Shown: positions 1-64,000 of the stretch, one piece after another | Layout: each line of letters begins with the position of its first letter | Numbering within the stretch: position 1 is the first letter of the stretch | DNA from: Trypanosoma brucei | Taxonomy: Eukaryota | Direction: 5' to 3' | NCBI GenBank assembly: GCA_000002445.1 | Contig: CM000208.1 | Coordinates: forward strand, 2,016,001-2,080,000 | DNA: 64,000 nt | Program-made: the position numbers and the translations under genes | Notes under the pieces: model-generated | What the model was told of the DNA's origin: nothing | What the model saw: the letters and a program-made list of their open reading frames with translations, nothing else | The model's database searches: none

Positions 1-1097
1 TTGGAATCGTCTTTGTCTTGGACAAACGATATGATGTTCTTGCCACCGGCATCCGTCACGTCCACGTTATCACACGATCCAATATCCTCCACTGTTGGGG
101 TGTCCAGGCGAGAAAGAGTCCGCGCTCCCACTGCCGCACAGAGCCGACGGAGCTCGAATTTGGACGGGACCTTCACAGCCATTATGCCGTACCGATTGAG
201 GTAGTGAAGGGCGAGGTCACCAAATGTTGAGTTTGAAACGATGACGTTGACACCTGTCTTGTGAATGTTGGTGATGATCTCTTCCATCGCCTCCTCCTCT
301 TTTCTCGAGAACTGGAGAAGCTCGTCTGCTGTTTCGATCAATGCTGTCCCTTTCGTTTCGGTTGATGGCACATCTACTGCACAAGCGTATACGGCAATTT
401 TCGCCTTCTTCTGGTGACGTACAACACCCTCAGGGTTTCGTGCAATCACAAATCCACGCACGTTCCGGGATCCCAACACACAGTCGCCGTCTAGCTTCGC
501 CACGCGCACGTTGTCAACATTGAAGGACCGAGTGTTTGTGGGGCACGCATTGATGCAGGCTTCAACCACCAGGTTCGCCAAGAATGAGTCGTGTCCGTAC
601 TGCTTTGAGGCGATGGCCGTGCGAATTGGTGCCATCACCTGCTCCTTGAGGAGTACATCGTCCACCGTTCCCACCGTCAGGGTTTCAAGGATCTCCAGAC
701 TCTTGTTTCCAGCCTTCTTGTACCCCTCCACAATTTCACTTGGATGGAGGCCCATGCGTACAAGCGACTCCGCCTGGGAAAGGAGCTCGCCAGCCAAAGA
801 GACAACAAAGTTTGTCCCATCACCAACTTCCTCCTGCATGGCGTTAGAAGCCTGAACCAACAACTTCGCAGCGGGATGCTCAACTTCAAGCTCACGGAGG
901 ATGGTAGCAGCGTCGTGGGTTACAAATAGTTTGTTGAGGTGATTAATAACCATCTTGCACAGCCCGTAGGGTCCCATAGAACTGCGAGTTATCTTGGCAA
1001 GTTCACGGCAGGCGTCGATGTTCTTAATGACGGGGTCATCGACAAAGGTTGACCCATCCTTAAGCATGGACGCAGGACCAGTTTGCATGAACGACAT
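1..1097 (-). CDS. CCT8: T-complex protein 1 (CCT) subunit theta. 5' partial in window: start codon at 1097, C-terminus lies beyond position 1
   Basis: Manual reverse-complement translation from the ATG at 1095-1097 gives MSFMQTGPASMLKDGSTF...GPYGLCKMVINHLNKLFVTHDAATILRELEVEHPAAKLLVQASNAMQEEVGDGTNFVV...KIAVYACAVDVPSTETKGTALIETADELLQFSRKEEE. This matches the conserved CCT-theta blocks (MVINHLEKLFVTNDAATILRELEVQHPAAK, EVGDGTNFV). Not listed in the ORF track because the stop lies outside the window. Confidence 0.85.
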   Translation of the reverse strand, partial: MSFMQTGPASMLKDGSTFVDDPVIKNIDACRELAKITRSSMGPYGLCKMVINHLNKLFVTHDAATILRELEVEHPAAKLLVQASNAMQEEVGDGTNFVVSLAGELLSQAESLVRMGLHPSEIVEGYKKAGNKSLEILETLTVGTVDDVLLKEQVMAPIRTAIASKQYGHDSFLANLVVEACINACPTNTRSFNVDNVRVAKLDGDCVLGSRNVRGFVIARNPEGVVRHQKKAKIAVYACAVDVPSTETKGTALIETADELLQFSRKEEEAMEEIITNIHKTGVNVIVSNSTFGDLALHYLNRYGIMAVKVPSKFELRRLCAAVGARTLSRLDTPTVEDIGSCDNVDVTDAGGKNIISFVQDKDDS

Positions 1098-1435
1098 CTT
1101 TAACGGAGCGGTTAAATGCGGCTGATTCCTCTGGAGAAGGCTGTGTGGATTATTAAACCAATGATTAAAACTTCAAAAGAAAAAAGACATAAAAAGGCAA
1201 ACAAAGAGATATGAAGTTAGTTGGTGAGGAAAGGAGGGGTCGAAACCCCCATCCATGGCAGAATAGTTTAAAGGGGGAAACAGTCAGTGTCGGTTCCGGC
1301 TTCACACACCGTTCCTACGTTTCGTTAATTGGTACTTTAAATTTACCCAAGCGTACCCCCTTCTTATTATCCTCACTAGTGTTCGTCGCTGCATTGGGTG
1401 TGAATGTATGGACACGCGGTTCCAGTCAATCCACC

Positions 1436-2245
1436 CTACTCTTTCTTTCTTTTCTTCGTCTGACGTCCTTCCTCTTCCCCTTCCGGTAGGGTGCGAGGAA
1501 TTTGAAACGTATGACAAAATATTGGTAGCCCGGCACAGCGGTTTTTGTAGTCCATTCCCATGACTCGGATGCGGAGGATATTTTCGTGGGTAACTCCCTG
1601 GGGATCGTTCGTCAGTTGAGTAAGAAAGCTCCGAAGGTTCTCGTCGAGCTTTTCGATTGAAAGCCCCGTGTGACCTATGCAACACGTCACCGAGTTGTGT
1701 CCCCTGCGCGGCACCACCACAGTCTTTGCTGCTTCCCTTATTCTTTCAGCAAATGGAGAACGCCGCGGGACCCAAATGGGGTGCCGCTGGTGACCACAAA
1801 ACTCACCGGTCAACTGCGGTGGGTACTTTTTTACACCATACACAAAAAAATTGTCAAAACTTTTTGCGAGCGCCCTCACCGTGACGGGATGGGTAAATTT
1901 CACGCTTAGTTTGTTACTGTCAATGACCCTCTTAACACGCTGGAAAATGGCGTCACCGTCCTCGCTTAGTTTGAGAACCTCGTCCTTGTACCGCCGCTGA
2001 GGTGGGGGAGTTACTATGCATATGCTTCCCTGGTGAATTTCGTGTGGGACAATATAATAAAGGGGGACGCGGTGCGCCACGGGTGATACTAGGAAAGCCA
2101 CCTCTACATCCACCTTTCGAAAGGCCTTCTGAGGAGCGGTAGCAAACAGATCCTCTAGCGTATCGCTTACTTCGGAATGACCTGCCTCCCTCAGAAGGAA
2201 CTCGCATAACTTTTCCAGTGCCTCTCTGCTTCTTGGGGTCTCCAT
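1436..2245 (-). CDS. Ribosomal L1 domain-containing protein (RSL1D1/Cic1-like ribosome-biogenesis factor). The track ORF extends to 2395 but the probable start is the internal Met at 2245 (METPRS...)
   Basis: C-terminal half ...NSVTCCIGHTGLSIEKLDENLRSFLTQLTND...ILRIRVMGMDYKNRCAGLPIFCHTF parallels the RSL1D1 L1-domain block (IGHVGMQIEHI...ALPIFSSF). Basic KKRKKE tail. The upstream 50 codons are low-complexity (PPSWRELPTPLW) and likely 5' UTR. Confidence 0.55.
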   Translation of the reverse strand: METPRSREALEKLCEFLLREAGHSEVSDTLEDLFATAPQKAFRKVDVEVAFLVSPVAHRVPLYYIVPHEIHQGSICIVTPPPQRRYKDEVLKLSEDGDAIFQRVKRVIDSNKLSVKFTHPVTVRALAKSFDNFFVYGVKKYPPQLTGEFCGHQRHPIWVPRRSPFAERIREAAKTVVVPRRGHNSVTCCIGHTGLSIEKLDENLRSFLTQLTNDPQGVTHENILRIRVMGMDYKNRCAGLPIFCHTFQIPRTLPEGEEEGRQTKKRKKE

Positions 2246-2474
2246 TGTGCTGCCCTTGGGATCACTCACAAAACGATAGGGGGGAGAAGCAGTATGAGGG
2301 AGGATAGAATGGGTAGAAGGATGAAGCGCCCAGAGAGGAGTCGGGAGTTCCCTCCAACTCGGAGGCTGCCGCTCGCTGCGGCTGCAAGAAGACAAAGAAG
2401 AAAGGTGGGAAGCGGATAGATAAACATGAGTGAAGAAACGCCAAGGGAAACGGTATTCTCCCCTAATGTATAAC

Positions 2475-5077
<2,603 letters not shown>

Positions 5078-6257
5078 ACACGCGTATGGCTTCAGACGAA
5101 CCGAAGAAGTTTAAAAACAATCAGACCATGCTCCGCTCCCCAGTGAAAGGGTACACCCTTCTTTAATTTCCGTGTGCAGCGGGCTCCCCCACCGCCCACC
5201 GCATTCTTGGCGTTCAGACTATACCACTGCGCGCCCTTTGCAGAACAGATCCGTCTGTGGCATTGAACAGTCTCCCTAACTTAATACAAAGATCAAAATG
5301 TGCGCACCTTTACGATTTATGCATCCCATGTGGTGAGCACCCCAAGAAGTGCTTGTGACAAGCAACCGTAAGGTGGGTTTGGGGTGTACGGGCCTCGGCA
5401 AGAGCCCAGTCATGGAAGAAAAGCATTAACTAATCCCATTTTTCGTTGGCCAATAGGGTAGCCGCGAGTTTGTTGCAGCATGTGTACGCTGGGTGGCGTG
5501 CATCTCCCCTGGCTCTCTCGTGCAGGATATCCCCCAGCCTCAAACTTTCAACAAGGCATCAAGACGCGCAGCGATTCACAGAGTTTGGGATTATCCCATC
5601 CCCGAACTAATCGGTAAATTCAACTTATCTCCTTCATCTCCTGGGTAAAGTATCGTCGGCTTCCCCTTAACACAGGGGCCCTGTATATTGCTTGTGGGAG
5701 GGGTGAATCCGTAGAAACGAAAACGCCATCCAACGTCCACGCCACCCAAACGCACTATTATGTAGAAAAATGAGCGCTGTCGCACACAAAATATGTCAAC
5801 CTTCCTAAGCAAAAAAGGAGGAGTTCAAGCTGAAGATGAAGAAACGGTGACGCAAGGAACCAGCCAAAGCCCACATAGAAAGGCATGAATATGAGTTTCT
5901 TATCAGTCGCCCCTTTCAAATCTTTTTATATACCTATTATCTACAGCGAGTAGGACTCTAGAGGCGCGCAGCACCCCCGACCCTCCGCCGTTATTTATCC
6001 CCCCCCCCTCCCTTCCGACATTTCAATTTCTTAAAGATACCCCGCTTTTACCACTATCATCTCTATTACCTGGCATTACGTTAGCCCCATAACCCACCCC
6101 CGCCAACGACCCCTTCTATTCATATATAAGGGGTTCTTCACTTTGTCTTCCATCCGGCAACTTGCAAACCATTGTTGCCCACATCATCGGAGCCGAAAAG
6201 CGAAAATAGCTAAGTGGATAAGGATTTGAAACTGGGCCAAACGTTTTCTTAATCTTG

Positions 6258-7751
6258 CTACAGATCTTGTTTATCAACATTGCTCTCATTGCTATCATTA
6301 CTTTCATTGCTCCTACTGCTCTTGTTCTCTTCCTCGCTTTTCTTCTCCTCTGTCACATTAGCTGGTTTCTCACTCACCTTAAACGTTGTCACATGTTTGC
6401 GAACAAATTCGTAGACGTTTTCAAATGAGCGTTCACCTTCGAAAACAACGGGTTTCCCTCCATTCGGGACGAAGAACACCGTCGGAAATGCTGTAACTGT
6501 AAAAGTAGACGAGTTAACGTAATTGGCTGTGGCATCAAGCTCGGCAACGATAAGGTCGGTTGCATCGAACTCCTTCGCGATCTTATCAAAGGTTGGAGCG
6601 AAATTCTTGCAGTGACCGCACCAAGGGGCAAAGAAAAGGATGAGCATGTCTTTTCCCGACGTAAGGTGCTTCTGCATTGTTTTTGCCACGATGGTGGTTT
6701 TGCCATCAACAGTCTCCACCTCGGGGACAGGGAGGGACTTGATGGTGGGCTCGACACGACCTGCAGCAAACTCCAGGATGAACTTCTCAAGGGACTCGCG
6801 GGTCACAACCTCCGCTGTGGAATGCAAGTAATTGGCGCCCCAGTGGATAGCCAAAAAGGCGGGGTACTTGGCGTCCTCCGGGACACCGAAGTCCCTCCAA
6901 ACCGGATGTTTCGAAATGTTAACCCAGAGAACTACCATATGGGATCGCATTTTTTTACCCACTTCTGTGAGGCTTTCTTTCAACTCGATCGAAGCAGTTT
7001 CATTAGGCTTGACCATAGCCCATCCTACGGGTCGTTTTATAACTGAGTAGTATTGATAGTTCTCCGGGGTAATTTCACCCCCAAAGGCAACGCGAGAAAT
7101 TTGAAGGAATTCTGTCAACTTCTCTACTTCCATGGGGCCATCGTAAACCTCCTTTTCGCCTCCCTTCCTGTACACCACAATGGTCTCGGGCTTCTCGTCG
7201 GGGAAAAGCTTAGGTTCTGCTTCAAAGAATTTGAGGCTGACTCTGAACGACTGCGCGGCCTCGGCCAGTGTGGTAGAAAGTGAAGTGCTATTGCTGGCTG
7301 TCAGGCCAACGCACACTACATCATGCTCCTCCTTTGCCCTTGTCACCTCTTCAGCATTGGACGCTGGCGTCACTGCCGGTCCAACGTTCGCTTTAATGTA
7401 CTTGATAATATCGTCCTTCGTGCGGGCACCACCGTAGTGCTCCGCCTCCTTGCCATTACGAAAGAGAATGATTGTTGGGTATCCCCTGATGGAAAAGTTA
7501 GCCGCCAATTCAGGTTGTGAGTGACAGTCGACTTCGCCCATAAGTGCATTGTCAATAGTTTCATTGGCCGCCTTCTCCCACTCTGGTGCGAGCATCTGGC
7601 AGTATCCACAGGTGTCAACATAAAACTTCACGAGAAATATTTCACTCTTTGCGATGGTCTCGTTGAAGTTCTCTTTGGTGAGCTTCAGGGATTCCGCAGT
7701 CGACTCGCGCATGGTGGCGAGCGCAAGAGCAACAAGAAAAATAGCGCGCAT
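6258..7751 (-). CDS. PDI2: Protein disulfide isomerase. Signal peptide, two thioredoxin active sites, C-terminal KQDL. 497 aa from the Met at 7751
   Basis: MRAIFLVALALATMRESTAES signal-like N-terminus. First active site YVDTCGYCQ, second FFAPWCGHCKNFAP. Acidic/Ser-rich tail ending SNVDKQDL (KDEL-type). Size and position fit the bloodstream-stage PDI2 of T. brucei chr10 (recall). The track ORF extends 57 codons further upstream (to 7922). Confidence 0.8.
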   Translation of the reverse strand: MRAIFLVALALATMRESTAESLKLTKENFNETIAKSEIFLVKFYVDTCGYCQMLAPEWEKAANETIDNALMGEVDCHSQPELAANFSIRGYPTIILFRNGKEAEHYGGARTKDDIIKYIKANVGPAVTPASNAEEVTRAKEEHDVVCVGLTASNSTSLSTTLAEAAQSFRVSLKFFEAEPKLFPDEKPETIVVYRKGGEKEVYDGPMEVEKLTEFLQISRVAFGGEITPENYQYYSVIKRPVGWAMVKPNETASIELKESLTEVGKKMRSHMVVLWVNISKHPVWRDFGVPEDAKYPAFLAIHWGANYLHSTAEVVTRESLEKFILEFAAGRVEPTIKSLPVPEVETVDGKTTIVAKTMQKHLTSGKDMLILFFAPWCGHCKNFAPTFDKIAKEFDATDLIVAELDATANYVNSSTFTVTAFPTVFFVPNGGKPVVFEGERSFENVYEFVRKHVTTFKVSEKPANVTEEKKSEEENKSSRSNESNDSNESNVDKQDL

Positions 7752-8415
7752 CGTGACGCTTTTTATTAACTTAATAAAAAAAAGTAAACAGTATAACAAA
7801 CGTTCACCTAGCAAAGAGGAGAAAAGGGGTGCGAAGCAAATTTTGACACGAGGGATCTTCGGAGCGGCATGCAGTGACAGGAAAGTACGACACCAACGTA
7901 ATGCCTGCACTCGCGGTGGCACGAAAAAATAAATGTATCACAAGAGTCACCGATCCAGCAGCATACAACCGCCTGTATTCGCCCCGGATGCCCTGTAAAG
8001 GGGACCGTCAGCCAACATCAGGTGCGTGACGACCCCTCAACCCCTCTCATTTTTTGACTGAGGAGTAAACTCAGTAGACCCGACTCAACTCAACTGCGCC
8101 ACACTTTCTGTAAACACCTTTAACAAACAGTGAGATGATCAAAGCCTGTTGGCACCTGCTCGAAGTGACGGGGAAGGCTCCAAGAAGTGTGACTCGCGCT
8201 CGAAGATCGTCATTTTGTTATCGGTACTGCTACTCTTCACTACATCCCCCTATCCTATAGGGTAAAGTTGTGGATCCTATGCTAAGTAAACGACAAGGCT
8301 AAAGAAAAAGGTAAATTGCGACAGTTACACACACTTTGCTGCGGAACGCATTCAGGAAGACCGTTTGCCACACTTCACGCGGGGGATGACCCGCGTACCC
8401 TACAACATCACATTT

Positions 8416-9540
8416 CTACTTAGGTCCCAATGTTGAGGCCAGGGAATCACATAAAGACTTCAGTTTTCTGTTCTCGTTCTCTAGTCTGTGTGTTTCATTT
8501 TGCTTTGAGCGAACTTGATGTCTAAGGTCTTTAAGTTTAAGAGTATTTTTCTCCATTTGTGAGCCCACGCTCTCTCGTAGTTCATCTGTTGTGCTCCTTA
8601 GTTGAGTTACTTTTTCTTCCAAGTGTCTCAAATACTCACGGAGGTGCTCCCTCTCCTTCTGAACGTCGGTAGACTGACAGGAAGCCACATTCATCGAAAT
8701 TGAAGCCGGAGTGCTGGCACTGTCACTCCCTTTCGTATCACACAAACACTCCGTGCTGCCGAGAGTATCCTGAAGCAGCTGGTTCGCTCTTTTTATATTT
8801 TCAAGCTCTTCTTGAAGCAAGTTTCTCTCTTTTTGTATTTTCTCTACCGCATCTAATGTCGTTTTTTCATGAATATCGCGTAACAGGGCCACATTCTTCT
8901 TTGACTCAAGGAGAATTTCATCAGTTCTTTGCTTTTTAAGCTCCATCACACCCATGATCTCGCGTTTCTTTCTTAAGCAATGTCCAAACGTCCGCTCACG
9001 CTCACGGGACAACTCACGGATTGCCTTAAGCACCTCCCTTGCTCGATTGTCCTCTTCATGGGGAACGCACTGAACGCTGTGCTTCAGTGATGCATGCAAA
9101 TCGTTAAGCATCGAAATTAGCCTCACCAGGGTAACACGTTGCAATGCATTCTTGTTCTGAGGTTCTCTGCTCAGGTCGTTTATCTGAATTACGAGGTCTT
9201 TAACTTGTGCTTCTGCCGCGTTGAGACCTGCGTCCGCTTCAGACAATTCATTCAAGTACTCGTCGCGCTCCGAATATTTGGTTGCTTCTTCCTGAAGCAC
9301 TAGCCGCTCAGTGTGCGCAATTGTATTACTTCGGATCGCTTCTTCAAGACTTTCTTCTGCTTTTTTCAAACCTTCCTTGCTTTCTCCAATTGAATTCTCT
9401 GCATCCGCTATGGAGGAAGACAAAGAGAGTATCACCTGATTGCGCTGCTGCATGACCTTCTCTTGGATCAGTAAAGCTTCCTCCAGCCCTCTAAGCTGTT
9501 CTTTAAGCTCTTCAATGGATTCCCTTTGCTTAGCGTCCAT
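8416..9540 (-). CDS. Coiled-coil protein, hypothetical (374 aa)
   Basis: Heptad-rich, E/L/K/Q-dominated sequence throughout (LKEQLRGLEEALLIQEKVMQQRNQ... LQEELENIKRANQLLQDTL). Clean long ORF in the orientation of the surrounding transcription unit. Confidence 0.45.
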   Translation of the reverse strand: MDAKQRESIEELKEQLRGLEEALLIQEKVMQQRNQVILSLSSSIADAENSIGESKEGLKKAEESLEEAIRSNTIAHTERLVLQEEATKYSERDEYLNELSEADAGLNAAEAQVKDLVIQINDLSREPQNKNALQRVTLVRLISMLNDLHASLKHSVQCVPHEEDNRAREVLKAIRELSRERERTFGHCLRKKREIMGVMELKKQRTDEILLESKKNVALLRDIHEKTTLDAVEKIQKERNLLQEELENIKRANQLLQDTLGSTECLCDTKGSDSASTPASISMNVASCQSTDVQKEREHLREYLRHLEEKVTQLRSTTDELRESVGSQMEKNTLKLKDLRHQVRSKQNETHRLENENRKLKSLCDSLASTLGPK

Positions 9541-9773
9541 CTTTGAATCCAGTGGCTCACCTCTATGTATTCGTAGGTTAACAATACTTTCCCTTTTTAA
9601 ACGTTTGTTAGCGCCTACCTTTCATGCAAATTGCGAAGTTCACAACGCAGAGGCGGGAATATTTGAAAAGGATGGAAGTTAAAAGAATTGGAGAGCGGCA
9701 TCGCACCAACAGCGGGCCCAAGCGAATAACAAAACGAATTGCGTAACAAAAAACTCAGCTAACCGCATTTTTA

Positions 9774-10595
9774 TCATGGCTTTCGCTGTAACACGAATGC
9801 GTAGTGAACCCCCATAAGGCACCTCCGTTCCGCTATAATTGAGTAGCAGTTGTCCTCTGCCACCCACCTTCCGTAATCGTGAGTAAGGTTCATTGAGCTG
9901 CGCGTCGCAGCACCGAACCAGCGAGTGAGCGAGGCTAACAGCGGCCATCTGGGTTTTCCAAAGTCCATAAGAAGAACATACCCTCCCTCCTTAACGTAGG
10001 CCGCGGCTGAGTTCAACATCTTCCGCGCCCCTTCCTGACCCATGTTCAACAATTCATTCCGAATCACAACGGTATCGTATTTCCTGAAGTCGGGCATTTC
10101 GGTCTCCCTCCGCTCAACAGTGTCAAAAGTTATAGAGCTCCCAGCCCAGTTATAATCATTCTTCAACATAAAACCCAAAGTCAGAGCCCGCCGCCTTTCA
10201 GTTTGCTCCTCTTCAGAAAGCGACAAGTCGGTTTTGTATTCGTCGTCATCAACCCTTTCCTTTACAATAAATTCGACACGAACAGCATTTGACATCTCGT
10301 AATATCTCACATCCCTTGCGTCTGCCACCTTTGGAGTGAGATCAAGCACTCGGCCTCTGCAATACTTCCGGTACATCCATGACACCGAACGATACATACA
10401 CCATTGGGGTATCAAACTCAAGCCCCAAATCACTGCAGAGCCAGTGATAAATGTCACTAGAAAAAGATTCCGCCCTTGAACTATCTTCAAGTATTTATCC
10501 TGTGGTATTTGAGTAGGTTCGTACCATTGTGCATCAGCACCATGTACACTGACAACCTTCCCCTGCATGCCGTTGAAAGCACTGGTGGCGCACAA
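9774..10595 (-). CDS. Hypothetical protein. Weak resemblance to SAM-dependent methyltransferase motif II/III (AAYVKEGGYVLLMDFGKP), N-terminal hydrophobic segment
   Basis: 273-aa ORF in transcription-unit orientation. Motif-level resemblance only; no GxGxG motif found. Confidence 0.3.
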   Translation of the reverse strand: MCATSAFNGMQGKVVSVHGADAQWYEPTQIPQDKYLKIVQGRNLFLVTFITGSAVIWGLSLIPQWCMYRSVSWMYRKYCRGRVLDLTPKVADARDVRYYEMSNAVRVEFIVKERVDDDEYKTDLSLSEEEQTERRRALTLGFMLKNDYNWAGSSITFDTVERRETEMPDFRKYDTVVIRNELLNMGQEGARKMLNSAAAYVKEGGYVLLMDFGKPRWPLLASLTRWFGAATRSSMNLTHDYGRWVAEDNCYSIIAERRCLMGVHYAFVLQRKP

Positions 10596-10666
10596 AGGTG
10601 TTGTTAAGTCATGGATTTCTGTACAAGAGCTCGTACAACAGCAAGGAACGCCTCTTCAAAGTGCGC

Positions 10667-10702
10667 AAAACAACAACAACAATGATAATATTAATAATAA
10701 TA
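10667..10702. repeat. Short (CAA)n followed by (TAA/ATA)n microsatellite in the intergenic region upstream of the 9774-10595 gene
   Basis: caacaacaacaacaatgataatattaataataataac read directly. Confidence 0.8.
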
Positions 10703-10787
10703 ACGGTGGAGACACTACAGTCTCGCAAACAATAAACGCAAGTCTACACTAAGCAATAACGAGATACCCAACACGCTACTGGTTGCC

Positions 10788-11354
10788 TCACCTGTAAAAG
10801 GAGAGCACGAACCTCCAGTACCATATCGTCAACGGGTCCAACGGCAGTCCATCAAACCACTTTATTTTCACGAACGGCAACCAGTGCGGACCACTTGCAC
10901 AACTAGAAGTTAGGCACAGCAACCACCTGATTGTTTTGTCAAGTGTAACAAAGTCAAAAATTTCACCAATTAATGAACGATCCATTAAGGAGAATTCTCC
11001 CAACAAATGTTGCGAACCCGTCTTCTCCCTCAGCTGGCCATCTAAAGAGCGAACGTCGTTAAGAAAACCTGCACAGGGCCGCCTTTCCTGAAAGGACCAC
11101 GATAACTCAGCCATGTAAAGAAACCCAACAACGGAGCTTGCTAATCTCTGGGAAGCCCGTACCGCCATTCCAAGTCCGAAGTAGCCGCACGAAGCACCGA
11201 TCAATGCGAAATAAACCCCGAGGGGGTTGAATACACCATTAATAGTACGGCATATAACGGCGCGCTCTCCTATATTTGGTGTGTAGCCTTCTCTTTCTAT
11301 TTGTTTTAACAAACAAAGAAACGCATCCTCTTCAGGCAAAGATGACTGACGCAT
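10788..11354 (-). CDS. Hypothetical membrane protein (188 aa)
   Basis: Hydrophobic stretches (VYFALIGASCGYFGLGMAV; VVGFLYMAELSW). ORF in transcription-unit orientation. Confidence 0.3.
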   Translation of the reverse strand: MRQSSLPEEDAFLCLLKQIEREGYTPNIGERAVICRTINGVFNPLGVYFALIGASCGYFGLGMAVRASQRLASSVVGFLYMAELSWSFQERRPCAGFLNDVRSLDGQLREKTGSQHLLGEFSLMDRSLIGEIFDFVTLDKTIRWLLCLTSSCASGPHWLPFVKIKWFDGLPLDPLTIWYWRFVLSFYR

Positions 11355-11568
11355 ACCATCTAAATAATACTGGTCGGTGTATCAAGCATATAAAACAGAA
11401 AAAAAAAAAGAAAAAACAGTATAAACGTAGGACAAAACTAGGATTTACAACAACTCACACAACTAACTCCAAGCAAGGATTTTTTTCCTCTCCACCAAAA
11501 AAGTATTAAAAATATAGGGAATCCTCAGATGATTGACAAAAAATTTATAACTTAAGTGATTGCTTTAC

Positions 11569-13791
11569 TTACTGCCCTCCTCTAGCACGACCACGCCCCC
11601 GGCCGCGCCCGTAGTCTGCTGCGCCACGGAAGTCGCTGCCACCTCCGCGTCCAAAACCTCGTCCCCCACGCATATACCCCTGGCCCCGTCCTCCACGGAA
11701 ATCGTTGCCATGCCCGCCCTTCTCGCAGTAGTGGGCAATATTTTCCACACTTCTCGCAGTAGCCTCCACCAGGTACTGCAGGCGTGAAATGTTGCTTCTA
11801 TCCACGTGAAGGTACTGATCATCTCTGTCCCACACAGCAATGAGGGGGGTGTTATTTTCTGATATAATACCGTTAATGACATGCTTAACTGTGCTCTCAG
11901 TTATATCAAACTTCTTGGCCATAATCTCCACGGATATCGTCGCAAAGCTACGCCTGCTGTTGTAACAGAATATCTGTAGGGCTGCTTCCTTCAAACGTTG
12001 TAGAAATGTGTCTCGTGCCTCAGTACCTCTCGGCATGTTATCCCAGACCTTCATGTTTTTGATAACTTCACTTGAGCGCGCATAATCACCCAGCTTCAAG
12101 GCAGTGTAAGCAGCTGTTATTTGCTCTCTGAACTCGATAGGCTCGCCCAGGAGTGGCTGAAACTGCATCTGATTTATTACACGGTAGAAATAGCGGTGAT
12201 GGTGTGTAACCTCGTAGGGCTTTTTTGCTTCGTCCACTGTGCCGACTACAAGCGTTGAAAGCATCGTTGCAAGCTCCAGCTGACTATAAGGGATGTGGGC
12301 GTGTGGAGGCAGTAGTAAATCACGGTACCTCAACTCCTCATCCCCCTTCTCATCTTTTAAATTCGGCAGCTTTTGGCCTATCAATACCTCAGGACCTTCC
12401 CACGAATTCCATAAAGGACTCAGGAGCTCATACGCTTGCATGATGTCACCCATAATGAAGGATGCCAAACCCAGTTGTGCGACAGCTCTGTTATAGAGGA
12501 CAGAATTATGGTTGGAGTTGCACAGCTTCTCTGCCCCACCAGAGCGTCGTATGAGATCCCGTCCCTCCCGGTACTTCCCTTCTAGTCCCATTTGGTAAAC
12601 CAAATGAAGCAGAGCAAGTGATTTGGACTCGTCATCACCGATGAGGAGGAGTTGCTCGTAGAGCGATCGCACTGTCTCAATAACACTGTCACTGACGGCC
12701 TCACGCTGTCCCGGAGGCATCTTGCCAAACAAAATCTCGTGGGCCTCCTGTCTCCTTGACCCAAGGATGTCAACAAGAATCTGGCAACAAACCGCTCTGC
12801 CGCGGCTGTTATCCCTATAATAGCCGAAGAGAGCGTCAGCAATAGCCACCAGCCGGTTCTCCAAGTGAACAATCTCGATATAGTCGGATGGAATACCGTC
12901 TTTAAATTGCGTAATGCGTCGCAGGTGTTTGCTGAGACTCTGCAACAGAGCATGCAACCCACCCTTAATGAATGCATCCCTTTTGTTGAGCTTGTCGGAA
13001 AATTTGTCCGATAGCCTTATTCCGGGATTTTCAACTATCAGACCGAAGCATTCCTCCAACGTATCACAGGATTTTGCCCACGTTTTGGTACTGACGTAGA
13101 CCTCGCGATTATCCTCTTCGAGAAGGGCATCCGCAACGATACCACATGTCGTGATCTGCAGTGCCTTATACCCTTTCCTTTTGCATTCGTTAGCAAGCTT
13201 ACGGTATTTGGACGCTTTCTTACCGGTACACGTCACGGACTCCCGCAGTTGCTTTACAATGTCGTCTTCAGTTAATTCCTTTTCCGCCTCCTCCTCGTCA
13301 CCTTCATCACCATCTTCTTCGTCGTACAAACGTTCAATATCGTCCTTGTACGTCTCCATCGCTTCTTCAACAGCCTTGATCAGCCCCTTGAGGGAACGAA
13401 ACTCCTCTGGCTTTGCAAATGATTCTCTCTCGGATAGGTGTGTCTTGAGATCTGGAGTGTTTCGGAGGCACTCCAGGAATGGGAAAGGTGTCGACTGAAA
13501 TCTCCGCTTGTGGATATCCGATTTCTCGCGAAGCTCTTTGAATGATTGCTCCGCTCCGACCCATGTCCCCTGATCAACGTTGAAGTCAAAAACATCGGCG
13601 TTTGTCTGTATTTCGTTCAATGACTTCTCACGCCGAGAAAGGACGACACGCTGTTCCTCTGCAGCTTCATCATCGGTTATTTCGAACCATTTTGGATCGA
13701 TCTGGGCGGTGTTCCTTTCTACCTGATCGTCGCGCTGGATAACTTCGTCGATACTTTCGTCACTGTCACTTACGTTAAAGAAATCCGCCAT
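11569..13791 (-). CDS. EIF3C: Translation initiation factor eIF3 subunit c (PCI domain, C-terminal RGG-repeat tail), copy A
   Basis: 740 aa. PCI-type C-terminal region (FATISVEIMAKKFDITESTVKHVINGIISENNTPLIAVWDRDDQYLHVD). Tail GGRGQGYMRGGRGFGRGGGSDFRGAADYGRGRGRGRARGGQ. Length and architecture of trypanosomatid eIF3c (recall). Confidence 0.65.
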   Translation of the reverse strand: MADFFNVSDSDESIDEVIQRDDQVERNTAQIDPKWFEITDDEAAEEQRVVLSRREKSLNEIQTNADVFDFNVDQGTWVGAEQSFKELREKSDIHKRRFQSTPFPFLECLRNTPDLKTHLSERESFAKPEEFRSLKGLIKAVEEAMETYKDDIERLYDEEDGDEGDEEEAEKELTEDDIVKQLRESVTCTGKKASKYRKLANECKRKGYKALQITTCGIVADALLEEDNREVYVSTKTWAKSCDTLEECFGLIVENPGIRLSDKFSDKLNKRDAFIKGGLHALLQSLSKHLRRITQFKDGIPSDYIEIVHLENRLVAIADALFGYYRDNSRGRAVCCQILVDILGSRRQEAHEILFGKMPPGQREAVSDSVIETVRSLYEQLLLIGDDESKSLALLHLVYQMGLEGKYREGRDLIRRSGGAEKLCNSNHNSVLYNRAVAQLGLASFIMGDIMQAYELLSPLWNSWEGPEVLIGQKLPNLKDEKGDEELRYRDLLLPPHAHIPYSQLELATMLSTLVVGTVDEAKKPYEVTHHHRYFYRVINQMQFQPLLGEPIEFREQITAAYTALKLGDYARSSEVIKNMKVWDNMPRGTEARDTFLQRLKEAALQIFCYNSRRSFATISVEIMAKKFDITESTVKHVINGIISENNTPLIAVWDRDDQYLHVDRSNISRLQYLVEATARSVENIAHYCEKGGHGNDFRGGRGQGYMRGGRGFGRGGGSDFRGAADYGRGRGRGRARGGQ

Positions 13792-14527
13792 TTTACCTGA
13801 AAGCTCGATGCTGCTAAGATACCTGCGGTGTACATGCGGATGAGAAAAGGAGGTGAGAACAAAAAGAACAATTGAGGAAAATAATGTATCCGCGCATGAT
13901 AAGCGGGGGCTTGCTCAACCACCGGAGCGAGGTTAGCCACAACGATACTTAACGCATGTTGATATTAAAAAAAGGAGACAGAAAACAAGTAAGCGAATAA
14001 TCTGTTGAGAGAATATGCTCCCGTGTTTTTTTTCCAATTTGGCTTCCTCTCAGCTTCAATGATGGTGTCGACTCCCATAGTCCAAGCATCTTCAACTTGC
14101 AAAAGGTTAGTCATAAGAATATGGTCACTTACGGTAATCTCAGTCATCAACTTCAGTTTCAAAAGGCCTTCCAGCTGCAGCGGTACGAATATCTCTGCTG
14201 ATCCTGAGGCCCCTGGCACTCTCGCCATGCGTGTGTGTTGTCACTGCGACACCCGCGCTACATACAGCACCTGCTCCGCATGAGGGCTGTGACGTAGCCA
14301 TAAAGCGTAACGAGTGTGCGAGCTTGTCGAGAAAGGCGCATAGTTTTGCAAGTATGATGTCCGTTCTCTCAACTGCGGTCCAGTTTTTCTCCTGCATGTC
14401 CTGAATCTCTTTCAACATTTCATCAAGATGCATTGTGAGCTGCGGGTGAAAGAACAGGGGAAATGGTAACAAAAAATTAAAGGCGTCTAAGAAAAAGCAC
14501 AGTTATTGGCTTACCATTATAACCAAT

Positions 14528-14992
14528 CTATCCGTCAAACATCCTTTTTATTTTGGTGGAAATATGTTCATTAGCAAACGAAACAACGGCCGCATTCGCA
14601 CCAACAATCTGATGCTGCTCAACGCCTTTGACATGTCTCAAATTTAACTCAACCCATAAAGAAGTGGCCCCACGTATAATGACGAACCGGGATGGTCTGT
14701 GCGTCACACTGCACCCTGGTACCTCAGAAACAGGAGGCACAGTAATGCTCACTCGTATCGTTTCACCAAATAGTAAAAACCCGTTCATTTTTATGTAAGC
14801 CTCTTGAGCAGACACAGATTCCGCGTAAGTCACCAGTGCCTCACCTACGTCGACATCCAAGAGAACGTCATACAACGACCCGAGTTCCCCAAAGCAGCGT
14901 AGGAGTGCTAATCTGCAAAACTCTACACCAAATGTAAACTTTAAACCCTGAACGCGAAGCGCCTCCATCACTCCCCCATCAAGGCATAACAA
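14528..14992 (-). CDS. Small RRM-like protein, hypothetical, copy A (154 aa, ends at a TAG that is CAG in copy B)
   Basis: LRVQGLKF (RNP2-like) ... GEALVTYAESVSAQEAYIKMNGFLLFGETIRVS (RNP1-like region). Confidence 0.3.
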   Translation of the reverse strand: MLCLDGGVMEALRVQGLKFTFGVEFCRLALLRCFGELGSLYDVLLDVDVGEALVTYAESVSAQEAYIKMNGFLLFGETIRVSITVPPVSEVPGCSVTHRPSRFVIIRGATSLWVELNLRHVKGVEQHQIVGANAAVVSFANEHISTKIKRMFDG

Positions 14993-15212
14993 TGGAAAAG
15001 TGGTTTAATCTAAAGTAATACCAACAAATAGGCAGCAAAGCAAGAGGCGAAAGTTAATACAGCAGTTCCAGCACAAATACATAATATATCAACAACTAAA
15101 CCAGTAACATAAACAGATAATTTACGGTCATAAACATATGATTAGCAGTCGGTTAGCGTAATTACGTTTAATATTTAAAGTAGAGCTGTAACAACTTAAG
15201 TGATTGCTTTAC

Positions 15213-17435
15213 TTACTGCCCTCCCCTAGCACGACCACGCCCCCGGCCGCGCCCGTAGTCTGCTGCGCCACGGAAGTCGCTGCCACCTCCGCGTCCAAAA
15301 CCTCGTCCCCCACGCATATACCCCTGGCCCCGTCCTCCACGGAAATCGTTGCCATGCCCGCCCTTCTCGCAGTAGTGGGCAATATTTTCCACACTTCTCG
15401 CAGTAGCCTCCACCAGGTACTGCAGGCGTGAAATGTTGCTTCTATCCACGTGAAGGTACTGATCATCTCTGTCCCACACAGCAATGAGGGGGGTGTTATT
15501 TTCTGATATAATACCGTTAATGACATGCTTAACTGTGCTCTCAGTTATATCAAACTTCTTGGCCATAATCTCCACGGATATCGTCGCAAAGCTACGCCTG
15601 CTGTTGTAACAGAATATCTGTAGGGCTGCTTCCTTCAAACGTTGTAGAAATGTGTCTCGTGCCTCAGTACCTCTCGGCATGTTATCCCAGACCTTCATGT
15701 TTTTGATAACTTCACTTGAGCGCGCATAATCACCCAGCTTCAAGGCAGTGTAAGCAGCTGTTATTTGCTCTCTGAACTCGATAGGCTCGCCCAGGAGTGG
15801 CTGAAACTGCATCTGATTTATTACACGGTAGAAATAGCGGTGATGGTGTGTAACCTCGTAGGGCTTTTTTGCTTCGTCCACTGTGCCGACTACAAGCGTT
15901 GAAAGCATCGTTGCAAGCTCCAGCTGACTATAAGGGATGTGGGCGTGTGGAGGCAGTAGTAAATCACGGTACCTCAACTCCTCATCCCCCTTCTCATCTT
16001 TTAAATTCGGCAGCTTTTGGCCTATCAATACCTCAGGACCTTCCCACGAATTCCATAAAGGACTCAGGAGCTCATACGCTTGCATGATGTCACCCATAAT
16101 GAAGGATGCCAAACCCAGTTGTGCGACAGCTCTGTTATAGAGGACAGAATTATGGTTGGAGTTGCACAGCTTCTCTGCCCCACCAGAGCGTCGTATGAGA
16201 TCCCGTCCCTCCCGGTACTTCCCTTCTAGTCCCATTTGGTAAACCAAATGAAGCAGAGCAAGTGATTTGGACTCGTCATCACCGATGAGGAGGAGTTGCT
16301 CGTAGAGCGATCGCACTGTCTCAATAACACTGTCACTGACGGCCTCACGCTGTCCCGGAGGCATCTTGCCAAACAAAATCTCGTGGGCCTCCTGTCTCCT
16401 TGACCCAAGGATGTCAACAAGAATCTGGCAACAAACCGCTCTGCCGCGGCTGTTATCCCTATAATAGCCGAAGAGAGCGTCAGCAATAGCCACCAGCCGG
16501 TTCTCCAAGTGAACAATCTCGATATAGTCGGATGGAATACCGTCTTTAAATTGCGTAATGCGTCGCAGGTGTTTGCTGAGACTCTGCAACAGAGCATGCA
16601 ACCCACCCTTAATGAATGCATCCCTTTTGTTGAGCTTGTCGGAAAATTTGTCCGATAGCCTTATTCCGGGATTTTCAACTATCAGACCGAAGCATTCCTC
16701 CAACGTATCACAGGATTTTGCCCACGTTTTGGTACTGACGTAGACCTCGCGATTATCCTCTTCGAGAAGGGCATCCGCAACGATACCACATGTCGTGATC
16801 TGCAGTGCCTTATACCCTTTCCTTTTGCATTCGTTAGCAAGCTTACGGTATTTGGACGCTTTCTTACCGGTACACGTCACGGACTCCCGCAGTTGCTTTA
16901 CAATGTCGTCTTCAGTTAATTCCTTTTCCGCCTCCTCCTCGTCACCTTCATCACCATCTTCTTCGTCGTACAAACGTTCAATATCGTCCTTGTACGTCTC
17001 CATCGCTTCTTCAACAGCCTTGATCAGCCCCTTGAGGGAACGAAACTCCTCTGGCTTTGCAAATGATTCTCTCTCGGATAGGTGTGTCTTGAGATCTGGA
17101 GTGTTTCGGAGGCACTCCAGGAATGGGAAAGGTGTCGACTGAAATCTCCGCTTGTGGATATCCGATTTCTCGCGAAGCTCTTTGAATGATTGCTCCGCTC
17201 CGACCCATGTCCCCTGATCAACGTTGAAGTCAAAAACATCGGCGTTTGTCTGTATTTCGTTCAATGACTTCTCACGCCGAGAAAGGACGACACGCTGTTC
17301 CTCTGCAGCTTCATCATCGGTTATTTCGAACCATTTTGGATCGATCTGGGCGGTGTTCCTTTCTACCTGATCGTCGCGCTGGATAACTTCGTCGATACTT
17401 TCGTCACTGTCACTTACGTTAAAGAAATCCGCCAT
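15213..17435 (-). CDS. EIF3C: Translation initiation factor eIF3 subunit c, copy B (identical protein to copy A)
   Basis: 100% identical 740-aa translation. One synonymous difference near the stop (AGA vs AGG Arg; 11581 t vs 15225 c). Confidence 0.65.
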   Translation of the reverse strand: MADFFNVSDSDESIDEVIQRDDQVERNTAQIDPKWFEITDDEAAEEQRVVLSRREKSLNEIQTNADVFDFNVDQGTWVGAEQSFKELREKSDIHKRRFQSTPFPFLECLRNTPDLKTHLSERESFAKPEEFRSLKGLIKAVEEAMETYKDDIERLYDEEDGDEGDEEEAEKELTEDDIVKQLRESVTCTGKKASKYRKLANECKRKGYKALQITTCGIVADALLEEDNREVYVSTKTWAKSCDTLEECFGLIVENPGIRLSDKFSDKLNKRDAFIKGGLHALLQSLSKHLRRITQFKDGIPSDYIEIVHLENRLVAIADALFGYYRDNSRGRAVCCQILVDILGSRRQEAHEILFGKMPPGQREAVSDSVIETVRSLYEQLLLIGDDESKSLALLHLVYQMGLEGKYREGRDLIRRSGGAEKLCNSNHNSVLYNRAVAQLGLASFIMGDIMQAYELLSPLWNSWEGPEVLIGQKLPNLKDEKGDEELRYRDLLLPPHAHIPYSQLELATMLSTLVVGTVDEAKKPYEVTHHHRYFYRVINQMQFQPLLGEPIEFREQITAAYTALKLGDYARSSEVIKNMKVWDNMPRGTEARDTFLQRLKEAALQIFCYNSRRSFATISVEIMAKKFDITESTVKHVINGIISENNTPLIAVWDRDDQYLHVDRSNISRLQYLVEATARSVENIAHYCEKGGHGNDFRGGRGQGYMRGGRGFGRGGGSDFRGAADYGRGRGRGRARGGQ

Positions 17436-18121
17436 TTTACCTGAAAGCTCGATGCTGCTAAGATACCTGCGGTGTACATGCGGATGAGAAAAGGAGGTGA
17501 GAACAAAAAGAACAATTGAGGAAAATAATGTATCCGCGCATGATAAGCGGGGGCTTGCTCAACCACCGGAGCGAGGTTAGCCACAACGATACTTAACGCA
17601 TGTTGATATTAAAAAAAGGAGACAGAAAACAAGTAAGCGAATAATCTGTTGAGAGAATATGCTCCCGTGTTTTTTTTTCCAATTTGGCTTCCTCTCAGCT
17701 TCAATGATGGTGTCGACTCCCATAGTCCAAGCATCTTCAACTTGCAAAAGGTTAGTCATAAGAATATGGTCACTTACGGTAATCTCAGTCATCAACTTCA
17801 GTTTCAAAAGGCCTTCCAGCTGCAGCGGTACGAATATCTCTGCTGATCCTGAGGCCCCTGGCACTCTCGCCATGCGTGTGTGTTGTCACTGCGACACCCG
17901 CGCTACATACAGCACCTGCTCCGCATGAGGGCTGTGACGTAGCCATAAAGCGTAACGAGTGTGCGAGCTTGTCGAGAAAGGCGCATAGTTTTGCAAGTAT
18001 GATGTCCGTTCTCTCAACTGCGGTCCAGTTTTTCTCCTGCATGTCCTGAATCTCTTTCAACATTTCATCAAGATGCATTGTGAGCTGCGGGTGAAAGAAC
18101 AGGGGAAATGGTAACAAAAAA

Positions 18122-18637
18122 TTAAAGGCGTCTAAGAAAAAGCACAGTTATTGGCTTACCATTATAACCAATCTGTCCGTCAAACATCCTTTTTATTTTG
18201 GTGGAAATATGTTCATTAGCAAACGAAACAACGGCCGCATTCGCACCAACAATCTGATGCTGCTCAACGCCTTTGACATGTCTCAAATTTAACTCAACCC
18301 ATAAAGAAGTGGCCCCGCGTATAATGACGAACCGGGATGGTCTGTGCGTCACACTGCACCCTGGTACCTCAGAAACAGGAGGCACAGTAATGCTCACTCG
18401 TATCGTTTCACCAAATAGTAAAAACCCGTTCATTTTTATGTAAGCCTCTTGAGCAGACACAGATTCCGCGTAAGTCACCAGTGCCTCACCTACGTCGACA
18501 TCCAAGAGAACGTCATACAACGACCCGAGTTCCCCAAAGCAGCGTAGGAGTGCTAATCTGCAAAACTCTACACCAAATGTAAACTTTAAACCCTGAACGC
18601 GAAGCGCCTCCATCACTCCCCCATCAAGGCATAACAA
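18122..18637 (-). CDS. Small RRM-like protein, hypothetical, copy B (171 aa, 17-aa C-terminal extension relative to copy A)
   Basis: Same sequence as 14528-14992 but codon CAG (18168-18170 complement) replaces the TAG stop, adding QIGYNGKPITVLFLRRL. Confidence 0.3.
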   Translation of the reverse strand: MLCLDGGVMEALRVQGLKFTFGVEFCRLALLRCFGELGSLYDVLLDVDVGEALVTYAESVSAQEAYIKMNGFLLFGETIRVSITVPPVSEVPGCSVTHRPSRFVIIRGATSLWVELNLRHVKGVEQHQIVGANAAVVSFANEHISTKIKRMFDGQIGYNGKPITVLFLRRL

Positions 18638-18869
18638 TGGAAAAGTGGTTTAATCTAAAGTAATACCAACAAATAGGCAGCAAAGCAAGAGGCGAAAGTT
18701 AATACAGCAGTTCCAGCACAAATACATAATATATCAACAACTAAACCAGTAACATAAACAGATAATTTACGGTCATAAACATATGATTAGCAGTCGGTTA
18801 GCGTAATTACGTTTAATATGTTAGAAGATGATATGCCAAGTAAGAAACAGGTGAAAAACACTGGTTACG

Positions 18870-19721
18870 TTATGATAGCGGCACCCATAGTAACAATTTG
18901 TTGTTGAGTCTTTTTGTTTTTTCTGATTCGTTGATAGCTGATTGGGGGACAGTTATGAAAGTTGTGCCATCAGGGGCGGAAAAGACGACTCCAAGATGAT
19001 GAAGGGCAAGGGCAGTATCTTCAATGTTTATCGCCGATTTCGATGAAATTGTACGTAGTGTTAGGGGTAGTCGTTCCTTATGTATTGCAAACATGGCTCT
19101 TAACAATTCCTCACGCCATATTCTGGAGAATATACGCTTTCCTCCGGTGCTTAACGGTCTTTCAGGTGTTCCAGCTATTCCCTCAATCTTAGCCATTTCA
19201 TACGATAATTCTACAAGAAGTGAACCATAACCCTTTGATCGGTACGGTGGCAACACCATTAGGCACGAAAGTGTGTTTGTGCAAGATAGTGTTTTTCTCC
19301 ATTCCTTGCTGAAGTATCCTGCAAAATGATAACCATAATCATCTAATTCAAAAATAACTATGAATGCGAAAAAATGTAGGTCATCTAAAGTAGTTTTTTC
19401 ATCCAAAAAGAATTTGGATAGATAGGCAATCCTCCTTGTGAAGGAACTACAGACCGCTTTCCGCCCGTCGATCTCCATAATGACGCACTTCCGTTCGTCG
19501 CATCGATATATTTCATCACCAGGAATCCAGTAGCGATAAGTACATATTTCAGCGTGCTTAATGAGGTCAGGCAGCGAGGAGAACTGCGAAAGACAAGCTT
19601 CACATAAGAAAATTTTTTCAGTGTCCTTTATAGCTTGCTGGACGAAACCTGTAACGGAATGTGCCTGATATTCCCGAAACAGCGTTTTGATGACAGTGTC
19701 TCCCGACCTCTGTCGTTTCAT
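18870..19721 (-). CDS. HAT3: MYST-family histone acetyltransferase (283 aa)
   Basis: C2HC MYST zinc finger LCEACLSQFSSLPDLIKHAEIC. Acetyl-CoA-binding motif YRSKGYGSLLVELSYEMAK (compare QRKGYGKLLIEFSYELSK). Short catalytic-domain-only protein as in trypanosome HATs. Symbol by recall of chr10 HAT3; family call is firm. Confidence 0.75.
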   Translation of the reverse strand: MKRQRSGDTVIKTLFREYQAHSVTGFVQQAIKDTEKIFLCEACLSQFSSLPDLIKHAEICTYRYWIPGDEIYRCDERKCVIMEIDGRKAVCSSFTRRIAYLSKFFLDEKTTLDDLHFFAFIVIFELDDYGYHFAGYFSKEWRKTLSCTNTLSCLMVLPPYRSKGYGSLLVELSYEMAKIEGIAGTPERPLSTGGKRIFSRIWREELLRAMFAIHKERLPLTLRTISSKSAINIEDTALALHHLGVVFSAPDGTTFITVPQSAINESEKTKRLNNKLLLWVPLS

Positions 19722-19775
19722 TCCACCTATACGGAAGGGAATTAATCAGAGACGATAAAGGGTAAGGGGGGGGGG

Positions 19776-19786
19776 GAAATATACTC
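19776..19786 (+). repeat. G11 homopolymer run in the intergenic region just upstream of the HAT start
   Basis: ggtaagggggggggggggaaat read directly. Confidence 0.9.
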
Positions 19787-20168
19787 GTGCAATGTGTAAA
19801 ATATTCACCAAATTAAAGTACAATGGGCTAAGGCAAATCAGGGAAAACATTCACGTTAGCGCCCTAGAAAACAGAAATAAAAATACCTAGCCCAAACAAT
19901 ACCCTCCACTACGCACCATTTCCACCTCGGTATCCTAATAAATCGATAGCATGTATATACTTAGGGGATGCACAAACCAACCAGCATAACACAGATGCCT
20001 GCGAGGAAAAAATAATAACAATAATCGTTACATCGCCTCCTATTCTTCATATATACATATGTTATATATAATAGACTGTGTTTGAACGCAAATAATAAAT
20101 AGACTGCTGTAACACTCCTACGAACCATACCATTAATCCCTGTTTCTTTTTTCCCTTCTACTGGGGTA

Positions 20169-20543
20169 CTAGTGGTGACCCAGATCCACAGCTCCTGGAG
20201 CTGGTCTCAGAGTTGCCGGACCAGCCGCATAACCTTCACCAATATCGAAGGCAAAATCCCACGGTTTCCGATCCTGTTTACGCCACCCATAGTCGAGGTG
20301 GCTAGGTCCACCACCAGCAATATCATCAAGTTTGGCCCAAAAACCATCGTACATAATAGAACCAATCACCAAAAAAGGTCCAGTGGTGCACAATAACGTC
20401 CAATAATTTTGACCTGGCTTGTGATAAACTTCACTGGTCCAATATCCTACTCCACGGAGACCAAAGTTTGGACGCGCCTTTGCCTTCGCGTTGAACGCGT
20501 TTATGTACGTTCGTCTACTGGTTCTCAGCGCACAGGAGAACAT
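20169..20543 (-). CDS. Small hypothetical protein (124 aa), W/Y/G-rich
   Basis: ORF in transcription-unit orientation with non-random composition (GVGYWTSEVYHKPGQNYWTLLCTTGPFLVIGSIMYDGFWAKL). No motif recognised. Confidence 0.3.
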   Translation of the reverse strand: MFSCALRTSRRTYINAFNAKAKARPNFGLRGVGYWTSEVYHKPGQNYWTLLCTTGPFLVIGSIMYDGFWAKLDDIAGGGPSHLDYGWRKQDRKPWDFAFDIGEGYAAGPATLRPAPGAVDLGHH

Positions 20544-21089
20544 TAATTAAAGGATATAAATTATTGCCACTACCTTCCTATATGCCCTCAATGTAGTCTT
20601 TGTGAGTTCAAAGTTAGCACTTTAGCACACAAGTGAAAAATAAACGATCAGAAATTACAACGAGACCCAGTGGCAAAAGATACATGCAAGTATTCGCACG
20701 CATACATCCGTGGTGCGAAAGAATTTCAAACTGATGGACACGCAAACTTGCGTGCCTGAAGGTAGATGTTAAATTTGGATTGTCTATACTTAAAACTGTA
20801 TCCGAAGATAATAAGAGGGGGTATATTAAAAACATCTAATGAAGAAAAACATCTCTATATGCAACCAGGTTCTTGGGGCAAATTTTAGTTTGCTCGCTCA
20901 AGAACACACGGACAAACTGATTGATGTTGGGTGGCAAATGGTAATAATCATCATTGCGAGTATCAACCCTTTCTCCCACGTATTCATCACAGTTGCCATA
21001 ATGAAACAATAAACCAACATAAAAATAAACAAACGACAGGTTTCTATTTTCTAACTTGAGTGACCCATTCTCCTTTTTTTTCATTTTCA

Positions 21090-21797
21090 CTAGTTATAAG
21101 TCCTTACTTTTTCCATCCAAATGCGGCACCCAAACTCTCTGTAAAGTTCCTTAAGCAGTTGAACGAAATCTATACGCGCCTTGGCGGTATAGTAAAACGT
21201 GAGTTTCTTTTTGTCAAACTGATATTCAGCATGGCGGATCTCCATATCAAATCTGTGACGATGGACTCTCCGTTGGCAGTAAGTAACGGCAATAGCTTCT
21301 TGCTCTTTCAGGTCAATAGCCCAGTAGTCCACTTCCTGTTGCGTTGCGTACCGCAAAATGTTGCCTGTTGGTCCAGAACGCTCCACATAGGTCTTGCAAG
21401 AATCCGTATTTACCCGAATGACAACACCGACATCAATTCCTCTGTCACCTTCCACAACGACATATTGGCCTTTCCCAACCAGAATAGGAGAAGAAAACTC
21501 TTTTTGATGACATTTAAACTGCACTAGGGCGCTGCATACAGGCGCCGTGGCAGGTGATGCCGGAGCTTCATCCCCGTCGTGTAAATTTTCTGGTTCGTTT
21601 AAATTTTTCGACGAAAACATTATATCCGGGAAAGCAATTGCGGTTGCGGGGAGCGTTGGTTGGATAAGGCATTTCCACCCGTATGGGTCATGGCGGATTA
21701 CGGAAGGCCTTGTCGTATGAAGAACAACGCCGGCTTTATGTTCCTTCCCATTGTGAGAAGCCTGAACGTTAGTAACATCTGCAAGTAAACTGGCCAT
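21090..21797 (-). CDS. PSP1 C-terminal domain protein (235 aa). First gene of the leftward transcription unit
   Basis: GQYVVVEGDRGIDVGVVIRV ... ILRYATQQEVD ... EFGCRIWM resemble the conserved PSP1 C-terminal region blocks. Confidence 0.5.
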   Translation of the reverse strand: MASLLADVTNVQASHNGKEHKAGVVLHTTRPSVIRHDPYGWKCLIQPTLPATAIAFPDIMFSSKNLNEPENLHDGDEAPASPATAPVCSALVQFKCHQKEFSSPILVGKGQYVVVEGDRGIDVGVVIRVNTDSCKTYVERSGPTGNILRYATQQEVDYWAIDLKEQEAIAVTYCQRRVHRHRFDMEIRHAEYQFDKKKLTFYYTAKARIDFVQLLKELYREFGCRIWMEKVRTYN

Positions 21798-23142
21798 AGC
21801 ACAGAAATTAGAGACCTACCGAAATTGATCTGGCTTTGCTTAGAAGTGTGACAAAGAGGAATAACTGGGAACGACAAACGCAAATACATAAATAAGGGAG
21901 ATACATACAAATCAGAAAACTGACATGATCCGCAGCTGCGGCACAAACACACAAAATGATCTCCCTTTCTTCTTTTTCACTCGTTAAGGGGAGGGATACT
22001 TAACTTTAGAAACAGCAATAATAAAAAATGTAAGAAAGCACTGCACATCTTTCTCTCCTTAGTCCAGCACCTTGAAACCGATACTTTCGGTACGCAATCC
22101 TGAAAATCAGTTGAATACGATCAAAATTTTTTTTAAAAAAATGGTAGCGGCACAAGCAAAACAAGTTTTGGCACGTAATGCCAGATCTAAAGTAAATTTT
22201 AAGGAAGGACTCCTGAACTATTTTGACAATTAAATCAAAAATTTTATGATGTCTCTCTTCGCAAGTAACACAGACATCACTATTTCAAAACCATCGCCCG
22301 AAAAAGAAGTGCGGCATTTCACCGAATTCTTATTGCGAGGTTCAACTAGAGAAGTTCACCGAGGAAAGAGAGCAAAAACACCCGTTTAAAACATCCTGCA
22401 AACTACATATGAAGACAGAACTGGAGCGCGATGATCCAGGGAGGGATGTCGCAAACAGCACTAGTAATGGCGGTAATAACGCCCATCAGAGTATGAGTAT
22501 GTAGTGGGAGCACCCGACTGGCTCAAAAATCCGCACATACACCCATGAAAAAATATGTACAACAAATAAGCAGCGCAGCGCAGTCCTCCCAATAAACACG
22601 GACGGAGGACAAGGTCAAAAGAGGAGACCATCTGTAACGAGAATCGGGACGGCAAACACACCGACAAAGTGAAATTGCAATCTTTTCTTTAACTAGTCGG
22701 TAAATAAACCCCGAGGGAAAACGACATGTTTCTTGCCCCTTTCCTCATTTAAGAAAAAAACGAACAGAAAACTGTGCCGCACATTAGTATCAAAATTGAG
22801 CAGCAAGCCCTAGTCGCCAACGCCACGTGACGGTCGAAAACTCCTTTTTTTTACCCTTCCTTCCGCTTAACGCTAGGTATCGAGGGATGTTTTTTGACGG
22901 CCCACAAACACCCTTTCGTGGGCTGACCGGCATTTCACACACCACCCAGTTGCGACAATCTTGCTGAGAAAGACGGCGAAGAAGGGACAGCAGCTGACAG
23001 CATGAGCAGATATACTGGCAGGTCCCCTATCTTTGGCTTCACGTTCGTCTCCTGTGAAGGTGATGTTGTTCCTGACCAACACCTCGAAAACTCTGGAGGG
23101 AACCAAGCCGGACTCGAGGTTCTGAAAGGCATTTGTCCACCA

Positions 23143-23157
23143 CCCCCCCCCCCCCCC
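23143..23157 (-). repeat. G15 run on the minus strand (C15 on plus), upstream of the leftward unit
   Basis: ccaccacccccccccccccccacacaca read directly. Confidence 0.9.
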
Positions 23158-24997
23158 ACACACATACAAACTTCCTCTTTTAATGTGCGTCGCGCGACGC
23201 TTAAGCAAATGAGGAGGGGACGCCTAGCACCCCAACTTCAAATGGCTGTGGGGCCAGCTTTTCCCAGACACTGGCCCGAGCAAGCCACGCAAACGCGGCA
23301 CCCCACTGGTGCGTTCATCCCCTTCGCACCCACCTCCGGAAACCTTCCGGAAGCGGAGGAACCTCCGGTGCGGTACCCCCTGCCGTGCTGTAACGGACCC
23401 TACTGCATCAGGTAAGTACCGAGCGAGGGGCTGCCAGGGGGCGTCGTCATTACTCTCTCGCCAACCTGTTTTACCATCGCCTCCGCCGCGTTCCCGTATT
23501 CCCCTGACACCCCCTCTGCCACTGAGTGCTTCTCACTGTCGTAATAGCAGTTCCGCAATCGTCGCAGCACGGTTGTGCGCATGATACTTCGTCAAACTCC
23601 AGAAGACGACGTTTCCGCCACTCCCCACGCCGCACAGGTAGCATTTACTACTAACGCGGGCGCGGCTAACAGACCTTCAGCGCAATGATGTAGCACCTGA
23701 GCGGGGCTCGTCCCCGGTGAATCACCGTTGTCGACGTTTGGAAACTTCTCTTTAACGATCTTCTTTGCATCACCTTCGTCTCGATGTGGCCGCATCGCCA
23801 ACTCAGTTGTAACGTTGCCCGCGCTTATTCATCTCTAGCTTTCCATCGCTATTGTAAGTTTGCTTTTTTAAACTTCCACCCCGGACCCCAGCTGCCTTTA
23901 TTTCTTTACGTGCGACCCGGATGTCGCCCGTATTCCCGCAAATCCACGGCTGCGCTCGAACCGCTCTCCATCCGAATAACCAAAGACCACAGCTACACCT
24001 TGTGTTCCTCTTTCTTTTACTCGGGAGCCAGCGAACCTTGATGCTCCGTGAGGCTTTTGGACAATGTGGGAAGATGTTTTGCCCCTCTTCATCGTCCTCC
24101 AGTGGAAAGGGCAAGCCACTCAACCGAAGACGTAGAGGTCCCCCTGCACCATTTTCGACAGTTGCTTGGCTCTGCATCAGGATGTTTGTGATACCAGTTT
24201 GCGGTTTCCCGTTTTCATAACGTTTCTCTTCCTTCCTTCCTTCCCTTGGAGACGGCAGGTTCGGTTTGGCGTCTGCCAATGTCATTGCATGTTCTGCTAC
24301 TTCCTGACCCCTGCCGGTAAGCATGTAACTTTGTTTCTTTATGCGGTTTGTCGCTGTATCGCATCTCGGGAAGAATGAAAAGCTTGCCGAGCATCCCATT
24401 GGTTTTCTAGCTTTCTCCAGCTGAAACTCAAGAGGTGAATTCAACTCAGCTCATTCATCATGGGGCGTACCCAAGCCCGTTCTCCCCCCACCTCTTTTTC
24501 ATCCTCCCGATCGCTAAGCCGTCTACACTCGTTTCTGTGCCTTTTTTAAAGGGCCACCCCGTGGAACCATCTAAAGCGCCTCGAAGGTGACAACGCAGAA
24601 CTATGTAAGAAAAGTTTTCCTTACCCTGGTGAGTTGCACCTTCTCCGGAGCAGGTCTAATGCCTCGGAAGAGGTAAGTTTGATGCGCGACTGGTCTCAAG
24701 CCGCCCTAAAATGACCCATTTTCTTCATCACATTCCTTCTCTGTGACGCTCATCAAAACATCCGAGATCCAAGTTGGTCACGTCTGTGGACAGTTTCCCC
24801 TTCCCCTATCTGCGATTTTTACCGCTAATTCATTTTTCACCATGCCACGGTGGGGGGCCCCATTTGTACCGAGTTCGCCAACCCCCTTCATGAGCATGAA
24901 AACTTCCTTCTATGTCAGTGGAACGCCCCGTTTTTTACCTGAGTTTCGTATGTTTTCAGGGTAACTAGAAATGGTACGGAGTCACTCTGAGTGCCAC

Positions 24998-25014
24998 AAC
25001 CCTAACCCTAACCC
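24998..25014. repeat. Interstitial telomere-like repeat (CCCTAA x ~2.8) inside the strand-switch region
   Basis: cacaaccctaaccctaacccttttcag read directly. Far too short to be a chromosome end. Confidence 0.8.
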
Positions 25015-25193
25015 TTTTCAGAAACTTTGCGGGCCCTGGTCTCACAGCAGCGCTGCCCACTTTTCGACTGCGCGGCGGTCTCCCGGCCCCCTTGCACAAC
25101 ACAGTAGCACCATCGGCGCTGTCAAGTATGAAAGGTGCGCCACCGGATAGTATATTCAATTTGAAGAGGCCACTAGTCAGGCTCGAATGTTGC

Positions 25194-25202
25194 GGGGGGG
25201 GG
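25194..25202 (+). repeat. G9 run on the plus strand, upstream of the rightward unit
   Basis: gaatgttgcgggggggggcatatatt read directly. Confidence 0.9.
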
Positions 25203-27954
25203 CATATATTTTAGCCATTCTCACCACCAACACCTCTGCCTCGTCCGACACATGTCTCTTCAGCCCCCACAAAAGAAGAGGCTCGTGTGCGTGACTTTTG
25301 AAGCTTACCAAAATGTGCGCACTGCGAATGGGGAAACTACCTTATCCATGTTGTTACGCTAATCATCGGAAATAACCAAGCCCATGCCGTAGGGATTGCC
25401 TGAGAACACTGGCTTTCGACAGCCTCGCCGGATGTTCCCTTCTCTGTTTCCGTTTCGCCCAGCCCTACGTCGGCATCTTGCAAATCCCTTTTTTAGTGGT
25501 GGTCAGTTGCCCATCCCCCACCATGTCACCATCATTTCCTTAGGACAACAAGCCAGTTGCAATATTGGCTGCCAGCCACTTCAATAGTTACACATGGTTA
25601 TTGTCTTTCCGAAAGGGCAAAAGCCATAATGGGTTCACCCAGTGGCAAGTATTTCTTTGCATCGAAAAGGAACAGAGTGTCCTTCACGCTCCTCTTCTTG
25701 CTCTCCATTTCGGTGGGGAATTTGCTCGAAACTTAATCAGCTTCGGCCTAGTTGTCTTGGGAACCTCTCGCAAGTGTTTCCGCGCATCTCTTGTAGGCCG
25801 AAGGGTAGGGCCTAATAGCCCTGACATCCTCGTCTGGATCATTCATTCCCCCACACGCTGTGTGGCACAATACTGTTGGCGCCGCTGCCCCTAAACAACC
25901 TGTTTCCCGTCTCCTCGGAAGACGCGTCTATGAAAGGGCCCTTCAACCATTGGATGGTGCTGTCGAATCCTCCCTGAAGGATAGGCTTAAATTGATTGCG
26001 ACACGCCTTCCCGTGTGTCGGAACTGATCCGTCCACAAAGAAAGAAGCGCCGGAAGCCGAGTTTCCTGTTCAGTGCTCCGCTCTGTCTACCCATTTTTCT
26101 GAGCAAACCGAGATCCAGCACCAGTCCTTGCGGCGCCTCGCGTGTTGGTGCGGGGTTCCGCAACATTCTGCCTACTGTTCCATCCCTCGCCGTTCCGTTG
26201 TGCAGAAAACTATCCATCCGCTTCGTGATGTGTCGGGCAAGGGAGAAGCCCTCAGACATGCGGGTAACACGGCCATGTTTAACCAACCTGAATGCACAAA
26301 CACAGTCTGCTAATGAGCCCATGGTGTTTCGTGACGTTTCTTCCACAGCTCAGGTTCCAACGAGTTATTCTGTGCTGTTGGTTGCCGAATACTACCCTGA
26401 TACCAGGTTGTTGTGTCTGCAACCGACTCTCGTGTGAGTTTTGATGCAATCCAACGGTGATCTGCCACATTAGCTTCCACACTTTCGCCGTTACCGTCAC
26501 CGACCGGAAGTGTGATGACAACGAAAAGTTAAGTCGGCCCTGGAAGACCCATAGCTCATCCAGCTTCTGCTTCCATAATCTTTGGGTACCGTAAAAATTT
26601 GTTGAACAACTTCGACTGTTGCCGGGAAACATTGATGTGCTTGTGATCGGGCTTCTCATAACGAACGTTGCCCTCGTCTGTGGCAACCCTGTTTGAAAGA
26701 AAAACGAGACCACCTCTGATAGCATTTGGCACCCCACTGGTTCCGGTGGCCATTTCCTCGTACTTTCTTTGATATGCCGAGCCTGTTATTCATTGTGCGT
26801 AACTGTTACTTCGTGCTGGGACGCCGTTACATTTTTCGTCGGTTCCAAGGAACGCAAAAGCACAGCATCGGCACCGTTGCCGGCGCCGTCACCCCCGGGG
26901 AGTAACTCCAGCGGAGGCGTGGAACGAATCTGCAGAAAAGGAATCACATTGATCCTGGCGGGCGGGGCCGCCGGGTCATGTGTGGGAGGGCGGCGGTTCG
27001 TTCGTGGCACCGGGGGAGAGAGCATTGTCATCGGGATGACATCCTTGGGGCTGCTGCGAGGAGCTTTCGGGCGCGAGAAAACCGCGCCAACCGTGCAGAG
27101 CTGTTGCGGGGGGAGGAGGCCGGCTCGTCAACTCGAGTGGGGTTGTGGCAAGTCGCTTGGGCCGTGCTCGGTGCTATCAATGGGAGAGACCAGGCGGCCG
27201 CGCCGAGCAAGAGGCGCCCCCGACTGGTAGCGAAGTTTTTCGGGGAACCGTTACCCCCTCCCCCCACTTGAGGCATGGCTGGGTTGATGGTTGTTCAGAA
27301 GATGCTTTGGCTTTGTTTACCGCCGGCGGTAGTGGGTTCTTTTGGGTGGGCGAGGTGTTCCCTTAGGGATCTCCCTTCCCTGGGATGGCGAAATATGATC
27401 GGCACACATTGCTCGAACTGGTGCCGCTGACTGGGCACGGATGTGAGTGGTGGGTCCGTGCGGCGGAGTATACAAAGGAAGAAAAGTAGTGGGTATGGGT
27501 GTAGAAAGAGCCCCCAGGCTGCCGTACTGAGTTCGCTAGTAGAGAAGGATCGCTGATCGGCCACACCTTGAGGTCGGAAGAAGCGTTAGACCTGTGCACC
27601 CGGCCCTGTAGCCGAGGCGTTTTTGAAGTATGTTCAGGTTTCCAAGTGGGGAATAGTGGCTAGTTGACCACTGTGCGTCCGGAATTGAGGTATGTTTTTT
27701 TTTTTTGTAAGTCCGCGTTGAAGTGGTCTTCATATCCACTGGTGGTCAGTTTTCCACTCTCGTCCCTGGGAGTCACCTATTGTTTTCTCCCCCTTTCTTG
27801 TGAAGGCAATTGCATGTCACCTTGCACTTGACAGTATCACTGTACAAGGGCCTAATCACTGTGTTTATTTACTATTATTTTTATTTGCATTATCATTCAC
27901 TGTCGTCGTCATTGTTTCAACAATACTTCACTAGGGTAATGGTGTCTACGGGAA

Positions 27955-29484
27955 ATGGACGTCGACAAATATAACTGTTCCGTTGTTTTTGATGATTTTA
28001 AGGTTTCCATCGAGCAATGTGATTTTTATGCGCTTGATCAGGAGATGACCGGTGTCGATAACGGTGAGCGACCGCAGTCAGGAACAATGAGTTTGACAGA
28101 GCTTTACCAAGTTTCGCGGGACGTTGTCAACCGGTACATTGCCTTCCAGCTAGGTGTAACAGTTTTCAAGCGTGTTGATGGCGGATATGAGGTTAAACCA
28201 TACAACTTTTATTTATTGAAAAGTGTGGGCGATTTTGTTGTGAATATTGAGTCACTGAAGTTCTTGGCAGACAACCACATGGATTTTCAGCGGTGGTTGG
28301 TGACAGGCATGCCGTATTGTGGTAAAGTGGACACAGGGTTGCGTGGTGATGAAGGAGGTTCTGTGTCTAGTTTAAGGAGAGGGTTGTCCGAATACCTTGT
28401 TAGTCGAATAAAAAAGTGGTATAACAGCCCGTTGGCACGGGATGGCGAGTGTATTACTTTCAAAACTGTAATATGCGAAGAAATAGAGCGGTTGACTTTA
28501 TCAAAGCTTAAAGAAGAACAAGTTTTCGTTTCATTTGAGTATGATAAGTCGAGATGCATTGGATCACCGGTGTCGTTGACAGTTCACCGTGGAACGAGTC
28601 ATTTCGCCAGCGGCCAAGGTAAGGAAAAGGCCACACCTGATTTAGAGCCGATCAAAGTATGTGGGTTTCAACATTTTTGGAAGTGCTTAACCGATTGCAA
28701 GAAACCTATTGTTGGCCACAATTTTTGGCTTGACATTATGTTTATGGTTCAAATGCACGAAGGGCCTCTCCCCGAAGATTATGATACTTACAAGAGACTC
28801 GTTCACCAACTGTTCCCGTGCGTATACGATACGAAAACACTCGGCCGCGAGGTGATAATTAACAACTTATCTGAGTCTTTTTGTCTGAAAGATTTGTACG
28901 ACAGATGCCTGGCCTCGAGGCTAAAATTGGGAGGGGCACCAGAGTTCTTTTTCCCACCAGGATTTGGTCGGTACGACCCAGACAGCCTTGAAAGTGAATG
29001 CAAAGCCCATGAAGCTGGGTACGATTCATACATGACGGGCGTGGCTTTTTCCATTTGTAGGGATTTGTACTGTAGCGGTGAAAATTCTACCTTGGATAAG
29101 TGGCGAAACATTGTTTCTGTCTACGGCAGCAATTACTATATGAATGTCAATGGCAAGGATAGTTTGAGGAGGTCTGCAACGTTTGTGGTGGAGTTTAGGG
29201 AGGAGATTGAGTATCCTTTTGGAGAGTTGCTTCTGTGTCGGGACGATGCATTCACAAATGTGGATAGGGACGTGGAGTTATTACCGAGGGACTGTATTAT
29301 ATCATATGACAACAAAGGATTATGCAGGACGATAATAGTTGTGTTCGAAGATGATATTAGCGAAGACGAGGTACAAACGCGCATTGCGAATTCGGCGCGC
29401 CGTTGGAGTGAGGTTACTAAGGAGGCAAATGCTTATAATATAGTATTTCCCGAAATACTAAGTGTTTACCGTCTTAGTGGGTAG
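27955..29484 (+). CDS. PARN-family poly(A)-specific ribonuclease (CAF1/DEDD deadenylase fold), 509 aa. First gene of the rightward unit
   Basis: N-terminal CDFYALDQEMTGV (DEDD motif I context) and central PIVGHNFWLDIMFMVQMHEGPLPEDYDTYK (compare PARN GHNMLLDVMH). Confidence 0.6.
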   Translation: MDVDKYNCSVVFDDFKVSIEQCDFYALDQEMTGVDNGERPQSGTMSLTELYQVSRDVVNRYIAFQLGVTVFKRVDGGYEVKPYNFYLLKSVGDFVVNIESLKFLADNHMDFQRWLVTGMPYCGKVDTGLRGDEGGSVSSLRRGLSEYLVSRIKKWYNSPLARDGECITFKTVICEEIERLTLSKLKEEQVFVSFEYDKSRCIGSPVSLTVHRGTSHFASGQGKEKATPDLEPIKVCGFQHFWKCLTDCKKPIVGHNFWLDIMFMVQMHEGPLPEDYDTYKRLVHQLFPCVYDTKTLGREVIINNLSESFCLKDLYDRCLASRLKLGGAPEFFFPPGFGRYDPDSLESECKAHEAGYDSYMTGVAFSICRDLYCSGENSTLDKWRNIVSVYGSNYYMNVNGKDSLRRSATFVVEFREEIEYPFGELLLCRDDAFTNVDRDVELLPRDCIISYDNKGLCRTIIVVFEDDISEDEVQTRIANSARRWSEVTKEANAYNIVFPEILSVYRLSG

Positions 29485-29897
29485 CTGGGTTGCGGAAGAA
29501 TGCAGTGTGGTGCTGGTGCTCCCACTTGCGCAGTTGGACAAATTAGCGGCAGAAGCTGTTGTTGCACAAAGGCAAACTACCATTGTCATTGTTTTCAAAA
29601 ATATTGCATGAGCCTCCCAACTCTTCCTCTCTATACAATGGATCCGAAGCTGGAGCTGTAATAGTGCATCAACATACGTAAGTACTCGTCTGCATCCGTA
29701 TTTATGTGTGCCACCCAAGGGAAAGTATAACGGTATGTGCATATGTCAAGTGGTAACAGCTGAATAAAAATTTACTTCGTCGTTTTTTTTTAAAAGTTGA
29801 GTGACCGTTTGTTTCGTTTTCTTTTAGGTATGGTAGTTGCTTATCTTTTTTCCTTTCCTTTTCGGCGTGTATGTGCGTAATTTTTTGTGTTTAGGCA

Positions 29898-30434
29898 ATG
29901 CGGAGGAAAACGACACTAAATATTGGACAGGTTATTTGTTTTTCTTCCTGGAACGATGGCAGTGAGGGGTATGAGTGGAAATCCCGAGCACTATCGGAAA
30001 AGCGATCGTTGGCGCTTGAATTTCTCGGAAATGTGAATAAAAGAGTTTCTATTCACGATGCAATTCGTTTAAAGGCTGACATTAATAAAAAAGCCATAAG
30101 TAACGTTAGCTGCCCCAGTTTTTTTAGCGGCATTGAAGGCGCTGATGAAGATGAGGATCAAAGTGATATGAGCCTCTGTTCACTTTTAGGAATGCTGGAG
30201 GGCGAGATTGAAACTGACTGCATTACACACCTTTCCCCTTCGGATGCCTCGCTTTTGAAGGAGGAATTCTTGTGCGATTATGATTCGTCGGATACAAAAC
30301 GTATGGCCAAATGGGTGAATTTGAGATCGGAAACGTCGGACTACCAAAGTTATGGTGCGATCCCGGAGGGCGAGCGAAGTTTATGGTCCGCTTGGTACCT
30401 CCGCAACATAAAGGCAGGAAAAAAACCTATCTAA
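29898..30434 (+). CDS. Hypothetical acidic protein (178 aa)
   Basis: ORF in transcription-unit orientation. D/E-rich centre (GADEDEDQSDMSL). No motif recognised. Confidence 0.35.
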   Translation: MRRKTTLNIGQVICFSSWNDGSEGYEWKSRALSEKRSLALEFLGNVNKRVSIHDAIRLKADINKKAISNVSCPSFFSGIEGADEDEDQSDMSLCSLLGMLEGEIETDCITHLSPSDASLLKEEFLCDYDSSDTKRMAKWVNLRSETSDYQSYGAIPEGERSLWSAWYLRNIKAGKKPI

Positions 30435-30700
30435 CGGAGTTACAGGTTGTTACATTAATGTCGCCTTCTTTTTTTGTGTAATATAAAAATCATTTGGCGT
30501 TGTTTAAGACAATATTTGATTCAAGGGATATGAAGAGATAAATACCCCTAAAAGTTGAACAATATATTTGCCCTCGCATCTCCTGTGTTTTCCCCCTCAG
30601 TGATATAACGGAGAGCACGTAGCACTAGACGATAGAGAGAAGAAGAGTCCGTGACAGCCCTGGGCATACGCGTATATAAACCAAAATTCTAAACGGCAAA

Positions 30701-30916
30701 ATGAGGGCTCTTTTGCTCTTTTTTGCCGCTGCTTCTCTTATTCAAACGGTGCTGGTAGGCGGCGCTAGCGGAAATTCACAAAACACCGTTTCGATTTCCG
30801 GAGACACCCTTGGAGGGATCCTTTTGGGTTCGCTGGTAGGCGGTATCCTGATTTTCGCTGTCTTTATGCTGGCAAACATTGAATCACCCGAAGTACTGGG
30901 TCATCCTGACAGGTGA
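30701..30916 (+). CDS. Small hypothetical membrane protein (71 aa): signal-like N-terminus plus one TM segment
   Basis: MRALLLFFAAASLIQTVLVGGASG ... GGILLGSLVGGILIFAVFMLA. Short; could be chance. Confidence 0.2.
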   Translation: MRALLLFFAAASLIQTVLVGGASGNSQNTVSISGDTLGGILLGSLVGGILIFAVFMLANIESPEVLGHPDR

Positions 30917-31345
30917 CATGAAGATGATGCCTGCTTCCACCGCTAGTTTCTTGGCCACCATTGTTTTTTTTTTAAAACTAGCGTATTGAAAAGGCAACCG
31001 TTTCCTCTAGGCATATTCCCCTTTCTCCAGCTAAAGAAAGGAATCGTCGGTTTCACAGGGAACACGGGGGAAAAGCAACGAATGCCATACTATTTGAGTT
31101 CCTTAACTCTGCAGCTATCTAAGGATTCCCCCTTTTCTTTTCCCCTTCCTCCTCTACTTTTGAATTCCTGTGAGAGGGATGTTATGCAAAAAAAAAAGAA
31201 AAAATCGAGAATGTGATTCAGTGTATGTATATACACATGTAACAGTTTCGTGATTTTTTGTTATTCCGTTTTTTTTTTCTTGATGTGTCTTTTATCCTTT
31301 TTCTCTTTGTACCCGTTAGGCAGCTTCTCTAGTGGAAAAAGTAAC

Positions 31346-31924
31346 ATGGATACGCCCCCGATAAGTGATGACGATAAAGAGGTGATAGATCGGCTGTTTG
31401 CTTCCGATGTTCCGCAATCATTAAGCAGACATGCTGTATTGATTCTGCATTATCACAGGACTGTTTTTGGTTCAATGGTGCCCTCTAACGTTCTTCTTGC
31501 AGGTTGTTTATTATATTCATGTAAATGGCTTTCATATCCTTCTGGCAACAGTTTCCTCAAAAATTATTTTCAAGGGATGAAAACGTCTGACATCGTTGGG
31601 CTTGAGATGGTGCTGCACGGGACGGTAAGACAGAACTTCATGCTTGTTGAAGCATGTCTGCGCTCGGAGATGAGTGAAATTGTGCGGTTGAATGATGTTC
31701 CGCATAATCGCGAAAGAATAGTACTGGTGTGTCTGAATTTGGTACGTGCACTGTATAGGACAAGGTGGTGTCTCTTACCTGAAACTGCTGCTAGAGGGGC
31801 CCTGCTCGTTGCCTGTGAGATGTGCGACGTGCATCTGAAAAGCTTACCTGAGTCTTTTAATACTACAATGGTCACGTGTGCTGTCGATTATCTTCGATCT
31901 ATTTTTGCGCAAAGTCGCTGCTAG
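31346..31924 (+). CDS. Hypothetical protein (~192 aa from MDTPPISDDD). The track ORF starts 32 codons upstream in poly-T-derived Phe/Leu codons
   Basis: ORF in transcription-unit orientation. ATG at 31346-31348 follows a pyrimidine tract. No firm domain call. Confidence 0.35.
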   Translation: MDTPPISDDDKEVIDRLFASDVPQSLSRHAVLILHYHRTVFGSMVPSNVLLAGCLLYSCKWLSYPSGNSFLKNYFQGMKTSDIVGLEMVLHGTVRQNFMLVEACLRSEMSEIVRLNDVPHNRERIVLVCLNLVRALYRTRWCLLPETAARGALLVACEMCDVHLKSLPESFNTTMVTCAVDYLRSIFAQSRC

Positions 31925-32098
31925 CATGCTTTGTGCTGCTGCTACTGTTGTTGTTGTTTATTACAAAATTGTACGACCGTATGGACATTTAATACGTGTG
32001 GCAGTAGGAAGAGACTGGGGGTGCAATTCTGCTTTATTAAAAATCTTTTCTCAAAAACTTTCACAGTCGTCTCCTCTGTTTCTTTCAAAAAAAAAAAG

Positions 32099-35000
32099 AT
32101 GGAAGAAGATTTAGGCGACTGGGGGCTTCTTAGCATCTCAGATATATTAGACACGGACATTCCTCGTAAAAATGAGGTTTCACCAAGCTCTGCAATTTCA
32201 CTTACTGAAGTTGAAATTTCTTTACTGTCTTGTGTTCCAATTTATGCTATACGGTACGTTCAATCACTTATAAAGAATTCCAAAAGTGCTGTTGATCAGC
32301 GGATCAATGGTCTTGAAGAGCTGGATACCACTCGCTCCATCAAGCTCAGGCGCTCGCTCGCCACATCAGAGTTCATCCGTGAAAAAATGTTGGGAGCTGT
32401 GGAATCGTTTGTGTTGATGACCGGAGAGGAAACGAACAAACCCGGGTTTCTGCGGTCTATTGCCCTACTAGGCCCTATTGTTTGCCCTGATATAAGGTTA
32501 TTTTTTAATGCTTTTGTCGAGGGCGTGGAGGCTATGATTTTTAGGATGGATTACACCCAATCCGATATTTCTCAATGTGTTGAGGTTATTCAGTCATTCC
32601 AGTCTGGTGCTAACGTGGACGTGCTTACGGCGGAGCAACGACGTCGTCTCTGTTCTGCAGAGTTTTCATTGGCATTGCGCTGCGGGAAACTTAGTGCTGT
32701 TGTAAACTGCCTTTTGCATGTGCCAAAGAGCAAGGAGGTTGAGAAATGCTACCGCACTCCCCCGATGCAGTATAGTATTGGTTGTGTTCGAACAGAAATG
32801 GATTGCTTCTTAACCCGAGTGTGCGACTTACCTTGCTCTGTCCACCCAGTGCCAGTGTATTGCTTCCCCAATGATGAGAAACTTTTTCTTTGTAGTAGGT
32901 CCCGTGGTTGGGTTCTTGACCAGTTGGGCATGATGGGGACCCGCTTCAAGGTTCGACAACAGTTTGACATTTCGTCGCGGAAAGGCGCGCGCATCATTCA
33001 CTGCAATGAGAAAAAGTTTTTGGCGGTTTATCAGTCTTCATCTGCTACGGGGGGCCTTCGATACGTTATGGAGAGGTGGGATCGTGAGCCAGGCAAACAG
33101 CCAGAGACGTCGGAGATATCATTTTGTTTTGATGACAATTCAGCCGCCGCGCGCGATGTTGTGTTTGATGTTTACGGTAGTACTCTGACATGCCTTGTGT
33201 GTAGCAAAGCATCGAGGCTGTCGAACAGCAAATGCTATTTGGTTAGTGGTGATGTTGACGTAGTCTTGTCTAAGAGCCGGAGTGAGTTTCAGGTGGGTTC
33301 GCAACATGCGTTGAGGCGAGGCCCTTGTTCATGGCCCTTAAGGAACAAGTGCTATTATTTTACCAAGACAAACTGCATATCAGTTGGAAGAGTAACGTTG
33401 AAGGAAAATTTTCATCCATTTAGCATTGAGTTGTGGGTCTATCCATGTAACTGCTCCGATAATCAGGCGATTTTATCCATTGGTGATAAGAATGCAGATG
33501 AGATTTTGATCGAGATCGAACCCACTTCAGATGGTGTGCTATTGCGGGGCGGGACGAGGACTCCACACCTTGGGGTATCCTTTGTTTCTTACCATATTCC
33601 GGGGAAGCCAACATTTTGTTATCGATGGTGGCACCTGGGTCTTCTTTTTAAGGGTAACTCCTGGGAGTTATGGGTCAATGACTCGGTTGTTGCACAGGCG
33701 CCTGCGCTTGTGTGGCCAGAAGCGATAAGTGATGCAGTGTGCTGCCTTGGGAAGTCATTTGTCGGCTTTTTGGTTGAGGTGCGCATTTGGAACTGCTATC
33801 GACCCGCCCCGCAACTTTACAGGGATGGCAGGCGATCTTTAACAGGGGCAGAGGCGACTCTTGTGGGTTATTATCCCCTTGACGAGGGGGAGGGTGATAT
33901 TATAGCAGATCATGCCCCTGGGGGTAGTCATACTATTTTGCACCACGGGCAAGCCAACTGGTCCAGTGTCGACACTTTTCCTGTTGAGCCACCCCGGGCG
34001 ATGAGGTACATTGATGAGTTCGCACCGATTACGTGGCGCGAGTCGTCTGGCAGTATATATTTTTCTAGCTCGCCAGGATATGTTGCTCTAGCTGTGCTTG
34101 CTGACGGGCCGTGCCTTATGATTTGCGAGTATGCGGTGCACAATTTGCTTCTGATGTTCCAGGTACGGGTCGACCTGCCAAGCCGGACGGCGCTTAAGGA
34201 CCTTGCGTATAACGGTCTGCGCCACTCTTTGGTGTGTTATGCGTCATCTGCTGACCATCCCAGGCGCCTGCTAGTGTGGGAGTTACACAAGCAACACCAT
34301 CTCTTTCTGAAAGAAACGTACAAGAGCATTTGGGACTGCGAGAGGGACTTATTGACACAGTGTTCGGCTTACGCTGGCCGGGTTGTAAGTTCCGAGCGGT
34401 GCCTCATTGATCAACTCGCGTGCTTCGTGCAGCTTCCCACACTTGTCGTAGATGCGTCGGAGGGACTTTTGGGAGGTTTACTCAAACTTATACGAGTTGT
34501 GTTGCTGGAGCAAAAGGAGCGAGATCACGCTGCGCAGTTGTGTTCTTTGCTTCACGCGAACCTGCTCTATAGGGTAGAGAGAGACCCTGAGGTCCTTAAA
34601 AGGGAAATTGGAGCCCCCTTCCCCGATGCACAAAGTTTAATAAATGTCGCACAGTGCTGTGGTGAGGCGACCGACCCGCGGAATGCGTTGCTGCGCCTTT
34701 CTTTCCAGGAGTCTTTCTTCGATACCGGTCTCCTTTCTATGACGTGTCGGTGCCTGCTTTCAGGAGGGTCCCGCCTTGCTTTTATTAAGGGGCAGGCAGG
34801 GCGACCGAGGCTAACAGAGAAGGAGGATATGCTCTTTCGGTCGTTGCTCGAGTATTATGAGTCGGTGCAGGCATCAAGCTCTCTGATCACGAATGCAGAG
34901 AGTGCCCAACTCTTTTGCACGTCTTTAATGGCGGAGGAGATTTTTCAGGTGGAGCGATGGATCTCTCGTCGTGGTAAAGCCGTGGACGCTGTGAAGAGTG

Positions 35001-38000
35001 TAAGTCGATGTCTTGAAGTCTTCCAAGAGATTCTGCTCGCGAAAACTGTGGAGGAACGCGGGGGCGATTGTGGTGGTTACGTCGCGTCGTATGCGAAGCT
35101 TCTTTTGAAGACGAGCGAGAAAATAATTGAATCTTTTCTTAAGGCCATTCACACTAAGCCCGAAAACTGTTGGTCTGGATTGGTCACATGCATGGAGTAT
35201 AGTACTGTTGGCTCGCTTCTACCGTCCTTCAGCGTCGCCTTTTCGCTTCTACCCACCAGTGTGCAGGCGAACTGCGTACCCTACTTGAAGGGGTGCCGTG
35301 AGGCTTTATTTTCCCTTACTGAGGCTCTCCCAGGGAGCGAGCGGCTCCCTTACGACCTTGGGGTAGCACTTACCTCGGCGCTGTGTCGCATTGGCTGCTC
35401 GCTACTGGTTTCTTCGGATATGGTAACTGTCAAGGTGGATCCTAAGTACCTTCAGCTGATGTCCTGCGGAATCCGTAAGATTGGATCGGAGAGAGATGCA
35501 ATCATCAAAAATTTGCAGCAAGGAGTGGGATCTATTTCAAAGGTGGTTGAAGAGTTGCGCCGTGAGGACCCTGGAGCGCTGCTTGTTCTTCGTGATAGCC
35601 GCTTGATGAAGCTCGAATGCTTACTTATGGCATCATTTTGTGCGTTACTAATGCCAACAGAATCTTTGAGACGTGCAACAAAGCAAAACTTGTCCCCAAT
35701 GTTTCGGCATGTGCACAACATGAGGCCACTGATTCTTTCTATACGTCAAGAGGACCCTGAGTATCTTGAGGTTATTGGGCAAAGGGCTCTTTTTTTGGCC
35801 CGATTTGAGCCCATATGTGGGTCAAGGACCGAAGGGACGCCTCGTGTTAGACGTTACGCGAAAGATGTGAACCCCCAGAAGAAATGGAGGCGTTTTTTTC
35901 AGATTTGGAAAGCGCTGCGCTCTTTGAAGACGAAATTGCCTCAGCAACGGGACGCCGACGTTGGGGATATGAGCGCAATCATTGTGCAATTTCTTCATGA
36001 CAAGAAAATGGGTCGTGACAGCGTTGATCGTCTTGTTGCACAGCAAACTCAGCGTGCACAATACCGCCTCTCCGGTATGCTTTTGCTTCGACAGCTTATG
36101 GAAGAGGCAAGGGTGAGCGAGCCACTGGCAAAAATTGTTCTTCCTGTTTTAGCCAAAACGTTCACGGGATGGCATTATGCAGACAGCGTCCAGTGTTGCT
36201 CAAAGGAGGATTTTCTTCGACTCCATGGTGCTTTCTTTCAGCTTTTGGAACTGGTTGTCGGCGCCGTAGGTAGCGAGGAGCGCAATCTTTGGGCCGACAC
36301 CCTATTGGCATTGTTAACTTCGGAGCTTAGAGTAACAGATTTTCAGAGAATGAGAGGCGATGTGGCTACGAAGCTCCGGACACTGTGGCGGTTTGAGAAC
36401 CGCAGGACGGCCGGTTGTTCGGTTCTCAACGGGAACATACCCGAGGTTATTCGCTCCACACTGCTTTCTCCTGGTGGAACCGCGCCTTCACTGGTTGTTG
36501 GGCGCTCTGGTTGTACTTTGAAGGGCCTAGGGTGCAGGGGGACGTCTGTGGCCCCATGTGAGTGGTCGCTGGGTCGCAAGAGTGTCTCATACTTTTTTGA
36601 GGTACAAATCGTGGACTTGTGTCCGGGTGCAAATTGTTGTATCGGTGTCGGCCCCGCCGAGTATAACGTGTCGCGACTCCCTGGCTGGGACGGCGATTCG
36701 TATGCTCTGCACAGCAGTGAAGGAGTACTTTACGAAGGTAACACCTTGGGTCGTCCTGTGGGATGCACGTTCGGCATCGGAGACGTCGTAGGTTGCGGCT
36801 GGAACACTGAAGCAAGGGAGCTTTACTGGACCAAAAATGGAAGATACGTTGTTGCCACAGCACACGTGTTGCAACAACAATTGCACCCGTTGATTGGAAT
36901 TTCTGGGAGAGGACTCGTCAAAGTAAATTTCGGTCGGGACCGGTTTGTTTTTGACAAGCTAAAGGTGTCTCGGCCCCCAAGGCGAAATATTGGGGAACGT
37001 GCATGGGATGTATTTCGCATGTTTTCGCTTCGCGCTGCTCTTTGTGCCGTTGAGCTCCGTAATGACTCGTCGTCTTCACCCGACAGTGCAGTTGAAGACA
37101 TCCGGGCCCGTCTTGAACAATGTTTTGGATGTATATGTGCGGAGATCGATCGTGCGATTTCGCTCCCTTTGTCTGAGCCTTTCATTACATCTCTGTGCTC
37201 CCATTTGACTGTCTTGGCCAAGGTGCTCACCCCTGCACAAGGTGAGATCCTCACGCCATGTGTTCAATGTGTGGTGACAGTTCTGCAAAAAGGAACCAAT
37301 TATGCCCTCACAGACCGCACCTGTAGCTCGAGGCTGCGTTGTTCCCTCATCACAGCGTGGTGTAGTTTCATGAACTTGGCCCCACCACAGGCGATTGTGG
37401 AAGATGACCAGTATCCAAGGTTTCTTGAGACGTTGCTTTCGCTGGCTCGGGAACTTGAGTGGGGTGCCGTTCGGAAGTTGGGAAGCGTGGGTGAGGTCTT
37501 TGCTCCCATTGAAGCTTGGACGGCCTTGGCGCTACTACAGCGCATGAATTGTCACAATTCAACTCATTACTGGGGAGAGAAGTTGCATGCATGGATCGTC
37601 CAAAGTGTTGGGGATACATCCGATTATACTAACATATCCCTCGCCCTTCGTATAATCAATGGCGCATCACGGCTCGCTGTCCCGGGGGATCGTATCGTGG
37701 TGTATAAATCGAAGCACACAAAGTTAGTCGCCACGGTGGTGGATTACTCTCTTGAAGATGAAACGTGCGAGGTGATCGAGTGCGAGGAGAAGCGGCAAAC
37801 CGTGTCTTTGCGGCGAGCAGACATTGTCGTTGGGGATGATTCGTCGTTATTTCCTCAGACAGGCAATATGTTTCACCAAATTCAGCTGACTCACGTTTTC
37901 CAGCTAGCCCAGTCGCTCTGTAGTGAGCGGGAAGTGGAAGACGTAACCTTGAAGACATCTCTACATTATAGGGTGCTCGCCATCTTTTGGCAGTGCGCTC

Positions 38001-41000
38001 AGAGAGGTTTTCTTACGACCGCTTCCGGACTTATCCCTCTGTTGAGTAGGGCTTTGGATAATGTGGAAAGTACACCCGACGGATACCAAGTGCTGCTGCA
38101 GGAGAGATTAGTAATTGAGAACTGCTTGCTGGGGAGGGCGGTTAGTGCTACTGATTCTGCTTCCAACGGCAATAGCCATGATAGTAAGCCTCCTGCGATT
38201 CCTGAGGTGGGCGATCCACCTGGTGCTAGTGCCAGGGAACTGCGGGCGCGTCTTGCTCAAGAGCTGTCCATGCGCGGGTACAATATTGACCTTTGTTTTA
38301 TGGCACTAGACGAGACGGGGAATGATCCGCATGCAGCTCTCCAACTACTTGGTGACCATCATGAAGACTTCATGTCTGCCCGACGCCGTACGACACCCTC
38401 TACCACTGACGACGAGGATATTAGCACCGACGAAGCGGAAGAGACTGCTGAGTATGATATGCACGATATCTTTAGTCCTGAAAGTGAAGATGGCATGAAC
38501 GAAAATGTGTCTGTAGATCAGTGCGACTCCCTTACCGATTGCATCCGCTTCCTTGGGGGTTATGTGTCCATTACGTTTGAACACTCGCTGGGGGATCAGT
38601 TTACCGTTGATTTGCAGTTGTACCTTTTTGACGTTACAGCAACACAGGATGTACTCTATCAGTTGGCTGCCCAGGGCGAATGGGAGCTGGTGGCACGCGT
38701 TCAGGATTCTTCTTTCTACTGTGGGTGGATGCGGCGGGGCGATGCCGGACCCTCGCTCTGCAAGGCACCTATCGGATATTCAAGTACGACACGATGGGTG
38801 CAGTTAACGGTGGTGCAGGGGGAGTCCAGGTTTTCCCTCTATAAGTGTGGCGTTCTTCAGTGTGATATGGAGATCCCCTTCAGGGGTCGCTTATTTGAAA
38901 GTGGACTGCATCTTGGTGGGTGTGCAGACGACGAGGAAACCCGACTTAACGGGGGCATAAGGGATGTTAGGTTCTATAGTTGTGCGCTGACGAGTGAGGA
39001 GGTAAGCCGGCTGACAGCAATGCGGTCGGACGGCAGGCTTCCACAGTGCACCCTCAGGTTGGAGTGTACCAGCGAAACGATAAAGGCTGTTACAGCAGAT
39101 CCCAGATTGAATGCCAGTCTTGCTATCACTGGGGCGGTTACATGGTTTGAGCAGATCAGCGGGCATGGTCGCACTGGCGACGTCTGCAACCCCGAGGTTG
39201 ACTTGACAACCCAGAACGGCGAAGGTGGCATTTTCGTCATTGAAACTGTCAATGAGGACAGTAGTGTCTCCGCTGTTTGGTTTAAGCGAAAGGACCAACC
39301 AAGGGAGCAAATTTTTGCCGCCATCCAAAAACTTGATAGGCAACTTATCTGCTACTACGCCGTAGCTATAACAACTCATCTAATGAGTCGGACTCCAGAG
39401 CCGGAGCTGTGTCTCACACCGGAGCAGGTTCGTCGCATGGTTCAGTTTGTAGTGAATTCCAGCGACGCTAATCTGTTCAAGTCGTTTGGCCACGCCCTCC
39501 AGCACATAGCGATGCGCGAAAATATTAGCATAATTAATTATGCGATGCAGGAACTTGTAGATGTGCTTCAGCGGGAGCAGAAGATGCTTGTACTAGAGTC
39601 ATCGCATCCCTTCAAGTCTGCTCTGGAAACAGCCCATGAGGTGCATGTCCCTGGTAGGCGAGAATATGAATTACATTTTGACACGCGTTGCTCGAGTAAC
39701 ATGCTCGTAACCTTTTGTGCAGAGCACACACTTTCTACCGTTATTGCCCACGCTCCAGGATATGCACTGAACTCTCTGTGCATACGCGCATCGCGTTTTT
39801 TCATAGATGTGCGCATCGATATATCTGCTGCGCAATGGGGGTACAAGATCGCCGTTCTGTACGATCTATCGGTAGCACGTTCCGCTGCTCAACTTGTTCG
39901 AACAACTCTCTCCGCAGTAACGGCAAAAGGCATGGAGCGAGTTCCCTTTCTCAGGACGAGGGAGTGTTTTGGTGGCTTAGAAAATGCTGTTAGAGTTAAC
40001 GTCGGTGTTACACGCCGTCTCATACTTTCGTGCCTGACGGACCTGTTCCTTCATGTGTTGGAGTATGCTGAACCAATGCCCCCGGTAACATGCGTGCATG
40101 ATCTTCGGCGGATGTCGGAGCGACTTTTCCGTCAAGCTGTGGGGCCCCAGCATCTCCACAGTCGTTTCGTGCAGGTTGTTTCCGAGTTTTACGTTGCTTT
40201 CAGTGATGCTGAGCAATGTCTTAGTCTCGTTGATGAGGAAAGGAAGAAGGTGTTGGGTAGGGTGTACGATGCCAGTGCGGATGCTGACCGTTTTCAGCGC
40301 AAGAGGCTGGAGCAGCGCAACCTTTACAAACGCCGCGAAGGATTGCGTGTCAATGTGGAAAAGGTCCTCCACGTTGAGAGTCTTCGAGTTGGCGTGAATC
40401 AAAACAAGACAATTTTGGCCTGTAGTGAGCTCTCAGGAAGCTCACTCATTGCAGACGTGCCACTTGGACGTGGGCGTTGGTACTTTGAAGTTCGCATGAT
40501 GTCAACGGGTGATGTATTTATCGGTGTCCTTCCTTCTCGGACACATAGTTGGACGGATTTGCCAACTCTAGAGACTTTCGTGGCGTTTAACGGTAAAACG
40601 GGCACGTACCATGGAGTGAAAAATGTTGCTGTTGCACCCCGTCGTATTTGGAAGGCTAAAGACTATGTAGGTGTGGTGATGGATGGTGCCCAAAAGATTT
40701 GCTCCTTTTTCGTAAACGGTCAGGACACTGGACTGTTTTTCCCGTTTGGTGAGAACGAGGTGGAGGCCACTGCGGCTGCTGGTGCCAGGGCCGCCGGTGA
40801 GCAGGAAGTGATATACCATCCCCTCTTCGTGTTGGATGAGGCAGAAGGGGTTACCATTAACTTTGGTGGGGCGCACTTTGAATACGAGCTGCCCCGTAAT
40901 TGTTTTCCCCTTGATCCAGCGAACCTTACTTTGGGGACATTAATTCCTTACAATCAGGTACGAGCTTTTCACGACCTTGCCGCGTACTTCGCGTCCGGCG

Positions 41001-43264
41001 GAAGAACTACTTTACCTCCCTTTTTCCATGAGGAGGCAAATCCTTTCGAGAATTCAACGGAGCGCTTGGGACCACCGCACGTCTCTCTCCATTCCACGTC
41101 GGGTGTGCAGGTGAGCCTGCTCCACGTGCGAAACACGGGGCTGCTCTTTGCCACTGTGAGGGCAAACTGCCGTGTGACCGGGGGGAAATGGTACTACGAA
41201 GTTATGTTGCGCTCCCAAGGACTCATGCAGATTGGATGGTCGTCGTCGAATGAGTCGCGGGAAGACAGTGTTGGTGATACAGCCGGCTCGTGGTCTGTGG
41301 ATCTTTTTAGGCGTGTAAAGTGGCACGACGGTAAGGCTGAGCCCTTTACCTCGTCAAGAAGGTGGGTCGTTGGTGATGTTATTGGTTGTGCGATCGACCT
41401 GGTTGCGAAAAAAATGATTTTTTCGTGTAATGGTCGTCTTCTTTGCGATACGAATTTGTTTGACTGCACGTTCACGGGCCTTCCGGATGGTCTCAGTTAC
41501 GAACCTGCTGTTTCCATGAGGGCTGGAAACGAGGTGATGTTCAACTTCGGTTCTTCCACTCTAAGGTACAAACCTGAAGGCTTCTGCGCATTAGGTGTCC
41601 CTGACTCTTGGAATGAGCGGATCGACGCGTTTTATTCTACTTTACGTCCATCCACCACACTGCTGCGTCTCCAAGCGCTGCGGAGCATTTGGCTGTCAGC
41701 TGACAAGCTTTTGAGGGATGAGGTTCTAACACCTTATGAAAATGTTGTCGCTGCATTGGAACAATACTGTCGACAGCACGGCAAGAGCATTGTACAAGTT
41801 ACGGAGGATGTCTGCGCTGACTGTTTTCGTGATTCATCTGTTTCGGTGAAGAAGGCTTTGGAGGCCTACAGAGTGCTCGTTGCCTTTTCCCGTGTCGCAC
41901 AGACTGTTATTCCCTTACTTCATCTAGATACGCGGCACCCTAACGTCTCGACCAAACTGTTTCTGATGTGCCGAACCCTCATTTTCACTTCTATTCGTAA
42001 TGAGATGGTGGACGACATCGTGCGGGAAACAAATGTTCGATGTGAGCATTTTCGTGTGTCTATTAATCGAGTGAATGCCCGAGCGAATAAAGCCTCGTGG
42101 ATGTCATCTGTCTTCGGTCAAACCTTTTCGCTTGTAGCAGATCAGAACCCACGTATTTTTTGTACAAACAGGAGATTTTGGAGTGTGGTATTCCTTGGTG
42201 AGGGCGCTGAGGACGTTGGCGGTCCCTTCCGCGAGCATATTAGTGAGATGTGCCGGGAGCTCATGAGCACAGAGCTGCCTCTCTTTGTGCCCACTGCGAA
42301 CAACGTACATAACACTGGGAGTTACCGTGACGCCTTCGTTCCCGCCGCGTCCGCATTGAGTGATACGGAGCTTTCCGCATACGTCTTTGTCGGCCAGTTG
42401 ATGGGAGGTGCTTTAAGAAACAACGAGCCGTTGGGGCTCTTTTTCCCTCCTCTTGTGTGGAAGTTCCTGTGTTTCTACCCCATAACGGAGTCAGATATCG
42501 ATGACATTGATCGGATTTGCCTGCAGTGTATACGGGAGTTCCGCAGCCTCAATGACCGCCTTGGATCAAGCGACATGTATGACGAGGTGTTTGACTCAGA
42601 GACATTCACGACACGATTGAGTGATGGCACTTTGAAAGAACTAATCGCTGGTGGTAGTGGGATGCGGGTGACATTCGATCGTTGTGGGGAGTATGCTGAT
42701 GCACTCTCCGCCGCGCGGATGAGCGAGTTCAATACCCAGCTACAGAAGATACGTGAGGGTCTGCTCAATGTGATACCGGAAACTGTGCTCTGTTTGCTGA
42801 CCCCCTCTGAGTTGGAACAGCGCGTTTGTGGGAAAGCGGACTACACTGTCGAAGAGCTGAGGGGGGGTACTGTGTACGAGGGCCTAACCAGCGATGACCG
42901 TCGTGTGCAGCTACTGTGGCAGGCGCTGGAAGACGCGACGATGCAGCAGCGCCGTTTGTTCCTACGCTTTGTCTCCGGGCGTGACAGGCTTCCAGTAAAA
43001 TTGCGTATCTTGCCGCTCTTAACGTCGGATGATGCGGACAGCACGCTCCCCCGTGCTGCGACATGCTTCTTTGCGCTTGAGCTTCCTGACTACTCTTCTC
43101 TTGAAGTGATGAAGGCCAAGCTGTACTACAGCATCGAAAACTGTGCCGATATTGATGCCGATTTTAATCCGCCGGAAGTGGACGAGGCGGAGGCGCCGCA
43201 GCTTATGATAGGTGTTGAGGACGCGCGACAAGACGAGGCTGAGTCTACCACACCGAGTGATTAG
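32099..43264 (+). CDS. Giant HECT-type E3 ubiquitin ligase with three SPRY (B30.2) domains and a UBA-like domain (3721 aa from MEEDLGDW)
   Basis: SPRY cores: SYFFEVQIVDLCPGANCCIGVGP; GRWYFEVRMMSTGDVFIGVLP; GKWYYEVMLRSQGLMQIGWSS. UBA-like: ELSMRGYNIDLCFMALDETGNDPHAALQLLGDHHEDF. HECT: ...FLGEGAEDVGGPFREH... with catalytic Cys in LPRAATCFFALELPDYSS and C-terminus near the conserved position. The ATG at 32099 follows an A-run. The track ORF has 56 extra upstream codons (MCCCYCCCC...). Confidence 0.85.
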   Translation: MEEDLGDWGLLSISDILDTDIPRKNEVSPSSAISLTEVEISLLSCVPIYAIRYVQSLIKNSKSAVDQRINGLEELDTTRSIKLRRSLATSEFIREKMLGAVESFVLMTGEETNKPGFLRSIALLGPIVCPDIRLFFNAFVEGVEAMIFRMDYTQSDISQCVEVIQSFQSGANVDVLTAEQRRRLCSAEFSLALRCGKLSAVVNCLLHVPKSKEVEKCYRTPPMQYSIGCVRTEMDCFLTRVCDLPCSVHPVPVYCFPNDEKLFLCSRSRGWVLDQLGMMGTRFKVRQQFDISSRKGARIIHCNEKKFLAVYQSSSATGGLRYVMERWDREPGKQPETSEISFCFDDNSAAARDVVFDVYGSTLTCLVCSKASRLSNSKCYLVSGDVDVVLSKSRSEFQVGSQHALRRGPCSWPLRNKCYYFTKTNCISVGRVTLKENFHPFSIELWVYPCNCSDNQAILSIGDKNADEILIEIEPTSDGVLLRGGTRTPHLGVSFVSYHIPGKPTFCYRWWHLGLLFKGNSWELWVNDSVVAQAPALVWPEAISDAVCCLGKSFVGFLVEVRIWNCYRPAPQLYRDGRRSLTGAEATLVGYYPLDEGEGDIIADHAPGGSHTILHHGQANWSSVDTFPVEPPRAMRYIDEFAPITWRESSGSIYFSSSPGYVALAVLADGPCLMICEYAVHNLLLMFQVRVDLPSRTALKDLAYNGLRHSLVCYASSADHPRRLLVWELHKQHHLFLKETYKSIWDCERDLLTQCSAYAGRVVSSERCLIDQLACFVQLPTLVVDASEGLLGGLLKLIRVVLLEQKERDHAAQLCSLLHANLLYRVERDPEVLKREIGAPFPDAQSLINVAQCCGEATDPRNALLRLSFQESFFDTGLLSMTCRCLLSGGSRLAFIKGQAGRPRLTEKEDMLFRSLLEYYESVQASSSLITNAESAQLFCTSLMAEEIFQVERWISRRGKAVDAVKSVSRCLEVFQEILLAKTVEERGGDCGGYVASYAKLLLKTSEKIIESFLKAIHTKPENCWSGLVTCMEYSTVGSLLPSFSVAFSLLPTSVQANCVPYLKGCREALFSLTEALPGSERLPYDLGVALTSALCRIGCSLLVSSDMVTVKVDPKYLQLMSCGIRKIGSERDAIIKNLQQGVGSISKVVEELRREDPGALLVLRDSRLMKLECLLMASFCALLMPTESLRRATKQNLSPMFRHVHNMRPLILSIRQEDPEYLEVIGQRALFLARFEPICGSRTEGTPRVRRYAKDVNPQKKWRRFFQIWKALRSLKTKLPQQRDADVGDMSAIIVQFLHDKKMGRDSVDRLVAQQTQRAQYRLSGMLLLRQLMEEARVSEPLAKIVLPVLAKTFTGWHYADSVQCCSKEDFLRLHGAFFQLLELVVGAVGSEERNLWADTLLALLTSELRVTDFQRMRGDVATKLRTLWRFENRRTAGCSVLNGNIPEVIRSTLLSPGGTAPSLVVGRSGCTLKGLGCRGTSVAPCEWSLGRKSVSYFFEVQIVDLCPGANCCIGVGPAEYNVSRLPGWDGDSYALHSSEGVLYEGNTLGRPVGCTFGIGDVVGCGWNTEARELYWTKNGRYVVATAHVLQQQLHPLIGISGRGLVKVNFGRDRFVFDKLKVSRPPRRNIGERAWDVFRMFSLRAALCAVELRNDSSSSPDSAVEDIRARLEQCFGCICAEIDRAISLPLSEPFITSLCSHLTVLAKVLTPAQGEILTPCVQCVVTVLQKGTNYALTDRTCSSRLRCSLITAWCSFMNLAPPQAIVEDDQYPRFLETLLSLARELEWGAVRKLGSVGEVFAPIEAWTALALLQRMNCHNSTHYWGEKLHAWIVQSVGDTSDYTNISLALRIINGASRLAVPGDRIVVYKSKHTKLVATVVDYSLEDETCEVIECEEKRQTVSLRRADIVVGDDSSLFPQTGNMFHQIQLTHVFQLAQSLCSEREVEDVTLKTSLHYRVLAIFWQCAQRGFLTTASGLIPLLSRALDNVESTPDGYQVLLQERLVIENCLLGRAVSATDSASNGNSHDSKPPAIPEVGDPPGASARELRARLAQELSMRGYNIDLCFMALDETGNDPHAALQLLGDHHEDFMSARRRTTPSTTDDEDISTDEAEETAEYDMHDIFSPESEDGMNENVSVDQCDSLTDCIRFLGGYVSITFEHSLGDQFTVDLQLYLFDVTATQDVLYQLAAQGEWELVARVQDSSFYCGWMRRGDAGPSLCKAPIGYSSTTRWVQLTVVQGESRFSLYKCGVLQCDMEIPFRGRLFESGLHLGGCADDEETRLNGGIRDVRFYSCALTSEEVSRLTAMRSDGRLPQCTLRLECTSETIKAVTADPRLNASLAITGAVTWFEQISGHGRTGDVCNPEVDLTTQNGEGGIFVIETVNEDSSVSAVWFKRKDQPREQIFAAIQKLDRQLICYYAVAITTHLMSRTPEPELCLTPEQVRRMVQFVVNSSDANLFKSFGHALQHIAMRENISIINYAMQELVDVLQREQKMLVLESSHPFKSALETAHEVHVPGRREYELHFDTRCSSNMLVTFCAEHTLSTVIAHAPGYALNSLCIRASRFFIDVRIDISAAQWGYKIAVLYDLSVARSAAQLVRTTLSAVTAKGMERVPFLRTRECFGGLENAVRVNVGVTRRLILSCLTDLFLHVLEYAEPMPPVTCVHDLRRMSERLFRQAVGPQHLHSRFVQVVSEFYVAFSDAEQCLSLVDEERKKVLGRVYDASADADRFQRKRLEQRNLYKRREGLRVNVEKVLHVESLRVGVNQNKTILACSELSGSSLIADVPLGRGRWYFEVRMMSTGDVFIGVLPSRTHSWTDLPTLETFVAFNGKTGTYHGVKNVAVAPRRIWKAKDYVGVVMDGAQKICSFFVNGQDTGLFFPFGENEVEATAAAGARAAGEQEVIYHPLFVLDEAEGVTINFGGAHFEYELPRNCFPLDPANLTLGTLIPYNQVRAFHDLAAYFASGGRTTLPPFFHEEANPFENSTERLGPPHVSLHSTSGVQVSLLHVRNTGLLFATVRANCRVTGGKWYYEVMLRSQGLMQIGWSSSNESREDSVGDTAGSWSVDLFRRVKWHDGKAEPFTSSRRWVVGDVIGCAIDLVAKKMIFSCNGRLLCDTNLFDCTFTGLPDGLSYEPAVSMRAGNEVMFNFGSSTLRYKPEGFCALGVPDSWNERIDAFYSTLRPSTTLLRLQALRSIWLSADKLLRDEVLTPYENVVAALEQYCRQHGKSIVQVTEDVCADCFRDSSVSVKKALEAYRVLVAFSRVAQTVIPLLHLDTRHPNVSTKLFLMCRTLIFTSIRNEMVDDIVRETNVRCEHFRVSINRVNARANKASWMSSVFGQTFSLVADQNPRIFCTNRRFWSVVFLGEGAEDVGGPFREHISEMCRELMSTELPLFVPTANNVHNTGSYRDAFVPAASALSDTELSAYVFVGQLMGGALRNNEPLGLFFPPLVWKFLCFYPITESDIDDIDRICLQCIREFRSLNDRLGSSDMYDEVFDSETFTTRLSDGTLKELIAGGSGMRVTFDRCGEYADALSAARMSEFNTQLQKIREGLLNVIPETVLCLLTPSELEQRVCGKADYTVEELRGGTVYEGLTSDDRRVQLLWQALEDATMQQRRLFLRFVSGRDRLPVKLRILPLLTSDDADSTLPRAATCFFALELPDYSSLEVMKAKLYYSIENCADIDADFNPPEVDEAEAPQLMIGVEDARQDEAESTTPSD

Positions 43265-43676
43265 GCGAGCCTGGCTCTTTGTCTTCTTGCCGGTTCAGCA
43301 TTCCCCTGTCCCCAGGACAGGCGATAAAAGAAACAGGAGCCAATGAGATACAGTTGTGCCACAATTTCCCCTACTTTGTCTTGATTTCGTGTGAAGGGGG
43401 TTTCTGGTTGCGTCGTGTGTGTATGTTCGTTGACAATGTAGTCAGTTGGAAGCAAGGGGAGGTGAGTCGCATCTTTGTATATTTTCTGGTGTTTTCCGCG
43501 TTCTTGTCGTGAACACGTTGATTTTTGGGAAACATTAGCAAAGCGAGTGAGAAAGGCTCTGGAATGTGTCGCCATAGTTCCCATTAATACCGCCACTCGA
43601 TATGGTCAATGCCGCACTGTCGTTCATTATTTTTACCTTCCATCGTTTTTTTGTGCCTCTCTCTGGAGCTGTAGGT

Positions 43677-44561
43677 ATGCCGCCGACCCCATTACGTTTG
43701 ACGCTGTTTTCGCCATTGTTGCTTTTCTTGCTGACAGCTGGAACAGTGTGTGGGACGCCAGGCACGGACTACATACAGGTTCATTCGGTTTTCCCCCCCA
43801 TTTTGCGGAACTTCTGGGAGCATGGCATGCGGTTTTGGTCTTTTGGACTCAACACCGTCGTGACGGATAACTACATTCGTCTGACGGAAGGTAGGCGCAA
43901 CGTCAGTGGCTACATTTGGAATCGGCACTCCAACCGTATGGAGGCTTTTGAACTGAACGCCACACTGCAGGTCCAGAGGCACCATCGTGACTCGCAAACG
44001 ACCGCGTCTGAGGGCAGTGGTATGGCCATCTGGTACACTACGGTTGACCGATTTACTCGCAATGAGACTCAATTTTTTGGCTTCCGGCCGTCCTTTACGG
44101 GCGTTGGAGTCCTGTTGACTCATGCTGATGAAATCTCTTTGGTTGTTAACAACGGTACTACCACCATAGACACCCAGCACCTGACACGTAAACGACACGG
44201 TTACTGCCGCGTGCCACGCCTCGGGTCTGAGCATCTGACTATTACACTTCAGTACACTAACCAAACTTTCCGTGTGCTGTACACAGTGCACTTCACCAAG
44301 AAGGGGCGTGAACAAGATACTTGGGGCGCTCCTCACAGCACTGTCCTCTGTACCACTGGGCCTGCACCTCCGCTGGACAGCAGCTATTATTTTGGTGTCA
44401 CCGCCGCAAACACAGGTTTGAGCCAAGCAGCCCATGAACTCCGCAGCATAATCATGACTCCTCTTTCCAATATAACTCATCATGCGGAGGAGGAGAGCCT
44501 CGCGGCGCAGGCTCGCCTCTTTAAGGAGGACAACAAGGTTACACAGGAGTTAAGTGACTAA
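43677..44561 (+). CDS. L-type (legume-like) lectin domain protein, ERGIC-53/VIP36-like, with signal peptide (294 aa from MPPTPLRL)
   Basis: MPPTPLRLTLFSPLLLFLLTAGTVCGT signal. GSGMAIWYTTVDRF...FGFRPSFTGVGVLLTHADE parallels the ERGIC-53 carbohydrate-recognition blocks (DGLAIWYA ... FGSADLWNGVGIFFDSFDND). No C-terminal TM segment or KKFF seen before the stop. Confidence 0.5.
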   Translation: MPPTPLRLTLFSPLLLFLLTAGTVCGTPGTDYIQVHSVFPPILRNFWEHGMRFWSFGLNTVVTDNYIRLTEGRRNVSGYIWNRHSNRMEAFELNATLQVQRHHRDSQTTASEGSGMAIWYTTVDRFTRNETQFFGFRPSFTGVGVLLTHADEISLVVNNGTTTIDTQHLTRKRHGYCRVPRLGSEHLTITLQYTNQTFRVLYTVHFTKKGREQDTWGAPHSTVLCTTGPAPPLDSSYYFGVTAANTGLSQAAHELRSIIMTPLSNITHHAEEESLAAQARLFKEDNKVTQELSD

Positions 44562-44658
44562 GCGATGTCAGGTGTGGGCGTTCAGAAGTATGCAGTGGGT
44601 AGAGTTGTACGGTGTTGAACGTCCATGTTAGTGCAATTTGTGCCATCGTGCAGTCGTT

Positions 44659-44671
44659 GGGGGGGGGGGGG
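44659..44671 (+). repeat. G13 run on the coding (+) strand in the lectin / next-gene intergenic region
   Basis: cagtcgttgggggggggggggactgc read directly. Confidence 0.9.
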
Positions 44672-45041
44672 ACTGCTCCTTTTAGCATGCGTACGCCTCC
44701 CTTCCACATATGCATGTACCGGGTGAAGTTTTTAGTTCCTATGTTTTGCGCTCCCCTCTGGTATTTGTTCTGTTTCTTATTCTTGTGAACTCGGCCTCGT
44801 TTGAGGAAGGATGTGCGGCTCAATTGTGCACTACATTTTATATATCCCGATGGAGTACGCATAAACGTGCATGTGGCTTTTCTGCCTACCGCGTTCAACA
44901 GACAAGTTTGCGCGTGCCCCAGCGTGCAGGATTTCTTGGCGTTTTCCCGGTGTTCTTACTTGCACACCTTTCCTCCCTGTGCCTGCGTTGAAATAACCTC
45001 TTCAATCGGTACGTAGTAAGATAAGCAAGCGGACGTTACTA

Positions 45042-45758
45042 ATGGACCGGAGCGAGACATTCAAGGTCTTTTGTGAGCGCGTGGAGGCATTTTTGGGAAA
45101 AGGCGTTGGTATCGACCTAGTGCTGAAGTGTATGCTGGGGTTAACTCGCCTGCGGATGGTTAACGCTTCCGATGAGGCGACGAAAGAGGTTTACGCGGGG
45201 TTTGCCATGGCTGTTATCAATGGTCGTATGCTTGGGAACCACTTCCGTTACCCGTCCTCTTTTAGTCTAGCCCTGAGAACGTTTAAAGCGAAGGAGGGAC
45301 CGCTCTTCCACTGGTTTTTGTTCGGCTTGTCTTTCCTCCTGCGGACGTTTGAGCAAATGACGGGTGACCTCAACTACTACCAGATGATTATAATGAGACA
45401 CTGGAGCCGGTCACGTCTGTCACATACCTATTGGTTCTTCAAGTCGCTTTCGCTTACGTGTCTGCTTCTAGACGAAGTCCTCTTGTTGAGGTTGGAACTG
45501 CGATCCCCTCAATGGAGGGAGAAGACTTCTGAAGAGCGCTCCTCATTTTTGAGAAGAAAGGTCATTTCCGTAATGCGCTGCTTGTTAGACATGTGCATGT
45601 ACTACCAGTGGGTGCCATGGTACAATCCTTACAAGACTCTGCAGTACTGTTGTGTAACAGCTAGTGGGTTTCTCGGTGTGTACTCCGGATGGGGTGATGT
45701 ATGTGACTCCCTTGCGGCGTCCAAGGCACGGCGAGTCGATAGCATTAAAGCAGACTAA
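45042..45758 (+). CDS. Hypothetical membrane protein (238 aa)
   Basis: Two hydrophobic segments (HWFLFGLSFLLRTF; YWFFKSLSLTCLLLDEVLLL). ORF in transcription-unit orientation. A PEX11-like fold was considered but is not supported. Confidence 0.4.
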   Translation: MDRSETFKVFCERVEAFLGKGVGIDLVLKCMLGLTRLRMVNASDEATKEVYAGFAMAVINGRMLGNHFRYPSSFSLALRTFKAKEGPLFHWFLFGLSFLLRTFEQMTGDLNYYQMIIMRHWSRSRLSHTYWFFKSLSLTCLLLDEVLLLRLELRSPQWREKTSEERSSFLRRKVISVMRCLLDMCMYYQWVPWYNPYKTLQYCCVTASGFLGVYSGWGDVCDSLAASKARRVDSIKAD

Positions 45759-46871
45759 CAAGGGATGGCATAACTTGTGTTTACCTGTTAACGAATCTTA
45801 GTTCAATCACAGGACGAAATGTATTTACGTCTCCACCCCCCTTTTTTAACTTCTGATAACTCACCTTCTGTTGGTCCACTATGTAGCGTTGATGTTTATT
45901 GGAGGTGTATTATGGCGGCTGATTGTACCGGCTAAGACAGCGGGAAGAATGGTGGAACACATGCACTGGTGCACACGTGCATACCAAATTTACACAACAT
46001 AGGGAGGGGATGATGGGGTTAACTTCATCAAATTGTTCTTACCATGACAGAAGATTTCGTAGATCTTAACGGGCGAGGGAGGGGAAATCAACGTTTAAAT
46101 CACAAAGGGAGGGAGAATGTATACGCAAAGGTGTTTAGTTGTATCGGGCACTGACAACGCAACGCCTTCGTGTAGTCTTCTTCGGTAATATTTCCAGGCA
46201 CTACGGGGGTTCCTGCAATGGTGGCGCTCCCTTTTGCATTGAGAGAGGATGGCACTCTTTGGGGTTACACCGTGCTCGGCACGCTACCACTATTGTCGTT
46301 TGCAGCTGGGTTGTGCTCAGAAGAAATTGGTTGCATGTCCGTGGATTAGTGCGTTCATGCGGCCGATCTCTTTTTTTTCTTTTGTGCCCGACGTTGTCAT
46401 GGGCCCCTGGTAAGGGGGAACGCTTTTCTGACCTCGGTGCGCAATACACCTCCTGAGTTTTCTGGGATGTGATGTGCTCTAGGGACTCGGGGATGAGCGA
46501 AGGAGTGACTGTGCTGGCCTTGGGGAGGGTGTAGGTAGAGGAGGAGGGTGCGGTAGGGCTTTGTGAGTCTACCCATGTTCCTGTTTGTGGCGATGGGATT
46601 CGGCCGCTCACCTGAGATCTCTGTATCTCTTTTTCTTTACTCACCTCCCGTCGCGTGTGATCGTTAGTTTAGCGGAGATTTTGTTTGTTTTACATATTTA
46701 CACCGTACCCCTTTTGGCACTGCTCTCGCTAACTTGTTGTTTTTTCCTTGCTGCTGCTTCCGACACCGTTGTGTATGATTTCGGCTTTTTGATCCCTTAC
46801 ATTTTGAATTTAGATACGGGTCTGTGTTTCGTGTTGGGGGTGGCTTTTCAGAAGATCGGGGGGCCAGTGAC

Positions 46872-49800
46872 ATGGAGGGCTGCGCCCATCCGTTAACAAG
46901 CCAGCTACAGCCCATTTTCAGCGAATTACATTCTGGGAAGTTGGCGACGCTGTCATCTACTATTTCGAAGCTGGAAAACGTTCTTAAGGACCAAGGTGAC
47001 GGCTTCTTCCAAAGTAACTCCGAATGTCAGTCCAGGGAGGCCAACTTGAGACTTTCGGTTTGGATTAGCTCCCAAATAGGACAGCTTTTTAGGAGACCAG
47101 AGACTCAACGTGCCGCGATATTGTGTGTCAAAACGCTCCTAGATGTGGAGTATGAGGCCATCAACAACTTGGACCAGACGTTTCTTAGGCTTCTGGAAGA
47201 CTCTGTGAAGTGTGCTGACATGAGCGTCTCGAGGATGGCTGCAGAGGTGTGGGGACTCTGGCTGAACAATAGTGGCACTTCTACCGAAGGAATTGCACAG
47301 TCCAGACTGAAAATTTGTTTTGCCGATCTTCGGGAATCGGACAAAGTAATGGATAAGGTTGCTGCGTGCCTGTTTCTTGAGGAGCTCCTTAAGCGCACCC
47401 CGTCGACTGTTGCACCGTTGCTCGACGTCGTTGCCGAATGTCTTCATCCGGCAGTTCTTAGTTCCTCGGATCTCGTTCAGGCAAGCGCGGCAACAGCTCT
47501 GCGGTACGTTCTGTTGCTTATGTATACATCGATGAATCCGAGTGGAATCAAAAAGTGGTATGAAACATTTTTAAGTGCTTCGCTTGATGCTCTGAGATCA
47601 GGTGCCCCTGAGCGCCGCACTGGTGCCATTCGTTGCTTCAACGCTGTTATGTCATCCGTCACGAGCAATGTCTCTGCGTGCGACACGGCTGTGACTTTTT
47701 CAGAAACATCGGTTGCTCACGTTCATGAGATATGGGAATATGTCAGTGAGCAAGTGACGCTCACCAGCACGCTGGAGCTGAGGCGGGAGCTTCTACAGTC
47801 GTTAACTATACTTGCACTGTATGACACTGAGGCGTTTAAGAGGATGTCTATTGCAAAAGTTGTGGAAGCGGCTTCTGGTGTCTTCCAGACGCCGACAGAA
47901 AAAGATTTGGAGCCGTTAGTGTTCCAAACCCTGGGAAAGCTCGCAGGAGTTATGCCAGATCAAATAGTCACATTTCTTGGTTGTTCAATGCGTCATATTG
48001 AAGAGGTACTGAAACAAGGGAGGCATGATGCGTGCGGTTTGGGGGCCATTGCGTGTGTTGCTGCGTTCGCAGAAGTGAATCCCAGGGCGGTGCGACCGTA
48101 CCTGCGGCAGATTCTTGCACCCATTCTTTCCGGGTCGCTTACTGTTGACTTTGCGAAGGGCGTTGCCCGCATTTGTGCGGCGTTTCCCGAACTGCGGTCC
48201 ACATGCCTGTCGAAGATATTGGAGGTAGCAAAGAAACAACTGCGAGACGACCGGTGTAACGCAGGCGGCGCGGGTGCTTTGTGCGATGGAGGAGTCAGTC
48301 CCGCAGCACAGATTCTCAGCGCTCTAAGTAATCTCGAGTTTGCTGGGTATCCTACTTTGCCCTTTCTGTGTGACACGGCCGTTGCTTACGTTTCGGTCCC
48401 TAACGGAGAGGTTCGACGTGCCGCAATAAAGCTTTGCTTTAAGCTTGTGTTATCTGGTTGTCTAGGCCCGCAGTCGCCTTGTAGGCAAACTTCTGATGGT
48501 GTTGTCATACATAGCGGCTGTGAGCATACTCAACTTTTCAACAAAGTAATCAAAAAACTGGTGAACGCTGCGGTAGCAGACCCGGAGAGTGACATCAGAC
48601 TTGACACTTTGAGAAACTTTACGGAGGAATTTGACCATACGCTTGCTCTCCGTGATGTTGTGAGGTCTCTGTTTCCTGCCTTGCATGACAAACACCAGAA
48701 CAGATTGGCGGTTGTCCGTCTTCTTGGTCGGGTGTCGCGTAGGAACCCAGCACATGTTTATCCTATGCTAAGGAGAATTATGGTGCAGTGTGTGACCGAA
48801 ATGCAATACTTCGAGCATGCGAAGAAGCAAGAGCAGGCCTTTTCCGTGCTGGGTGCCATAATTGAATCTGCGCCTGGCTTGGGTAAGCCTTATATATCGT
48901 CCTTGCTCAACATGTGTGCAGCAAGACTGAGCGATGGGACGCGGGAAGCGGACGTCTGCGCAGCTTTGCTGTCATGTGTGGGGAAACTCGTCCGTTATGC
49001 TGAAGGTGACGACATTCGCGTTTGTGCTCGAATACGACCCATCGTTGTTCAACACATCTTAGATTCGTCACATTTACCGAAGAAAAGGGAGGCGCTACGT
49101 GCTCTCGGTGATATCGTTCGTACGACAAAGGACGTTAACGTTTACGAGGACCACGCAGAACTCCTTCCTGTGCTCCTTCAAGCATTGCACGGTGGATTTA
49201 AAGAACTGTGGCCTGTCAGGAAAGATGTGCTTCAGTTAATGGGGATAATTGGTGCTGTTGACCCTGTTCGGGTAAAGGAAATCCTCCGGGGGTCTCGTGT
49301 TAACAATAATACGAAATTGGTACCTTTCCTTCCGTTTGAGGGTGAAGATACCATTGCCCAGACGGTTGTGCGGAGCGTCTTGCATATTCTTTCTCTTCCG
49401 TCACTAACAGAGGATCAAAGTGTGGCTGCTGTGCAGGTTATCGTTGGCATTTTTTCACTGGAGGTGCTTTCCCCCGGCTGTCTTGTTTCGTTCTACGGTG
49501 AGGTGATTTCTTCCATCCAAAAGCAAGCTCGAGTACAAGTGCGCAAACGGGAGGAAATTTTGGTGCACCTCATCTCACTTGTTCGCATTCTGAAGGGACA
49601 TCTTCGCCCTCATCTTAAGGAAATCACATCTACTGTTGATTCCTTCATTTCTGCCACCGACCTGTCCGTTCTGAGGCAGGTTTTAGCGTTGCTAAAGGAG
49701 CTGTGCTGCTCTCTTCGTGAGGAGTTTCGACCGTATATGTCGTCTCTCCTCGGTCCAATAATAGTCCTTGTGGAAGAAAATGTGGAGGAAACCAGTGAAA

Positions 49801-52800
49801 TTGTGCTTGACTTCTTCTCGGCTATGGGTTCCCTATTGGAGGACCACCTCCATACCGTCTTGCCGGTCGTGTGCAACATCATTGTAGATACTTCTGTGCC
49901 ATCTAGGTGTCGGATTGTTGCGGTGAAAACACTCATTTGCTTTACGAAGAGGCTACCTGATCTCTGTTTCCACGCCTCCCGCTGCGTGCACTGTCTGTGC
50001 CGTGTGCTAAGGGAATCCGACGGCGGAGATGGGGTGGGCGATGAGGGGAGACTGGGGTTTTCCGCGATGGAGGCCTTGTGCACACTCGCGGGAAGTTTGG
50101 GGAAGAACTTCGAAAACTTTGTCCTGGTCGTTTTACCGGCGGTAGCAGACCGCTACGGGGAGACAAGCGGGGAGTACTGTCGCTTTTGCCATGATATTTA
50201 TGAGGCCATCGATGGAAAGAGGGCCCCTGAAGTTTCATCGAACGGCGTGGGCAAAGCTGGTGGCGGTGGTGCACCTTCGCTTCCTTTCACCGCAGGGACG
50301 AGCGCATCACCGTTAAAGGATCGTGCCGACGCATACGCTTCTCTCCGGTTTCACCTCCGGAAGCGGGACCAGGCTAGTGACGAAGATTGGAACCATTGGC
50401 TACCGCAGCTTGCAGTGAACTTGCTGCGATCAAGCTCGTCTCCTTCACATGGCCGTGCTCTGACTCTTGCCGAACTGCATGAGCCCTTTGCACGACAGAT
50501 GCTGCACTCCGCTTTTGCCGCTTGCTATGCCGACATGGATGAACATACACAACGTGAGGTGGTTGGGTTACTCACTGAGGTTTTGCGCGGGCTGCGGGTA
50601 CCCAGTGAGGTTATGCAAGAGCTACTCAACCTGTCGGAGCATATGGAGCGTCAGGGGATTCGTCTAAGCGCCGGCGGGAAGGCAAGCATAAAGCATTCCT
50701 CTAACTTTTGCCCTTTCGACCGCCAAGTTCTTATGGAGAGTAGTGCAAATTGCAATTTGTACTCCAAGGCACTACATTACGCTGAGATCGAATTTTTTGA
50801 GACGGTTCGCGAGTACGAGCGGAGTATTCTTCGAGGTTGCCCAAAGCCTCTTCCTGTTAAGGATTGGCAGAATCTTATAAAACTCTGTGAGAAAAGTATC
50901 TACTTCTGTAACCTTCTTGGACAGCGAGAGAGCGCAAATGGCATACTTAAATTCATTCGGCAGAATCTACCGTTATTAACAGGGAAAAAAGTGACAGAGC
51001 TGTCCCAAATGATGGATGCGCACCTCTTTGACAAGCTGCGGTGGTGGTCGCAAAGCCTGCAGGCATACGAGCGGCGCTTACAGCAGGAACCAAACAAGGT
51101 TTCCAACATGGTTGGTTTACTAAGGGCACTCGATGCCTTAGGTGAGTACCCGCGCGTGTTGGAAATGTGGAGGCAGTTCTCTAAGCGAGTCAGCAAAAGA
51201 GAAGTCTCCAAATTGGCGTCGATGGGCGCCCACGCGGCTTGGCTCCTGAGACGTTGGGACGATATGGAACACATCACGAGTTTTATGTCTGACGAAGACT
51301 ACACAGGGACAACCGCTCTTTTCTATAAGGCTACGCTAGCAGCGCGTAAAAAAAGGTTCCGTGAGGCGGAGAAGTTGATCGACATGTGCCGCAAGCGCGT
51401 CGACTCCAAGCTGTCCGCTCTTGTTGCGGAGAGCTACGATCGTGCATATGACCTTTTCGTCGGCATTCAACAGTTGAGTGAGCTGGAAGAGCTTGCGATG
51501 GCCACTAGTGATCCACAGAGCGCCATGCATTGGAGGCAACTGTGGGAGCGCCGACTGTCCGTAATGGCTTACGAGGGGTGGCCCGGCACGCTAGCGAATC
51601 ATACCCTTTTGGTGCCTCCATCAAGTGAGATCGATATGTGGTTGCGTTTTGTTAGTTTGAGCCGTGCACATGGTCAAGGGAGTGTCTCCACTGAAGTTTT
51701 ACGCGAGTTACTTGGCAACCAATCTATAGAGTCTGCTATAGAAAACGGAATACCGACTCCCGCTGTTGCAATGGGATCATTTCAACACCTCTATGAAACG
51801 AACCAGAGGGACTCAGCGATTGCAAGACTGCAGCTGTACGTGAGCAAGGTGGAGGGCTCTGGAGCACAGCACGTCAGTAGGGAACGAGAGGATATGGCCG
51901 TTTGTCACGCCAAATTGGCGGAGTGGTTGGTTCATCAAAAGAAGGCACATCGTACGGAGGACGAATTGCAAAAAATTTTTCATCACCTCCGTCGCGCCAC
52001 TGAGTTGGACAAAAGCAACGGCTCGATTTGGCGCACGTTAGCGCGTGTACACCGTGAGGCGGCTACCAAACCCGCTGACGGATCCGACTCCTCGGGTGCA
52101 AGTGGCCACATCATGGAGGCCCTCAGTGCCTATTTGCGGAGTGTGTCCCTCTCCGAGGAACTAGAAGATGCCCTTGGGTTTCTTTCCCTTTGGTTCATGT
52201 ATGGACCTCTTCTGGCTGTGCAGGTGGGCTCGACCCTCAAGGAGGAAATTGAGGAGGTTAACCCGACTGTGTGGCTCAAAGTGATTCCGCAGATCATAGC
52301 GCGTATATCTTCACCCAACGGTACCGTAGCGGATTCTGTTTATAATCTTCTCGTGTTGGTCGCAAGAAGGCATCCGCAAGCCATTCTCTACAGCCTGAAC
52401 GTCGCCCACTCAAGTTATCAGGGGAAGGGTACGGCAGACGGTGTGGAGCCCTTGAAGGGTTCTCATCGAGTACTTGCTCGAATTGCGGAGATTCACCAGA
52501 ACGGTAAGGCGATGGTCGAAGACTCCGCACTTGTTTGCCGTGAGTTGGTTCGCTGCGCTGTGCTCTGGCCCGAGCTGTGGATCAACGAACTAGGGAGAGC
52601 TTTATACCAGTGGGAAAGACAAAGAAGCGCAGAGAATCTCTTGTTGGCGATGGGACCGTTACTGGAACAGCTCAAGAGACCTGAGACAATGGCGGAGGCG
52701 CAGTTTGCTGCGGAGCTCAGGCAACCACTCGAGAATGCATGCTGCCATGTTGAGAGGGCTGTTTCTTCTCGCCATGAACAATTTATGGAGGAGGCACGAC

Positions 52801-54170
52801 GTATTTTTGTTTCTATAGAGAGAAGAATACGTGAACAGATTAGTGGAATGTCATCGTTGGCATTGCAGTTGGTAAGCCCTAAACTGCACCAAAACGGGAG
52901 AAACTTGTCATTGGTTGTGCCAGGTCAGTACAGGGAGGACGGAAACTATCCCCTGATTGCTTCCTTTCAGAATGTTCTGAAGGTGCTTAACTCAAAACAG
53001 CGGCCTCGGCGTATTTACATCAACGGGTCGAATGGCGAGATCTACAAGTTCTTGCTGAAGGGTCATGAGGATCTACGTTTGGATGAAAGGGTTATGCAGT
53101 TACTTGGGTTTGTCAACACTATTCTTGAGAAGCATTCGGTTGCAAAGCGCCATGACTGCCTTATCCAGACGTACTCAGTCACCCCTCTTAGCGATAATGC
53201 TGGACTGGTAGGTTGGGTGGACCACTGCGACACACTGAACAAAATCATTGAGGATTATAGAGTGAATCCCAGGTGTATTAGGATGGAGCTTGACCTTATG
53301 AGAAGTATGTGTGACAATCTGTACTATCTTACCGCCATTCAACGTGTGGAGCCGTTTGAGTTTGCGTTGGAGCGAACTGAGGGAGTGGATCTCGTTCGCT
53401 CCTTCTGGGTGAAAGCTCCCAGCGCGGAGACGTGGCTTGAGAGGAGGACGACATACGTTTGCTCACTCGCCACCATGTCTATGGTGGGGCATATATTAGG
53501 ACTGGGTGACCGTCACCCTTCAAACCTTATGATACACGCATTTAGCGGGAGAGTGGTGCACATTGACTTCGGCGACTGCTTTGAAGTGGCGCAGCAGCGA
53601 AGCATTCACCCTGAAAAGGTACCGTTTCGACTTACTCGTATGTTGGTTAAGGCAATGGAAATGGGGGGAATAGAAGGTCTCTTTCGGCATGGGTGTCACA
53701 CAGTGATGAATGTTTTGCGTGAAGAGGGTGGTAGTCTCTTAGCATTACTTGAGGCATTTGTTCACGACCCCTTGGTGTCTTGGTGGCGTGATGAGGCTGA
53801 GGGTTTTAGTGGGAACGGCCAAGCCGCTTCATCGGTACAAACAATCTCGGTTATAGGCTCCATGACGAACGTTGCTGAGGAGGACAGCGTGGGGAGTCTG
53901 CAGTTGTCACAGTTGTCGGTGCAACGGCGAGCAACCACTCAGCAGCGCGTGAATGCCAACATCGAAAAGGACACTAGTCAGACTCGCAAACCTAAAAGTG
54001 TCGTCAAACGTATTAAAAGGAAGTTAAGGGGTCTGGAGTTTCCTCAATCACAGGAGGGTAAGGGCAGCGATGGTTTTACAGTGGAGGAACAAGTGTCGAG
54101 GTTGATTGAAGAAGCAACTTCTAACGAAAACCTTTGCGTTCACTTCCTCGGGTGGTGCCCTTTCTGGTAG
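46872..54170 (+). CDS. TOR1: Target of rapamycin (TOR) phosphatidylinositol-3-kinase-related kinase: HEAT/FAT, FRB-like region, PI3K catalytic domain, FATC (2432 aa from MEGCAHP)
   Basis: Catalytic loop GLGDRHPSNLMI and activation segment HIDFGDCFE. Tail LCVHFLGWCPFW* (canonical FATC). Long HEAT-repeat N-terminus. Length from the second Met (2432 aa) matches my recollection of TbTOR1 on chr10. The track ORF begins 16 codons earlier (MFRVGG...). Confidence 0.9.
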   Translation: MEGCAHPLTSQLQPIFSELHSGKLATLSSTISKLENVLKDQGDGFFQSNSECQSREANLRLSVWISSQIGQLFRRPETQRAAILCVKTLLDVEYEAINNLDQTFLRLLEDSVKCADMSVSRMAAEVWGLWLNNSGTSTEGIAQSRLKICFADLRESDKVMDKVAACLFLEELLKRTPSTVAPLLDVVAECLHPAVLSSSDLVQASAATALRYVLLLMYTSMNPSGIKKWYETFLSASLDALRSGAPERRTGAIRCFNAVMSSVTSNVSACDTAVTFSETSVAHVHEIWEYVSEQVTLTSTLELRRELLQSLTILALYDTEAFKRMSIAKVVEAASGVFQTPTEKDLEPLVFQTLGKLAGVMPDQIVTFLGCSMRHIEEVLKQGRHDACGLGAIACVAAFAEVNPRAVRPYLRQILAPILSGSLTVDFAKGVARICAAFPELRSTCLSKILEVAKKQLRDDRCNAGGAGALCDGGVSPAAQILSALSNLEFAGYPTLPFLCDTAVAYVSVPNGEVRRAAIKLCFKLVLSGCLGPQSPCRQTSDGVVIHSGCEHTQLFNKVIKKLVNAAVADPESDIRLDTLRNFTEEFDHTLALRDVVRSLFPALHDKHQNRLAVVRLLGRVSRRNPAHVYPMLRRIMVQCVTEMQYFEHAKKQEQAFSVLGAIIESAPGLGKPYISSLLNMCAARLSDGTREADVCAALLSCVGKLVRYAEGDDIRVCARIRPIVVQHILDSSHLPKKREALRALGDIVRTTKDVNVYEDHAELLPVLLQALHGGFKELWPVRKDVLQLMGIIGAVDPVRVKEILRGSRVNNNTKLVPFLPFEGEDTIAQTVVRSVLHILSLPSLTEDQSVAAVQVIVGIFSLEVLSPGCLVSFYGEVISSIQKQARVQVRKREEILVHLISLVRILKGHLRPHLKEITSTVDSFISATDLSVLRQVLALLKELCCSLREEFRPYMSSLLGPIIVLVEENVEETSEIVLDFFSAMGSLLEDHLHTVLPVVCNIIVDTSVPSRCRIVAVKTLICFTKRLPDLCFHASRCVHCLCRVLRESDGGDGVGDEGRLGFSAMEALCTLAGSLGKNFENFVLVVLPAVADRYGETSGEYCRFCHDIYEAIDGKRAPEVSSNGVGKAGGGGAPSLPFTAGTSASPLKDRADAYASLRFHLRKRDQASDEDWNHWLPQLAVNLLRSSSSPSHGRALTLAELHEPFARQMLHSAFAACYADMDEHTQREVVGLLTEVLRGLRVPSEVMQELLNLSEHMERQGIRLSAGGKASIKHSSNFCPFDRQVLMESSANCNLYSKALHYAEIEFFETVREYERSILRGCPKPLPVKDWQNLIKLCEKSIYFCNLLGQRESANGILKFIRQNLPLLTGKKVTELSQMMDAHLFDKLRWWSQSLQAYERRLQQEPNKVSNMVGLLRALDALGEYPRVLEMWRQFSKRVSKREVSKLASMGAHAAWLLRRWDDMEHITSFMSDEDYTGTTALFYKATLAARKKRFREAEKLIDMCRKRVDSKLSALVAESYDRAYDLFVGIQQLSELEELAMATSDPQSAMHWRQLWERRLSVMAYEGWPGTLANHTLLVPPSSEIDMWLRFVSLSRAHGQGSVSTEVLRELLGNQSIESAIENGIPTPAVAMGSFQHLYETNQRDSAIARLQLYVSKVEGSGAQHVSREREDMAVCHAKLAEWLVHQKKAHRTEDELQKIFHHLRRATELDKSNGSIWRTLARVHREAATKPADGSDSSGASGHIMEALSAYLRSVSLSEELEDALGFLSLWFMYGPLLAVQVGSTLKEEIEEVNPTVWLKVIPQIIARISSPNGTVADSVYNLLVLVARRHPQAILYSLNVAHSSYQGKGTADGVEPLKGSHRVLARIAEIHQNGKAMVEDSALVCRELVRCAVLWPELWINELGRALYQWERQRSAENLLLAMGPLLEQLKRPETMAEAQFAAELRQPLENACCHVERAVSSRHEQFMEEARRIFVSIERRIREQISGMSSLALQLVSPKLHQNGRNLSLVVPGQYREDGNYPLIASFQNVLKVLNSKQRPRRIYINGSNGEIYKFLLKGHEDLRLDERVMQLLGFVNTILEKHSVAKRHDCLIQTYSVTPLSDNAGLVGWVDHCDTLNKIIEDYRVNPRCIRMELDLMRSMCDNLYYLTAIQRVEPFEFALERTEGVDLVRSFWVKAPSAETWLERRTTYVCSLATMSMVGHILGLGDRHPSNLMIHAFSGRVVHIDFGDCFEVAQQRSIHPEKVPFRLTRMLVKAMEMGGIEGLFRHGCHTVMNVLREEGGSLLALLEAFVHDPLVSWWRDEAEGFSGNGQAASSVQTISVIGSMTNVAEEDSVGSLQLSQLSVQRRATTQQRVNANIEKDTSQTRKPKSVVKRIKRKLRGLEFPQSQEGKGSDGFTVEEQVSRLIEEATSNENLCVHFLGWCPFW

Positions 54171-54975
54171 TGTAGCGGCGGGCAGAGGAACTAATGGGTA
54201 CTCATTTGCGCGTACACACACGCGTGCACACATACGTAAGTACTTTACGTTTTGTGCGCTGGCCTGCTTCCGAGGCAAGTAGTTGTTAACCCGTGGAGGG
54301 GGGTCGGCAAGAGGAAGGTGGAGAGAGTCATTTTGGGAAAGGAAGGAGAAAAGCCAAAAAATATATGCGAAAGAGGGAAAGTGCTAGTGAGTGGTAAAAT
54401 GCTGTCGTACCTACCCGGTCACCCGACGTGGGTGCTCTGCTCCCCAGCAGGTTGTTACCATCAAACGCATGGCGCCTCTTTCTGGGGGTTGTGCTCGTCG
54501 AAGCCAAGAATTAGGTGGTGCATCCTCGTTACCGTGTTGTATTCATGCGTTTGGATGTGCAAGTGAATGGGGAATGCTGTGCGATCCCCGTTGTGTGTCT
54601 ATCGCGGCTTCCTATCGAATATCTTCATGGGGGTTCTCATTCTTCGGCTAAAGAGCTTCCTTATTTACCTATTTTTTTTTTAAGTTGGTGGAAGTGTGTA
54701 TGTGGGGAAGAGTAGGGGAATATGCGTTTTCACAAGTTTTCAAAATCTTCTAGTGTTGTGGGGCGCGTGTCCGCGTGGTTACCTCCAAGTAATTGATGGC
54801 AAAGGCAGAGAACTTTCGCGTTGTCCCCTCTTTTTTCCGCTATACCTTGCTATTGGGTTACTTTATGCTTTTCTCTCTTTTCTACCCTCATTTCACTTTC
54901 ATCACACGCCTCTTAACTTGCACGAACACTGTACGCTATCCACCGGGTCTAGTGATATCCAAGTGAGTGCACACC

Positions 54976-55404
54976 ATGGCTGACGAGAATCAGGTTGAAA
55001 AACAGGTGGAACCAACGCCTGTCGTGGAGGTGATTGATGTGGAGCCCGACACACTGCAAGACGCGATTCGCATCGTCATACGTAAGGCGCTCGAGGTAAA
55101 CGGACTTGTCCGCGGCCTTTCTGAGGTTGCTCGGGCGTTGGACCGCCGCACCGCGCACATGTGTATTCTCGCTACGGACTGTGACGATGAAGAGTACAAG
55201 AAGCTGATCAAGGCGCTTGCTCTTCAGGCGAGCATTGACATTATTGAGGTCGATTCTCGAGAGGAGCTGGCCGAGTGGGCGGGGCTGCAGAGGCGTAAAC
55301 AAGATGAAACCGTCAAAACCTTCAAATGCTCATGTGTTGCCATACGCGACTTTGGGGAGCGGACGAAGGCCCTCGATATGCTTTTGAACAAGCTGTCCCA
55401 CTAG
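54976..55404 (+). CDS. RPS12: 40S ribosomal protein S12 (L7Ae fold), 142 aa from MADENQ
   Basis: DAIRIVIRKALEVNGLVRGLSEVARALDRRTAHMCILATDCDDEEYKKLIKAL...FKCSCVAIRDFGERTKALDML aligns block-for-block with eukaryotic RPS12 ([34 protein letters not shown]...GCSCVVVKDYGKES). Confidence 0.85.
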   Translation: MADENQVEKQVEPTPVVEVIDVEPDTLQDAIRIVIRKALEVNGLVRGLSEVARALDRRTAHMCILATDCDDEEYKKLIKALALQASIDIIEVDSREELAEWAGLQRRKQDETVKTFKCSCVAIRDFGERTKALDMLLNKLSH

Positions 55405-56418
55405 CCAGTGCAGGAGCTCACTCACGATAACACAAGCAGTTGTGGGGTGGTCGTGCGCCCTGTATTCTTTTTTTTTATTTTTTTCTATAAACTTTTCCCC
55501 TGACTTTCAAATAATTTGGATCCACTTCCGCGGGAGCAATAGACGGTGCCCGTCAAGGGGCATCGTTGCCGCTTCGGTGTAGCTACCAACTATGTACTTA
55601 TGCGTTCCCCACTCTTTAGGTGGTGAGCGCACTCTAGACACTTTTCTGTTGCTTCCCGCTAACGTTTTTTCTTCTGCCTTTTTCCCCTTTGCTTTCGTGA
55701 TTCAAAAAAAAAAAGGTACCCACACGCGAGCAACGGATGCAAGCGGGGTAATTTTCACGCTCATGCGCATACCACAAAGCGGGAGCGTTACGTTCAGCAA
55801 ATGTTACGCATGTCACTGATGTGGCATTAGGTAAGAAGAACAGCTCGGTGCGCATATTTCTCACAACACCGCCGGTGTGCACAAGCAAACTGCAAATCAA
55901 ACATGTAATTAACTCACCGAGCGAAAACCCCGAGGCGGCGTACTGGGCCGACCGCGTAGGACACGAGATGACTTAAGCAAAATTGGAAACAAAAAAACAA
56001 TACTGTAAGAGTTTCTGATAAGACAAACGGTAAATGTTAGTCTGTAAGACTAAGCATCTATACGCTTATACACATATCGTATGTTAAGATAACACTGACG
56101 GTTTCCACTGAATTCGCATCTAGACACAGGGGACCATATAACTGTAGGTGAAAAGAGAGGTAGGATAAAGTCGATATAAATAAAAAAAAGTTTTAATAAG
56201 GTCGGTACTGTAAAAAAAAAAAAGCGACACTAATGGTGTGCTGCTTCGGTCAGCTCTCCCTTTGCTTTCACACTGTGTGGAGTCTGTGTATCACTGCTTC
56301 AGCTGCACGATGCCCTTCATCTTCGTGGAATCATATTCTTTCTCCCTCCCATATTGTTTTATTATTGTCAGTTACGCAATCAGGCAAACTCATATAAATT
56401 GTCCAGTGACCCAAAACA

Positions 56419-58002
56419 ATGACTGAGCGTCGTGATAACGTTTCCCACGCACCTGATGCCATCGAGGGCCCAAACGATGGTGCTCACGCCGAGGACACAT
56501 CGCCGGGTTTCTTCTCATTCGAAAATCTTGGTGTGGCGCAGGTACAAGTCGTCGGAGGAACTCTGAACGGATATGTTATTGGGTATGTTGCTGTGTATTT
56601 GCTGCTGTACCTGACGGCAACTGAGTGCAAATTTACTACGGAGGGTGCATGTGGCGGAGCTAAGATATATGGGTGCAAATGGAGCGGCACGACATGCAAA
56701 TTCGAGAATCCCAAATGTAGTGAAGGCTCCGATCCTTCCGATTCTTGCAAAAACGAGGTGGCCTACACGTCTGTTTACAGCGGTATCTTTGCCTGCGCCA
56801 TGATCGTTGGTTCAATGGTTGGGTCGATTATAGCCGGGAAGTGCATCACTACGTTTGGACTGAAGAAATCATTCATCATTGTCTCAGTCACCTGTACTAT
56901 AGCTTGTGTTGTGGTGCAGGTAGCGATTGAGTACAATAATTACTACGCACTGTGCACTGGACGAGTGCTCATAGGTCTCGGCGTTGGTATTTTATGCTCT
57001 GTTTGCCCCATGTATGTGAATGAGAACGCACATCCCAAACTCTGCAAGATGGACGGTGTGTTGTTTCAGGTGTTCACAACACTTGGCATTATGCTTGCCG
57101 CGATGCTGGGTCTGATTTTGGACAAAACAGGAGCTAGTAAAGAAGAGGCAAACATGGCTGGGCGGTTACACGTTTTTTCAGCGGTACCGCTTGGATTGTC
57201 CGTCGCCATGTTCCTAGTGGGCATGTTCCTCCGCGAAAGCACTGCAACATTTTCCCAAGACGATGATGGTAAGGCTGATGGCGGAATGGACCCCAACGAG
57301 TATGGCTGGGGGCAGATGTTGTGGCCACTGTTCATGGGCGCTGTAACCGCTGGTACGCTGCAACTGACTGGGATCAACGCGGTAATGAACTATGCGCCGA
57401 AGATTACAGAGAACCTCGGAATGGATCCATCACTTGGCAACTTTCTGGTTATGGCATGGAATTTTGTGACATCCCTTGCGGCTATTCCACTTGCGTCACG
57501 CTTTACGATGCGTCAAATGTTTATCACCTGTTCCTTTGTTGCGTCATGTATGTGCTTGTTCCTATGTGGAATCCCAGTGTTCCCCGGTGTTGCTGAAGAA
57601 AAGGTGAAGAATGGTGTGGCAACTACTGGTATCGCCCTGTTCATAGCTGCATTTGAGTTTGGTGTTGGGTCGTGCTTCTTCGTGCTTGCACAGGACCTTT
57701 TCCCACCATCATTCCGACCTAAGGGCGGTTCGTTTGTTGTCATGATGCAGTTTATCTTTAACATCCTTATTAACCTATTGTATCCCATTACAACCGAAGC
57801 TATATCTGGTGGGCCAACTGCCAACCAGGACAAGGGACAGGCCGTTGCATTCATACTGTTTGGTTTAATTGGCTTGATTTGTTCGGTTCTGCAGTTCTTT
57901 TACTTGTATCCATATGATGCCAATCAGGACCATGAGAATGACCATGGTGGTGAGCCTGTGGAACAGAAGACATATCCCGTTGAAGCATCTCCGCGGAACT
58001 AA
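56419..58002 (+). CDS. THT1: Hexose transporter, THT1-type (527 aa, MFS sugar porter)
   Basis: MTERRDNVSHAPDAIEGPNDGAHAEDTSPGFFSFENLGVAQVQVVGGTLNGYVIGYVAVYLLLY... 527 aa with the Cys-rich first exofacial loop ECKFTTEGACGGAKIYGCKWSGTTCKFENPKCSEG. Matches T. brucei THT1 as recalled. 12-TM sugar-porter layout. Confidence 0.9.
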   Translation: MTERRDNVSHAPDAIEGPNDGAHAEDTSPGFFSFENLGVAQVQVVGGTLNGYVIGYVAVYLLLYLTATECKFTTEGACGGAKIYGCKWSGTTCKFENPKCSEGSDPSDSCKNEVAYTSVYSGIFACAMIVGSMVGSIIAGKCITTFGLKKSFIIVSVTCTIACVVVQVAIEYNNYYALCTGRVLIGLGVGILCSVCPMYVNENAHPKLCKMDGVLFQVFTTLGIMLAAMLGLILDKTGASKEEANMAGRLHVFSAVPLGLSVAMFLVGMFLRESTATFSQDDDGKADGGMDPNEYGWGQMLWPLFMGAVTAGTLQLTGINAVMNYAPKITENLGMDPSLGNFLVMAWNFVTSLAAIPLASRFTMRQMFITCSFVASCMCLFLCGIPVFPGVAEEKVKNGVATTGIALFIAAFEFGVGSCFFVLAQDLFPPSFRPKGGSFVVMMQFIFNILINLLYPITTEAISGGPTANQDKGQAVAFILFGLIGLICSVLQFFYLYPYDANQDHENDHGGEPVEQKTYPVEASPRN

Positions 58003-58807
58003 AGCACTGAAGCTTAATTCATCTGGTGAGGTATTGTTTGTCTCGCCCGCATGACTCATGTGCTGGGGAAGTGTAAAAGGGGGGATGGCGACGAAGTTGT
58101 TTCTTGCATATTTCTCGCGCATCTGATGAATTAAAAAAAAAACGATTATTGCATAACATGATTATCTGACCACAAAACGTTTTGTAGTTTGAAGGAGGTA
58201 ATTGGGTAATGTTTTAGAGGTCGTCAATATTAGTGGCGTTAATGAAAACGGATTTTAAAATTTACTTCTTTTTGCTGTTTTATGTTGTCTATATATACTT
58301 TTGTTTTTCCATCAAGTCGACTGTGCCTATTATTATCTGCTCCGTTTTGTAGCAGCGGATGGACAGATGGATGAAGTGATATATGAGGGCAGTATGCTGT
58401 TAGTGTGTATGTGCACTCTAAAGCTGCTGCTGTGTCGGGATAGTGATTTACGTAGGGCAGTTGATTTTTCTTTTTTCTTTTTTTTTGTAATATTATACAA
58501 TTGAAGACGTTTCTTAATATTTTTTTGAAAAAAAAACATTGTGTTGTTTTTTATTGGTGTACAGGGGACAACTCGTTTTATTAAAACCCTTTGTCGTTGG
58601 GCTGTGCCCCAATTCTGGCGTCACGCGATGTTCTTCTATAATGATCTCTTACTTTACCCGTAACACCACATTAATGGTTTATTTCACTTTTTTGGTTGAT
58701 TTTGTTTGGATTGCTGCCGCCACATTACGTCTCCCTTCCATATTGTTTTATTATTGTCAGTTACGCAATCAGGCAAACTCATATAAATTGTCCAGTGACC
58801 CAAAACA

Positions 58808-60394
58808 ATGACTGAGCGTCGTGATAACGTTTCCCACGCACCTGATGCCATCGAGGGCCCAAACGATGGTGCTCACGCCGAGGACACATCACCGGGTTTC
58901 TTCTCATTCGAGAATCTTGGTGTGGCGCAAGTACAAGTCGTCGGAGGAACTCTGAACGGATATGTTATTGGGTATGTTGCTGTGTATTTGCTGCTGTACC
59001 TGACGGCAACTGAGTGCAAATTTACTACGGAGGTTGCATGTGGCGGAGCTAAGATATATGGGTGCAAATGGAGCGGCACGACATGCAAATTCGAGAATCC
59101 CAAATGTAGTGAAGGCTCCGATCCTTCCGATTCTTGCAAAAACGAGGTGGCCTACACGTCTGTTTACAGCGGTATCTTTGCCTGCGCCATGATCGTTGGT
59201 TCAATGGTTGGGTCGATTATAGCCGGGAAGTGCATCACTACGTTTGGACTGAAGAAATCATTTATCATTGTCTCAATCACTTGTACTATAGCTTGTGTTG
59301 TGGTGCAGGTAGCGATTGAGTACAATAATTACTACGCACTGTGCACTGGACGAGTGCTCATAGGTCTCGGCGTTGGTATTTTATGCTCTGTTTGCCCCAT
59401 GTATGTGAATGAGAACGCACATCCCAAACTCTGCAAGATGGACGGTGTGTTGTTTCAGGTGTTCACAACACTTGGCATTATGCTTGCCGCGATGCTGGGT
59501 CTGATTTTGGACAAAACAGGAGCTAGTAAAGAAGAGGCAAACATGGCTGGGCGGTTACACGTTTTTTCAGCGGTACCGCTTGGATTGTCCGTCGCCATGT
59601 TCCTAGTGGGCATGTTCCTCCGCGAAAGCACTGCAACATTTTCCCAAGACGATGATGGTAAGGCTGATGGCGGAATGGACCCCAACGAGTATGGCTGGGG
59701 GCAGATGTTGTGGCCACTGTTCATGGGCGCTGTAACCGCTGGTACGCTGCAGCTGACTGGGATCAACGCGGTAATGAACTATGCGCCGAAGATTACAGAG
59801 AACCTCGGAATGGATCCATCACTTGGCAACTTTCTGGTTATGGCATGGAATTTTGTGACATCCCTTGTGGCTATTCCACTTGCGTCACGCTTTACGATGC
59901 GTCAAATGTTTATCACCTGTTCCTTTGTTGCGTCATGTATGTGCTTGTTCCTATGTGGAATCCCAGTGTTCCCCGGTGTTGCTGAAGAAAAGGTGAAGAA
60001 TGGTGTGGCAACTACTGGTATCGCCCTGTTCATAGCTGCATTTGAGTTTGGTGTTGGGTCGTGCTTCTTCGTGCTTGCACAGGACCTTTTCCCACCATCA
60101 TTCCGACCTAAGGGCTCTTCGTTTGTTGTCATGATGCAGTTTATCTTTAACATCCTTATTAACCTATTGTATCCCATTACAACCGAAGCTATATCTGGTG
60201 GGCCAACCGGCGACCAGGATAAGGGACAGGCCGTTGTATTCATACTGTTTGGTTTAATTGGCTTGATTTGTTTCGTTCTGCAGTTCTTTTACTTGTATCC
60301 ATATGATGCCAATCAGGACCATGAGAATGACCATGGCACTGAGCCCGTGGAACGTATTGCTTCTCCCGTTGATGTCCCCACGCCGCGGAACTAA
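58808..60394 (+). CDS. THT1: Hexose transporter, chimeric: THT1-type N-terminal ~two-thirds, THT2-type C-terminal ~100 aa and 3' flank (528 aa)
   Basis: N-terminus and loop identical to the first copy except E/V (EVACGG) and V/I (VSITCT). From about residue 430 onward it matches the third copy (KGSSFVV, PTGDQDKGQAVVFILF...CFVLQ, ...HGTEPVERIASPVDVPTPRN). Its 3' flank after ggatggcgacg continues taaccgatattgttagagggcgggaattcc as in copy 3, not aagttgtttcttgcatatttc as in copy 1. Confidence 0.85.
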   Translation: MTERRDNVSHAPDAIEGPNDGAHAEDTSPGFFSFENLGVAQVQVVGGTLNGYVIGYVAVYLLLYLTATECKFTTEVACGGAKIYGCKWSGTTCKFENPKCSEGSDPSDSCKNEVAYTSVYSGIFACAMIVGSMVGSIIAGKCITTFGLKKSFIIVSITCTIACVVVQVAIEYNNYYALCTGRVLIGLGVGILCSVCPMYVNENAHPKLCKMDGVLFQVFTTLGIMLAAMLGLILDKTGASKEEANMAGRLHVFSAVPLGLSVAMFLVGMFLRESTATFSQDDDGKADGGMDPNEYGWGQMLWPLFMGAVTAGTLQLTGINAVMNYAPKITENLGMDPSLGNFLVMAWNFVTSLVAIPLASRFTMRQMFITCSFVASCMCLFLCGIPVFPGVAEEKVKNGVATTGIALFIAAFEFGVGSCFFVLAQDLFPPSFRPKGSSFVVMMQFIFNILINLLYPITTEAISGGPTGDQDKGQAVVFILFGLIGLICFVLQFFYLYPYDANQDHENDHGTEPVERIASPVDVPTPRN

Positions 60395-61369
60395 AGCACT
60401 GAAGCTTAATTCATCTGGTGAGGTATTGTTTGTCTCGCCCGCATGACTCATGTGCTGGGGAAGTGTAAAAGGGGGGATGGCGACGTAACCGATATTGTTA
60501 GAGGGCGGGAATTCCCCTCGATGTTTACGTTGTGAGGTAAATAAAACAGGATTTCTGTTGGGCCTTTGGATTTGACATTTTAAGGTTATCTCCCATGTCC
60601 CTATTTTAACGAGGCAGCAATCGCTATAGTGTATCTGATGTACCAATTGATGAGGCTGACCGTTTGTTTTTCCAGACTGTGGTTAGAATTGTAACTTGAT
60701 TCCATATTGTTTTAATGAGCGTACGGATTATGCCTTAGCGGATATTACTGTTATTTTTCTTTTAACTGAGCGAGTTAATTTACTGATTCTATTTCTTTGT
60801 AATTTAAAAGTTCGTTAATACCACGCTCTTTTCGATTATATTATCGATCACTTTGTTCTCTTTCATTTTGTCGACCTATGAATATTCTTGGTTTTCTGTC
60901 TTGTTGCACGGCAATAGATGGACAGATGGATGAAGTGATATATGAGGGCAGTATGCTGTTAGTGTGTATGTGCACTCTAAAGCTGCTGCTGTGTCGGGAT
61001 AGTGATTTACGTAGGGCAGTTGATTTTTCTTTTTTCTTTTTTTTTTTTGTAATATTATACAATTGAAGACGTTTCTTAATAGTTTTTTGAAAAAAAAACA
61101 TTGTGTTGTTTTTTATTGGTGTACAGGGGACAACTTGTTTTATTAAAACCCTTTGTCGTTGGGCTGTGCCCCAATTCTGGCGTCACGCGATGTTCTTCTA
61201 TAATGATCTCTTACTTTACCCGTAACACCACATTAATGGTTTATTTCACTTTTTTGGTTGATTTTGTTTGGATTGCTGCTGCCACATTACGTCTCCCTTC
61301 CATATTGTTTTATTATTGTCAGTTACGCAATCAGGCAAACTCATATAAATTGTCCAGTGACCCAAAACA

Positions 61370-62959
61370 ATGACTGAGCGTCGTGATAACGTTTCCCACG
61401 CACCTGATGCCATCGAGGGCCCAAACGATGGTGCTCACGCCGAGGACACATCACCGGGTTTTTTCTCACTCGAGAATCTTGGTGTGGCGCAGGTACAAGT
61501 CGTCGGAGGAACTCTGAACGGATTTTCCATCGGCTTTGTTGCTGTGTACATCCTTCTCTATGAAGTGGCGACGAATTGTTCATTATTCAAGACTACGGAA
61601 GCGTGCAAGGCCGTGGGTTCTTATGGATGTGAGTGGAAGGATACGGAAGTGTGCTCATGGAAGAAGGAATGTGACTCCGATTCCGATGGTGTCAATCCAT
61701 GCGAAAGCCTTATTGGGTACAGCTCGCTTTACAGCGGTATCTTTGCTTCTGCCATGATCGTTGGTTCAATGGTTGGGTCGATTATAGCCGGGAAGTGCAT
61801 CACTATGTTTGGACTGAAGAAATCATTCATCATTGTTGGCGTCATGAGTGTTGTGGCGTCTGCACTGAACCACATATCCGTGGCAACGAATGAGTTTTGG
61901 GTTCTATGCGCTGGACGAGTGCTCATGGGTATCGGTCTCGGCGTTGTTTGCGTTATTTGCCCCATGTATGTGAATGAGAACGCACATCCCAAACTCTCTA
62001 AGGTGGACGGTGTGTTGTTTCAGGTGTTCATCACGTTTGGGATTATGCTTGCCGCGATGCTGGGTCTGATTTTGGACAAAACGGTTAACTATGATAATGA
62101 CCCCGACATGGCTGGGCGTTTTCACGGTTTTTGTGCAGTGTCATCCGTACTCTCCGTCGCCATGTTCCTAGTGGGCATGTTCCTCCGCGAAAGCACTGCA
62201 ACATTTTCCCAAGACGATGATGGTAAGGCTGATGGCGGAATGGACCCCAACGAGTATGGCTGGGGGCAGATGTTGTGGCCACTGTTCATGGGCGCTGTAA
62301 CCGCTGGTACGCTGCAGCTGACTGGGATCAACGCGGTAATGAACTATGCGCCGAAGATTACAGAGAACCTCGGAATGGACCCATCACTTGGCAACTTTCT
62401 GGTTATGGCATGGAATTTTGTGACATCCCTTGCGGCTATTCCACTTGCGTCACGCTTTACGATGCGTCAAATGTTTATCACCTGTTCCTTTGTTGCGTCA
62501 TGTATGTGCTTGTTCCTATGTGGAATCCCAGTGTTCCCCGGTGTTGCTGAAGAAAAGGTGAAGAATGGTGTGGCAACTACTGGTATCGCCCTGTTCATAG
62601 CTGCATTTGAGTTTGGTGTTGGGTCGTGCTTCTTCGTGCTTGCACAGGACCTTTTCCCACCATCATTCCGACCTAAGGGCTCTTCGTTTGTTGTCATGAT
62701 GCAGTTTATCTTTAACATCCTTATTAACCTATTGTATCCCATTACAACCGAAGCTATATCTGGTGGGCCAACCGGCGACCAGGATAAGGGACAGGCCGTT
62801 GTATTCATACTGTTTGGTTTAATTGGCTTGATTTGTTTCGTTCTGCAGTTCTTTTACTTGTATCCATATGATGCCAATCAGGACCATGAGAATGACCATG
62901 GCACTGAGCCCGTGGAACGTATTGCTTCTCCCGTTGATGTCCCCACGCCGCGGAACTAA
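61370..62959 (+). CDS. THT2: Hexose transporter, THT2-type (529 aa)
   Basis: Divergent N-terminal third (NGFSIGFVAVYILLYEVATNCSLFKTTEACKAVGSYGCEWKDTEVCSWKKECDSDSDGVNPCESLIGYSSLY ... VGVMSVVASALNHISVATNEFWVLCAG). From VAMFLVGMFLRESTATF onward nearly identical to THT1. 529 aa, as recalled for THT2. Confidence 0.85.
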   Translation: MTERRDNVSHAPDAIEGPNDGAHAEDTSPGFFSLENLGVAQVQVVGGTLNGFSIGFVAVYILLYEVATNCSLFKTTEACKAVGSYGCEWKDTEVCSWKKECDSDSDGVNPCESLIGYSSLYSGIFASAMIVGSMVGSIIAGKCITMFGLKKSFIIVGVMSVVASALNHISVATNEFWVLCAGRVLMGIGLGVVCVICPMYVNENAHPKLSKVDGVLFQVFITFGIMLAAMLGLILDKTVNYDNDPDMAGRFHGFCAVSSVLSVAMFLVGMFLRESTATFSQDDDGKADGGMDPNEYGWGQMLWPLFMGAVTAGTLQLTGINAVMNYAPKITENLGMDPSLGNFLVMAWNFVTSLAAIPLASRFTMRQMFITCSFVASCMCLFLCGIPVFPGVAEEKVKNGVATTGIALFIAAFEFGVGSCFFVLAQDLFPPSFRPKGSSFVVMMQFIFNILINLLYPITTEAISGGPTGDQDKGQAVVFILFGLIGLICFVLQFFYLYPYDANQDHENDHGTEPVERIASPVDVPTPRN

Positions 62960-63784
62960 AGCACTGAAGCTTAATTCATCTGGTGAGGTATTGTTTGTCT
63001 CGCCCGCATGACTCATGTGCTGGGGAAGTGTAAAAGGGGGGATGGCGACGTAACCGATATTGTTAGAGGGCGGGAATTCCCCTCGATGTTTACGTTGTGA
63101 GGTAAATAAAACAGGATTTCTGTTGGGCCTTTGGATTTGACATTTTAAGGTTATCTCCCATGTCCCTATTTTAACGAGGCAGCAATCGCTATAGTGTATC
63201 TGATGTACCAATTGATGAGGCTGACCGTTGCAGTAAAATATTCCTTTTTTATTATGTGTTGTGGTGGTCACCGTTTTTTTTAATTTATGACGTGTTATCG
63301 CTTTTTTTTGTTTTCGTTCAAGTGAGTGATGCGGGTTGTTAGTGTTACATATTGTCTTTTCTTGTTTTAATTTTGTAATTTCCTTAATTTTATTATTATT
63401 TTATTATTTTTTCGACCTATGAATATTCTTGGTTTTCTGTCTTGTTGCACGGCAATAGATGGACAGATGGATGAAGTGATATATGAGGGCAGTATGCTGT
63501 TAGTGTGTATGTGCACTCTAAAGCTGCTGCTGTGTCGGGATAGTGATTTACGTAGGGCAGTTGATTATCTCCTTATATATTTGTCTTTTTTTAAAGAAGG
63601 TTATGTAAATCATGAAGCGAAAACGGTTTTGTTTTTTGTTGGAGATGTTTATTTTTTAATTTTTTGTTTTTTTTCTCTATTTTGTAACAGTTTTTTATTT
63701 TTATTTTTTTTGGTTTTTGAAGGTGCTTTATTTTCTGTTTTTAAACTTCTTCCTCTTACTTTTTTTTAGTTTTTAGTGGGATTG

Positions 63785-64000
63785 ATGGGTATTGACTACT
63801 ACAAGGTGCTCGGTGTGTCGAGGGACGCCTCGCCAAGCGATATTAAGAAGGCGTATCATCAACTTGCGTTGAAGTACCATCCAGACAAAGCCAGTGGGAA
63901 TCGGGAGGAGGCGGAGCGGCTGTTCAAAGAAGTGGCTGAGGCGTATGATGTGTTGAGCGACGAAAAGAAGAAAAAAATTTATGACTCTTACGGTGAAGAG
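63785..64000 (+). CDS. DnaJ (J-domain) protein, N-terminal fragment. ORF runs off the window end
   Basis: [72 protein letters not shown]. Canonical J domain with HPD tripeptide. Confidence 0.8.

What the first reader, a model, noticed from the sequence alone, without database searches (positions are those of the whole stretch)
11549..18818. Near-perfect 3.64-kb tandem duplication carrying eIF3c plus a small RRM-like gene
Two head-to-tail units (11549-15174, 15193-18818) are >99.9% identical. Each encodes an identical 740-aa eIF3c (PCI domain plus RGG tail) and a small RRM-like ORF. I found only three differences by eye: a synonymous Arg codon near the eIF3c stop, a TAG/CAG stop-codon change in the small ORF, and a T8/T9 homopolymer. 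A duplicated core translation-initiation subunit is unusual. Such identity implies very recent duplication, ongoing gene conversion, or an assembly artefact.
Basis: seen in the sequence. Interest (0 to 1): 0.5.

Follow-up and report, generated by a model that had tools for sequence, protein, structure and literature searches.

The report
Known T. brucei eIF3c–U1A tandem duplication
A 3.6-kb stretch carrying a translation-initiation gene (eIF3c) and a small splicing-factor gene (U1A) sits twice, head to tail, on Trypanosoma brucei chromosome 10; the duplication is real but is already in the reference annotation and is an ordinary young gene duplication for this parasite.

Summary
Unit 1 is 11549-15174, an 18-bp filler is 15175-15192, and unit 2 is 15193-18819. 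The units differ at four sites, not three. All genes are on the minus strand. The window matches T. b. brucei TREU927 chromosome 10. Both copies are deposited in GenBank (EAN78233-EAN78236). Published tables list them as eIF3c Tb927.10.8270/8290 and U1A Tb927.10.8280/8300. The "small RRM-like gene" is therefore the trypanosome U1 snRNP protein U1A.

An assembly artefact is unlikely. The same 18-bp junction appears in an independent de novo Illumina assembly of T. equiperdum OVI.

T. vivax, T. cruzi, T. theileri, T. melophagium and T. conorhini each have one U1A-eIF3c pair in the same gene order. The two TREU927 copies share 12-14 substitutions against the DAL972 and IVM-t1 haplotype. They differ from each other by only 0.08%. 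The duplication is therefore young and confined to the T. brucei group, or kept uniform by gene conversion.

Two incremental points emerged. The TAG in U1A copy 1 is a derived nonsense mutation that removes 17 conserved residues. The upstream eIF3c copy has a chimeric 3' UTR.

The finding is already known and of low interest.

The parts
11549..15174 (.). Duplication unit 1 (3626 bp), the downstream unit in the direction of transcription
15175..15192 (.). 18-bp junction filler TTAAAGTAGAGCTGTAAC between the units. It has no counterpart at either outer boundary and no template elsewhere in the window.
   Evidence: The same filler is in T. equiperdum OVI scaffold CZPT02001358.1.
15193..18819 (.). 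Duplication unit 2 (3627 bp), the upstream unit in the direction of transcription
11569..13791 (-). eIF3c copy 1 (740 aa; EAN78233, inferred to be Tb927.10.8270). It keeps the ancestral 3' flank. The unit boundary lies 20 nt after its stop codon.
15213..17435 (-). eIF3c copy 2 (740 aa, identical protein; EAN78235, inferred to be Tb927.10.8290). Its 3' flank is chimeric: 20 nt shared, then the 18-bp filler, then sequence that normally follows the HAT gene.
14528..14968 (-). U1A copy 1, truncated to 146 aa by a TAG at 14530-14528 (EAN78234, inferred to be Tb927.10.8280)
18122..18613 (-). U1A copy 2, full length at 163 aa like all orthologues (EAN78236, inferred to be Tb927.10.8300)
14530..14530 (-). 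Derived A (TAG stop). Copy 2, OVI, IVM-t1 and DAL972 all have G (CAG) at the matching position, 18175 in copy 2.
11581..11581 (-). Synonymous Arg difference in eIF3c: T here, C at 15225. T is the state in IVM-t1 and DAL972.
14672..14672 (-). Synonymous Arg difference in U1A: A here, G at 18317. G is the state in IVM-t1 and DAL972.
14018..14025 (.). T8 homopolymer in the U1A-eIF3c intergenic region; copy 2 has T9, ending at 17670. It shifts the frame of a non-conserved 87/98-aa ORF.
15010..15050 (-). Candidate polypyrimidine tract plus AG (15011-15010) upstream of U1A copy 1. The identical element sits at 18655-18695 upstream of copy 2. This is read from the sequence and is not shown to be used.
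18870..19721 (-). Flanking single-copy MYST-family acetyltransferase (EAN78237). The unit boundary lies about 50 nt after its stop codon.
10788..11354 (-). Flanking single-copy 188-aa gene downstream of eIF3c copy 1, conserved in synteny across species

Best explanation
This is a genuine tandem segmental duplication inside one polycistronic transcription unit of T. b. brucei TREU927 chromosome 10. The duplicated segment begins about 50 nt after the stop codon of the MYST acetyltransferase gene. It ends 20 nt after the eIF3c stop codon. It therefore carries the whole U1A gene, the U1A-eIF3c spacer and the whole eIF3c coding sequence. On the minus strand the gene order is HAT, then U1A (163 aa), eIF3c, an 18-bp filler, U1A (146 aa), eIF3c, and then the 188-aa gene.

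The event is confined to the T. brucei group and looks young. The paralogues differ by 0.08%, against about 0.4-0.5% between TREU927 and the DAL972/IVM-t1 haplotype.

The following consequences are inferred, not shown. Because trypanosomes lack gene-specific promoters, the duplication probably doubles the template dose of eIF3c. The two eIF3c mRNAs would encode identical proteins. The upstream copy would end in a chimeric 3' UTR borrowed from the HAT-U1A spacer. Both U1A copies keep the same 206 nt upstream of the ATG, including the candidate polypyrimidine/AG splice-acceptor signal. The downstream U1A copy has since gained a nonsense mutation that removes 17 conserved C-terminal residues, so it is probably decaying.

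The locus is already annotated and cited as Tb927.10.8270/8290 (eIF3c) and Tb927.10.8280/8300 (U1A).
For: Structure and differences.

Gene identities:
- eIF-3c_N scores 86.5 bits against a 24.2-bit cut-off.
- The eIF3c ORF matches T. cruzi eIF3c chain 7ase_C at E=6.9e-282 and human eIF3c at about 1e-33.
- The small gene has an RRM_1 hit.
- Sources name its orthologues 'U1A small nuclear ribonucleoprotein'.

Annotation and literature:
- EAN78233 and EAN78235 are both the 740-aa eIF3c. EAN78234 is the 146-aa U1A, EAN78236 the 163-aa U1A and EAN78237 the acetyltransferase. All lie on a 4,054,025-bp TREU927 contig.
- PMC4320536 lists Tb927.10.8270/8290 as eIF3c, 740 aa.
- PMC11613528 lists U1A as Tb927.10.8280/8300.

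Independent support for the junction:
- T. equiperdum OVI scaffold CZPT02001358.1 reads: left flank, 32 nt of the unit, 10 N, about 31 nt of the unit end, the identical 18-bp filler, a full unit, then the right flank.
- That assembly is de novo Velvet at k=33 from OVI reads. The break points are the k-1 signature of a collapsed tandem repeat.

Lineage restriction: one U1A-eIF3c pair in conserved synteny is found in four T. cruzi assemblies, T. melophagium, T. theileri, T. vivax and T. conorhini.

Age: both TREU927 copies share 12 substitutions against both IVM-t1 and DAL972. Two more are seen against IVM-t1 inside the DAL972 gap. The copies differ from each other by 3 substitutions and 1 indel.

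Truncation is derived: all orthologues are 163 aa with a conserved C-terminus, and G at 14530 is the state everywhere else.

Context: tandem arrays are common in T. brucei and are read as a dosage device (PMC1855330). There are 20 cases that are single-copy in T. b. gambiense but tandem in T. b. brucei (PMC2854126).
Against: No reads, read depth or long-read assembly of TREU927 could be examined here.

Two other Trypanozoon assemblies show one copy and no filler: IVM-t1 and DAL972, which has a 100-N gap inside eIF3c. This could mean the duplication is polymorphic. It could also mean the repeat was collapsed. IVM-t1 had only about 7,500 PacBio reads, and DAL972 is a draft ordered on TREU927.

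T. congolense, the nearest outgroup, could not be checked.

The dosage effect, the use of the chimeric 3' UTR and the loss of function of the truncated U1A are inferences. Nothing here measures expression.
Confidence: 0.85

Rival explanations
1. The duplication is older and has been kept nearly identical by repeated gene conversion or unequal crossing-over between the two units (concerted evolution). On this view the low divergence does not date the event.
For: Concerted evolution is reported as widespread in T. brucei tandem arrays (PMC1855330). Both TREU927 copies share all 12-14 haplotype-specific substitutions against DAL972 and IVM-t1, which homogenisation would also produce. The duplication predates the split of TREU927 and OVI, because they share the same junction.
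Against: Every non-Trypanozoon species examined has one copy, so the event cannot be very old. Similarity ends abruptly at both outer boundaries, with no decayed homology beyond them. DAL972 and IVM-t1 are assembled as single copy on a different haplotype. With only two copies and four differences, no conversion tract can be detected. The apparent mosaic of copy-1 and copy-2 states in OVI is a collapsed consensus and is not evidence of conversion.
Confidence: 0.1
2. The duplication is an assembly artefact of the TREU927 reference, for example two allelic haplotypes stacked in tandem or a mis-joined clone.
For: The near-identity with a handful of SNPs resembles allelic variation. Two other Trypanozoon assemblies show one copy. 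No reads could be inspected.
Against: Stacked alleles would not create a novel junction with an 18-bp filler. The identical filler, flanked by the unit end and the unit start, was assembled de novo from reads of a different isolate, T. equiperdum OVI, with Velvet at k=33.
Confidence: 0.03

Closest known systems
The annotated locus Tb927.10.8270-8300 on T. b. brucei TREU927 chromosome 10 (eIF3c x2, U1A x2)
   Same: The proteins are identical in sequence to EAN78233 and EAN78235 (eIF3c, 740 aa), EAN78234 (146 aa) and EAN78236 (163 aa), in the same order next to acetyltransferase EAN78237. The gene IDs are listed in pairs in PMC4320536 and PMC11613528.
   Different: Nothing differs. The window matches this locus. 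The assignment of individual Tb927 numbers to individual copies is inferred from the order of the accession numbers.
T. brucei tandem gene arrays (Jackson 2007, PMC1855330), such as the hexose-transporter-like array at 56-64 kb in this window
   Same: The copies lie head to tail in a polycistronic unit and are near-identical. The proposed purpose is gene dosage, with possible homogenisation by gene conversion.
   Different: There are only two copies. The unit carries two unrelated genes, so this is a segmental duplication rather than a one-gene array. The array comparison in PMC2854126 used the arrays with more than 3 copies defined in the 2007 survey, so this pair was probably not analysed there.
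Single-copy ancestral locus PSP1 / 124-aa gene / MYST HAT / U1A / eIF3c / 189-aa gene in other Trypanosoma species
   Same: The gene order, orientation and protein lengths match (U1A 163 aa; eIF3c 710-721 aa).
   Different: Those species have one U1A-eIF3c pair and no 18-bp filler.
Human U1A / U2B'' (N-terminal RRM)
   Same: The N-terminal half of the small protein aligns to RRM1 of human U1A, at E of about 5e-4 with a profile of 9 trypanosome sequences.
   Different: The similarity is weak, and the best PDB hit is another RRM protein. The C-terminal half matches no family. Trypanosome U1 snRNA lacks the stem-loop II that U1A binds elsewhere (PMC4041458).

Membership tests
eIF3 subunit c (eIF3c/NIP1/eIF3 subunit 8) | eIF-3c_N domain above the Pfam gathering score | tested here: met
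   PF05470 scores 86.5 bits against a 24.2-bit cut-off, E=1.8e-24
eIF3 subunit c (eIF3c/NIP1/eIF3 subunit 8) | C-terminal PCI domain | tested here: inconclusive
   PF01399 scores 17.8 bits, below the 22-bit cut-off. The alignment to human eIF3c chains covers query residues 217-718, which includes that region.
eIF3 subunit c (eIF3c/NIP1/eIF3 subunit 8) | Full-length homology to an eIF3c seen inside an eIF3 or pre-initiation complex structure | tested here: met
   [quoted passage not shown] Human eIF3c chains match at E of about 1e-33.
Trypanosome U1 snRNP protein U1A | N-terminal RRM | tested here: met
   PF00076 scores 24.3 bits against a 20.7-bit cut-off on the full protein
Trypanosome U1 snRNP protein U1A | Same gene as the protein the literature calls T. 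brucei U1A | tested here: met
   PMC11613528 gives U1A as Tb927.10.8280/8300. These IDs sit between and after the eIF3c IDs 8270/8290. Sources name the identical 163-aa sequence 'U1A small nuclear ribonucleoprotein'.
Trypanosome U1 snRNP protein U1A | Physical association with U1 snRNA / U1 snRNP | not testable with these tools
   This is known only from cited biochemistry (references in PMC4041458). The primary paper, PMC2934664, is not held.
Genuine tandem segmental duplication | Head-to-tail copies with a novel junction recovered independently of this assembly | tested here: met
   An identical 18-bp filler between unit end and unit start is present in the de novo T. equiperdum OVI assembly
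Genuine tandem segmental duplication | Single copy at the syntenic site in outgroups | tested here: met
   T. cruzi (four assemblies), T. theileri, T. melophagium, T. vivax and T. conorhini. T. congolense was not available.
Genuine tandem segmental duplication | About two-fold read depth and junction-spanning reads in TREU927 itself | not testable with these tools
   No read data are accessible
Concerted evolution by gene conversion | Paralogues within a strain closer to each other than to positional orthologues in strains that also carry both copies | not testable with these tools
   The only other assembly with the junction (OVI) has the two copies collapsed

The most novel reading that the evidence does not exclude
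The two units may already be diverging in function. The two eIF3c genes encode the same protein but have different 3' UTRs: one ancestral, one chimeric and derived from the HAT-U1A spacer. That difference could give them different mRNA stability or different life-cycle-stage regulation. The 146-aa U1A, which lacks 17 conserved C-terminal residues, could be expressed as a variant or interfering U1 snRNP or polyadenylation-coupling factor rather than being a dying copy.
Probability: 0.08. Interest if true: 0.35.

Novelty: already known. Interest (0 to 1): 0.1.

Why it matters
It matters little beyond bookkeeping. The duplication is in the reference annotation and in published gene tables.

Some practical points follow:
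- Reads, RNAi fragments and peptides cannot tell the two eIF3c genes apart. The exceptions are the synonymous site at 11581/15225 and the distinct 3' UTRs.
- Knock-outs must remove four eIF3c alleles in strains that carry the duplication.
- Tb927.10.8280 should be treated as a truncated, probably decaying U1A copy. Tb927.10.8300 is the ancestral-type gene.
- Short-read assemblies collapse or break at this locus, as seen in OVI and possibly in DAL972 and IVM-t1.

The locus is also a clean small example of how segmental duplication in a polycistronic unit gives one paralogue a new 3' UTR.

Tried and rejected
- **Template for the 18-bp filler.** I searched the window on both strands for a source. 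Only scattered 10-mers turned up by chance, so the origin of the filler is unexplained.
- **RNA families.** An Rfam scan of 10500-20000 at E<=0.1 found no RNA family. There is no hidden ncRNA of any curated Rfam family in the unit.
- **U1A structure.** An AlphaFold2 model built from the 9-sequence alignment had mean pLDDT 36.7 and is unusable. I could not show that the lost C-terminus is a strand of a second RRM. Pfam finds no family in the C-terminal half.
- **T. congolense locus.** The protein is not on record in the contig index.
- **The 146-aa U1A in other assemblies or Logan contigs.** It is not on record. This is uninformative, because assemblers pop or break at such variants.
- **More Trypanozoon assemblies.** A look-up with the flanking 188-aa gene returned only OVI again.
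- **Supplements of the T. b. gambiense genome paper.** The gene IDs do not occur in the text held.
- **Primary U1A paper.** PMC2934664 is not held.
- **An early misreading of my own.** I first took the OVI contig break, 32 nt into the unit, as caused by the 11581 SNP. I also took the OVI copy's mix of copy-1 and copy-2 states as a sign of gene conversion. I rejected both once the assembly method was known (Velvet, k=33). The break is the k-1 boundary, and the OVI copy is a collapsed consensus.
- **The 87/98-aa ORF between U1A and eIF3c** (13965-14228 and 17577-17873). Some annotations call it a 97-aa gene. I rejected it as coding. The T8/T9 indel shifts its frame between the copies, no gene is called there in the non-Trypanozoon species checked (T. 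cruzi, T. theileri, T. melophagium, T. vivax, T. conorhini), and TREU927 has no accession for it.


Full report

Yes. A direct-repeat search and a self-BLAST of the window find one long direct repeat in this region. A global alignment with flanks fixes the limits. Unit 1 is 11549-15174 (3626 bp). An 18-bp filler, TTAAAGTAGAGCTGTAAC, is at 15175-15192. Unit 2 is 15193-18819 (3627 bp).

Outside these limits the flanks are no more alike than random sequence. Inside them there are four differences, not three:
- 11581 T / 15225 C: AGA/AGG Arg in eIF3c, synonymous.
- 14025 / 17670: a T8/T9 run in the spacer between the two genes.
- 14530 A / 18175 G: TAG stop versus CAG Gln in the small gene.
- 14672 A / 18317 G: CGT/CGC Arg in the small gene, synonymous.

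The two 740-aa ORFs translate identically.

**2. What are the genes?**

All genes between about 8 and 22 kb are on the minus strand.

The 740-aa ORF is eIF3c. Pfam eIF-3c_N scores 86.5 bits against a 24.2-bit cut-off. The ORF matches the T. cruzi eIF3c chain 7ase_C at E=6.9e-282 and human eIF3c chains at about 1e-33. The PCI domain alone is below the Pfam threshold (17.8 bits against 22). The RGG-rich tail is plain in the translation.

The small gene has an N-terminal RRM. A profile of its trypanosome orthologues weakly matches RRM1 of human U1A (E about 5e-4). Sources name the identical 163-aa protein "U1A small nuclear ribonucleoprotein". PMC11613528 gives T. brucei U1A as Tb927.10.8280/8300. 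[quoted passage not shown] Its purification brought down the polyadenylation factor CPSF73.

The flanking genes are a MYST-family acetyltransferase (18870-19721) and a conserved 188-aa gene (10788-11354).

**3. Where is the window from, and is the duplication already known?**

Exact-sequence look-up shows five consecutive accessions on a 4,054,025-bp contig of T. b. brucei TREU927. EAN78233 and EAN78235 are both the 740-aa eIF3c. EAN78234 is the 146-aa U1A, EAN78236 the 163-aa U1A and EAN78237 the acetyltransferase. The window therefore matches TREU927 chromosome 10, and both units are in the deposited annotation.

Rezende et al. 2014 (PMC4320536) list eIF3c as "Tb927.10.8270/Tb927.10.8290, 740 aa". 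Other studies use one ID or the other. By the order of the accessions, 8270 and 8280 are unit 1 and 8290 and 8300 are unit 2. That assignment is an inference.

**4. Is it an assembly artefact?**

That is unlikely. The T. equiperdum OVI scaffold CZPT02001358.1 reads: left flank, the first 32 nt of the unit, ten Ns, about 31 nt of the unit end, the identical 18-bp filler, one full unit, then the right flank.

That genome was assembled de novo from 2x150 Illumina reads with Velvet at k=33 (PMC5278650). The break points are what a k=33 graph gives when a tandem repeat is collapsed. OVI reads therefore contain the same junction from unit end through the filler to unit start.

Stacked alleles or a mis-join in TREU927 would not reproduce this in another isolate.

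**5. How old is it and how widespread?**

The syntenic block PSP1 / 124-aa gene / MYST HAT / U1A / eIF3c / 189-aa / 265-aa / 373-aa genes holds a single U1A-eIF3c pair in these species:
- four T. cruzi assemblies
- T. melophagium
- T. theileri
- T. vivax
- T. conorhini

T. congolense could not be retrieved.

Within Trypanozoon, IVM-t1 chromosome 10 shows one unit with no Ns and no filler. DAL972 shows one unit with a 100-N gap inside eIF3c, annotated as a 368-aa fragment. Neither proves absence. IVM-t1 had only about 7,500 PacBio reads on top of short reads. DAL972 is a draft ordered on TREU927, and its authors note the limits of assembly for copy number.

An alignment of all unit copies shows that both TREU927 copies and OVI share 12 substitutions against both IVM-t1 and DAL972. 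Two more are seen against IVM-t1 in the DAL972 gap. That is about 0.4-0.5% divergence. The two TREU927 copies differ by 3 substitutions in 3626 bp, or 0.083%.

The simplest reading is a duplication on the TREU927/OVI haplotype lineage after it split from the DAL972/IVM-t1 haplotype. Homogenisation by gene conversion is the alternative. It is reported as common in T. brucei arrays (PMC1855330) and cannot be excluded with two copies and four differences.

**6. Anatomy and likely consequences**

Read on the minus strand, the upstream breakpoint is about 50 nt after the acetyltransferase stop codon. The downstream breakpoint is 20 nt after the eIF3c stop codon. The following consequences are inferred.

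- **eIF3c 3' UTRs.** eIF3c copy 1 (11569-13791) keeps the ancestral 3' flank leading to the 188-aa gene. eIF3c copy 2 (15213-17435) has 20 shared nt, then the filler, then sequence that normally follows the acetyltransferase gene. Its 3' UTR is therefore chimeric. Its polyadenylation should be coupled to trans-splicing of U1A copy 1.
- **U1A upstream signals.** Both U1A copies keep the same 206 nt upstream of the ATG. This includes a pyrimidine-rich tract ending in AG (15011-15010 and 18656-18655), the likely splice-acceptor signal.
- **Dosage.** In an organism without gene-specific promoters, the duplication should raise the template dose of eIF3c (PMC1855330).

No expression data were available, so these steps are not shown.

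**7. The "stop-codon change"**

All orthologues retrieved are 163 aa: T. congolense, T. theileri, T. melophagium, T. cruzi, T. rangeli and one unnamed Logan sequence. A partial T. grayi sequence also retains the conserved C-terminus. The consensus of that C-terminus is xIxYNGKPVxVLYLKxx. OVI, IVM-t1, DAL972 and TREU927 copy 2 all have G at the site.

The TAG in copy 1 is therefore a derived nonsense mutation that removes 17 conserved residues. So far it is seen only in TREU927, as EAN78234. I could not show which fold element is lost. The AlphaFold model was unusable (pLDDT 36.7), and the C-terminal half matches no Pfam family. The most likely status is an early-stage pseudogene made redundant by the intact copy.

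**8. Other checks**

There is no Rfam family in 10500-20000. The filler has no template elsewhere in the window, so its origin is unexplained. The 87/98-aa ORF in the spacer is frame-shifted between the units by the T8/T9 indel. No gene is called there in the non-Trypanozoon species checked, so it is not a gene.

**9. Verdict**

The duplication is real, probably young, confined to the T. brucei group, and already annotated and cited. It is an ordinary example of trypanosome tandem duplication.

The incremental points are:
- the exact boundaries and the 18-bp filler
- the fourth difference between the units
- the independent junction support from OVI
- the single-copy state in five other Trypanosoma species
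- the derived truncation of Tb927.10.8280
- the chimeric 3' UTR of the upstream eIF3c copy

Novelty: already known. Interest: about 0.1.

Noticed in passing
window 56341-63594 (+ strand): A second tandem array has units of about 2.4-2.6 kb at 90-98% identity. Each unit carries a 527-529-aa multi-pass membrane ORF (56419-58002, 58808-60394, 61370-62959). The first two are near-identical. The third diverges in the N-terminal half but is near-identical in the C-terminal half, which is a mosaic pattern. From memory this looks like the T. brucei hexose transporter THT1/THT2 array. I did not test it with Pfam.
   Followed up: partly
window about 22000-56000: Genes at 8-22 kb are on the minus strand and the transporter-like array at 56-64 kb is on the plus strand. 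A strand-switch region between polycistronic units must lie somewhere in between. I did not locate it.
   Followed up: no
L011 (T. b. gambiense DAL972 FN554973.1), 100-N gap at reverse-complement positions 9241-9340: The DAL972 reference has a gap inside eIF3c, which leaves a 368-aa 'fragment' annotation (CBH15918). The gap would span 1.1 kb if the locus is single-copy, or 4.8 kb if it is duplicated. The true copy number in DAL972 is therefore open.
   Followed up: partly
L009 (T. equiperdum IVM-t1 CM010681.1) compared with L010 (T. equiperdum OVI): The two 'T. equiperdum' assemblies carry different haplotypes at this locus. OVI is TREU927-like (99.9% identity). IVM-t1 shares all 12 informative substitutions with T. 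b. gambiense DAL972. IVM-t1 also has many indels relative to the window, a 741-aa eIF3c, and no called gene at the acetyltransferase position. These look like residual assembly errors.
   Followed up: partly
window 13965-14228 and 17577-17873 (minus strand): A non-conserved ORF in the U1A-eIF3c spacer is called as a 97-aa gene in the OVI and IVM-t1 annotations. It differs in frame and length (87 versus 98 aa) between the two TREU927 units because of the T8/T9 indel. It is probably a spurious gene call.
   Followed up: yes

What the first reader, a model, noticed from the sequence alone, without database searches (positions are those of the whole stretch)
21798..27954. Divergent strand-switch region with opposed coding-strand G-runs flanking a ~2-kb core
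Genes flip from minus to plus strand across a ~6-kb gene-free interval. The longest homopolymers in this interval are strand-specific. A G15 on the minus strand (C15 at 23143-23157) faces the leftward unit, and a G9 on the plus strand (25194-25202) faces the rightward unit. In trypanosomatids the only sequence feature reported to be enriched at polycistronic transcription start regions is a run of guanines on the coding strand upstream of the start site. This arrangement therefore predicts two divergent pol II start zones: left of ~23.1 kb and right of ~25.2 kb.
Basis: partly seen in the sequence, partly recalled or inferred. Interest (0 to 1): 0.5.

Follow-up and report, generated by a model that had tools for sequence, protein, structure and literature searches.

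The report
Known trypanosome divergent transcription start region
This is the already-published divergent transcription start region between the PSP1 and PARN-2 genes on Trypanosoma brucei chromosome 10; the long G-run on the left fits a known promoter-type element, but the short G-run on the right probably lies about 2 kb upstream of the real rightward start zone.

Summary
The window is T. brucei TREU927 chromosome 10; window coordinate + 2,016,000 gives the Tb927_10_v4 coordinate.

The interval is the divergent strand-switch region between PSP1 (Tb10.6k15.2170) and PARN-2 (Tb10.6k15.2130). Kolev 2010 lists both as first genes of 'Divergent' pol II units. Kieft 2020 (Fig 5) uses this locus as a showcase. 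There, two 5'-PPP/H2A.Z-marked start sites flank the silent orphan ORF Tb927.10.8340 (23803-24399, minus). That ORF is derepressed when PNUTS/JBP3/Wdr82 or SET27 is lost.

The minus-strand G15 is part of a (TG)n-G15 composite. It matches the 10-mers most enriched on the coding strand at the 5' end of start regions (Wedel 2017) and lies inside the minus-strand GT-rich zone.

The G9 lies in a compositionally neutral core. It is 2.75 kb upstream of PARN-2 and 1.6 kb before plus-strand GT-richness begins (~26.9 kb). It is also upstream of ORF 8350, which is silent in wild type. Related trypanosomes keep their GT-rich element within 1 kb of PARN-2.

Similar G-runs occur inside transcription units in this window.

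Verdict: real, already known. The left prediction is plausible and the right one is probably displaced.

The parts
21090..21797 (-). PSP1-domain gene (Tb10.6k15.2170; by my gene count Tb927.10.8330), first gene of the leftward polycistronic unit
   Evidence: Pfam PSP1, 9e-28. Kolev Table S6 names Tb10.6k15.2170 a PSP1 homologue, and Table S14 lists it as first ORF of a 'Divergent' minus unit.
21798..23650 (-). Zone that is GT-rich on the minus strand; predicted 5' part of the leftward start region
   Evidence: G+T fraction on the plus strand is 0.37-0.48 in 150-nt windows. Keto skew is -0.08 to -0.18. There are 25 minus-strand hits to Wedel 10-mers in 21-24 kb.
23143..23170 (-). (TG)n-G15 composite; read on the minus strand 5'-GTTTGTATGTGTGTG-G15-3'
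   Evidence: It gives 14 hits to Wedel Dataset EV1 10-mers, including G10, TGTGTGTGGG and GTGTGTGGGG. It is the only G-quadruplex motif in the region. The G-run is 15/14/8 nt in the three subspecies.
23000..23750 (.). Left GC island (59-60% GC, G-rich on the minus strand)
23803..24399 (-). Orphan ORF Tb10.6k15.2160 = Tb927.10.8340; silent in wild type and derepressed when antisense termination or SPARC is lost
   Evidence: Coordinates 2039803-2040399 in Kolev Table S2. Kieft 2020 Fig 5. log2 fold change 6.8 in the set27 knockout. Homologues only in T. brucei subspecies. No Pfam match. ORF length is reached by 4-6% of shuffles.
24999..25016 (.). Telomere-like (AACCCT)3 18-mer in the neutral core
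   Evidence: It is one unit shorter in T. b. gambiense and T. b. equiperdum.
25194..25202 (+). G9 run, isolated in a compositionally neutral, slightly C-skewed context, 2,753 nt upstream of the PARN-2 ATG
   Evidence: It matches only two listed 10-mers, CGGGGGGGGG and GGGGGGGGGC. Length is 9/10/9 in the three subspecies.
26750..27500 (+). Right GC island (61% GC, GC skew +0.15 to +0.24); the GC-skew sign flips at its left edge
27036..27230 (+). Annotated ORF Tb10.6k15.2140 = Tb927.10.8350; probably not a real gene
   Evidence: Coordinates 2043036-2043230 and no detectable transcript. Its ATG is GTG in T. b. gambiense and T. b. equiperdum. Kieft 2020 describes it as derepressed to a lesser degree.
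26900..27954 (+). Zone that is GT-rich on the plus strand, including T12 at 27695-27706; predicted rightward start zone
   Evidence: G+T fraction 0.54-0.65. The same position relative to PARN-2 is GT-rich in T. vivax, T. grayi, T. cruzi and T. theileri.
27955..29484 (+). PARN-2 (CAF1-family ribonuclease; Tb10.6k15.2130), first gene of the rightward unit
   Evidence: Pfam CAF1, 7e-73. 100% identical to XP_823070.1 of T. brucei TREU927. Kolev Table S14.

Best explanation
The interval is the divergent strand-switch region of T. brucei chromosome 10 between the PSP1 gene and PARN-2 (Tb927_10_v4 2,037,798-2,043,954). RNA polymerase II starts two polycistronic units here, from two separate start zones that face away from each other.

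The leftward zone lies in the stretch that is GT-rich on the minus strand, from about 23.7 kb leftward. The (TG)n-G15 composite at 23143-23170 is a typical GT-rich, nucleosome-excluding element of the kind that can drive directional initiation and H2A.Z deposition.

The rightward zone most likely lies at about 26.9-27.8 kb. That is the G-skewed GC island plus the GT-rich stretch with T12, within 1 kb of PARN-2. It is not next to the G9 run.

The roughly 3-kb core between them (23.7-26.8 kb) holds the orphan ORF 8340, a telomere-like 18-mer and the G9. In wild type it is kept silent because antisense or upstream transcripts from the two promoters are terminated early by the PNUTS/JBP3/Wdr82-PP1 complex and restricted by SPARC.

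Shown here or in published experiments: identity of the locus, two start sites flanking 8340, silencing and derepression of 8340, and the composition profile. Inferred: the exact position of each start zone and any causal role of either G-run at this locus.
For: **Identity of the locus**
- PARN-2 is 100% identical to the T. brucei TREU927 protein.
- The offset of 2,016,000 is confirmed by the poly(A) sites and 3'UTR lengths of three genes and by the ORF coordinates of Tb10.6k15.2160 and Tb10.6k15.2140.

**Published mapping**
- Kolev 2010 Table S14 lists both flanking genes as first ORFs of 'Divergent' units.
- No processed transcript was found between 2,021,829 and 2,046,601.
- Kieft 2020 Fig 5 shows 8340 between two start sites marked by 5'-PPP RNA-seq and H2A.Z. 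It is derepressed 4- to 13-fold on PNUTS/JBP3/Wdr82 RNAi. [quoted passage not shown] ORF 8350 on the top strand is also derepressed.
- PP1-1 depletion has the same effect on 8340.
- The set27 knockout raises 8340 by log2 6.8.

**Sequence**
- Keto skew is minus-strand GT-rich over 21.8-23.65 kb, neutral over 23.7-26.8 kb and plus-strand GT-rich from 26.9 kb.
- Hits to the Wedel 10-mers cluster on the minus strand at 21.9-23.2 kb.
- Maree 2017 reports that G/C runs longer than 7 bp are absent from nucleosomes.

**Comparison with other species**
- Coding-strand GT-richness lies within about 1 kb of the PARN-2 ATG in T. vivax, T. grayi, T. cruzi and T. theileri.
- T. theileri carries a (TG)7-G13-type composite at -250.
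Against: - I could not see the 5'-PPP RNA-seq or H2A.Z tracks themselves, only figure legends and text. The right-hand boundary therefore rests on ORF 8350 being silent and 'antisense-derepressed', on composition and on comparison with other species.
- Start regions in T. brucei are broad, so some initiation near G9 is not excluded.
- G9 does match two 10-mers enriched at start regions (13:1 and 10:1 coding to non-coding).
- Plus-strand hits to the Wedel 10-mers at 27.2-27.8 kb are few: three.
- GC skew stays 'leftward-type' up to 26.6 kb. This could also mean that bottom-strand transcription historically started near 26.8 kb.
Confidence: 0.72

Rival explanations
1. Each G-run sits just upstream of its own start zone: leftward starts left of 23.1 kb, rightward starts right of 25.2 kb, with a roughly 2-kb untranscribed core between them.
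For: - Both runs have G on the outward coding strand.
- ORF 8340 (23.8-24.4 kb) lies between the published start sites, which fits this model too.
Against: - G9 lies in sequence that is AC-rich or neutral on the plus strand, with negative GC skew.
- ORF 8350 at 27.04-27.23 kb is silent in wild type and is reported as derepressed by antisense transcription.
- In four other Trypanosoma species the GT-rich element lies within about 1 kb of PARN-2.
- Coding-strand G10 and G13 runs occur inside transcription units in this window with no mapped start.
Confidence: 0.2
2. The G-runs are slippage-prone microsatellites of non-coding DNA. Their strand follows the general excess of G over C on the coding strand, and they play no causal part in initiation at this locus.
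For: - Lengths differ between subspecies: 15/14/8 and 9/10/9. The G11 at 19766 is G6 in the other two subspecies.
- The region holds no more runs than other intergenic DNA of the window (P = 0.35).
- Similar runs lie inside transcription units.
- G10 gives only 132 10-mer positions across 199 start regions, so most start regions lack such a run.
Against: - Genome-wide, G10 is about 8-fold enriched on the coding strand and about 5- to 19-fold enriched in the first fifth of start regions.
- Synthetic GT-rich elements built from these 10-mers drive directional transcription and H2A.Z deposition.
- A (TG)n-Gn composite is also present at the orthologous unit start in T. theileri.
Confidence: 0.3
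3. There is a single bidirectional promoter in the right GC island (26.8-27.5 kb). Bottom-strand transcription of the PSP1 unit starts there and reads through the whole core.
For: - GC skew keeps the leftward sign from 20 kb up to about 26.6 kb, and the cumulative skew minimum is at about 27 kb.
- Kieft 2020 maps the 5' end of the bottom-strand antisense RNA next to the top-strand start site.
Against: - Kieft 2020 describes two divergent start sites flanking 8340, with 8340 silent in wild type and antisense RNA attenuated with distance.
- Kolev 2010 found no processed transcript in the core.
- TA skew and the Wedel 10-mer hits mark a separate leftward zone from 23.7 kb.
Confidence: 0.08
4. The GC-rich core is a degenerate mobile element, a pseudogene, a tRNA or other RNA-gene cluster, or centromeric repeat DNA.
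For: - The core is GC-rich and specific to T. brucei.
- The orthologous position in T. cruzi, T. theileri and L. major carries three tRNA genes.
Against: - No tRNA.
- No Rfam match at gathering score, and none with E-value below 1.7 in the permissive scan of 21.5-28.1 kb.
- No direct, inverted or tandem repeats of note.
- No Pfam domain in any of the 13 ORFs of 89 aa or more.
- ORF 8340 has no paralogues.
Confidence: 0.03

Closest known systems
Divergent strand-switch regions / divergent transcription start regions of T. brucei (Siegel 2009 from my own knowledge; Kolev 2010; Wedel 2017)
   Same: Divergent flanking units, a flip of coding-strand G/T skew, no canonical promoter, and a silent gap between two start zones. 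This very locus is in the published list of divergent units.
   Different: Nothing essential. It is larger than the orthologous boundary in T. cruzi (about 1.2 kb) and lacks the tRNA genes found there.
GT-rich promoter elements (Wedel et al. 2017, EMBO J, PMC5579346)
   Same: The minus-strand (TG)n-G15 composite is made of the top-ranked coding-strand 10-mers and lies on the coding strand of the leftward unit.
   Different: Promoter activity of this particular element has not been tested. The G9 matches only two listed 10-mers and is not embedded in GT-rich sequence.
Bidirectional start sites with PJW/PP1-dependent early termination of antisense RNA (Kieft et al. 2020, PMC7055916; Kieft et al. 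2024, PMC11229358) and SPARC-defined promoters (Staneva et al. 2022, PMC9566855)
   Same: This locus is the worked example. Tb927.10.8340 is silent in wild type and derepressed on loss of PNUTS, JBP3, Wdr82, PP1-1 or SET27.
   Different: None. The published work does not discuss the G-runs.
tRNA-associated boundaries of pol II units in trypanosomatids
   Same: The orthologous PARN-2 boundary in L. major, T. cruzi and T. theileri carries a conserved tRNA Pro/Met/Leu cluster.
   Different: T. brucei has no tRNA gene at this boundary.

Membership tests
Trypanosomatid divergent strand-switch region with pol II start zones | Flanking protein-coding genes point away from each other | tested here: met
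   Every ORF treated as a gene left of 21.8 kb is on the minus strand, and every one right of 27.95 kb is on the plus strand. Pfam identifies PSP1, MOZ_SAS and eIF-3c on the left, and CAF1 and a sugar transporter on the right.
Trypanosomatid divergent strand-switch region with pol II start zones | The strand asymmetry (G over C and T over A on the coding strand) flips within the interval | tested here: met
   GC skew flips at about 26.7 kb and TA skew at about 23.5 kb. Keto skew is negative up to 23.65 kb and positive from 26.9 kb.
Trypanosomatid divergent strand-switch region with pol II start zones | 5'-triphosphate RNA ends and H2A.Z/H4K10ac enrichment on both sides | not testable with these tools
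   Reported for this locus in the text and legends of Kolev 2010 (Table S14) and Kieft 2020 (Fig 5). The tracks themselves were not available.
Trypanosomatid divergent strand-switch region with pol II start zones | No pol I or pol III gene explains the boundary | tested here: met
   No tRNA. No Rfam family at gathering score, and none with E-value below 1.7 in the permissive scan of 21.5-28.1 kb.
GT-rich promoter element (Wedel 2017) | A cluster of the published coding-strand-enriched 10-mers on the strand of the downstream unit | tested here: met
   Left side: 25 minus-strand hits in 21-24 kb, 14 of them at 23143-23170. Right side is weak: 2 hits at G9 and 3 at 27.25-27.79 kb.
GT-rich promoter element (Wedel 2017) | Drives orientation-dependent transcription and H2A.Z deposition in a reporter assay | not testable with these tools
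   This needs the luciferase and ChIP assays of Wedel 2017 applied to these fragments.
G-quadruplex-forming sequence | Four or more G-tracts of 3 nt or more separated by loops of 1-7 nt | tested here: inconclusive
   The minus-strand G15 satisfies the pattern and is the only such motif in the interval. The G9 does not. Whether the structure forms was not tested.
Retroelement remnant, pseudogene or centromeric repeat | Reverse transcriptase, endonuclease or other domains, or repeated DNA | tested here: not met
   No Pfam domain in 13 ORFs. No meaningful repeats. ORF 8340 has no paralogues.

The most novel reading that the evidence does not exclude
T. brucei replaced an ancient boundary marked by three tRNA genes (Pro/Met/Leu upstream of PARN-2, kept from Leishmania to T. 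cruzi and T. theileri) with about 4 kb of lineage-specific GC-rich DNA. The orphan ORF Tb927.10.8340 inside it is a gene being born from promoter-antisense transcription. Its expression would be gated by PJW/PP1- and SPARC-dependent termination. The isolated G9 or the telomere-like 18-mer would act as a cryptic upstream start or a base-J/termination seed.
Probability: 0.08. Interest if true: 0.5.

Novelty: already known. Interest (0 to 1): 0.15.

Why it matters
The finding itself adds little. The locus is a published divergent start region, and enrichment of coding-strand G-runs at such regions is also published.

The re-analysis gives one caution: a single G-run is a poor predictor of where pol II starts. 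In this 64-kb window, two of four coding-strand G-runs lie inside transcription units. The G9 is probably about 2 kb from the start zone it was meant to mark. The broader GT-skew boundary and the comparison with other species are better guides.

A small evolutionary point is that a boundary marked by three tRNA genes in Leishmania, T. cruzi and T. theileri has become a tRNA-free 6-kb divergent region in T. brucei. I did not find this described, though I did not search for it.

Tried and rejected
**Look-ups that failed**
- Exact look-ups of the window's own PARN-2 protein and of P0001 found no contig. The subspecies orthologues did work.

**Searches of the sequence that found nothing**
- tRNA, Rfam at gathering score and at permissive E-value, direct and inverted repeats, and tandem repeats found nothing relevant in the region.
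- blastn found no non-coding similarity between the T. brucei region and the T. vivax, T. cruzi, T. theileri or T. grayi loci.
- tblastn found no PSP1, HAT3 or 8340 within 10 kb upstream of PARN-2 in those species.

**Literature searches that failed**
- I looked for published start-region or peak coordinates in the supplements of Maree 2017, Staneva 2021/2022 and Kieft 2020. None gave coordinates for this locus.
- Siegel 2009 and Cordon-Obras 2022 are not held. The original G-run statement and the Cordon-Obras motifs could therefore not be checked or scanned.
- Searches of three papers for a quotable G-run statement failed.

**Ideas considered and rejected**
- Retroelement or centromere origin of the core was rejected, as set out under the rival explanations.
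- The telomere-like repeat as a significant element was rejected. The 12-nt ancestral form is close to chance expectation by my own estimate, and the 18-nt form in strain 927 looks like a one-unit slippage.

Full report
**Where the window comes from.**
The 509-aa CAF1-family ORF at 27955-29484 is 100% identical to 'ribonuclease, putative' XP_823070.1 of Trypanosoma brucei brucei TREU927, on a 4,054,025-bp contig. Close relatives name it PARN-2.

Kolev et al. 2010 (PMC2936537) give poly(A) sites and 3'UTR lengths for three genes on the left. These place window position 1 at Tb927_10_v4 2,016,001:
- PSP1 homologue Tb10.6k15.2170: poly(A) site 2,036,777, UTR 313 nt, stop codon at window 21090.
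- Tb10.6k15.2180 and Tb10.6k15.2200 fit the same offset.

With that offset, two annotated 'hypothetical' ORFs fall inside the interval:
- Tb10.6k15.2160 (minus, 2,039,803-2,040,399) is window 23803-24399.
- Tb10.6k15.2140 (plus, 2,043,036-2,043,230) is window 27036-27230.

Strand and order match the genes that Kieft et al. call Tb927.10.8340 (bottom strand) and Tb927.10.8350 (top strand). The new-style numbers for PSP1 (8330) and PARN-2 (8360) are my inference from gene order.

**The observation.**
- C15 is at 23143-23157 and G9 at 25194-25202, as stated.
- Genes are all on the minus strand to the left (PSP1, a MYST acetyltransferase, two eIF3c-like genes). They are all on the plus strand to the right (PARN-2, a HECT ligase, a hexose-transporter array).
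- Runs of nine or more G are far above shuffle expectation: 18 nonamer matches against 0.38.

Four qualifications apply.
- T12 at 27695-27706 is longer than G9.
- All five G/C runs of 9 nt or more in the window are intergenic. The interval holds two against 1.24 expected from the other intergenic DNA (P = 0.35).
- Coding-strand G10 (5999) and G13 (44659) lie inside transcription units, where Kolev lists no start.
- Both focal runs vary in length between T. b. brucei, T. b. gambiense and T. b. equiperdum: 15/14/8 and 9/10/9.

**What is already published about this exact locus.**
- Kolev 2010 Table S14, based on 5'-triphosphate RNA-seq, lists Tb10.6k15.2170 (minus) and Tb10.6k15.2130 (plus) as first ORFs of 'Divergent' pol II units.
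- The two internal ORFs are in Kolev's list of ORFs with no detectable transcript. No novel transcript lies between 2,021,829 and 2,046,601.
- Kieft et al. 2020 (PMC7055916, Fig 5) use this region as their representative example.
   - It rises 4- to 13-fold on RNAi of PNUTS, JBP3 or Wdr82.
   - The 5' end of the bottom-strand antisense RNA lies next to the top-strand sense start site.
   - ORF 8350 on the top strand is derepressed to a lesser degree by the mirror-image antisense transcription.
- PP1-1 depletion has the same effect on 8340 (PMC11229358).
- In Staneva et al. 2022 (PMC9566855) the 8340 orthologue is up by log2 6.8 in set27-null cells. Upregulated genes there typically lie within 2.5 kb of a SPARC peak.

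**Are G-runs a known start-region feature?**
Yes. In Wedel et al. 2017 (PMC5579346, Dataset EV1), G10 is the top 10-mer. It occurs 132 times on the coding strand against 17 on the non-coding strand in the 5'-most fifth of 199 start regions. The other fifths have 7-27 occurrences.

The next-ranked 10-mers include GTGTGTGTGG, TGTGTGTGGG, GTGTGTGGGG, CGGGGGGGGG and GGGGGGGGGC.

Synthetic GT-rich elements built from such 10-mers drive orientation-dependent transcription and H2A.Z deposition, and they are depleted of nucleosomes. Maree 2017 reports that G/C runs longer than 7 bp are absent from nucleosomes.

With only 132 G10 positions across 199 regions, and a single G15 contributing six of them, most start regions cannot have such a run.

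**Anatomy of the interval.**
Fine-scale composition gives a nearly symmetrical layout:
- 21.8-23.65 kb is GT-rich on the minus strand (plus-strand G+T fraction 0.37-0.48).
- 23.0-23.75 kb is a GC island (59-60% GC, G on the minus strand).
- 23.7-26.8 kb is a compositionally neutral core (about 50% GC, slightly C-skewed on the plus strand).
- 26.75-27.5 kb is a second GC island (61% GC, GC skew +0.15 to +0.24).
- From 26.9 kb onward the plus strand is GT-rich (0.54-0.65).

The GC-skew sign flips at about 26.7 kb and the TA skew at about 23.5 kb.

Read on the minus strand, the C15 locus is 5'-GTTTGTATGTGTGTG-G15-3'. That is a (TG)n-Gn composite. It accounts for 14 of the 25 minus-strand hits to the Wedel 10-mers in 21-24 kb, the densest minus-strand cluster in the window. 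It is also the only G-quadruplex motif in the interval.

The G9 matches just two listed 10-mers. It sits in plus-strand AC-rich or neutral sequence, 1.6 kb before plus-strand GT-richness begins and 2,753 nt upstream of the PARN-2 ATG.

**What the core is not.**
- No tRNA, Rfam family, repeat or tandem repeat.
- No Pfam domain in any ORF of 89 aa or more.
- ORF 8340 has homologues only in T. brucei subspecies ('T. brucei spp.-specific protein').
- Its 198-codon length is reached in 4-6% of shuffles.
- It carries an in-frame 30-bp indel between subspecies.
- The ATG of ORF 8350 is GTG in the other two subspecies.

Both are best read as chance ORFs exposed by antisense transcription.

**Comparison with other species.**
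I fetched the PARN-2 loci of T. vivax, T. cruzi, T. theileri, T. grayi and L. major.

In the four Trypanosoma species the coding strand is GT-rich within about 1 kb upstream of the PARN-2 ATG (G+T 0.59-0.76). In T. brucei the equivalent stretch is -950 to -250 (0.60-0.66), and everything from -2000 to -1400 is neutral.

T. theileri carries (TG)7-GGGNG10 at -265 to -242 on the coding strand. This is the same composite as the T. brucei leftward element. By analogy, the rightward start zone of T. brucei lies at 26.9-27.8 kb, not at G9 (-2761).

L. major, T. cruzi and T. theileri also share a tRNA-Pro(TGG)/Met(CAT)/Leu(AAG) cluster 0.4-1.8 kb upstream of PARN-2. T. brucei lacks it. The left flank is not syntenic either.

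**Conclusion.**
The interval is a real and already characterised divergent start region.

The right-hand prediction, starts just right of 25.2 kb, is probably about 1.5-2 kb too far left.
- ORF 8350 is silent in wild type and described as derepressed by antisense transcription.
- Plus-strand GT-richness begins only at about 26.9 kb.
- The related species keep their GT-rich element within 1 kb of PARN-2.

I could not view the 5'-PPP or ChIP tracks, so this last point is inference (confidence about 0.65-0.7).

Whether either G-run is causal at this locus is untested. Length polymorphism and similar runs inside transcription units show that a G-run alone is neither necessary nor sufficient.

Noticed in passing
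L004 9258-9620; L005 8437-8920; L008 8186-8547 (plus tRNA-Cys at 9337-9408); compare window 21798-27954: A tRNA-Pro(TGG, minus)/Met(CAT, plus)/Leu(AAG, plus) cluster lies 0.4-1.8 kb upstream of PARN-2 in T. cruzi, T. theileri and L. major. It is absent from T. brucei brucei, gambiense and equiperdum. An ancient boundary marked by pol III genes has become a tRNA-free 6-kb divergent region, and synteny is broken on its left side.
   Followed up: partly
L005 9715-9760: T. theileri has (TG)7-GGGNG10 on the coding strand about 240 nt upstream of the PARN-2 ATG. This is the same (TG)n-Gn composite as the T. brucei minus-strand element at window 23143-23170.
   Followed up: partly
window 24999-25016: A telomere-like (AACCCT)3 18-mer sits in the silent core. 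T. b. gambiense and T. b. equiperdum have one unit fewer. It is probably slippage of a chance 12-mer. Any link to base J or termination is untested.
   Followed up: partly
window 5999-6008, 19766-19776, 44659-44671: There are three other long G/C runs. C10 and G13 put G on the local coding strand but lie inside transcription units, with no start listed by Kolev 2010. G11 is on the non-coding strand and is only G6 in the other subspecies.
   Followed up: partly
window 23248 and 24225: Strain 927 lacks 45 bp in the left GC island; by eye this looks like one copy of a diverged tandem duplication, which I did not test. It also lacks 30 bp, in frame, inside ORF 8340, relative to T. b. gambiense and T. 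b. equiperdum.
   Followed up: partly
window 11569-13791 and 15213-17435 (minus); 56419-62959 (plus): There are two tandem 740-aa ORFs, of which the one scanned (15213-17435) is eIF3c-like. There is also a tandem array of three 527-529-aa ORFs; the one scanned (56419-58002) is a sugar (hexose) transporter. An identical G4-type C-rich motif occurs in both 740-aa copies (12558 and 16202).
   Followed up: no
L003 and L006: The T. vivax and T. grayi contigs end 876 and 443 nt upstream of PARN-2. The T. theileri locus has large runs of N upstream. The region upstream of PARN-2 therefore seems hard to assemble in several species.
   Followed up: no

What the first reader, a model, noticed from the sequence alone, without database searches (positions are those of the whole stretch)
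58808..60394. Middle hexose-transporter copy is a THT1/THT2 chimera with a THT2-type C-terminus and 3' flank
Copies 1 and 3 of the array differ in two places: the first exofacial loop / N-terminal third, and the extreme C-terminus plus the 3' flank. Copy 2 carries the copy-1 (THT1-type) sequence through about residue 430. From about nt 60110 to the stop and into the downstream flank (taaccgatattgttagagggcgggaattcc...) it is copy-3 (THT2-type). So a crossover or gene-conversion boundary lies between about 59890 (the copy-2-specific TSLVAIPLAS substitution) and about 60110 (the first THT2-shared difference, KGSSF). In T. brucei, THT1 (bloodstream, low-affinity) and THT2 (procyclic, high-affinity) arrays are regulated largely through their distinct 3' UTRs. 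A THT1-like transporter core attached to THT2-like 3' sequence would therefore be predicted to follow a different developmental expression pattern from its neighbours. I believe the reference annotation already lists a distinct 'THT1E' copy at this position, so this may be known. The exact breakpoint and its regulatory consequence still merit a look.
Basis: partly seen in the sequence, partly recalled or inferred. Interest (0 to 1): 0.55.

Follow-up and report, generated by a model that had tools for sequence, protein, structure and literature searches.

The report
Known THT1E chimera in collapsed array
The middle glucose-transporter gene really is a THT1 gene with a THT2-type tail, but it is the long-known THT1E gene of Trypanosoma brucei, and the THT2-type sequence after its stop codon probably reflects ten tandem genes collapsed to three in this old assembly.

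Summary
The window is T. brucei TREU927 chromosome 10 in its GenBank version. It reads TOR kinase, S12/L7Ae gene, three hexose-transporter genes, DnaJ.

Copy 2 (58808-60394) matches copy 1 at 199 of 203 core diagnostic sites. It matches copy 3 at all 28 differences from 60116 to 60382. It is 100% identical to copy 3 over 59869-60664.

Copy 2 is XP_823079, which by its position in the array corresponds to Tb927.10.8450, "glucose transporter 1E". THT1E of strain EATRO 164 (Q09037) has the same THT1 core and THT2 tail, so the chimera is real and already known.

Copies from other subspecies place the left boundary at 59588-59982, not 59890-60110.

The regulatory idea is probably wrong. The 975-nt spacer after copy 2 is the internal THT2-THT2 spacer. 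The curated Tb927_10_v5 reference has ten genes, and there 8450 is followed by an 805-nt, THT1-length spacer. The window equals v5 minus about 17.4 kb between the 8450 and 8520 tails, and it lacks the conserved THT1-to-THT2 junction spacer.

The best reading is a 0.4-0.9 kb gene-conversion tract inside a THT1 gene, plus array collapse. Interest is low.

The parts
56419..58002 (+). Copy 1: THT1-type hexose transporter, 527 aa (XP_823078; Tb927.10.8440, 'glucose transporter 1B')
   Evidence: ORF. Exact protein match. Reference for THT1 diagnostic sites. It carries a short THT2-type patch at 59983-59990 (c2 numbering; copy-1 coordinates about 57594-57601) and shares the private C with copy 3 at the 59868-equivalent site.
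58003..58807 (+). THT1-THT1 spacer, 805 nt (THT1-type 3' UTR plus the 5' flank of the next gene)
   Evidence: 98.6% identical over its full length to T. b. equiperdum spacers Eig1 and Eig2, which follow THT1 genes.
58808..60394 (+). Copy 2: the flagged gene, 528 aa, equal to Tb927.10.8450 / THT1E (XP_823079). MFS sugar porter.
   Evidence: ORF. Exact match. PF00083, E = 1.8e-108. Same mosaic as Q09037.
58962..59587 (+). Divergent core block (TM1, cysteine-rich exofacial loop, to TM6). THT1-type in copy 2.
   Evidence: c2 vs c1 99.4%, c2 vs c3 68.0%. 199 of 203 core diagnostic sites are THT1-type.
59588..59982 (+). Interval that holds the left boundary of the THT2-type tract. THT1 and THT2 are identical here apart from private SNPs.
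   Evidence: No type-diagnostic site in any of 16 copies from 3 subspecies. 99.5% identity among all three window copies.
59983..60382 (+). THT2-type 3' coding tract: AEEK patch, G437S, TM11-12 changes and the cytosolic C-terminal tail with its extra codon
   Evidence: 32 type-diagnostic sites, all THT2-type in copy 2. Residue list and hydropathy.
60383..60485 (+). 103 nt identical in all three copies (last 12 nt of the CDS plus 91 nt of flank). Inferred right boundary of the genuine conversion tract, and a possible collapse point of the assembly.
   Evidence: Repeat family D7, 100% in 3 copies. Alignment.
60486..61025 (+). THT2-type 3' UTR sequence (internal THT2-THT2 spacer subtype). Probably belongs to Tb927.10.8520 rather than to THT1E.
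   Evidence: 60486-60664 and 60871-61025 are identical to the copy-3 flank. The whole 975-nt spacer is 99.5-99.6% identical to equiperdum THT2-THT2 spacers Eig4/6/7. It is 100% identical over 552 nt to the flank of a THT2 gene in Logan contig L004.
61026..61369 (+). Polypyrimidine tract and 5' flank common to THT genes
   Evidence: Matches 58467-58807 upstream of copy 2. 25-nt polypyrimidine run at 61024.
61370..62959 (+). Copy 3: THT2-type, 529 aa (XP_823080; Tb927.10.8530, 'glucose transporter 2A'). Last gene of the array.
   Evidence: ORF. Exact match, and same 90% cluster as Q06222 THT2A.
62960..63784 (+). Terminal spacer (THT2 3' UTR, second subtype), running into the DnaJ 5' flank
   Evidence: 97% identical to equiperdum Eig8 and gambiense Gig4 terminal spacers.
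63785..64000 (+). Start of the DnaJ gene. It marks the end of the transporter array.
   Evidence: PF00226, E = 1.6e-27. Same neighbour in L001 and L003.

Best explanation
Copy 2 is THT1E (Tb927.10.8450). It is a THT1-type hexose-transporter gene whose last roughly 400 coding nucleotides were replaced by the THT2 version. The replaced part encodes the region just before TM11, TM11-12 and the cytosolic C-terminal tail.

The replacement arose by gene conversion within the tandem THT1/THT2 array. The left end of the tract lies in the 395-nt stretch 59588-59982, which is identical in both gene types. The right end most likely lies in the 103-nt stretch 60383-60485, which is identical in all copies. 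That gives a tract of 0.4-0.9 kb.

The further run of THT2 identity through the whole 975-nt downstream spacer is probably not a property of THT1E. The window comes from the 2005 GenBank assembly, in which the ten-gene array is collapsed to three genes. The sequence passes from the 8450 tail into the identical 8520 tail and continues with the 8520 spacer and then 8530.

In the real locus THT1E therefore most likely keeps a THT1-type 3' UTR and bloodstream-form regulation. It differs from its neighbours only in its C-terminal protein segment.

Shown here: the mosaic, the known identity, the spacer types and the v5 coordinates.
Inferred: gene conversion as the mechanism, the right-hand boundary, and collapse as the cause of the flank.
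For: Mosaic:
- 200 THT1-type sites are followed by an unbroken block of 28 THT2-type sites, P about 5e-33.
- There is a 796-nt perfect run with copy 3.

Known gene:
- The exact protein is XP_823079 of TREU927. Q09037, 'Glucose transporter 1E', is in the same cluster.
- Alignment A1 shows Q09037 with the same THT1 core plus KGSSF...TGDQ...ICFVL...ERI[LA]SPVDVPTPRN tail.
- Papers name Tb927.10.8450 glucose transporter 1E.

Ongoing exchange:
- Strain-specific tail residues are shared by THT1E and THT2 within a strain. Residue 519 is L in both EATRO 164 proteins and A in both 927 proteins.
- T. b. equiperdum carries mosaic and reciprocal tails in copies E2, E4 and E5.

Collapse:
- Tb927_10_v5 coordinates: 8440 CDS 2093459-2095042; 8460 CDS 2098241-2099824.
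- 3' UTR starts in v5: 8450 = 2097436, 8460 = 2099825, 8470 = 2102214, 8480 = 2104603, 8490 = 2107171, 8520 = 2114866.
- The spacer after 8450 is therefore 805 nt, the same as the window's THT1-THT1 spacer. A THT2 spacer would be 975 nt.
- The intervals 2389 (x3), 2568 and 2565 (x3) match the window's THT1-type and THT2-type units. They also match the 977-nt junction spacer.
- The window's stop-to-stop distance from copy 1 to copy 3 is 4957 nt. The extrapolated v5 distance is 22388 nt. The difference is one 8450-to-8520 interval (17430 nt), to within 1 nt.
- The THT1-to-THT2 junction spacer is 99.7% conserved between equiperdum and gambiense. Its roughly 370-nt unique middle is absent from the window.
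- The window's spacer 2 is the canonical internal THT2 spacer.

Expression:
- The fragment over the 8450 3' UTR is enriched in the positive bloodstream-form reporter screen, like 8440, 8460 and 8470.
- 8450 mRNA behaves like THT1.
Against: - I could not read the v5.1 sequence itself. The THT1-type nature of the 8450 spacer rests on its length (805 nt) and on the UTR annotation (609 nt versus 814-820 nt for THT2-type).
- Read mapping in a near-identical array is ambiguous, so the reporter-screen and transcriptome data for 8450 are weak.
- THT copy number is reported to be hypervariable (Barrett et al. 1996, as cited in PMC6307712). A genuine short three-gene haplotype is therefore possible, created by unequal crossover between the 8450 and 8520 tails.
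- SILAC proteomics reports the 8450 protein group as procyclic-enriched, log2 +3.44 from one peptide. That is what a THT2-type UTR would predict. A peptide from the tail, which the THT2 proteins share, explains it equally well.
- T. b. equiperdum E5 shows that a swapped tail can extend about 229 nt into the UTR.
Confidence: 0.72

Rival explanations
1. First reader's reading. Copy 2 is a true crossover product whose THT1 core is physically joined to a complete THT2-type 3' UTR. This could be in the main locus or on a real short-array haplotype made by unequal crossover between the 8450 and 8520 tails. Its mRNA would then follow THT2-like, procyclic regulation.
For: - In the window the THT2 identity runs without a break from 59869 to 60664, and the whole spacer is the THT2-THT2 type.
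- Copy number is said to vary between strains.
- The SILAC protein ratio for the 8450 group is procyclic-up, while the mRNA ratio is bloodstream-up.
- Equiperdum E5 shows that tail-plus-partial-UTR swaps do occur.
Against: - The curated v5 reference places an 805-nt spacer after 8450, followed by four more THT1-length units.
- The window lacks the conserved junction spacer that v5 intervals, equiperdum and gambiense all have.
- The 8450 UTR fragment is positive in bloodstream forms.
- The SILAC THT1 group contains 8440, 8460 and 8470 (listing truncated; 4 members) but not 8450. This fits a peptide from the tail shared with THT2 rather than true regulation.
Confidence: 0.17
2. The whole chimera is an assembly artefact, coding sequence included. 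On this view no THT1E-type gene exists, and a THT1 gene was merged with a THT2 gene through the identical 59588-60115 stretch.
For: - A collapse through the identical stretch would produce exactly this structure.
- The gambiense and equiperdum assemblies contain no THT1-core / THT2-tail gene.
Against: - THT1E (Q09037 / CAA48837) was deposited under separate accessions from another strain, and it has the same architecture with strain-specific differences.
- The v5 interval 8440-to-8450 is 2393 nt against 2389 nt for the other THT1 units. This fits a retained 528-aa gene followed by a THT1 spacer.
- The copy 2 core has 6 substitutions relative to copy 1.
Confidence: 0.05
3. No recombination. Copy 2 differs from copy 1 only by scattered point mutations that happen to match copy 3.
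For: Three isolated copy 2 = copy 3 sites occur upstream, at 58891, 58912 and 59752.
Against: - There are 28 consecutive informative sites plus a 3-nt indel, P about 5e-33.
- Two of the upstream sites, 58891 and 59752, are private changes of copy 1; the third, 58912, varies among copies in other strains.
Confidence: 0.01

Closest known systems
THT1E / 'Glucose transporter 1E' of T. b. brucei EATRO 164 (UniProt Q09037, CAA48837; Bringaud & Baltz 1993) = Tb927.10.8450
   Same: 528 aa. THT1-type N-terminal two thirds. THT2-type AEEK patch, S437, GD468-469, V477, F489 and C-terminal ...HGTEPVERI-SPVDVPTPRN with the extra residue. Papers that use the TriTrypDB annotation name Tb927.10.8450 'glucose transporter 1E', and the window's middle gene corresponds to it by position and interval.
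   Different: A few strain-specific residues: E26, R82, F197, A280, A466 and L519 in EATRO 164, and V76 private to the 927 copy. By its name, EATRO 164 THT1E is the fifth of six THT1 genes. In 927 it is the second gene.
Canonical THT1 (Tb927.10.8440, Q06221) and THT2 (Tb927.10.8530, Q06222) of the T. brucei hexose-transporter array
   Same: The same MFS sugar-porter family and the same tandem array. The core of copy 2 equals THT1 and its tail equals THT2.
   Different: Copy 2 fully matches neither type. Kinetic differences between THT1 and THT2 presumably map to the 68%-identical core block, so THT1E is expected to transport like THT1 (inference).
Reciprocal and mosaic THT genes of T. b. equiperdum (RHW68827.1 = E5, and E4, in CM010681.1)
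   Same: Exchange in the same C-terminal module, with boundaries in the same identical stretches.
   Different: Opposite polarity: THT2 core with a THT1 tail. In E5 the THT1-like tract extends about 229 nt into the 3' UTR.
Leishmania LmGT1-3 / Pro-1 glucose-transporter tandem arrays (from my own knowledge, not tested here)
   Same: Syntenic tandem sugar-porter paralogues. They have near-identical blocks kept uniform by gene conversion, isoform-specific termini and stage-specific 3' UTRs.
   Different: Different genus. The isoform differences are concentrated at the cytosolic termini rather than in the exofacial loop and core.

Membership tests
MFS sugar porter (Pfam PF00083 Sugar_tr) | Full-length match to the Sugar_tr profile above the gathering score | tested here: met
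   363.8 bits against a cut-off of 22.3; residues 39-499 cover profile positions 1-450 of 452.
MFS sugar porter (Pfam PF00083 Sugar_tr) | Twelve transmembrane segments | tested here: inconclusive
   A crude Kyte-Doolittle scan finds 11 clear hydrophobic peaks; TM7 is weak. PMC3342237 lists 12 TMS for the orthologues.
THT1 (bloodstream-type hexose transporter) | THT1-type sequence in the divergent core block (58962-59587) | tested here: met
   199 of 203 diagnostic sites are THT1-type. 99.4% identity to copy 1 against 68.0% to copy 3.
THT1 (bloodstream-type hexose transporter) | THT1-type C-terminus (AGKEV, KGGSF, ...EQKTYPVEASPRN; 527 aa) | tested here: not met
   All 32 tail-diagnostic sites from 59983 to 60382 are THT2-type.
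THT1E (Q09037 / Tb927.10.8450) | THT1 core plus THT2 C-terminus in a single 528-aa ORF | tested here: met
   Alignment A1. Exact protein XP_823079, with Q09037 in the same 90% cluster.
THT1E (Q09037 / Tb927.10.8450) | Position inside the THT1 part of the array, followed by a THT1-type spacer (as in Tb927_10_v5) | tested here: not met
   In the window it is followed by the 975-nt THT2-THT2 spacer and the terminal THT2 gene. In v5 the spacer is 805 nt and 8460 follows. I attribute the discrepancy to array collapse in this assembly.
THT2-type 3' UTR (procyclic-type regulation) | THT2-specific 3' flank sequence directly downstream of the gene | tested here: inconclusive
   Met in the window sequence: 99.5% to equiperdum THT2-THT2 spacers and 100% to the L004 flank. 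Contradicted by the spacer length in the curated reference.
THT2-type 3' UTR (procyclic-type regulation) | Procyclic-enriched, bloodstream-repressed expression conferred by the UTR | not testable with these tools
   Only indirect published data exist. The fragment over the 8450 UTR is positive in the bloodstream-form reporter screen. mRNA is bloodstream-up but the protein group is procyclic-up.

The most novel reading that the evidence does not exclude
The C-terminal-tail-plus-proximal-3'-UTR segment of THT genes behaves as an exchangeable module. It is reshuffled between THT1 and THT2 cores in different T. brucei lineages. T. b. brucei 927 and EATRO 164 have a THT1 core with a THT2 tail. T. 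b. equiperdum has a THT2 core with a THT1 tail and a partly THT1-like UTR. On at least one TREU927 haplotype, THT1E may really carry the THT2 3' UTR. A low-affinity THT1-type transporter would then be made in insect stages. That would account for the protein-versus-mRNA discordance reported for Tb927.10.8450.
Probability: 0.13. Interest if true: 0.45.

Novelty: already known. Interest (0 to 1): 0.2.

Why it matters
The consequences are mostly practical.

1. Users of the GenBank TREU927 chromosome 10 record would assign a THT2 3' UTR to THT1E. They would also see a 3-gene array where the curated reference has 10 genes.
2. Tb927.10.8450 has been used as 'the' THT1 gene in 3' UTR motif searches (PMC8982893). 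It also appears among the few genes with opposite protein and mRNA regulation (PMC3344917). Its THT2-type tail means that peptides and reads from that part cannot separate it from THT2. This probably explains the discordance.
3. The array is a clean example of block-wise concerted evolution. Identical stretches act as recombination substrates, and a divergent core is preserved.

None of this changes current understanding of glucose transport or stage regulation.

Tried and rejected
- The primary papers are not held (Bringaud & Baltz 1993, tried by DOI and by PMC358999/PMC359000; the 1994 MBE paper; Hotz 1995). What they say about THT1E could not be quoted.
- Exact-protein look-ups of copy 1 and copy 2 found no contigs on record. 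No independent TREU927 DNA was obtained.
- The supplements of PMC8982893 do not contain the 8450 UTR sequence.
- Searches for 'THT1E', 'glucose transporter 1E' and 'THT1 + gene conversion' found no open-access discussion of the chimera.
- A scan of the three spacers for the RBP10 motif UA(U)6, AU repeats and purine tracts gave no clear THT1/THT2 discriminator. The counts were spacer 1: one site, spacer 2: none, spacer 3: three. I dropped this line.
- The first whole-unit MAFFT alignment was too noisy in the spacers. I replaced it with separate CDS and spacer alignments plus BLAST.
- I considered and rejected chance similarity.
- I considered that the 60665-60870 segment is unique to copy 2. 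It is not. It is the normal internal THT2 spacer subtype.
Full report
**Source and layout of the window**

The three transporter proteins match TREU927 chromosome 10 proteins exactly. They are XP_823078, XP_823079 and XP_823080, on a 4,054,025-bp record.

The 3' end of the window reads as follows:
- a TOR-like kinase, ORF 46824-54170;
- an S12/L7Ae-family gene, 54976-55404;
- copy 1, 56419-58002, 527 aa;
- copy 2, 58808-60394, 528 aa;
- copy 3, 61370-62959, 529 aa;
- the start of a DnaJ gene at 63785.

Copy 2 is a full-length MFS sugar porter (PF00083, E = 1.8e-108).

**Checking the observation**

In a three-way CDS alignment, 200 sites group copies 1 and 2 against copy 3. All of them lie at or before 59815. 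Another 31 sites group copies 2 and 3 against copy 1. Of these, 28 form an unbroken terminal block from 60116 to 60382, which includes a 3-nt insertion. The probability of that arrangement by chance is about 5e-33.

| Segment (c2 coordinates) | c2 vs c1 | c2 vs c3 |
|---|---|---|
| 58962-59587 | 99.4% | 68.0% |
| 59588-60115 | 99.5-100% | 99.5-100% |
| 60116-60394 | 90.0% | 100% |

In 59588-60115 all three copies are 99.5-100% identical to each other. The perfect copy 2 = copy 3 run is 59869-60664, 796 nt.

Downstream of the stop:
- The first 91 nt are identical in all three copies.
- 60486-60664 is shared with copy 3 only.
- 60665-60870 differs from both other copies.
- 60871-61025 again equals copy 3.
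- 61026-61369 equals the 5' flank found upstream of copy 2.

**What the gene is**

UniProt Q09037 is 'Glucose transporter 1E' (THT1E) of strain EATRO 164. It sits in the same 90% cluster as copy 2 and has exactly the same architecture. That architecture is a THT1 N-terminal two thirds, then AEEK, KGSSF, TGDQ, V477, F489 and the tail ...HGTEPVERI-SPVDVPTPRN.

Papers that use TriTrypDB identifiers call Tb927.10.8450 'glucose transporter 1E'.

Within each strain the THT1E tail shares strain-specific residues with that strain's THT2. Residue 519 is L in both EATRO 164 proteins and A in both 927 proteins. This points to continuing concerted evolution of the tail.

**Placing the boundary with other arrays**

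I fetched two further arrays:
- T. b. equiperdum (L001/L002): eight copies, E1-3 with a THT1 core and E4-8 with a THT2 core.
- T. b. gambiense DAL972 (L003): two copies of each type.

Canonical THT1 tails already differ from THT2 tails at 59983/85/87/90 (AGKEV vs AEEKV). Copy 2 is THT2-type there. Copy 1 of this window is also THT2-type there, and it shares a private C at 59868 with copy 3. Copy 1 therefore carries its own short conversion patch.

The left boundary of the THT2 tract in copy 2 therefore lies in 59588-59982, a stretch with no type-specific differences in any of 16 copies.

Equiperdum also has other mosaics:
- E5: THT2 core with a full THT1 tail. This is the reciprocal chimera, RHW68827.1.
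- E4: THT2 core with a patchwork tail.
- E2: THT1 core with a small THT2 patch.

Exchange in this module is thus recurrent.

**The spacers**

BLAST of the spacers shows the following:
- Window spacer 1 (805 nt) is the THT1-THT1 type.
- Window spacer 2 (975 nt, after copy 2) is 99.5-99.6% identical over its whole length to the equiperdum THT2-THT2 spacers. It is also 100% identical over 552 nt to the flank of a THT2 gene in an independent Logan contig.
- Window spacer 3 is the terminal type.
- The real THT1-to-THT2 junction spacer is 99.7% conserved between equiperdum and gambiense (977 nt). It consists of 412 nt of THT1 3' UTR, a roughly 370-nt unique middle and the common 5' flank. That unique middle is absent from the window.

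**Evidence that the array is collapsed here**

Two papers give Tb927_10_v5 coordinates in their supplements:
- CDS of 8440: 2093459-2095042 (527 aa). CDS of 8460: 2098241-2099824 (527 aa).
- 3' UTR starts: 8440 = 2095043, 8450 = 2097436, 8460 = 2099825, 8470 = 2102214, 8480 = 2104603, 8490 = 2107171, 8520 = 2114866.
- 3' UTR lengths: 634, 609, 647, 509, 820, 818 and 814 nt.

From these numbers:
- The spacer after 8450 is 2098241 - 2097435 - 1 = 805 nt. This is the THT1-THT1 length, not 975 nt.
- The interval 8440-to-8450 is 2393 nt. This fits 805/806 + 1587, so the 528-aa gene is retained in v5.
- The next three intervals are 2389 nt (805 + 1584).
- 8480-to-8490 is 2568 nt (junction spacer 977 + 1590).
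- The THT2 intervals are 2565 nt (975 + 1590).

The window's distance from the copy 1 stop to the copy 3 stop is 4957 nt. The extrapolated v5 distance is 22388 nt. The difference equals one 8450-to-8520 interval (17430 nt) to within 1 nt.

The simplest reading is that this older assembly jumps from the THT1E tail into the identical tail of 8520. The segment 60486-61369 would then be the 8520 spacer.

The same result could come from:
- a cloning deletion, or
- a genuine short haplotype made by unequal crossover at that point.

Copy number is reported to be hypervariable, so I keep the short haplotype as a rival at about 0.17.

**Mechanism and consequences**

The best-supported model is a gene-conversion tract of 0.4-0.9 kb. 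Its minimum extent is 59983-60382 and its maximum is 59588-60485. It copied a THT2 tail into one THT1 gene, with both ends in stretches that are identical between the paralogues.

At the protein level the tract changes these features:
- G437S;
- AN468-469GD;
- A477V and S489F in TM12;
- G511T, and residues 516-523 of the cytosolic tail, which also gains one residue.

The divergent core is THT1-type. It includes the cysteine-rich exofacial loop and TM1-6, and it presumably sets transport kinetics. THT1E should therefore transport like THT1 (inference).

With a THT1-length spacer in v5, THT1E should be regulated like THT1. The available data are consistent with this, although they are weakened by multi-mapping:
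- A fragment covering the 8450 3' UTR is enriched in the positive bloodstream-form reporter screen, like its THT1 neighbours.
- 8450 mRNA follows THT1.

One published oddity remains. The 8450 protein group is procyclic-enriched (log2 +3.44, one peptide), while its mRNA is bloodstream-enriched. This is most simply explained by the chimera itself. The SILAC THT1 group lists 8440, 8460 and 8470 (the listing is cut off; the group has four members) but does not list 8450. The peptide that defines the 8450 group is therefore probably from the THT2-type tail, for example IASPVDVPTPR, which in procyclics comes from THT2 proteins.

**Verdict**

The chimera is real, and it is the known THT1E. Its apparent THT2 3' UTR, and hence the predicted regulatory switch, is most likely a consequence of the collapsed array in this assembly.

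Novelty: already known. Interest: low.

Noticed in passing
window 57479-57726 (copy 1; equivalent to c2 59868-60115): Copy 1 is itself a small mosaic. It has the THT2 state at the four AGKEV/AEEKV sites (c2 59983-59990) and shares a 927-private C (A354) with copy 3. From c2 60116 on it returns to THT1-type. This implies a short THT2-derived conversion patch of at least 123 and at most 300 nt in Tb927.10.8440.
   Followed up: partly
window 60665-60870 versus 63230-63412: THT2 3' UTRs come in two subtypes that differ in a central segment of about 200 nt. The 'internal' subtype occurs in window spacer 2, equiperdum Eig4/6/7 and Logan L004. The 'terminal' subtype occurs in window spacer 3, Eig8 and Gig4. 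In T. b. gambiense the terminal subtype also sits in an internal spacer (Gig3), so it is not tied to the last gene.
   Followed up: partly
L001 7442-9027 (E4), 10001-11587 (E5) and spacer 11588-12427: T. b. equiperdum has THT2-core genes with THT1-type or patchwork C-termini. E5 (RHW68827.1) is the reciprocal of THT1E. The first roughly 229 nt of its 3' spacer are THT1-like (91%) and the rest is THT2-like (94%). T. equiperdum is not tsetse-transmitted, so relaxed selection on the procyclic-type genes is one possible reason (speculation).
   Followed up: partly
L001 2503-4136, 7442-9027, 12428-14016, 17550-19138: Every second transporter copy in the equiperdum assembly (E2, E4, E6, E8) is split by single-base deletions, for example at c2-equivalent 59639, 59697 and 60337. 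The regular alternation looks like long-read or polishing error in a tandem array rather than real pseudogenes.
   Followed up: no
L001 6468-7441 and L003 13981-14957: The THT1-to-THT2 junction spacer is 99.7% identical between equiperdum and gambiense. It has a roughly 370-nt middle segment that is found in no other spacer and is absent from this window. Its function, if any, is unknown. Its 820-nt UTR annotation for Tb927.10.8480 suggests that the last THT1 gene has a longer, distinct 3' UTR.
   Followed up: partly
window 54976-55404 (+): A 142-aa L7Ae-family ORF lies between the TOR-like kinase and the transporter array. It is called as PF01248 in the syntenic loci L002 and L003, and is probably ribosomal protein S12.
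   Followed up: no
window 62819-63271 (-): A 150-aa antisense ORF overlaps the 3' end of copy 3 and its flank. It starts with GTG, has no support, and is almost certainly spurious.
   Followed up: no
window 58891-58912 (5' end of the CDS): In the near-identical first 154 nt of the genes, a few polymorphisms (for example F34/L34) are distributed across THT1 and THT2 copies without regard to gene type, in all three subspecies. This is consistent with gene conversion homogenising the 5' block as well.
   Followed up: no
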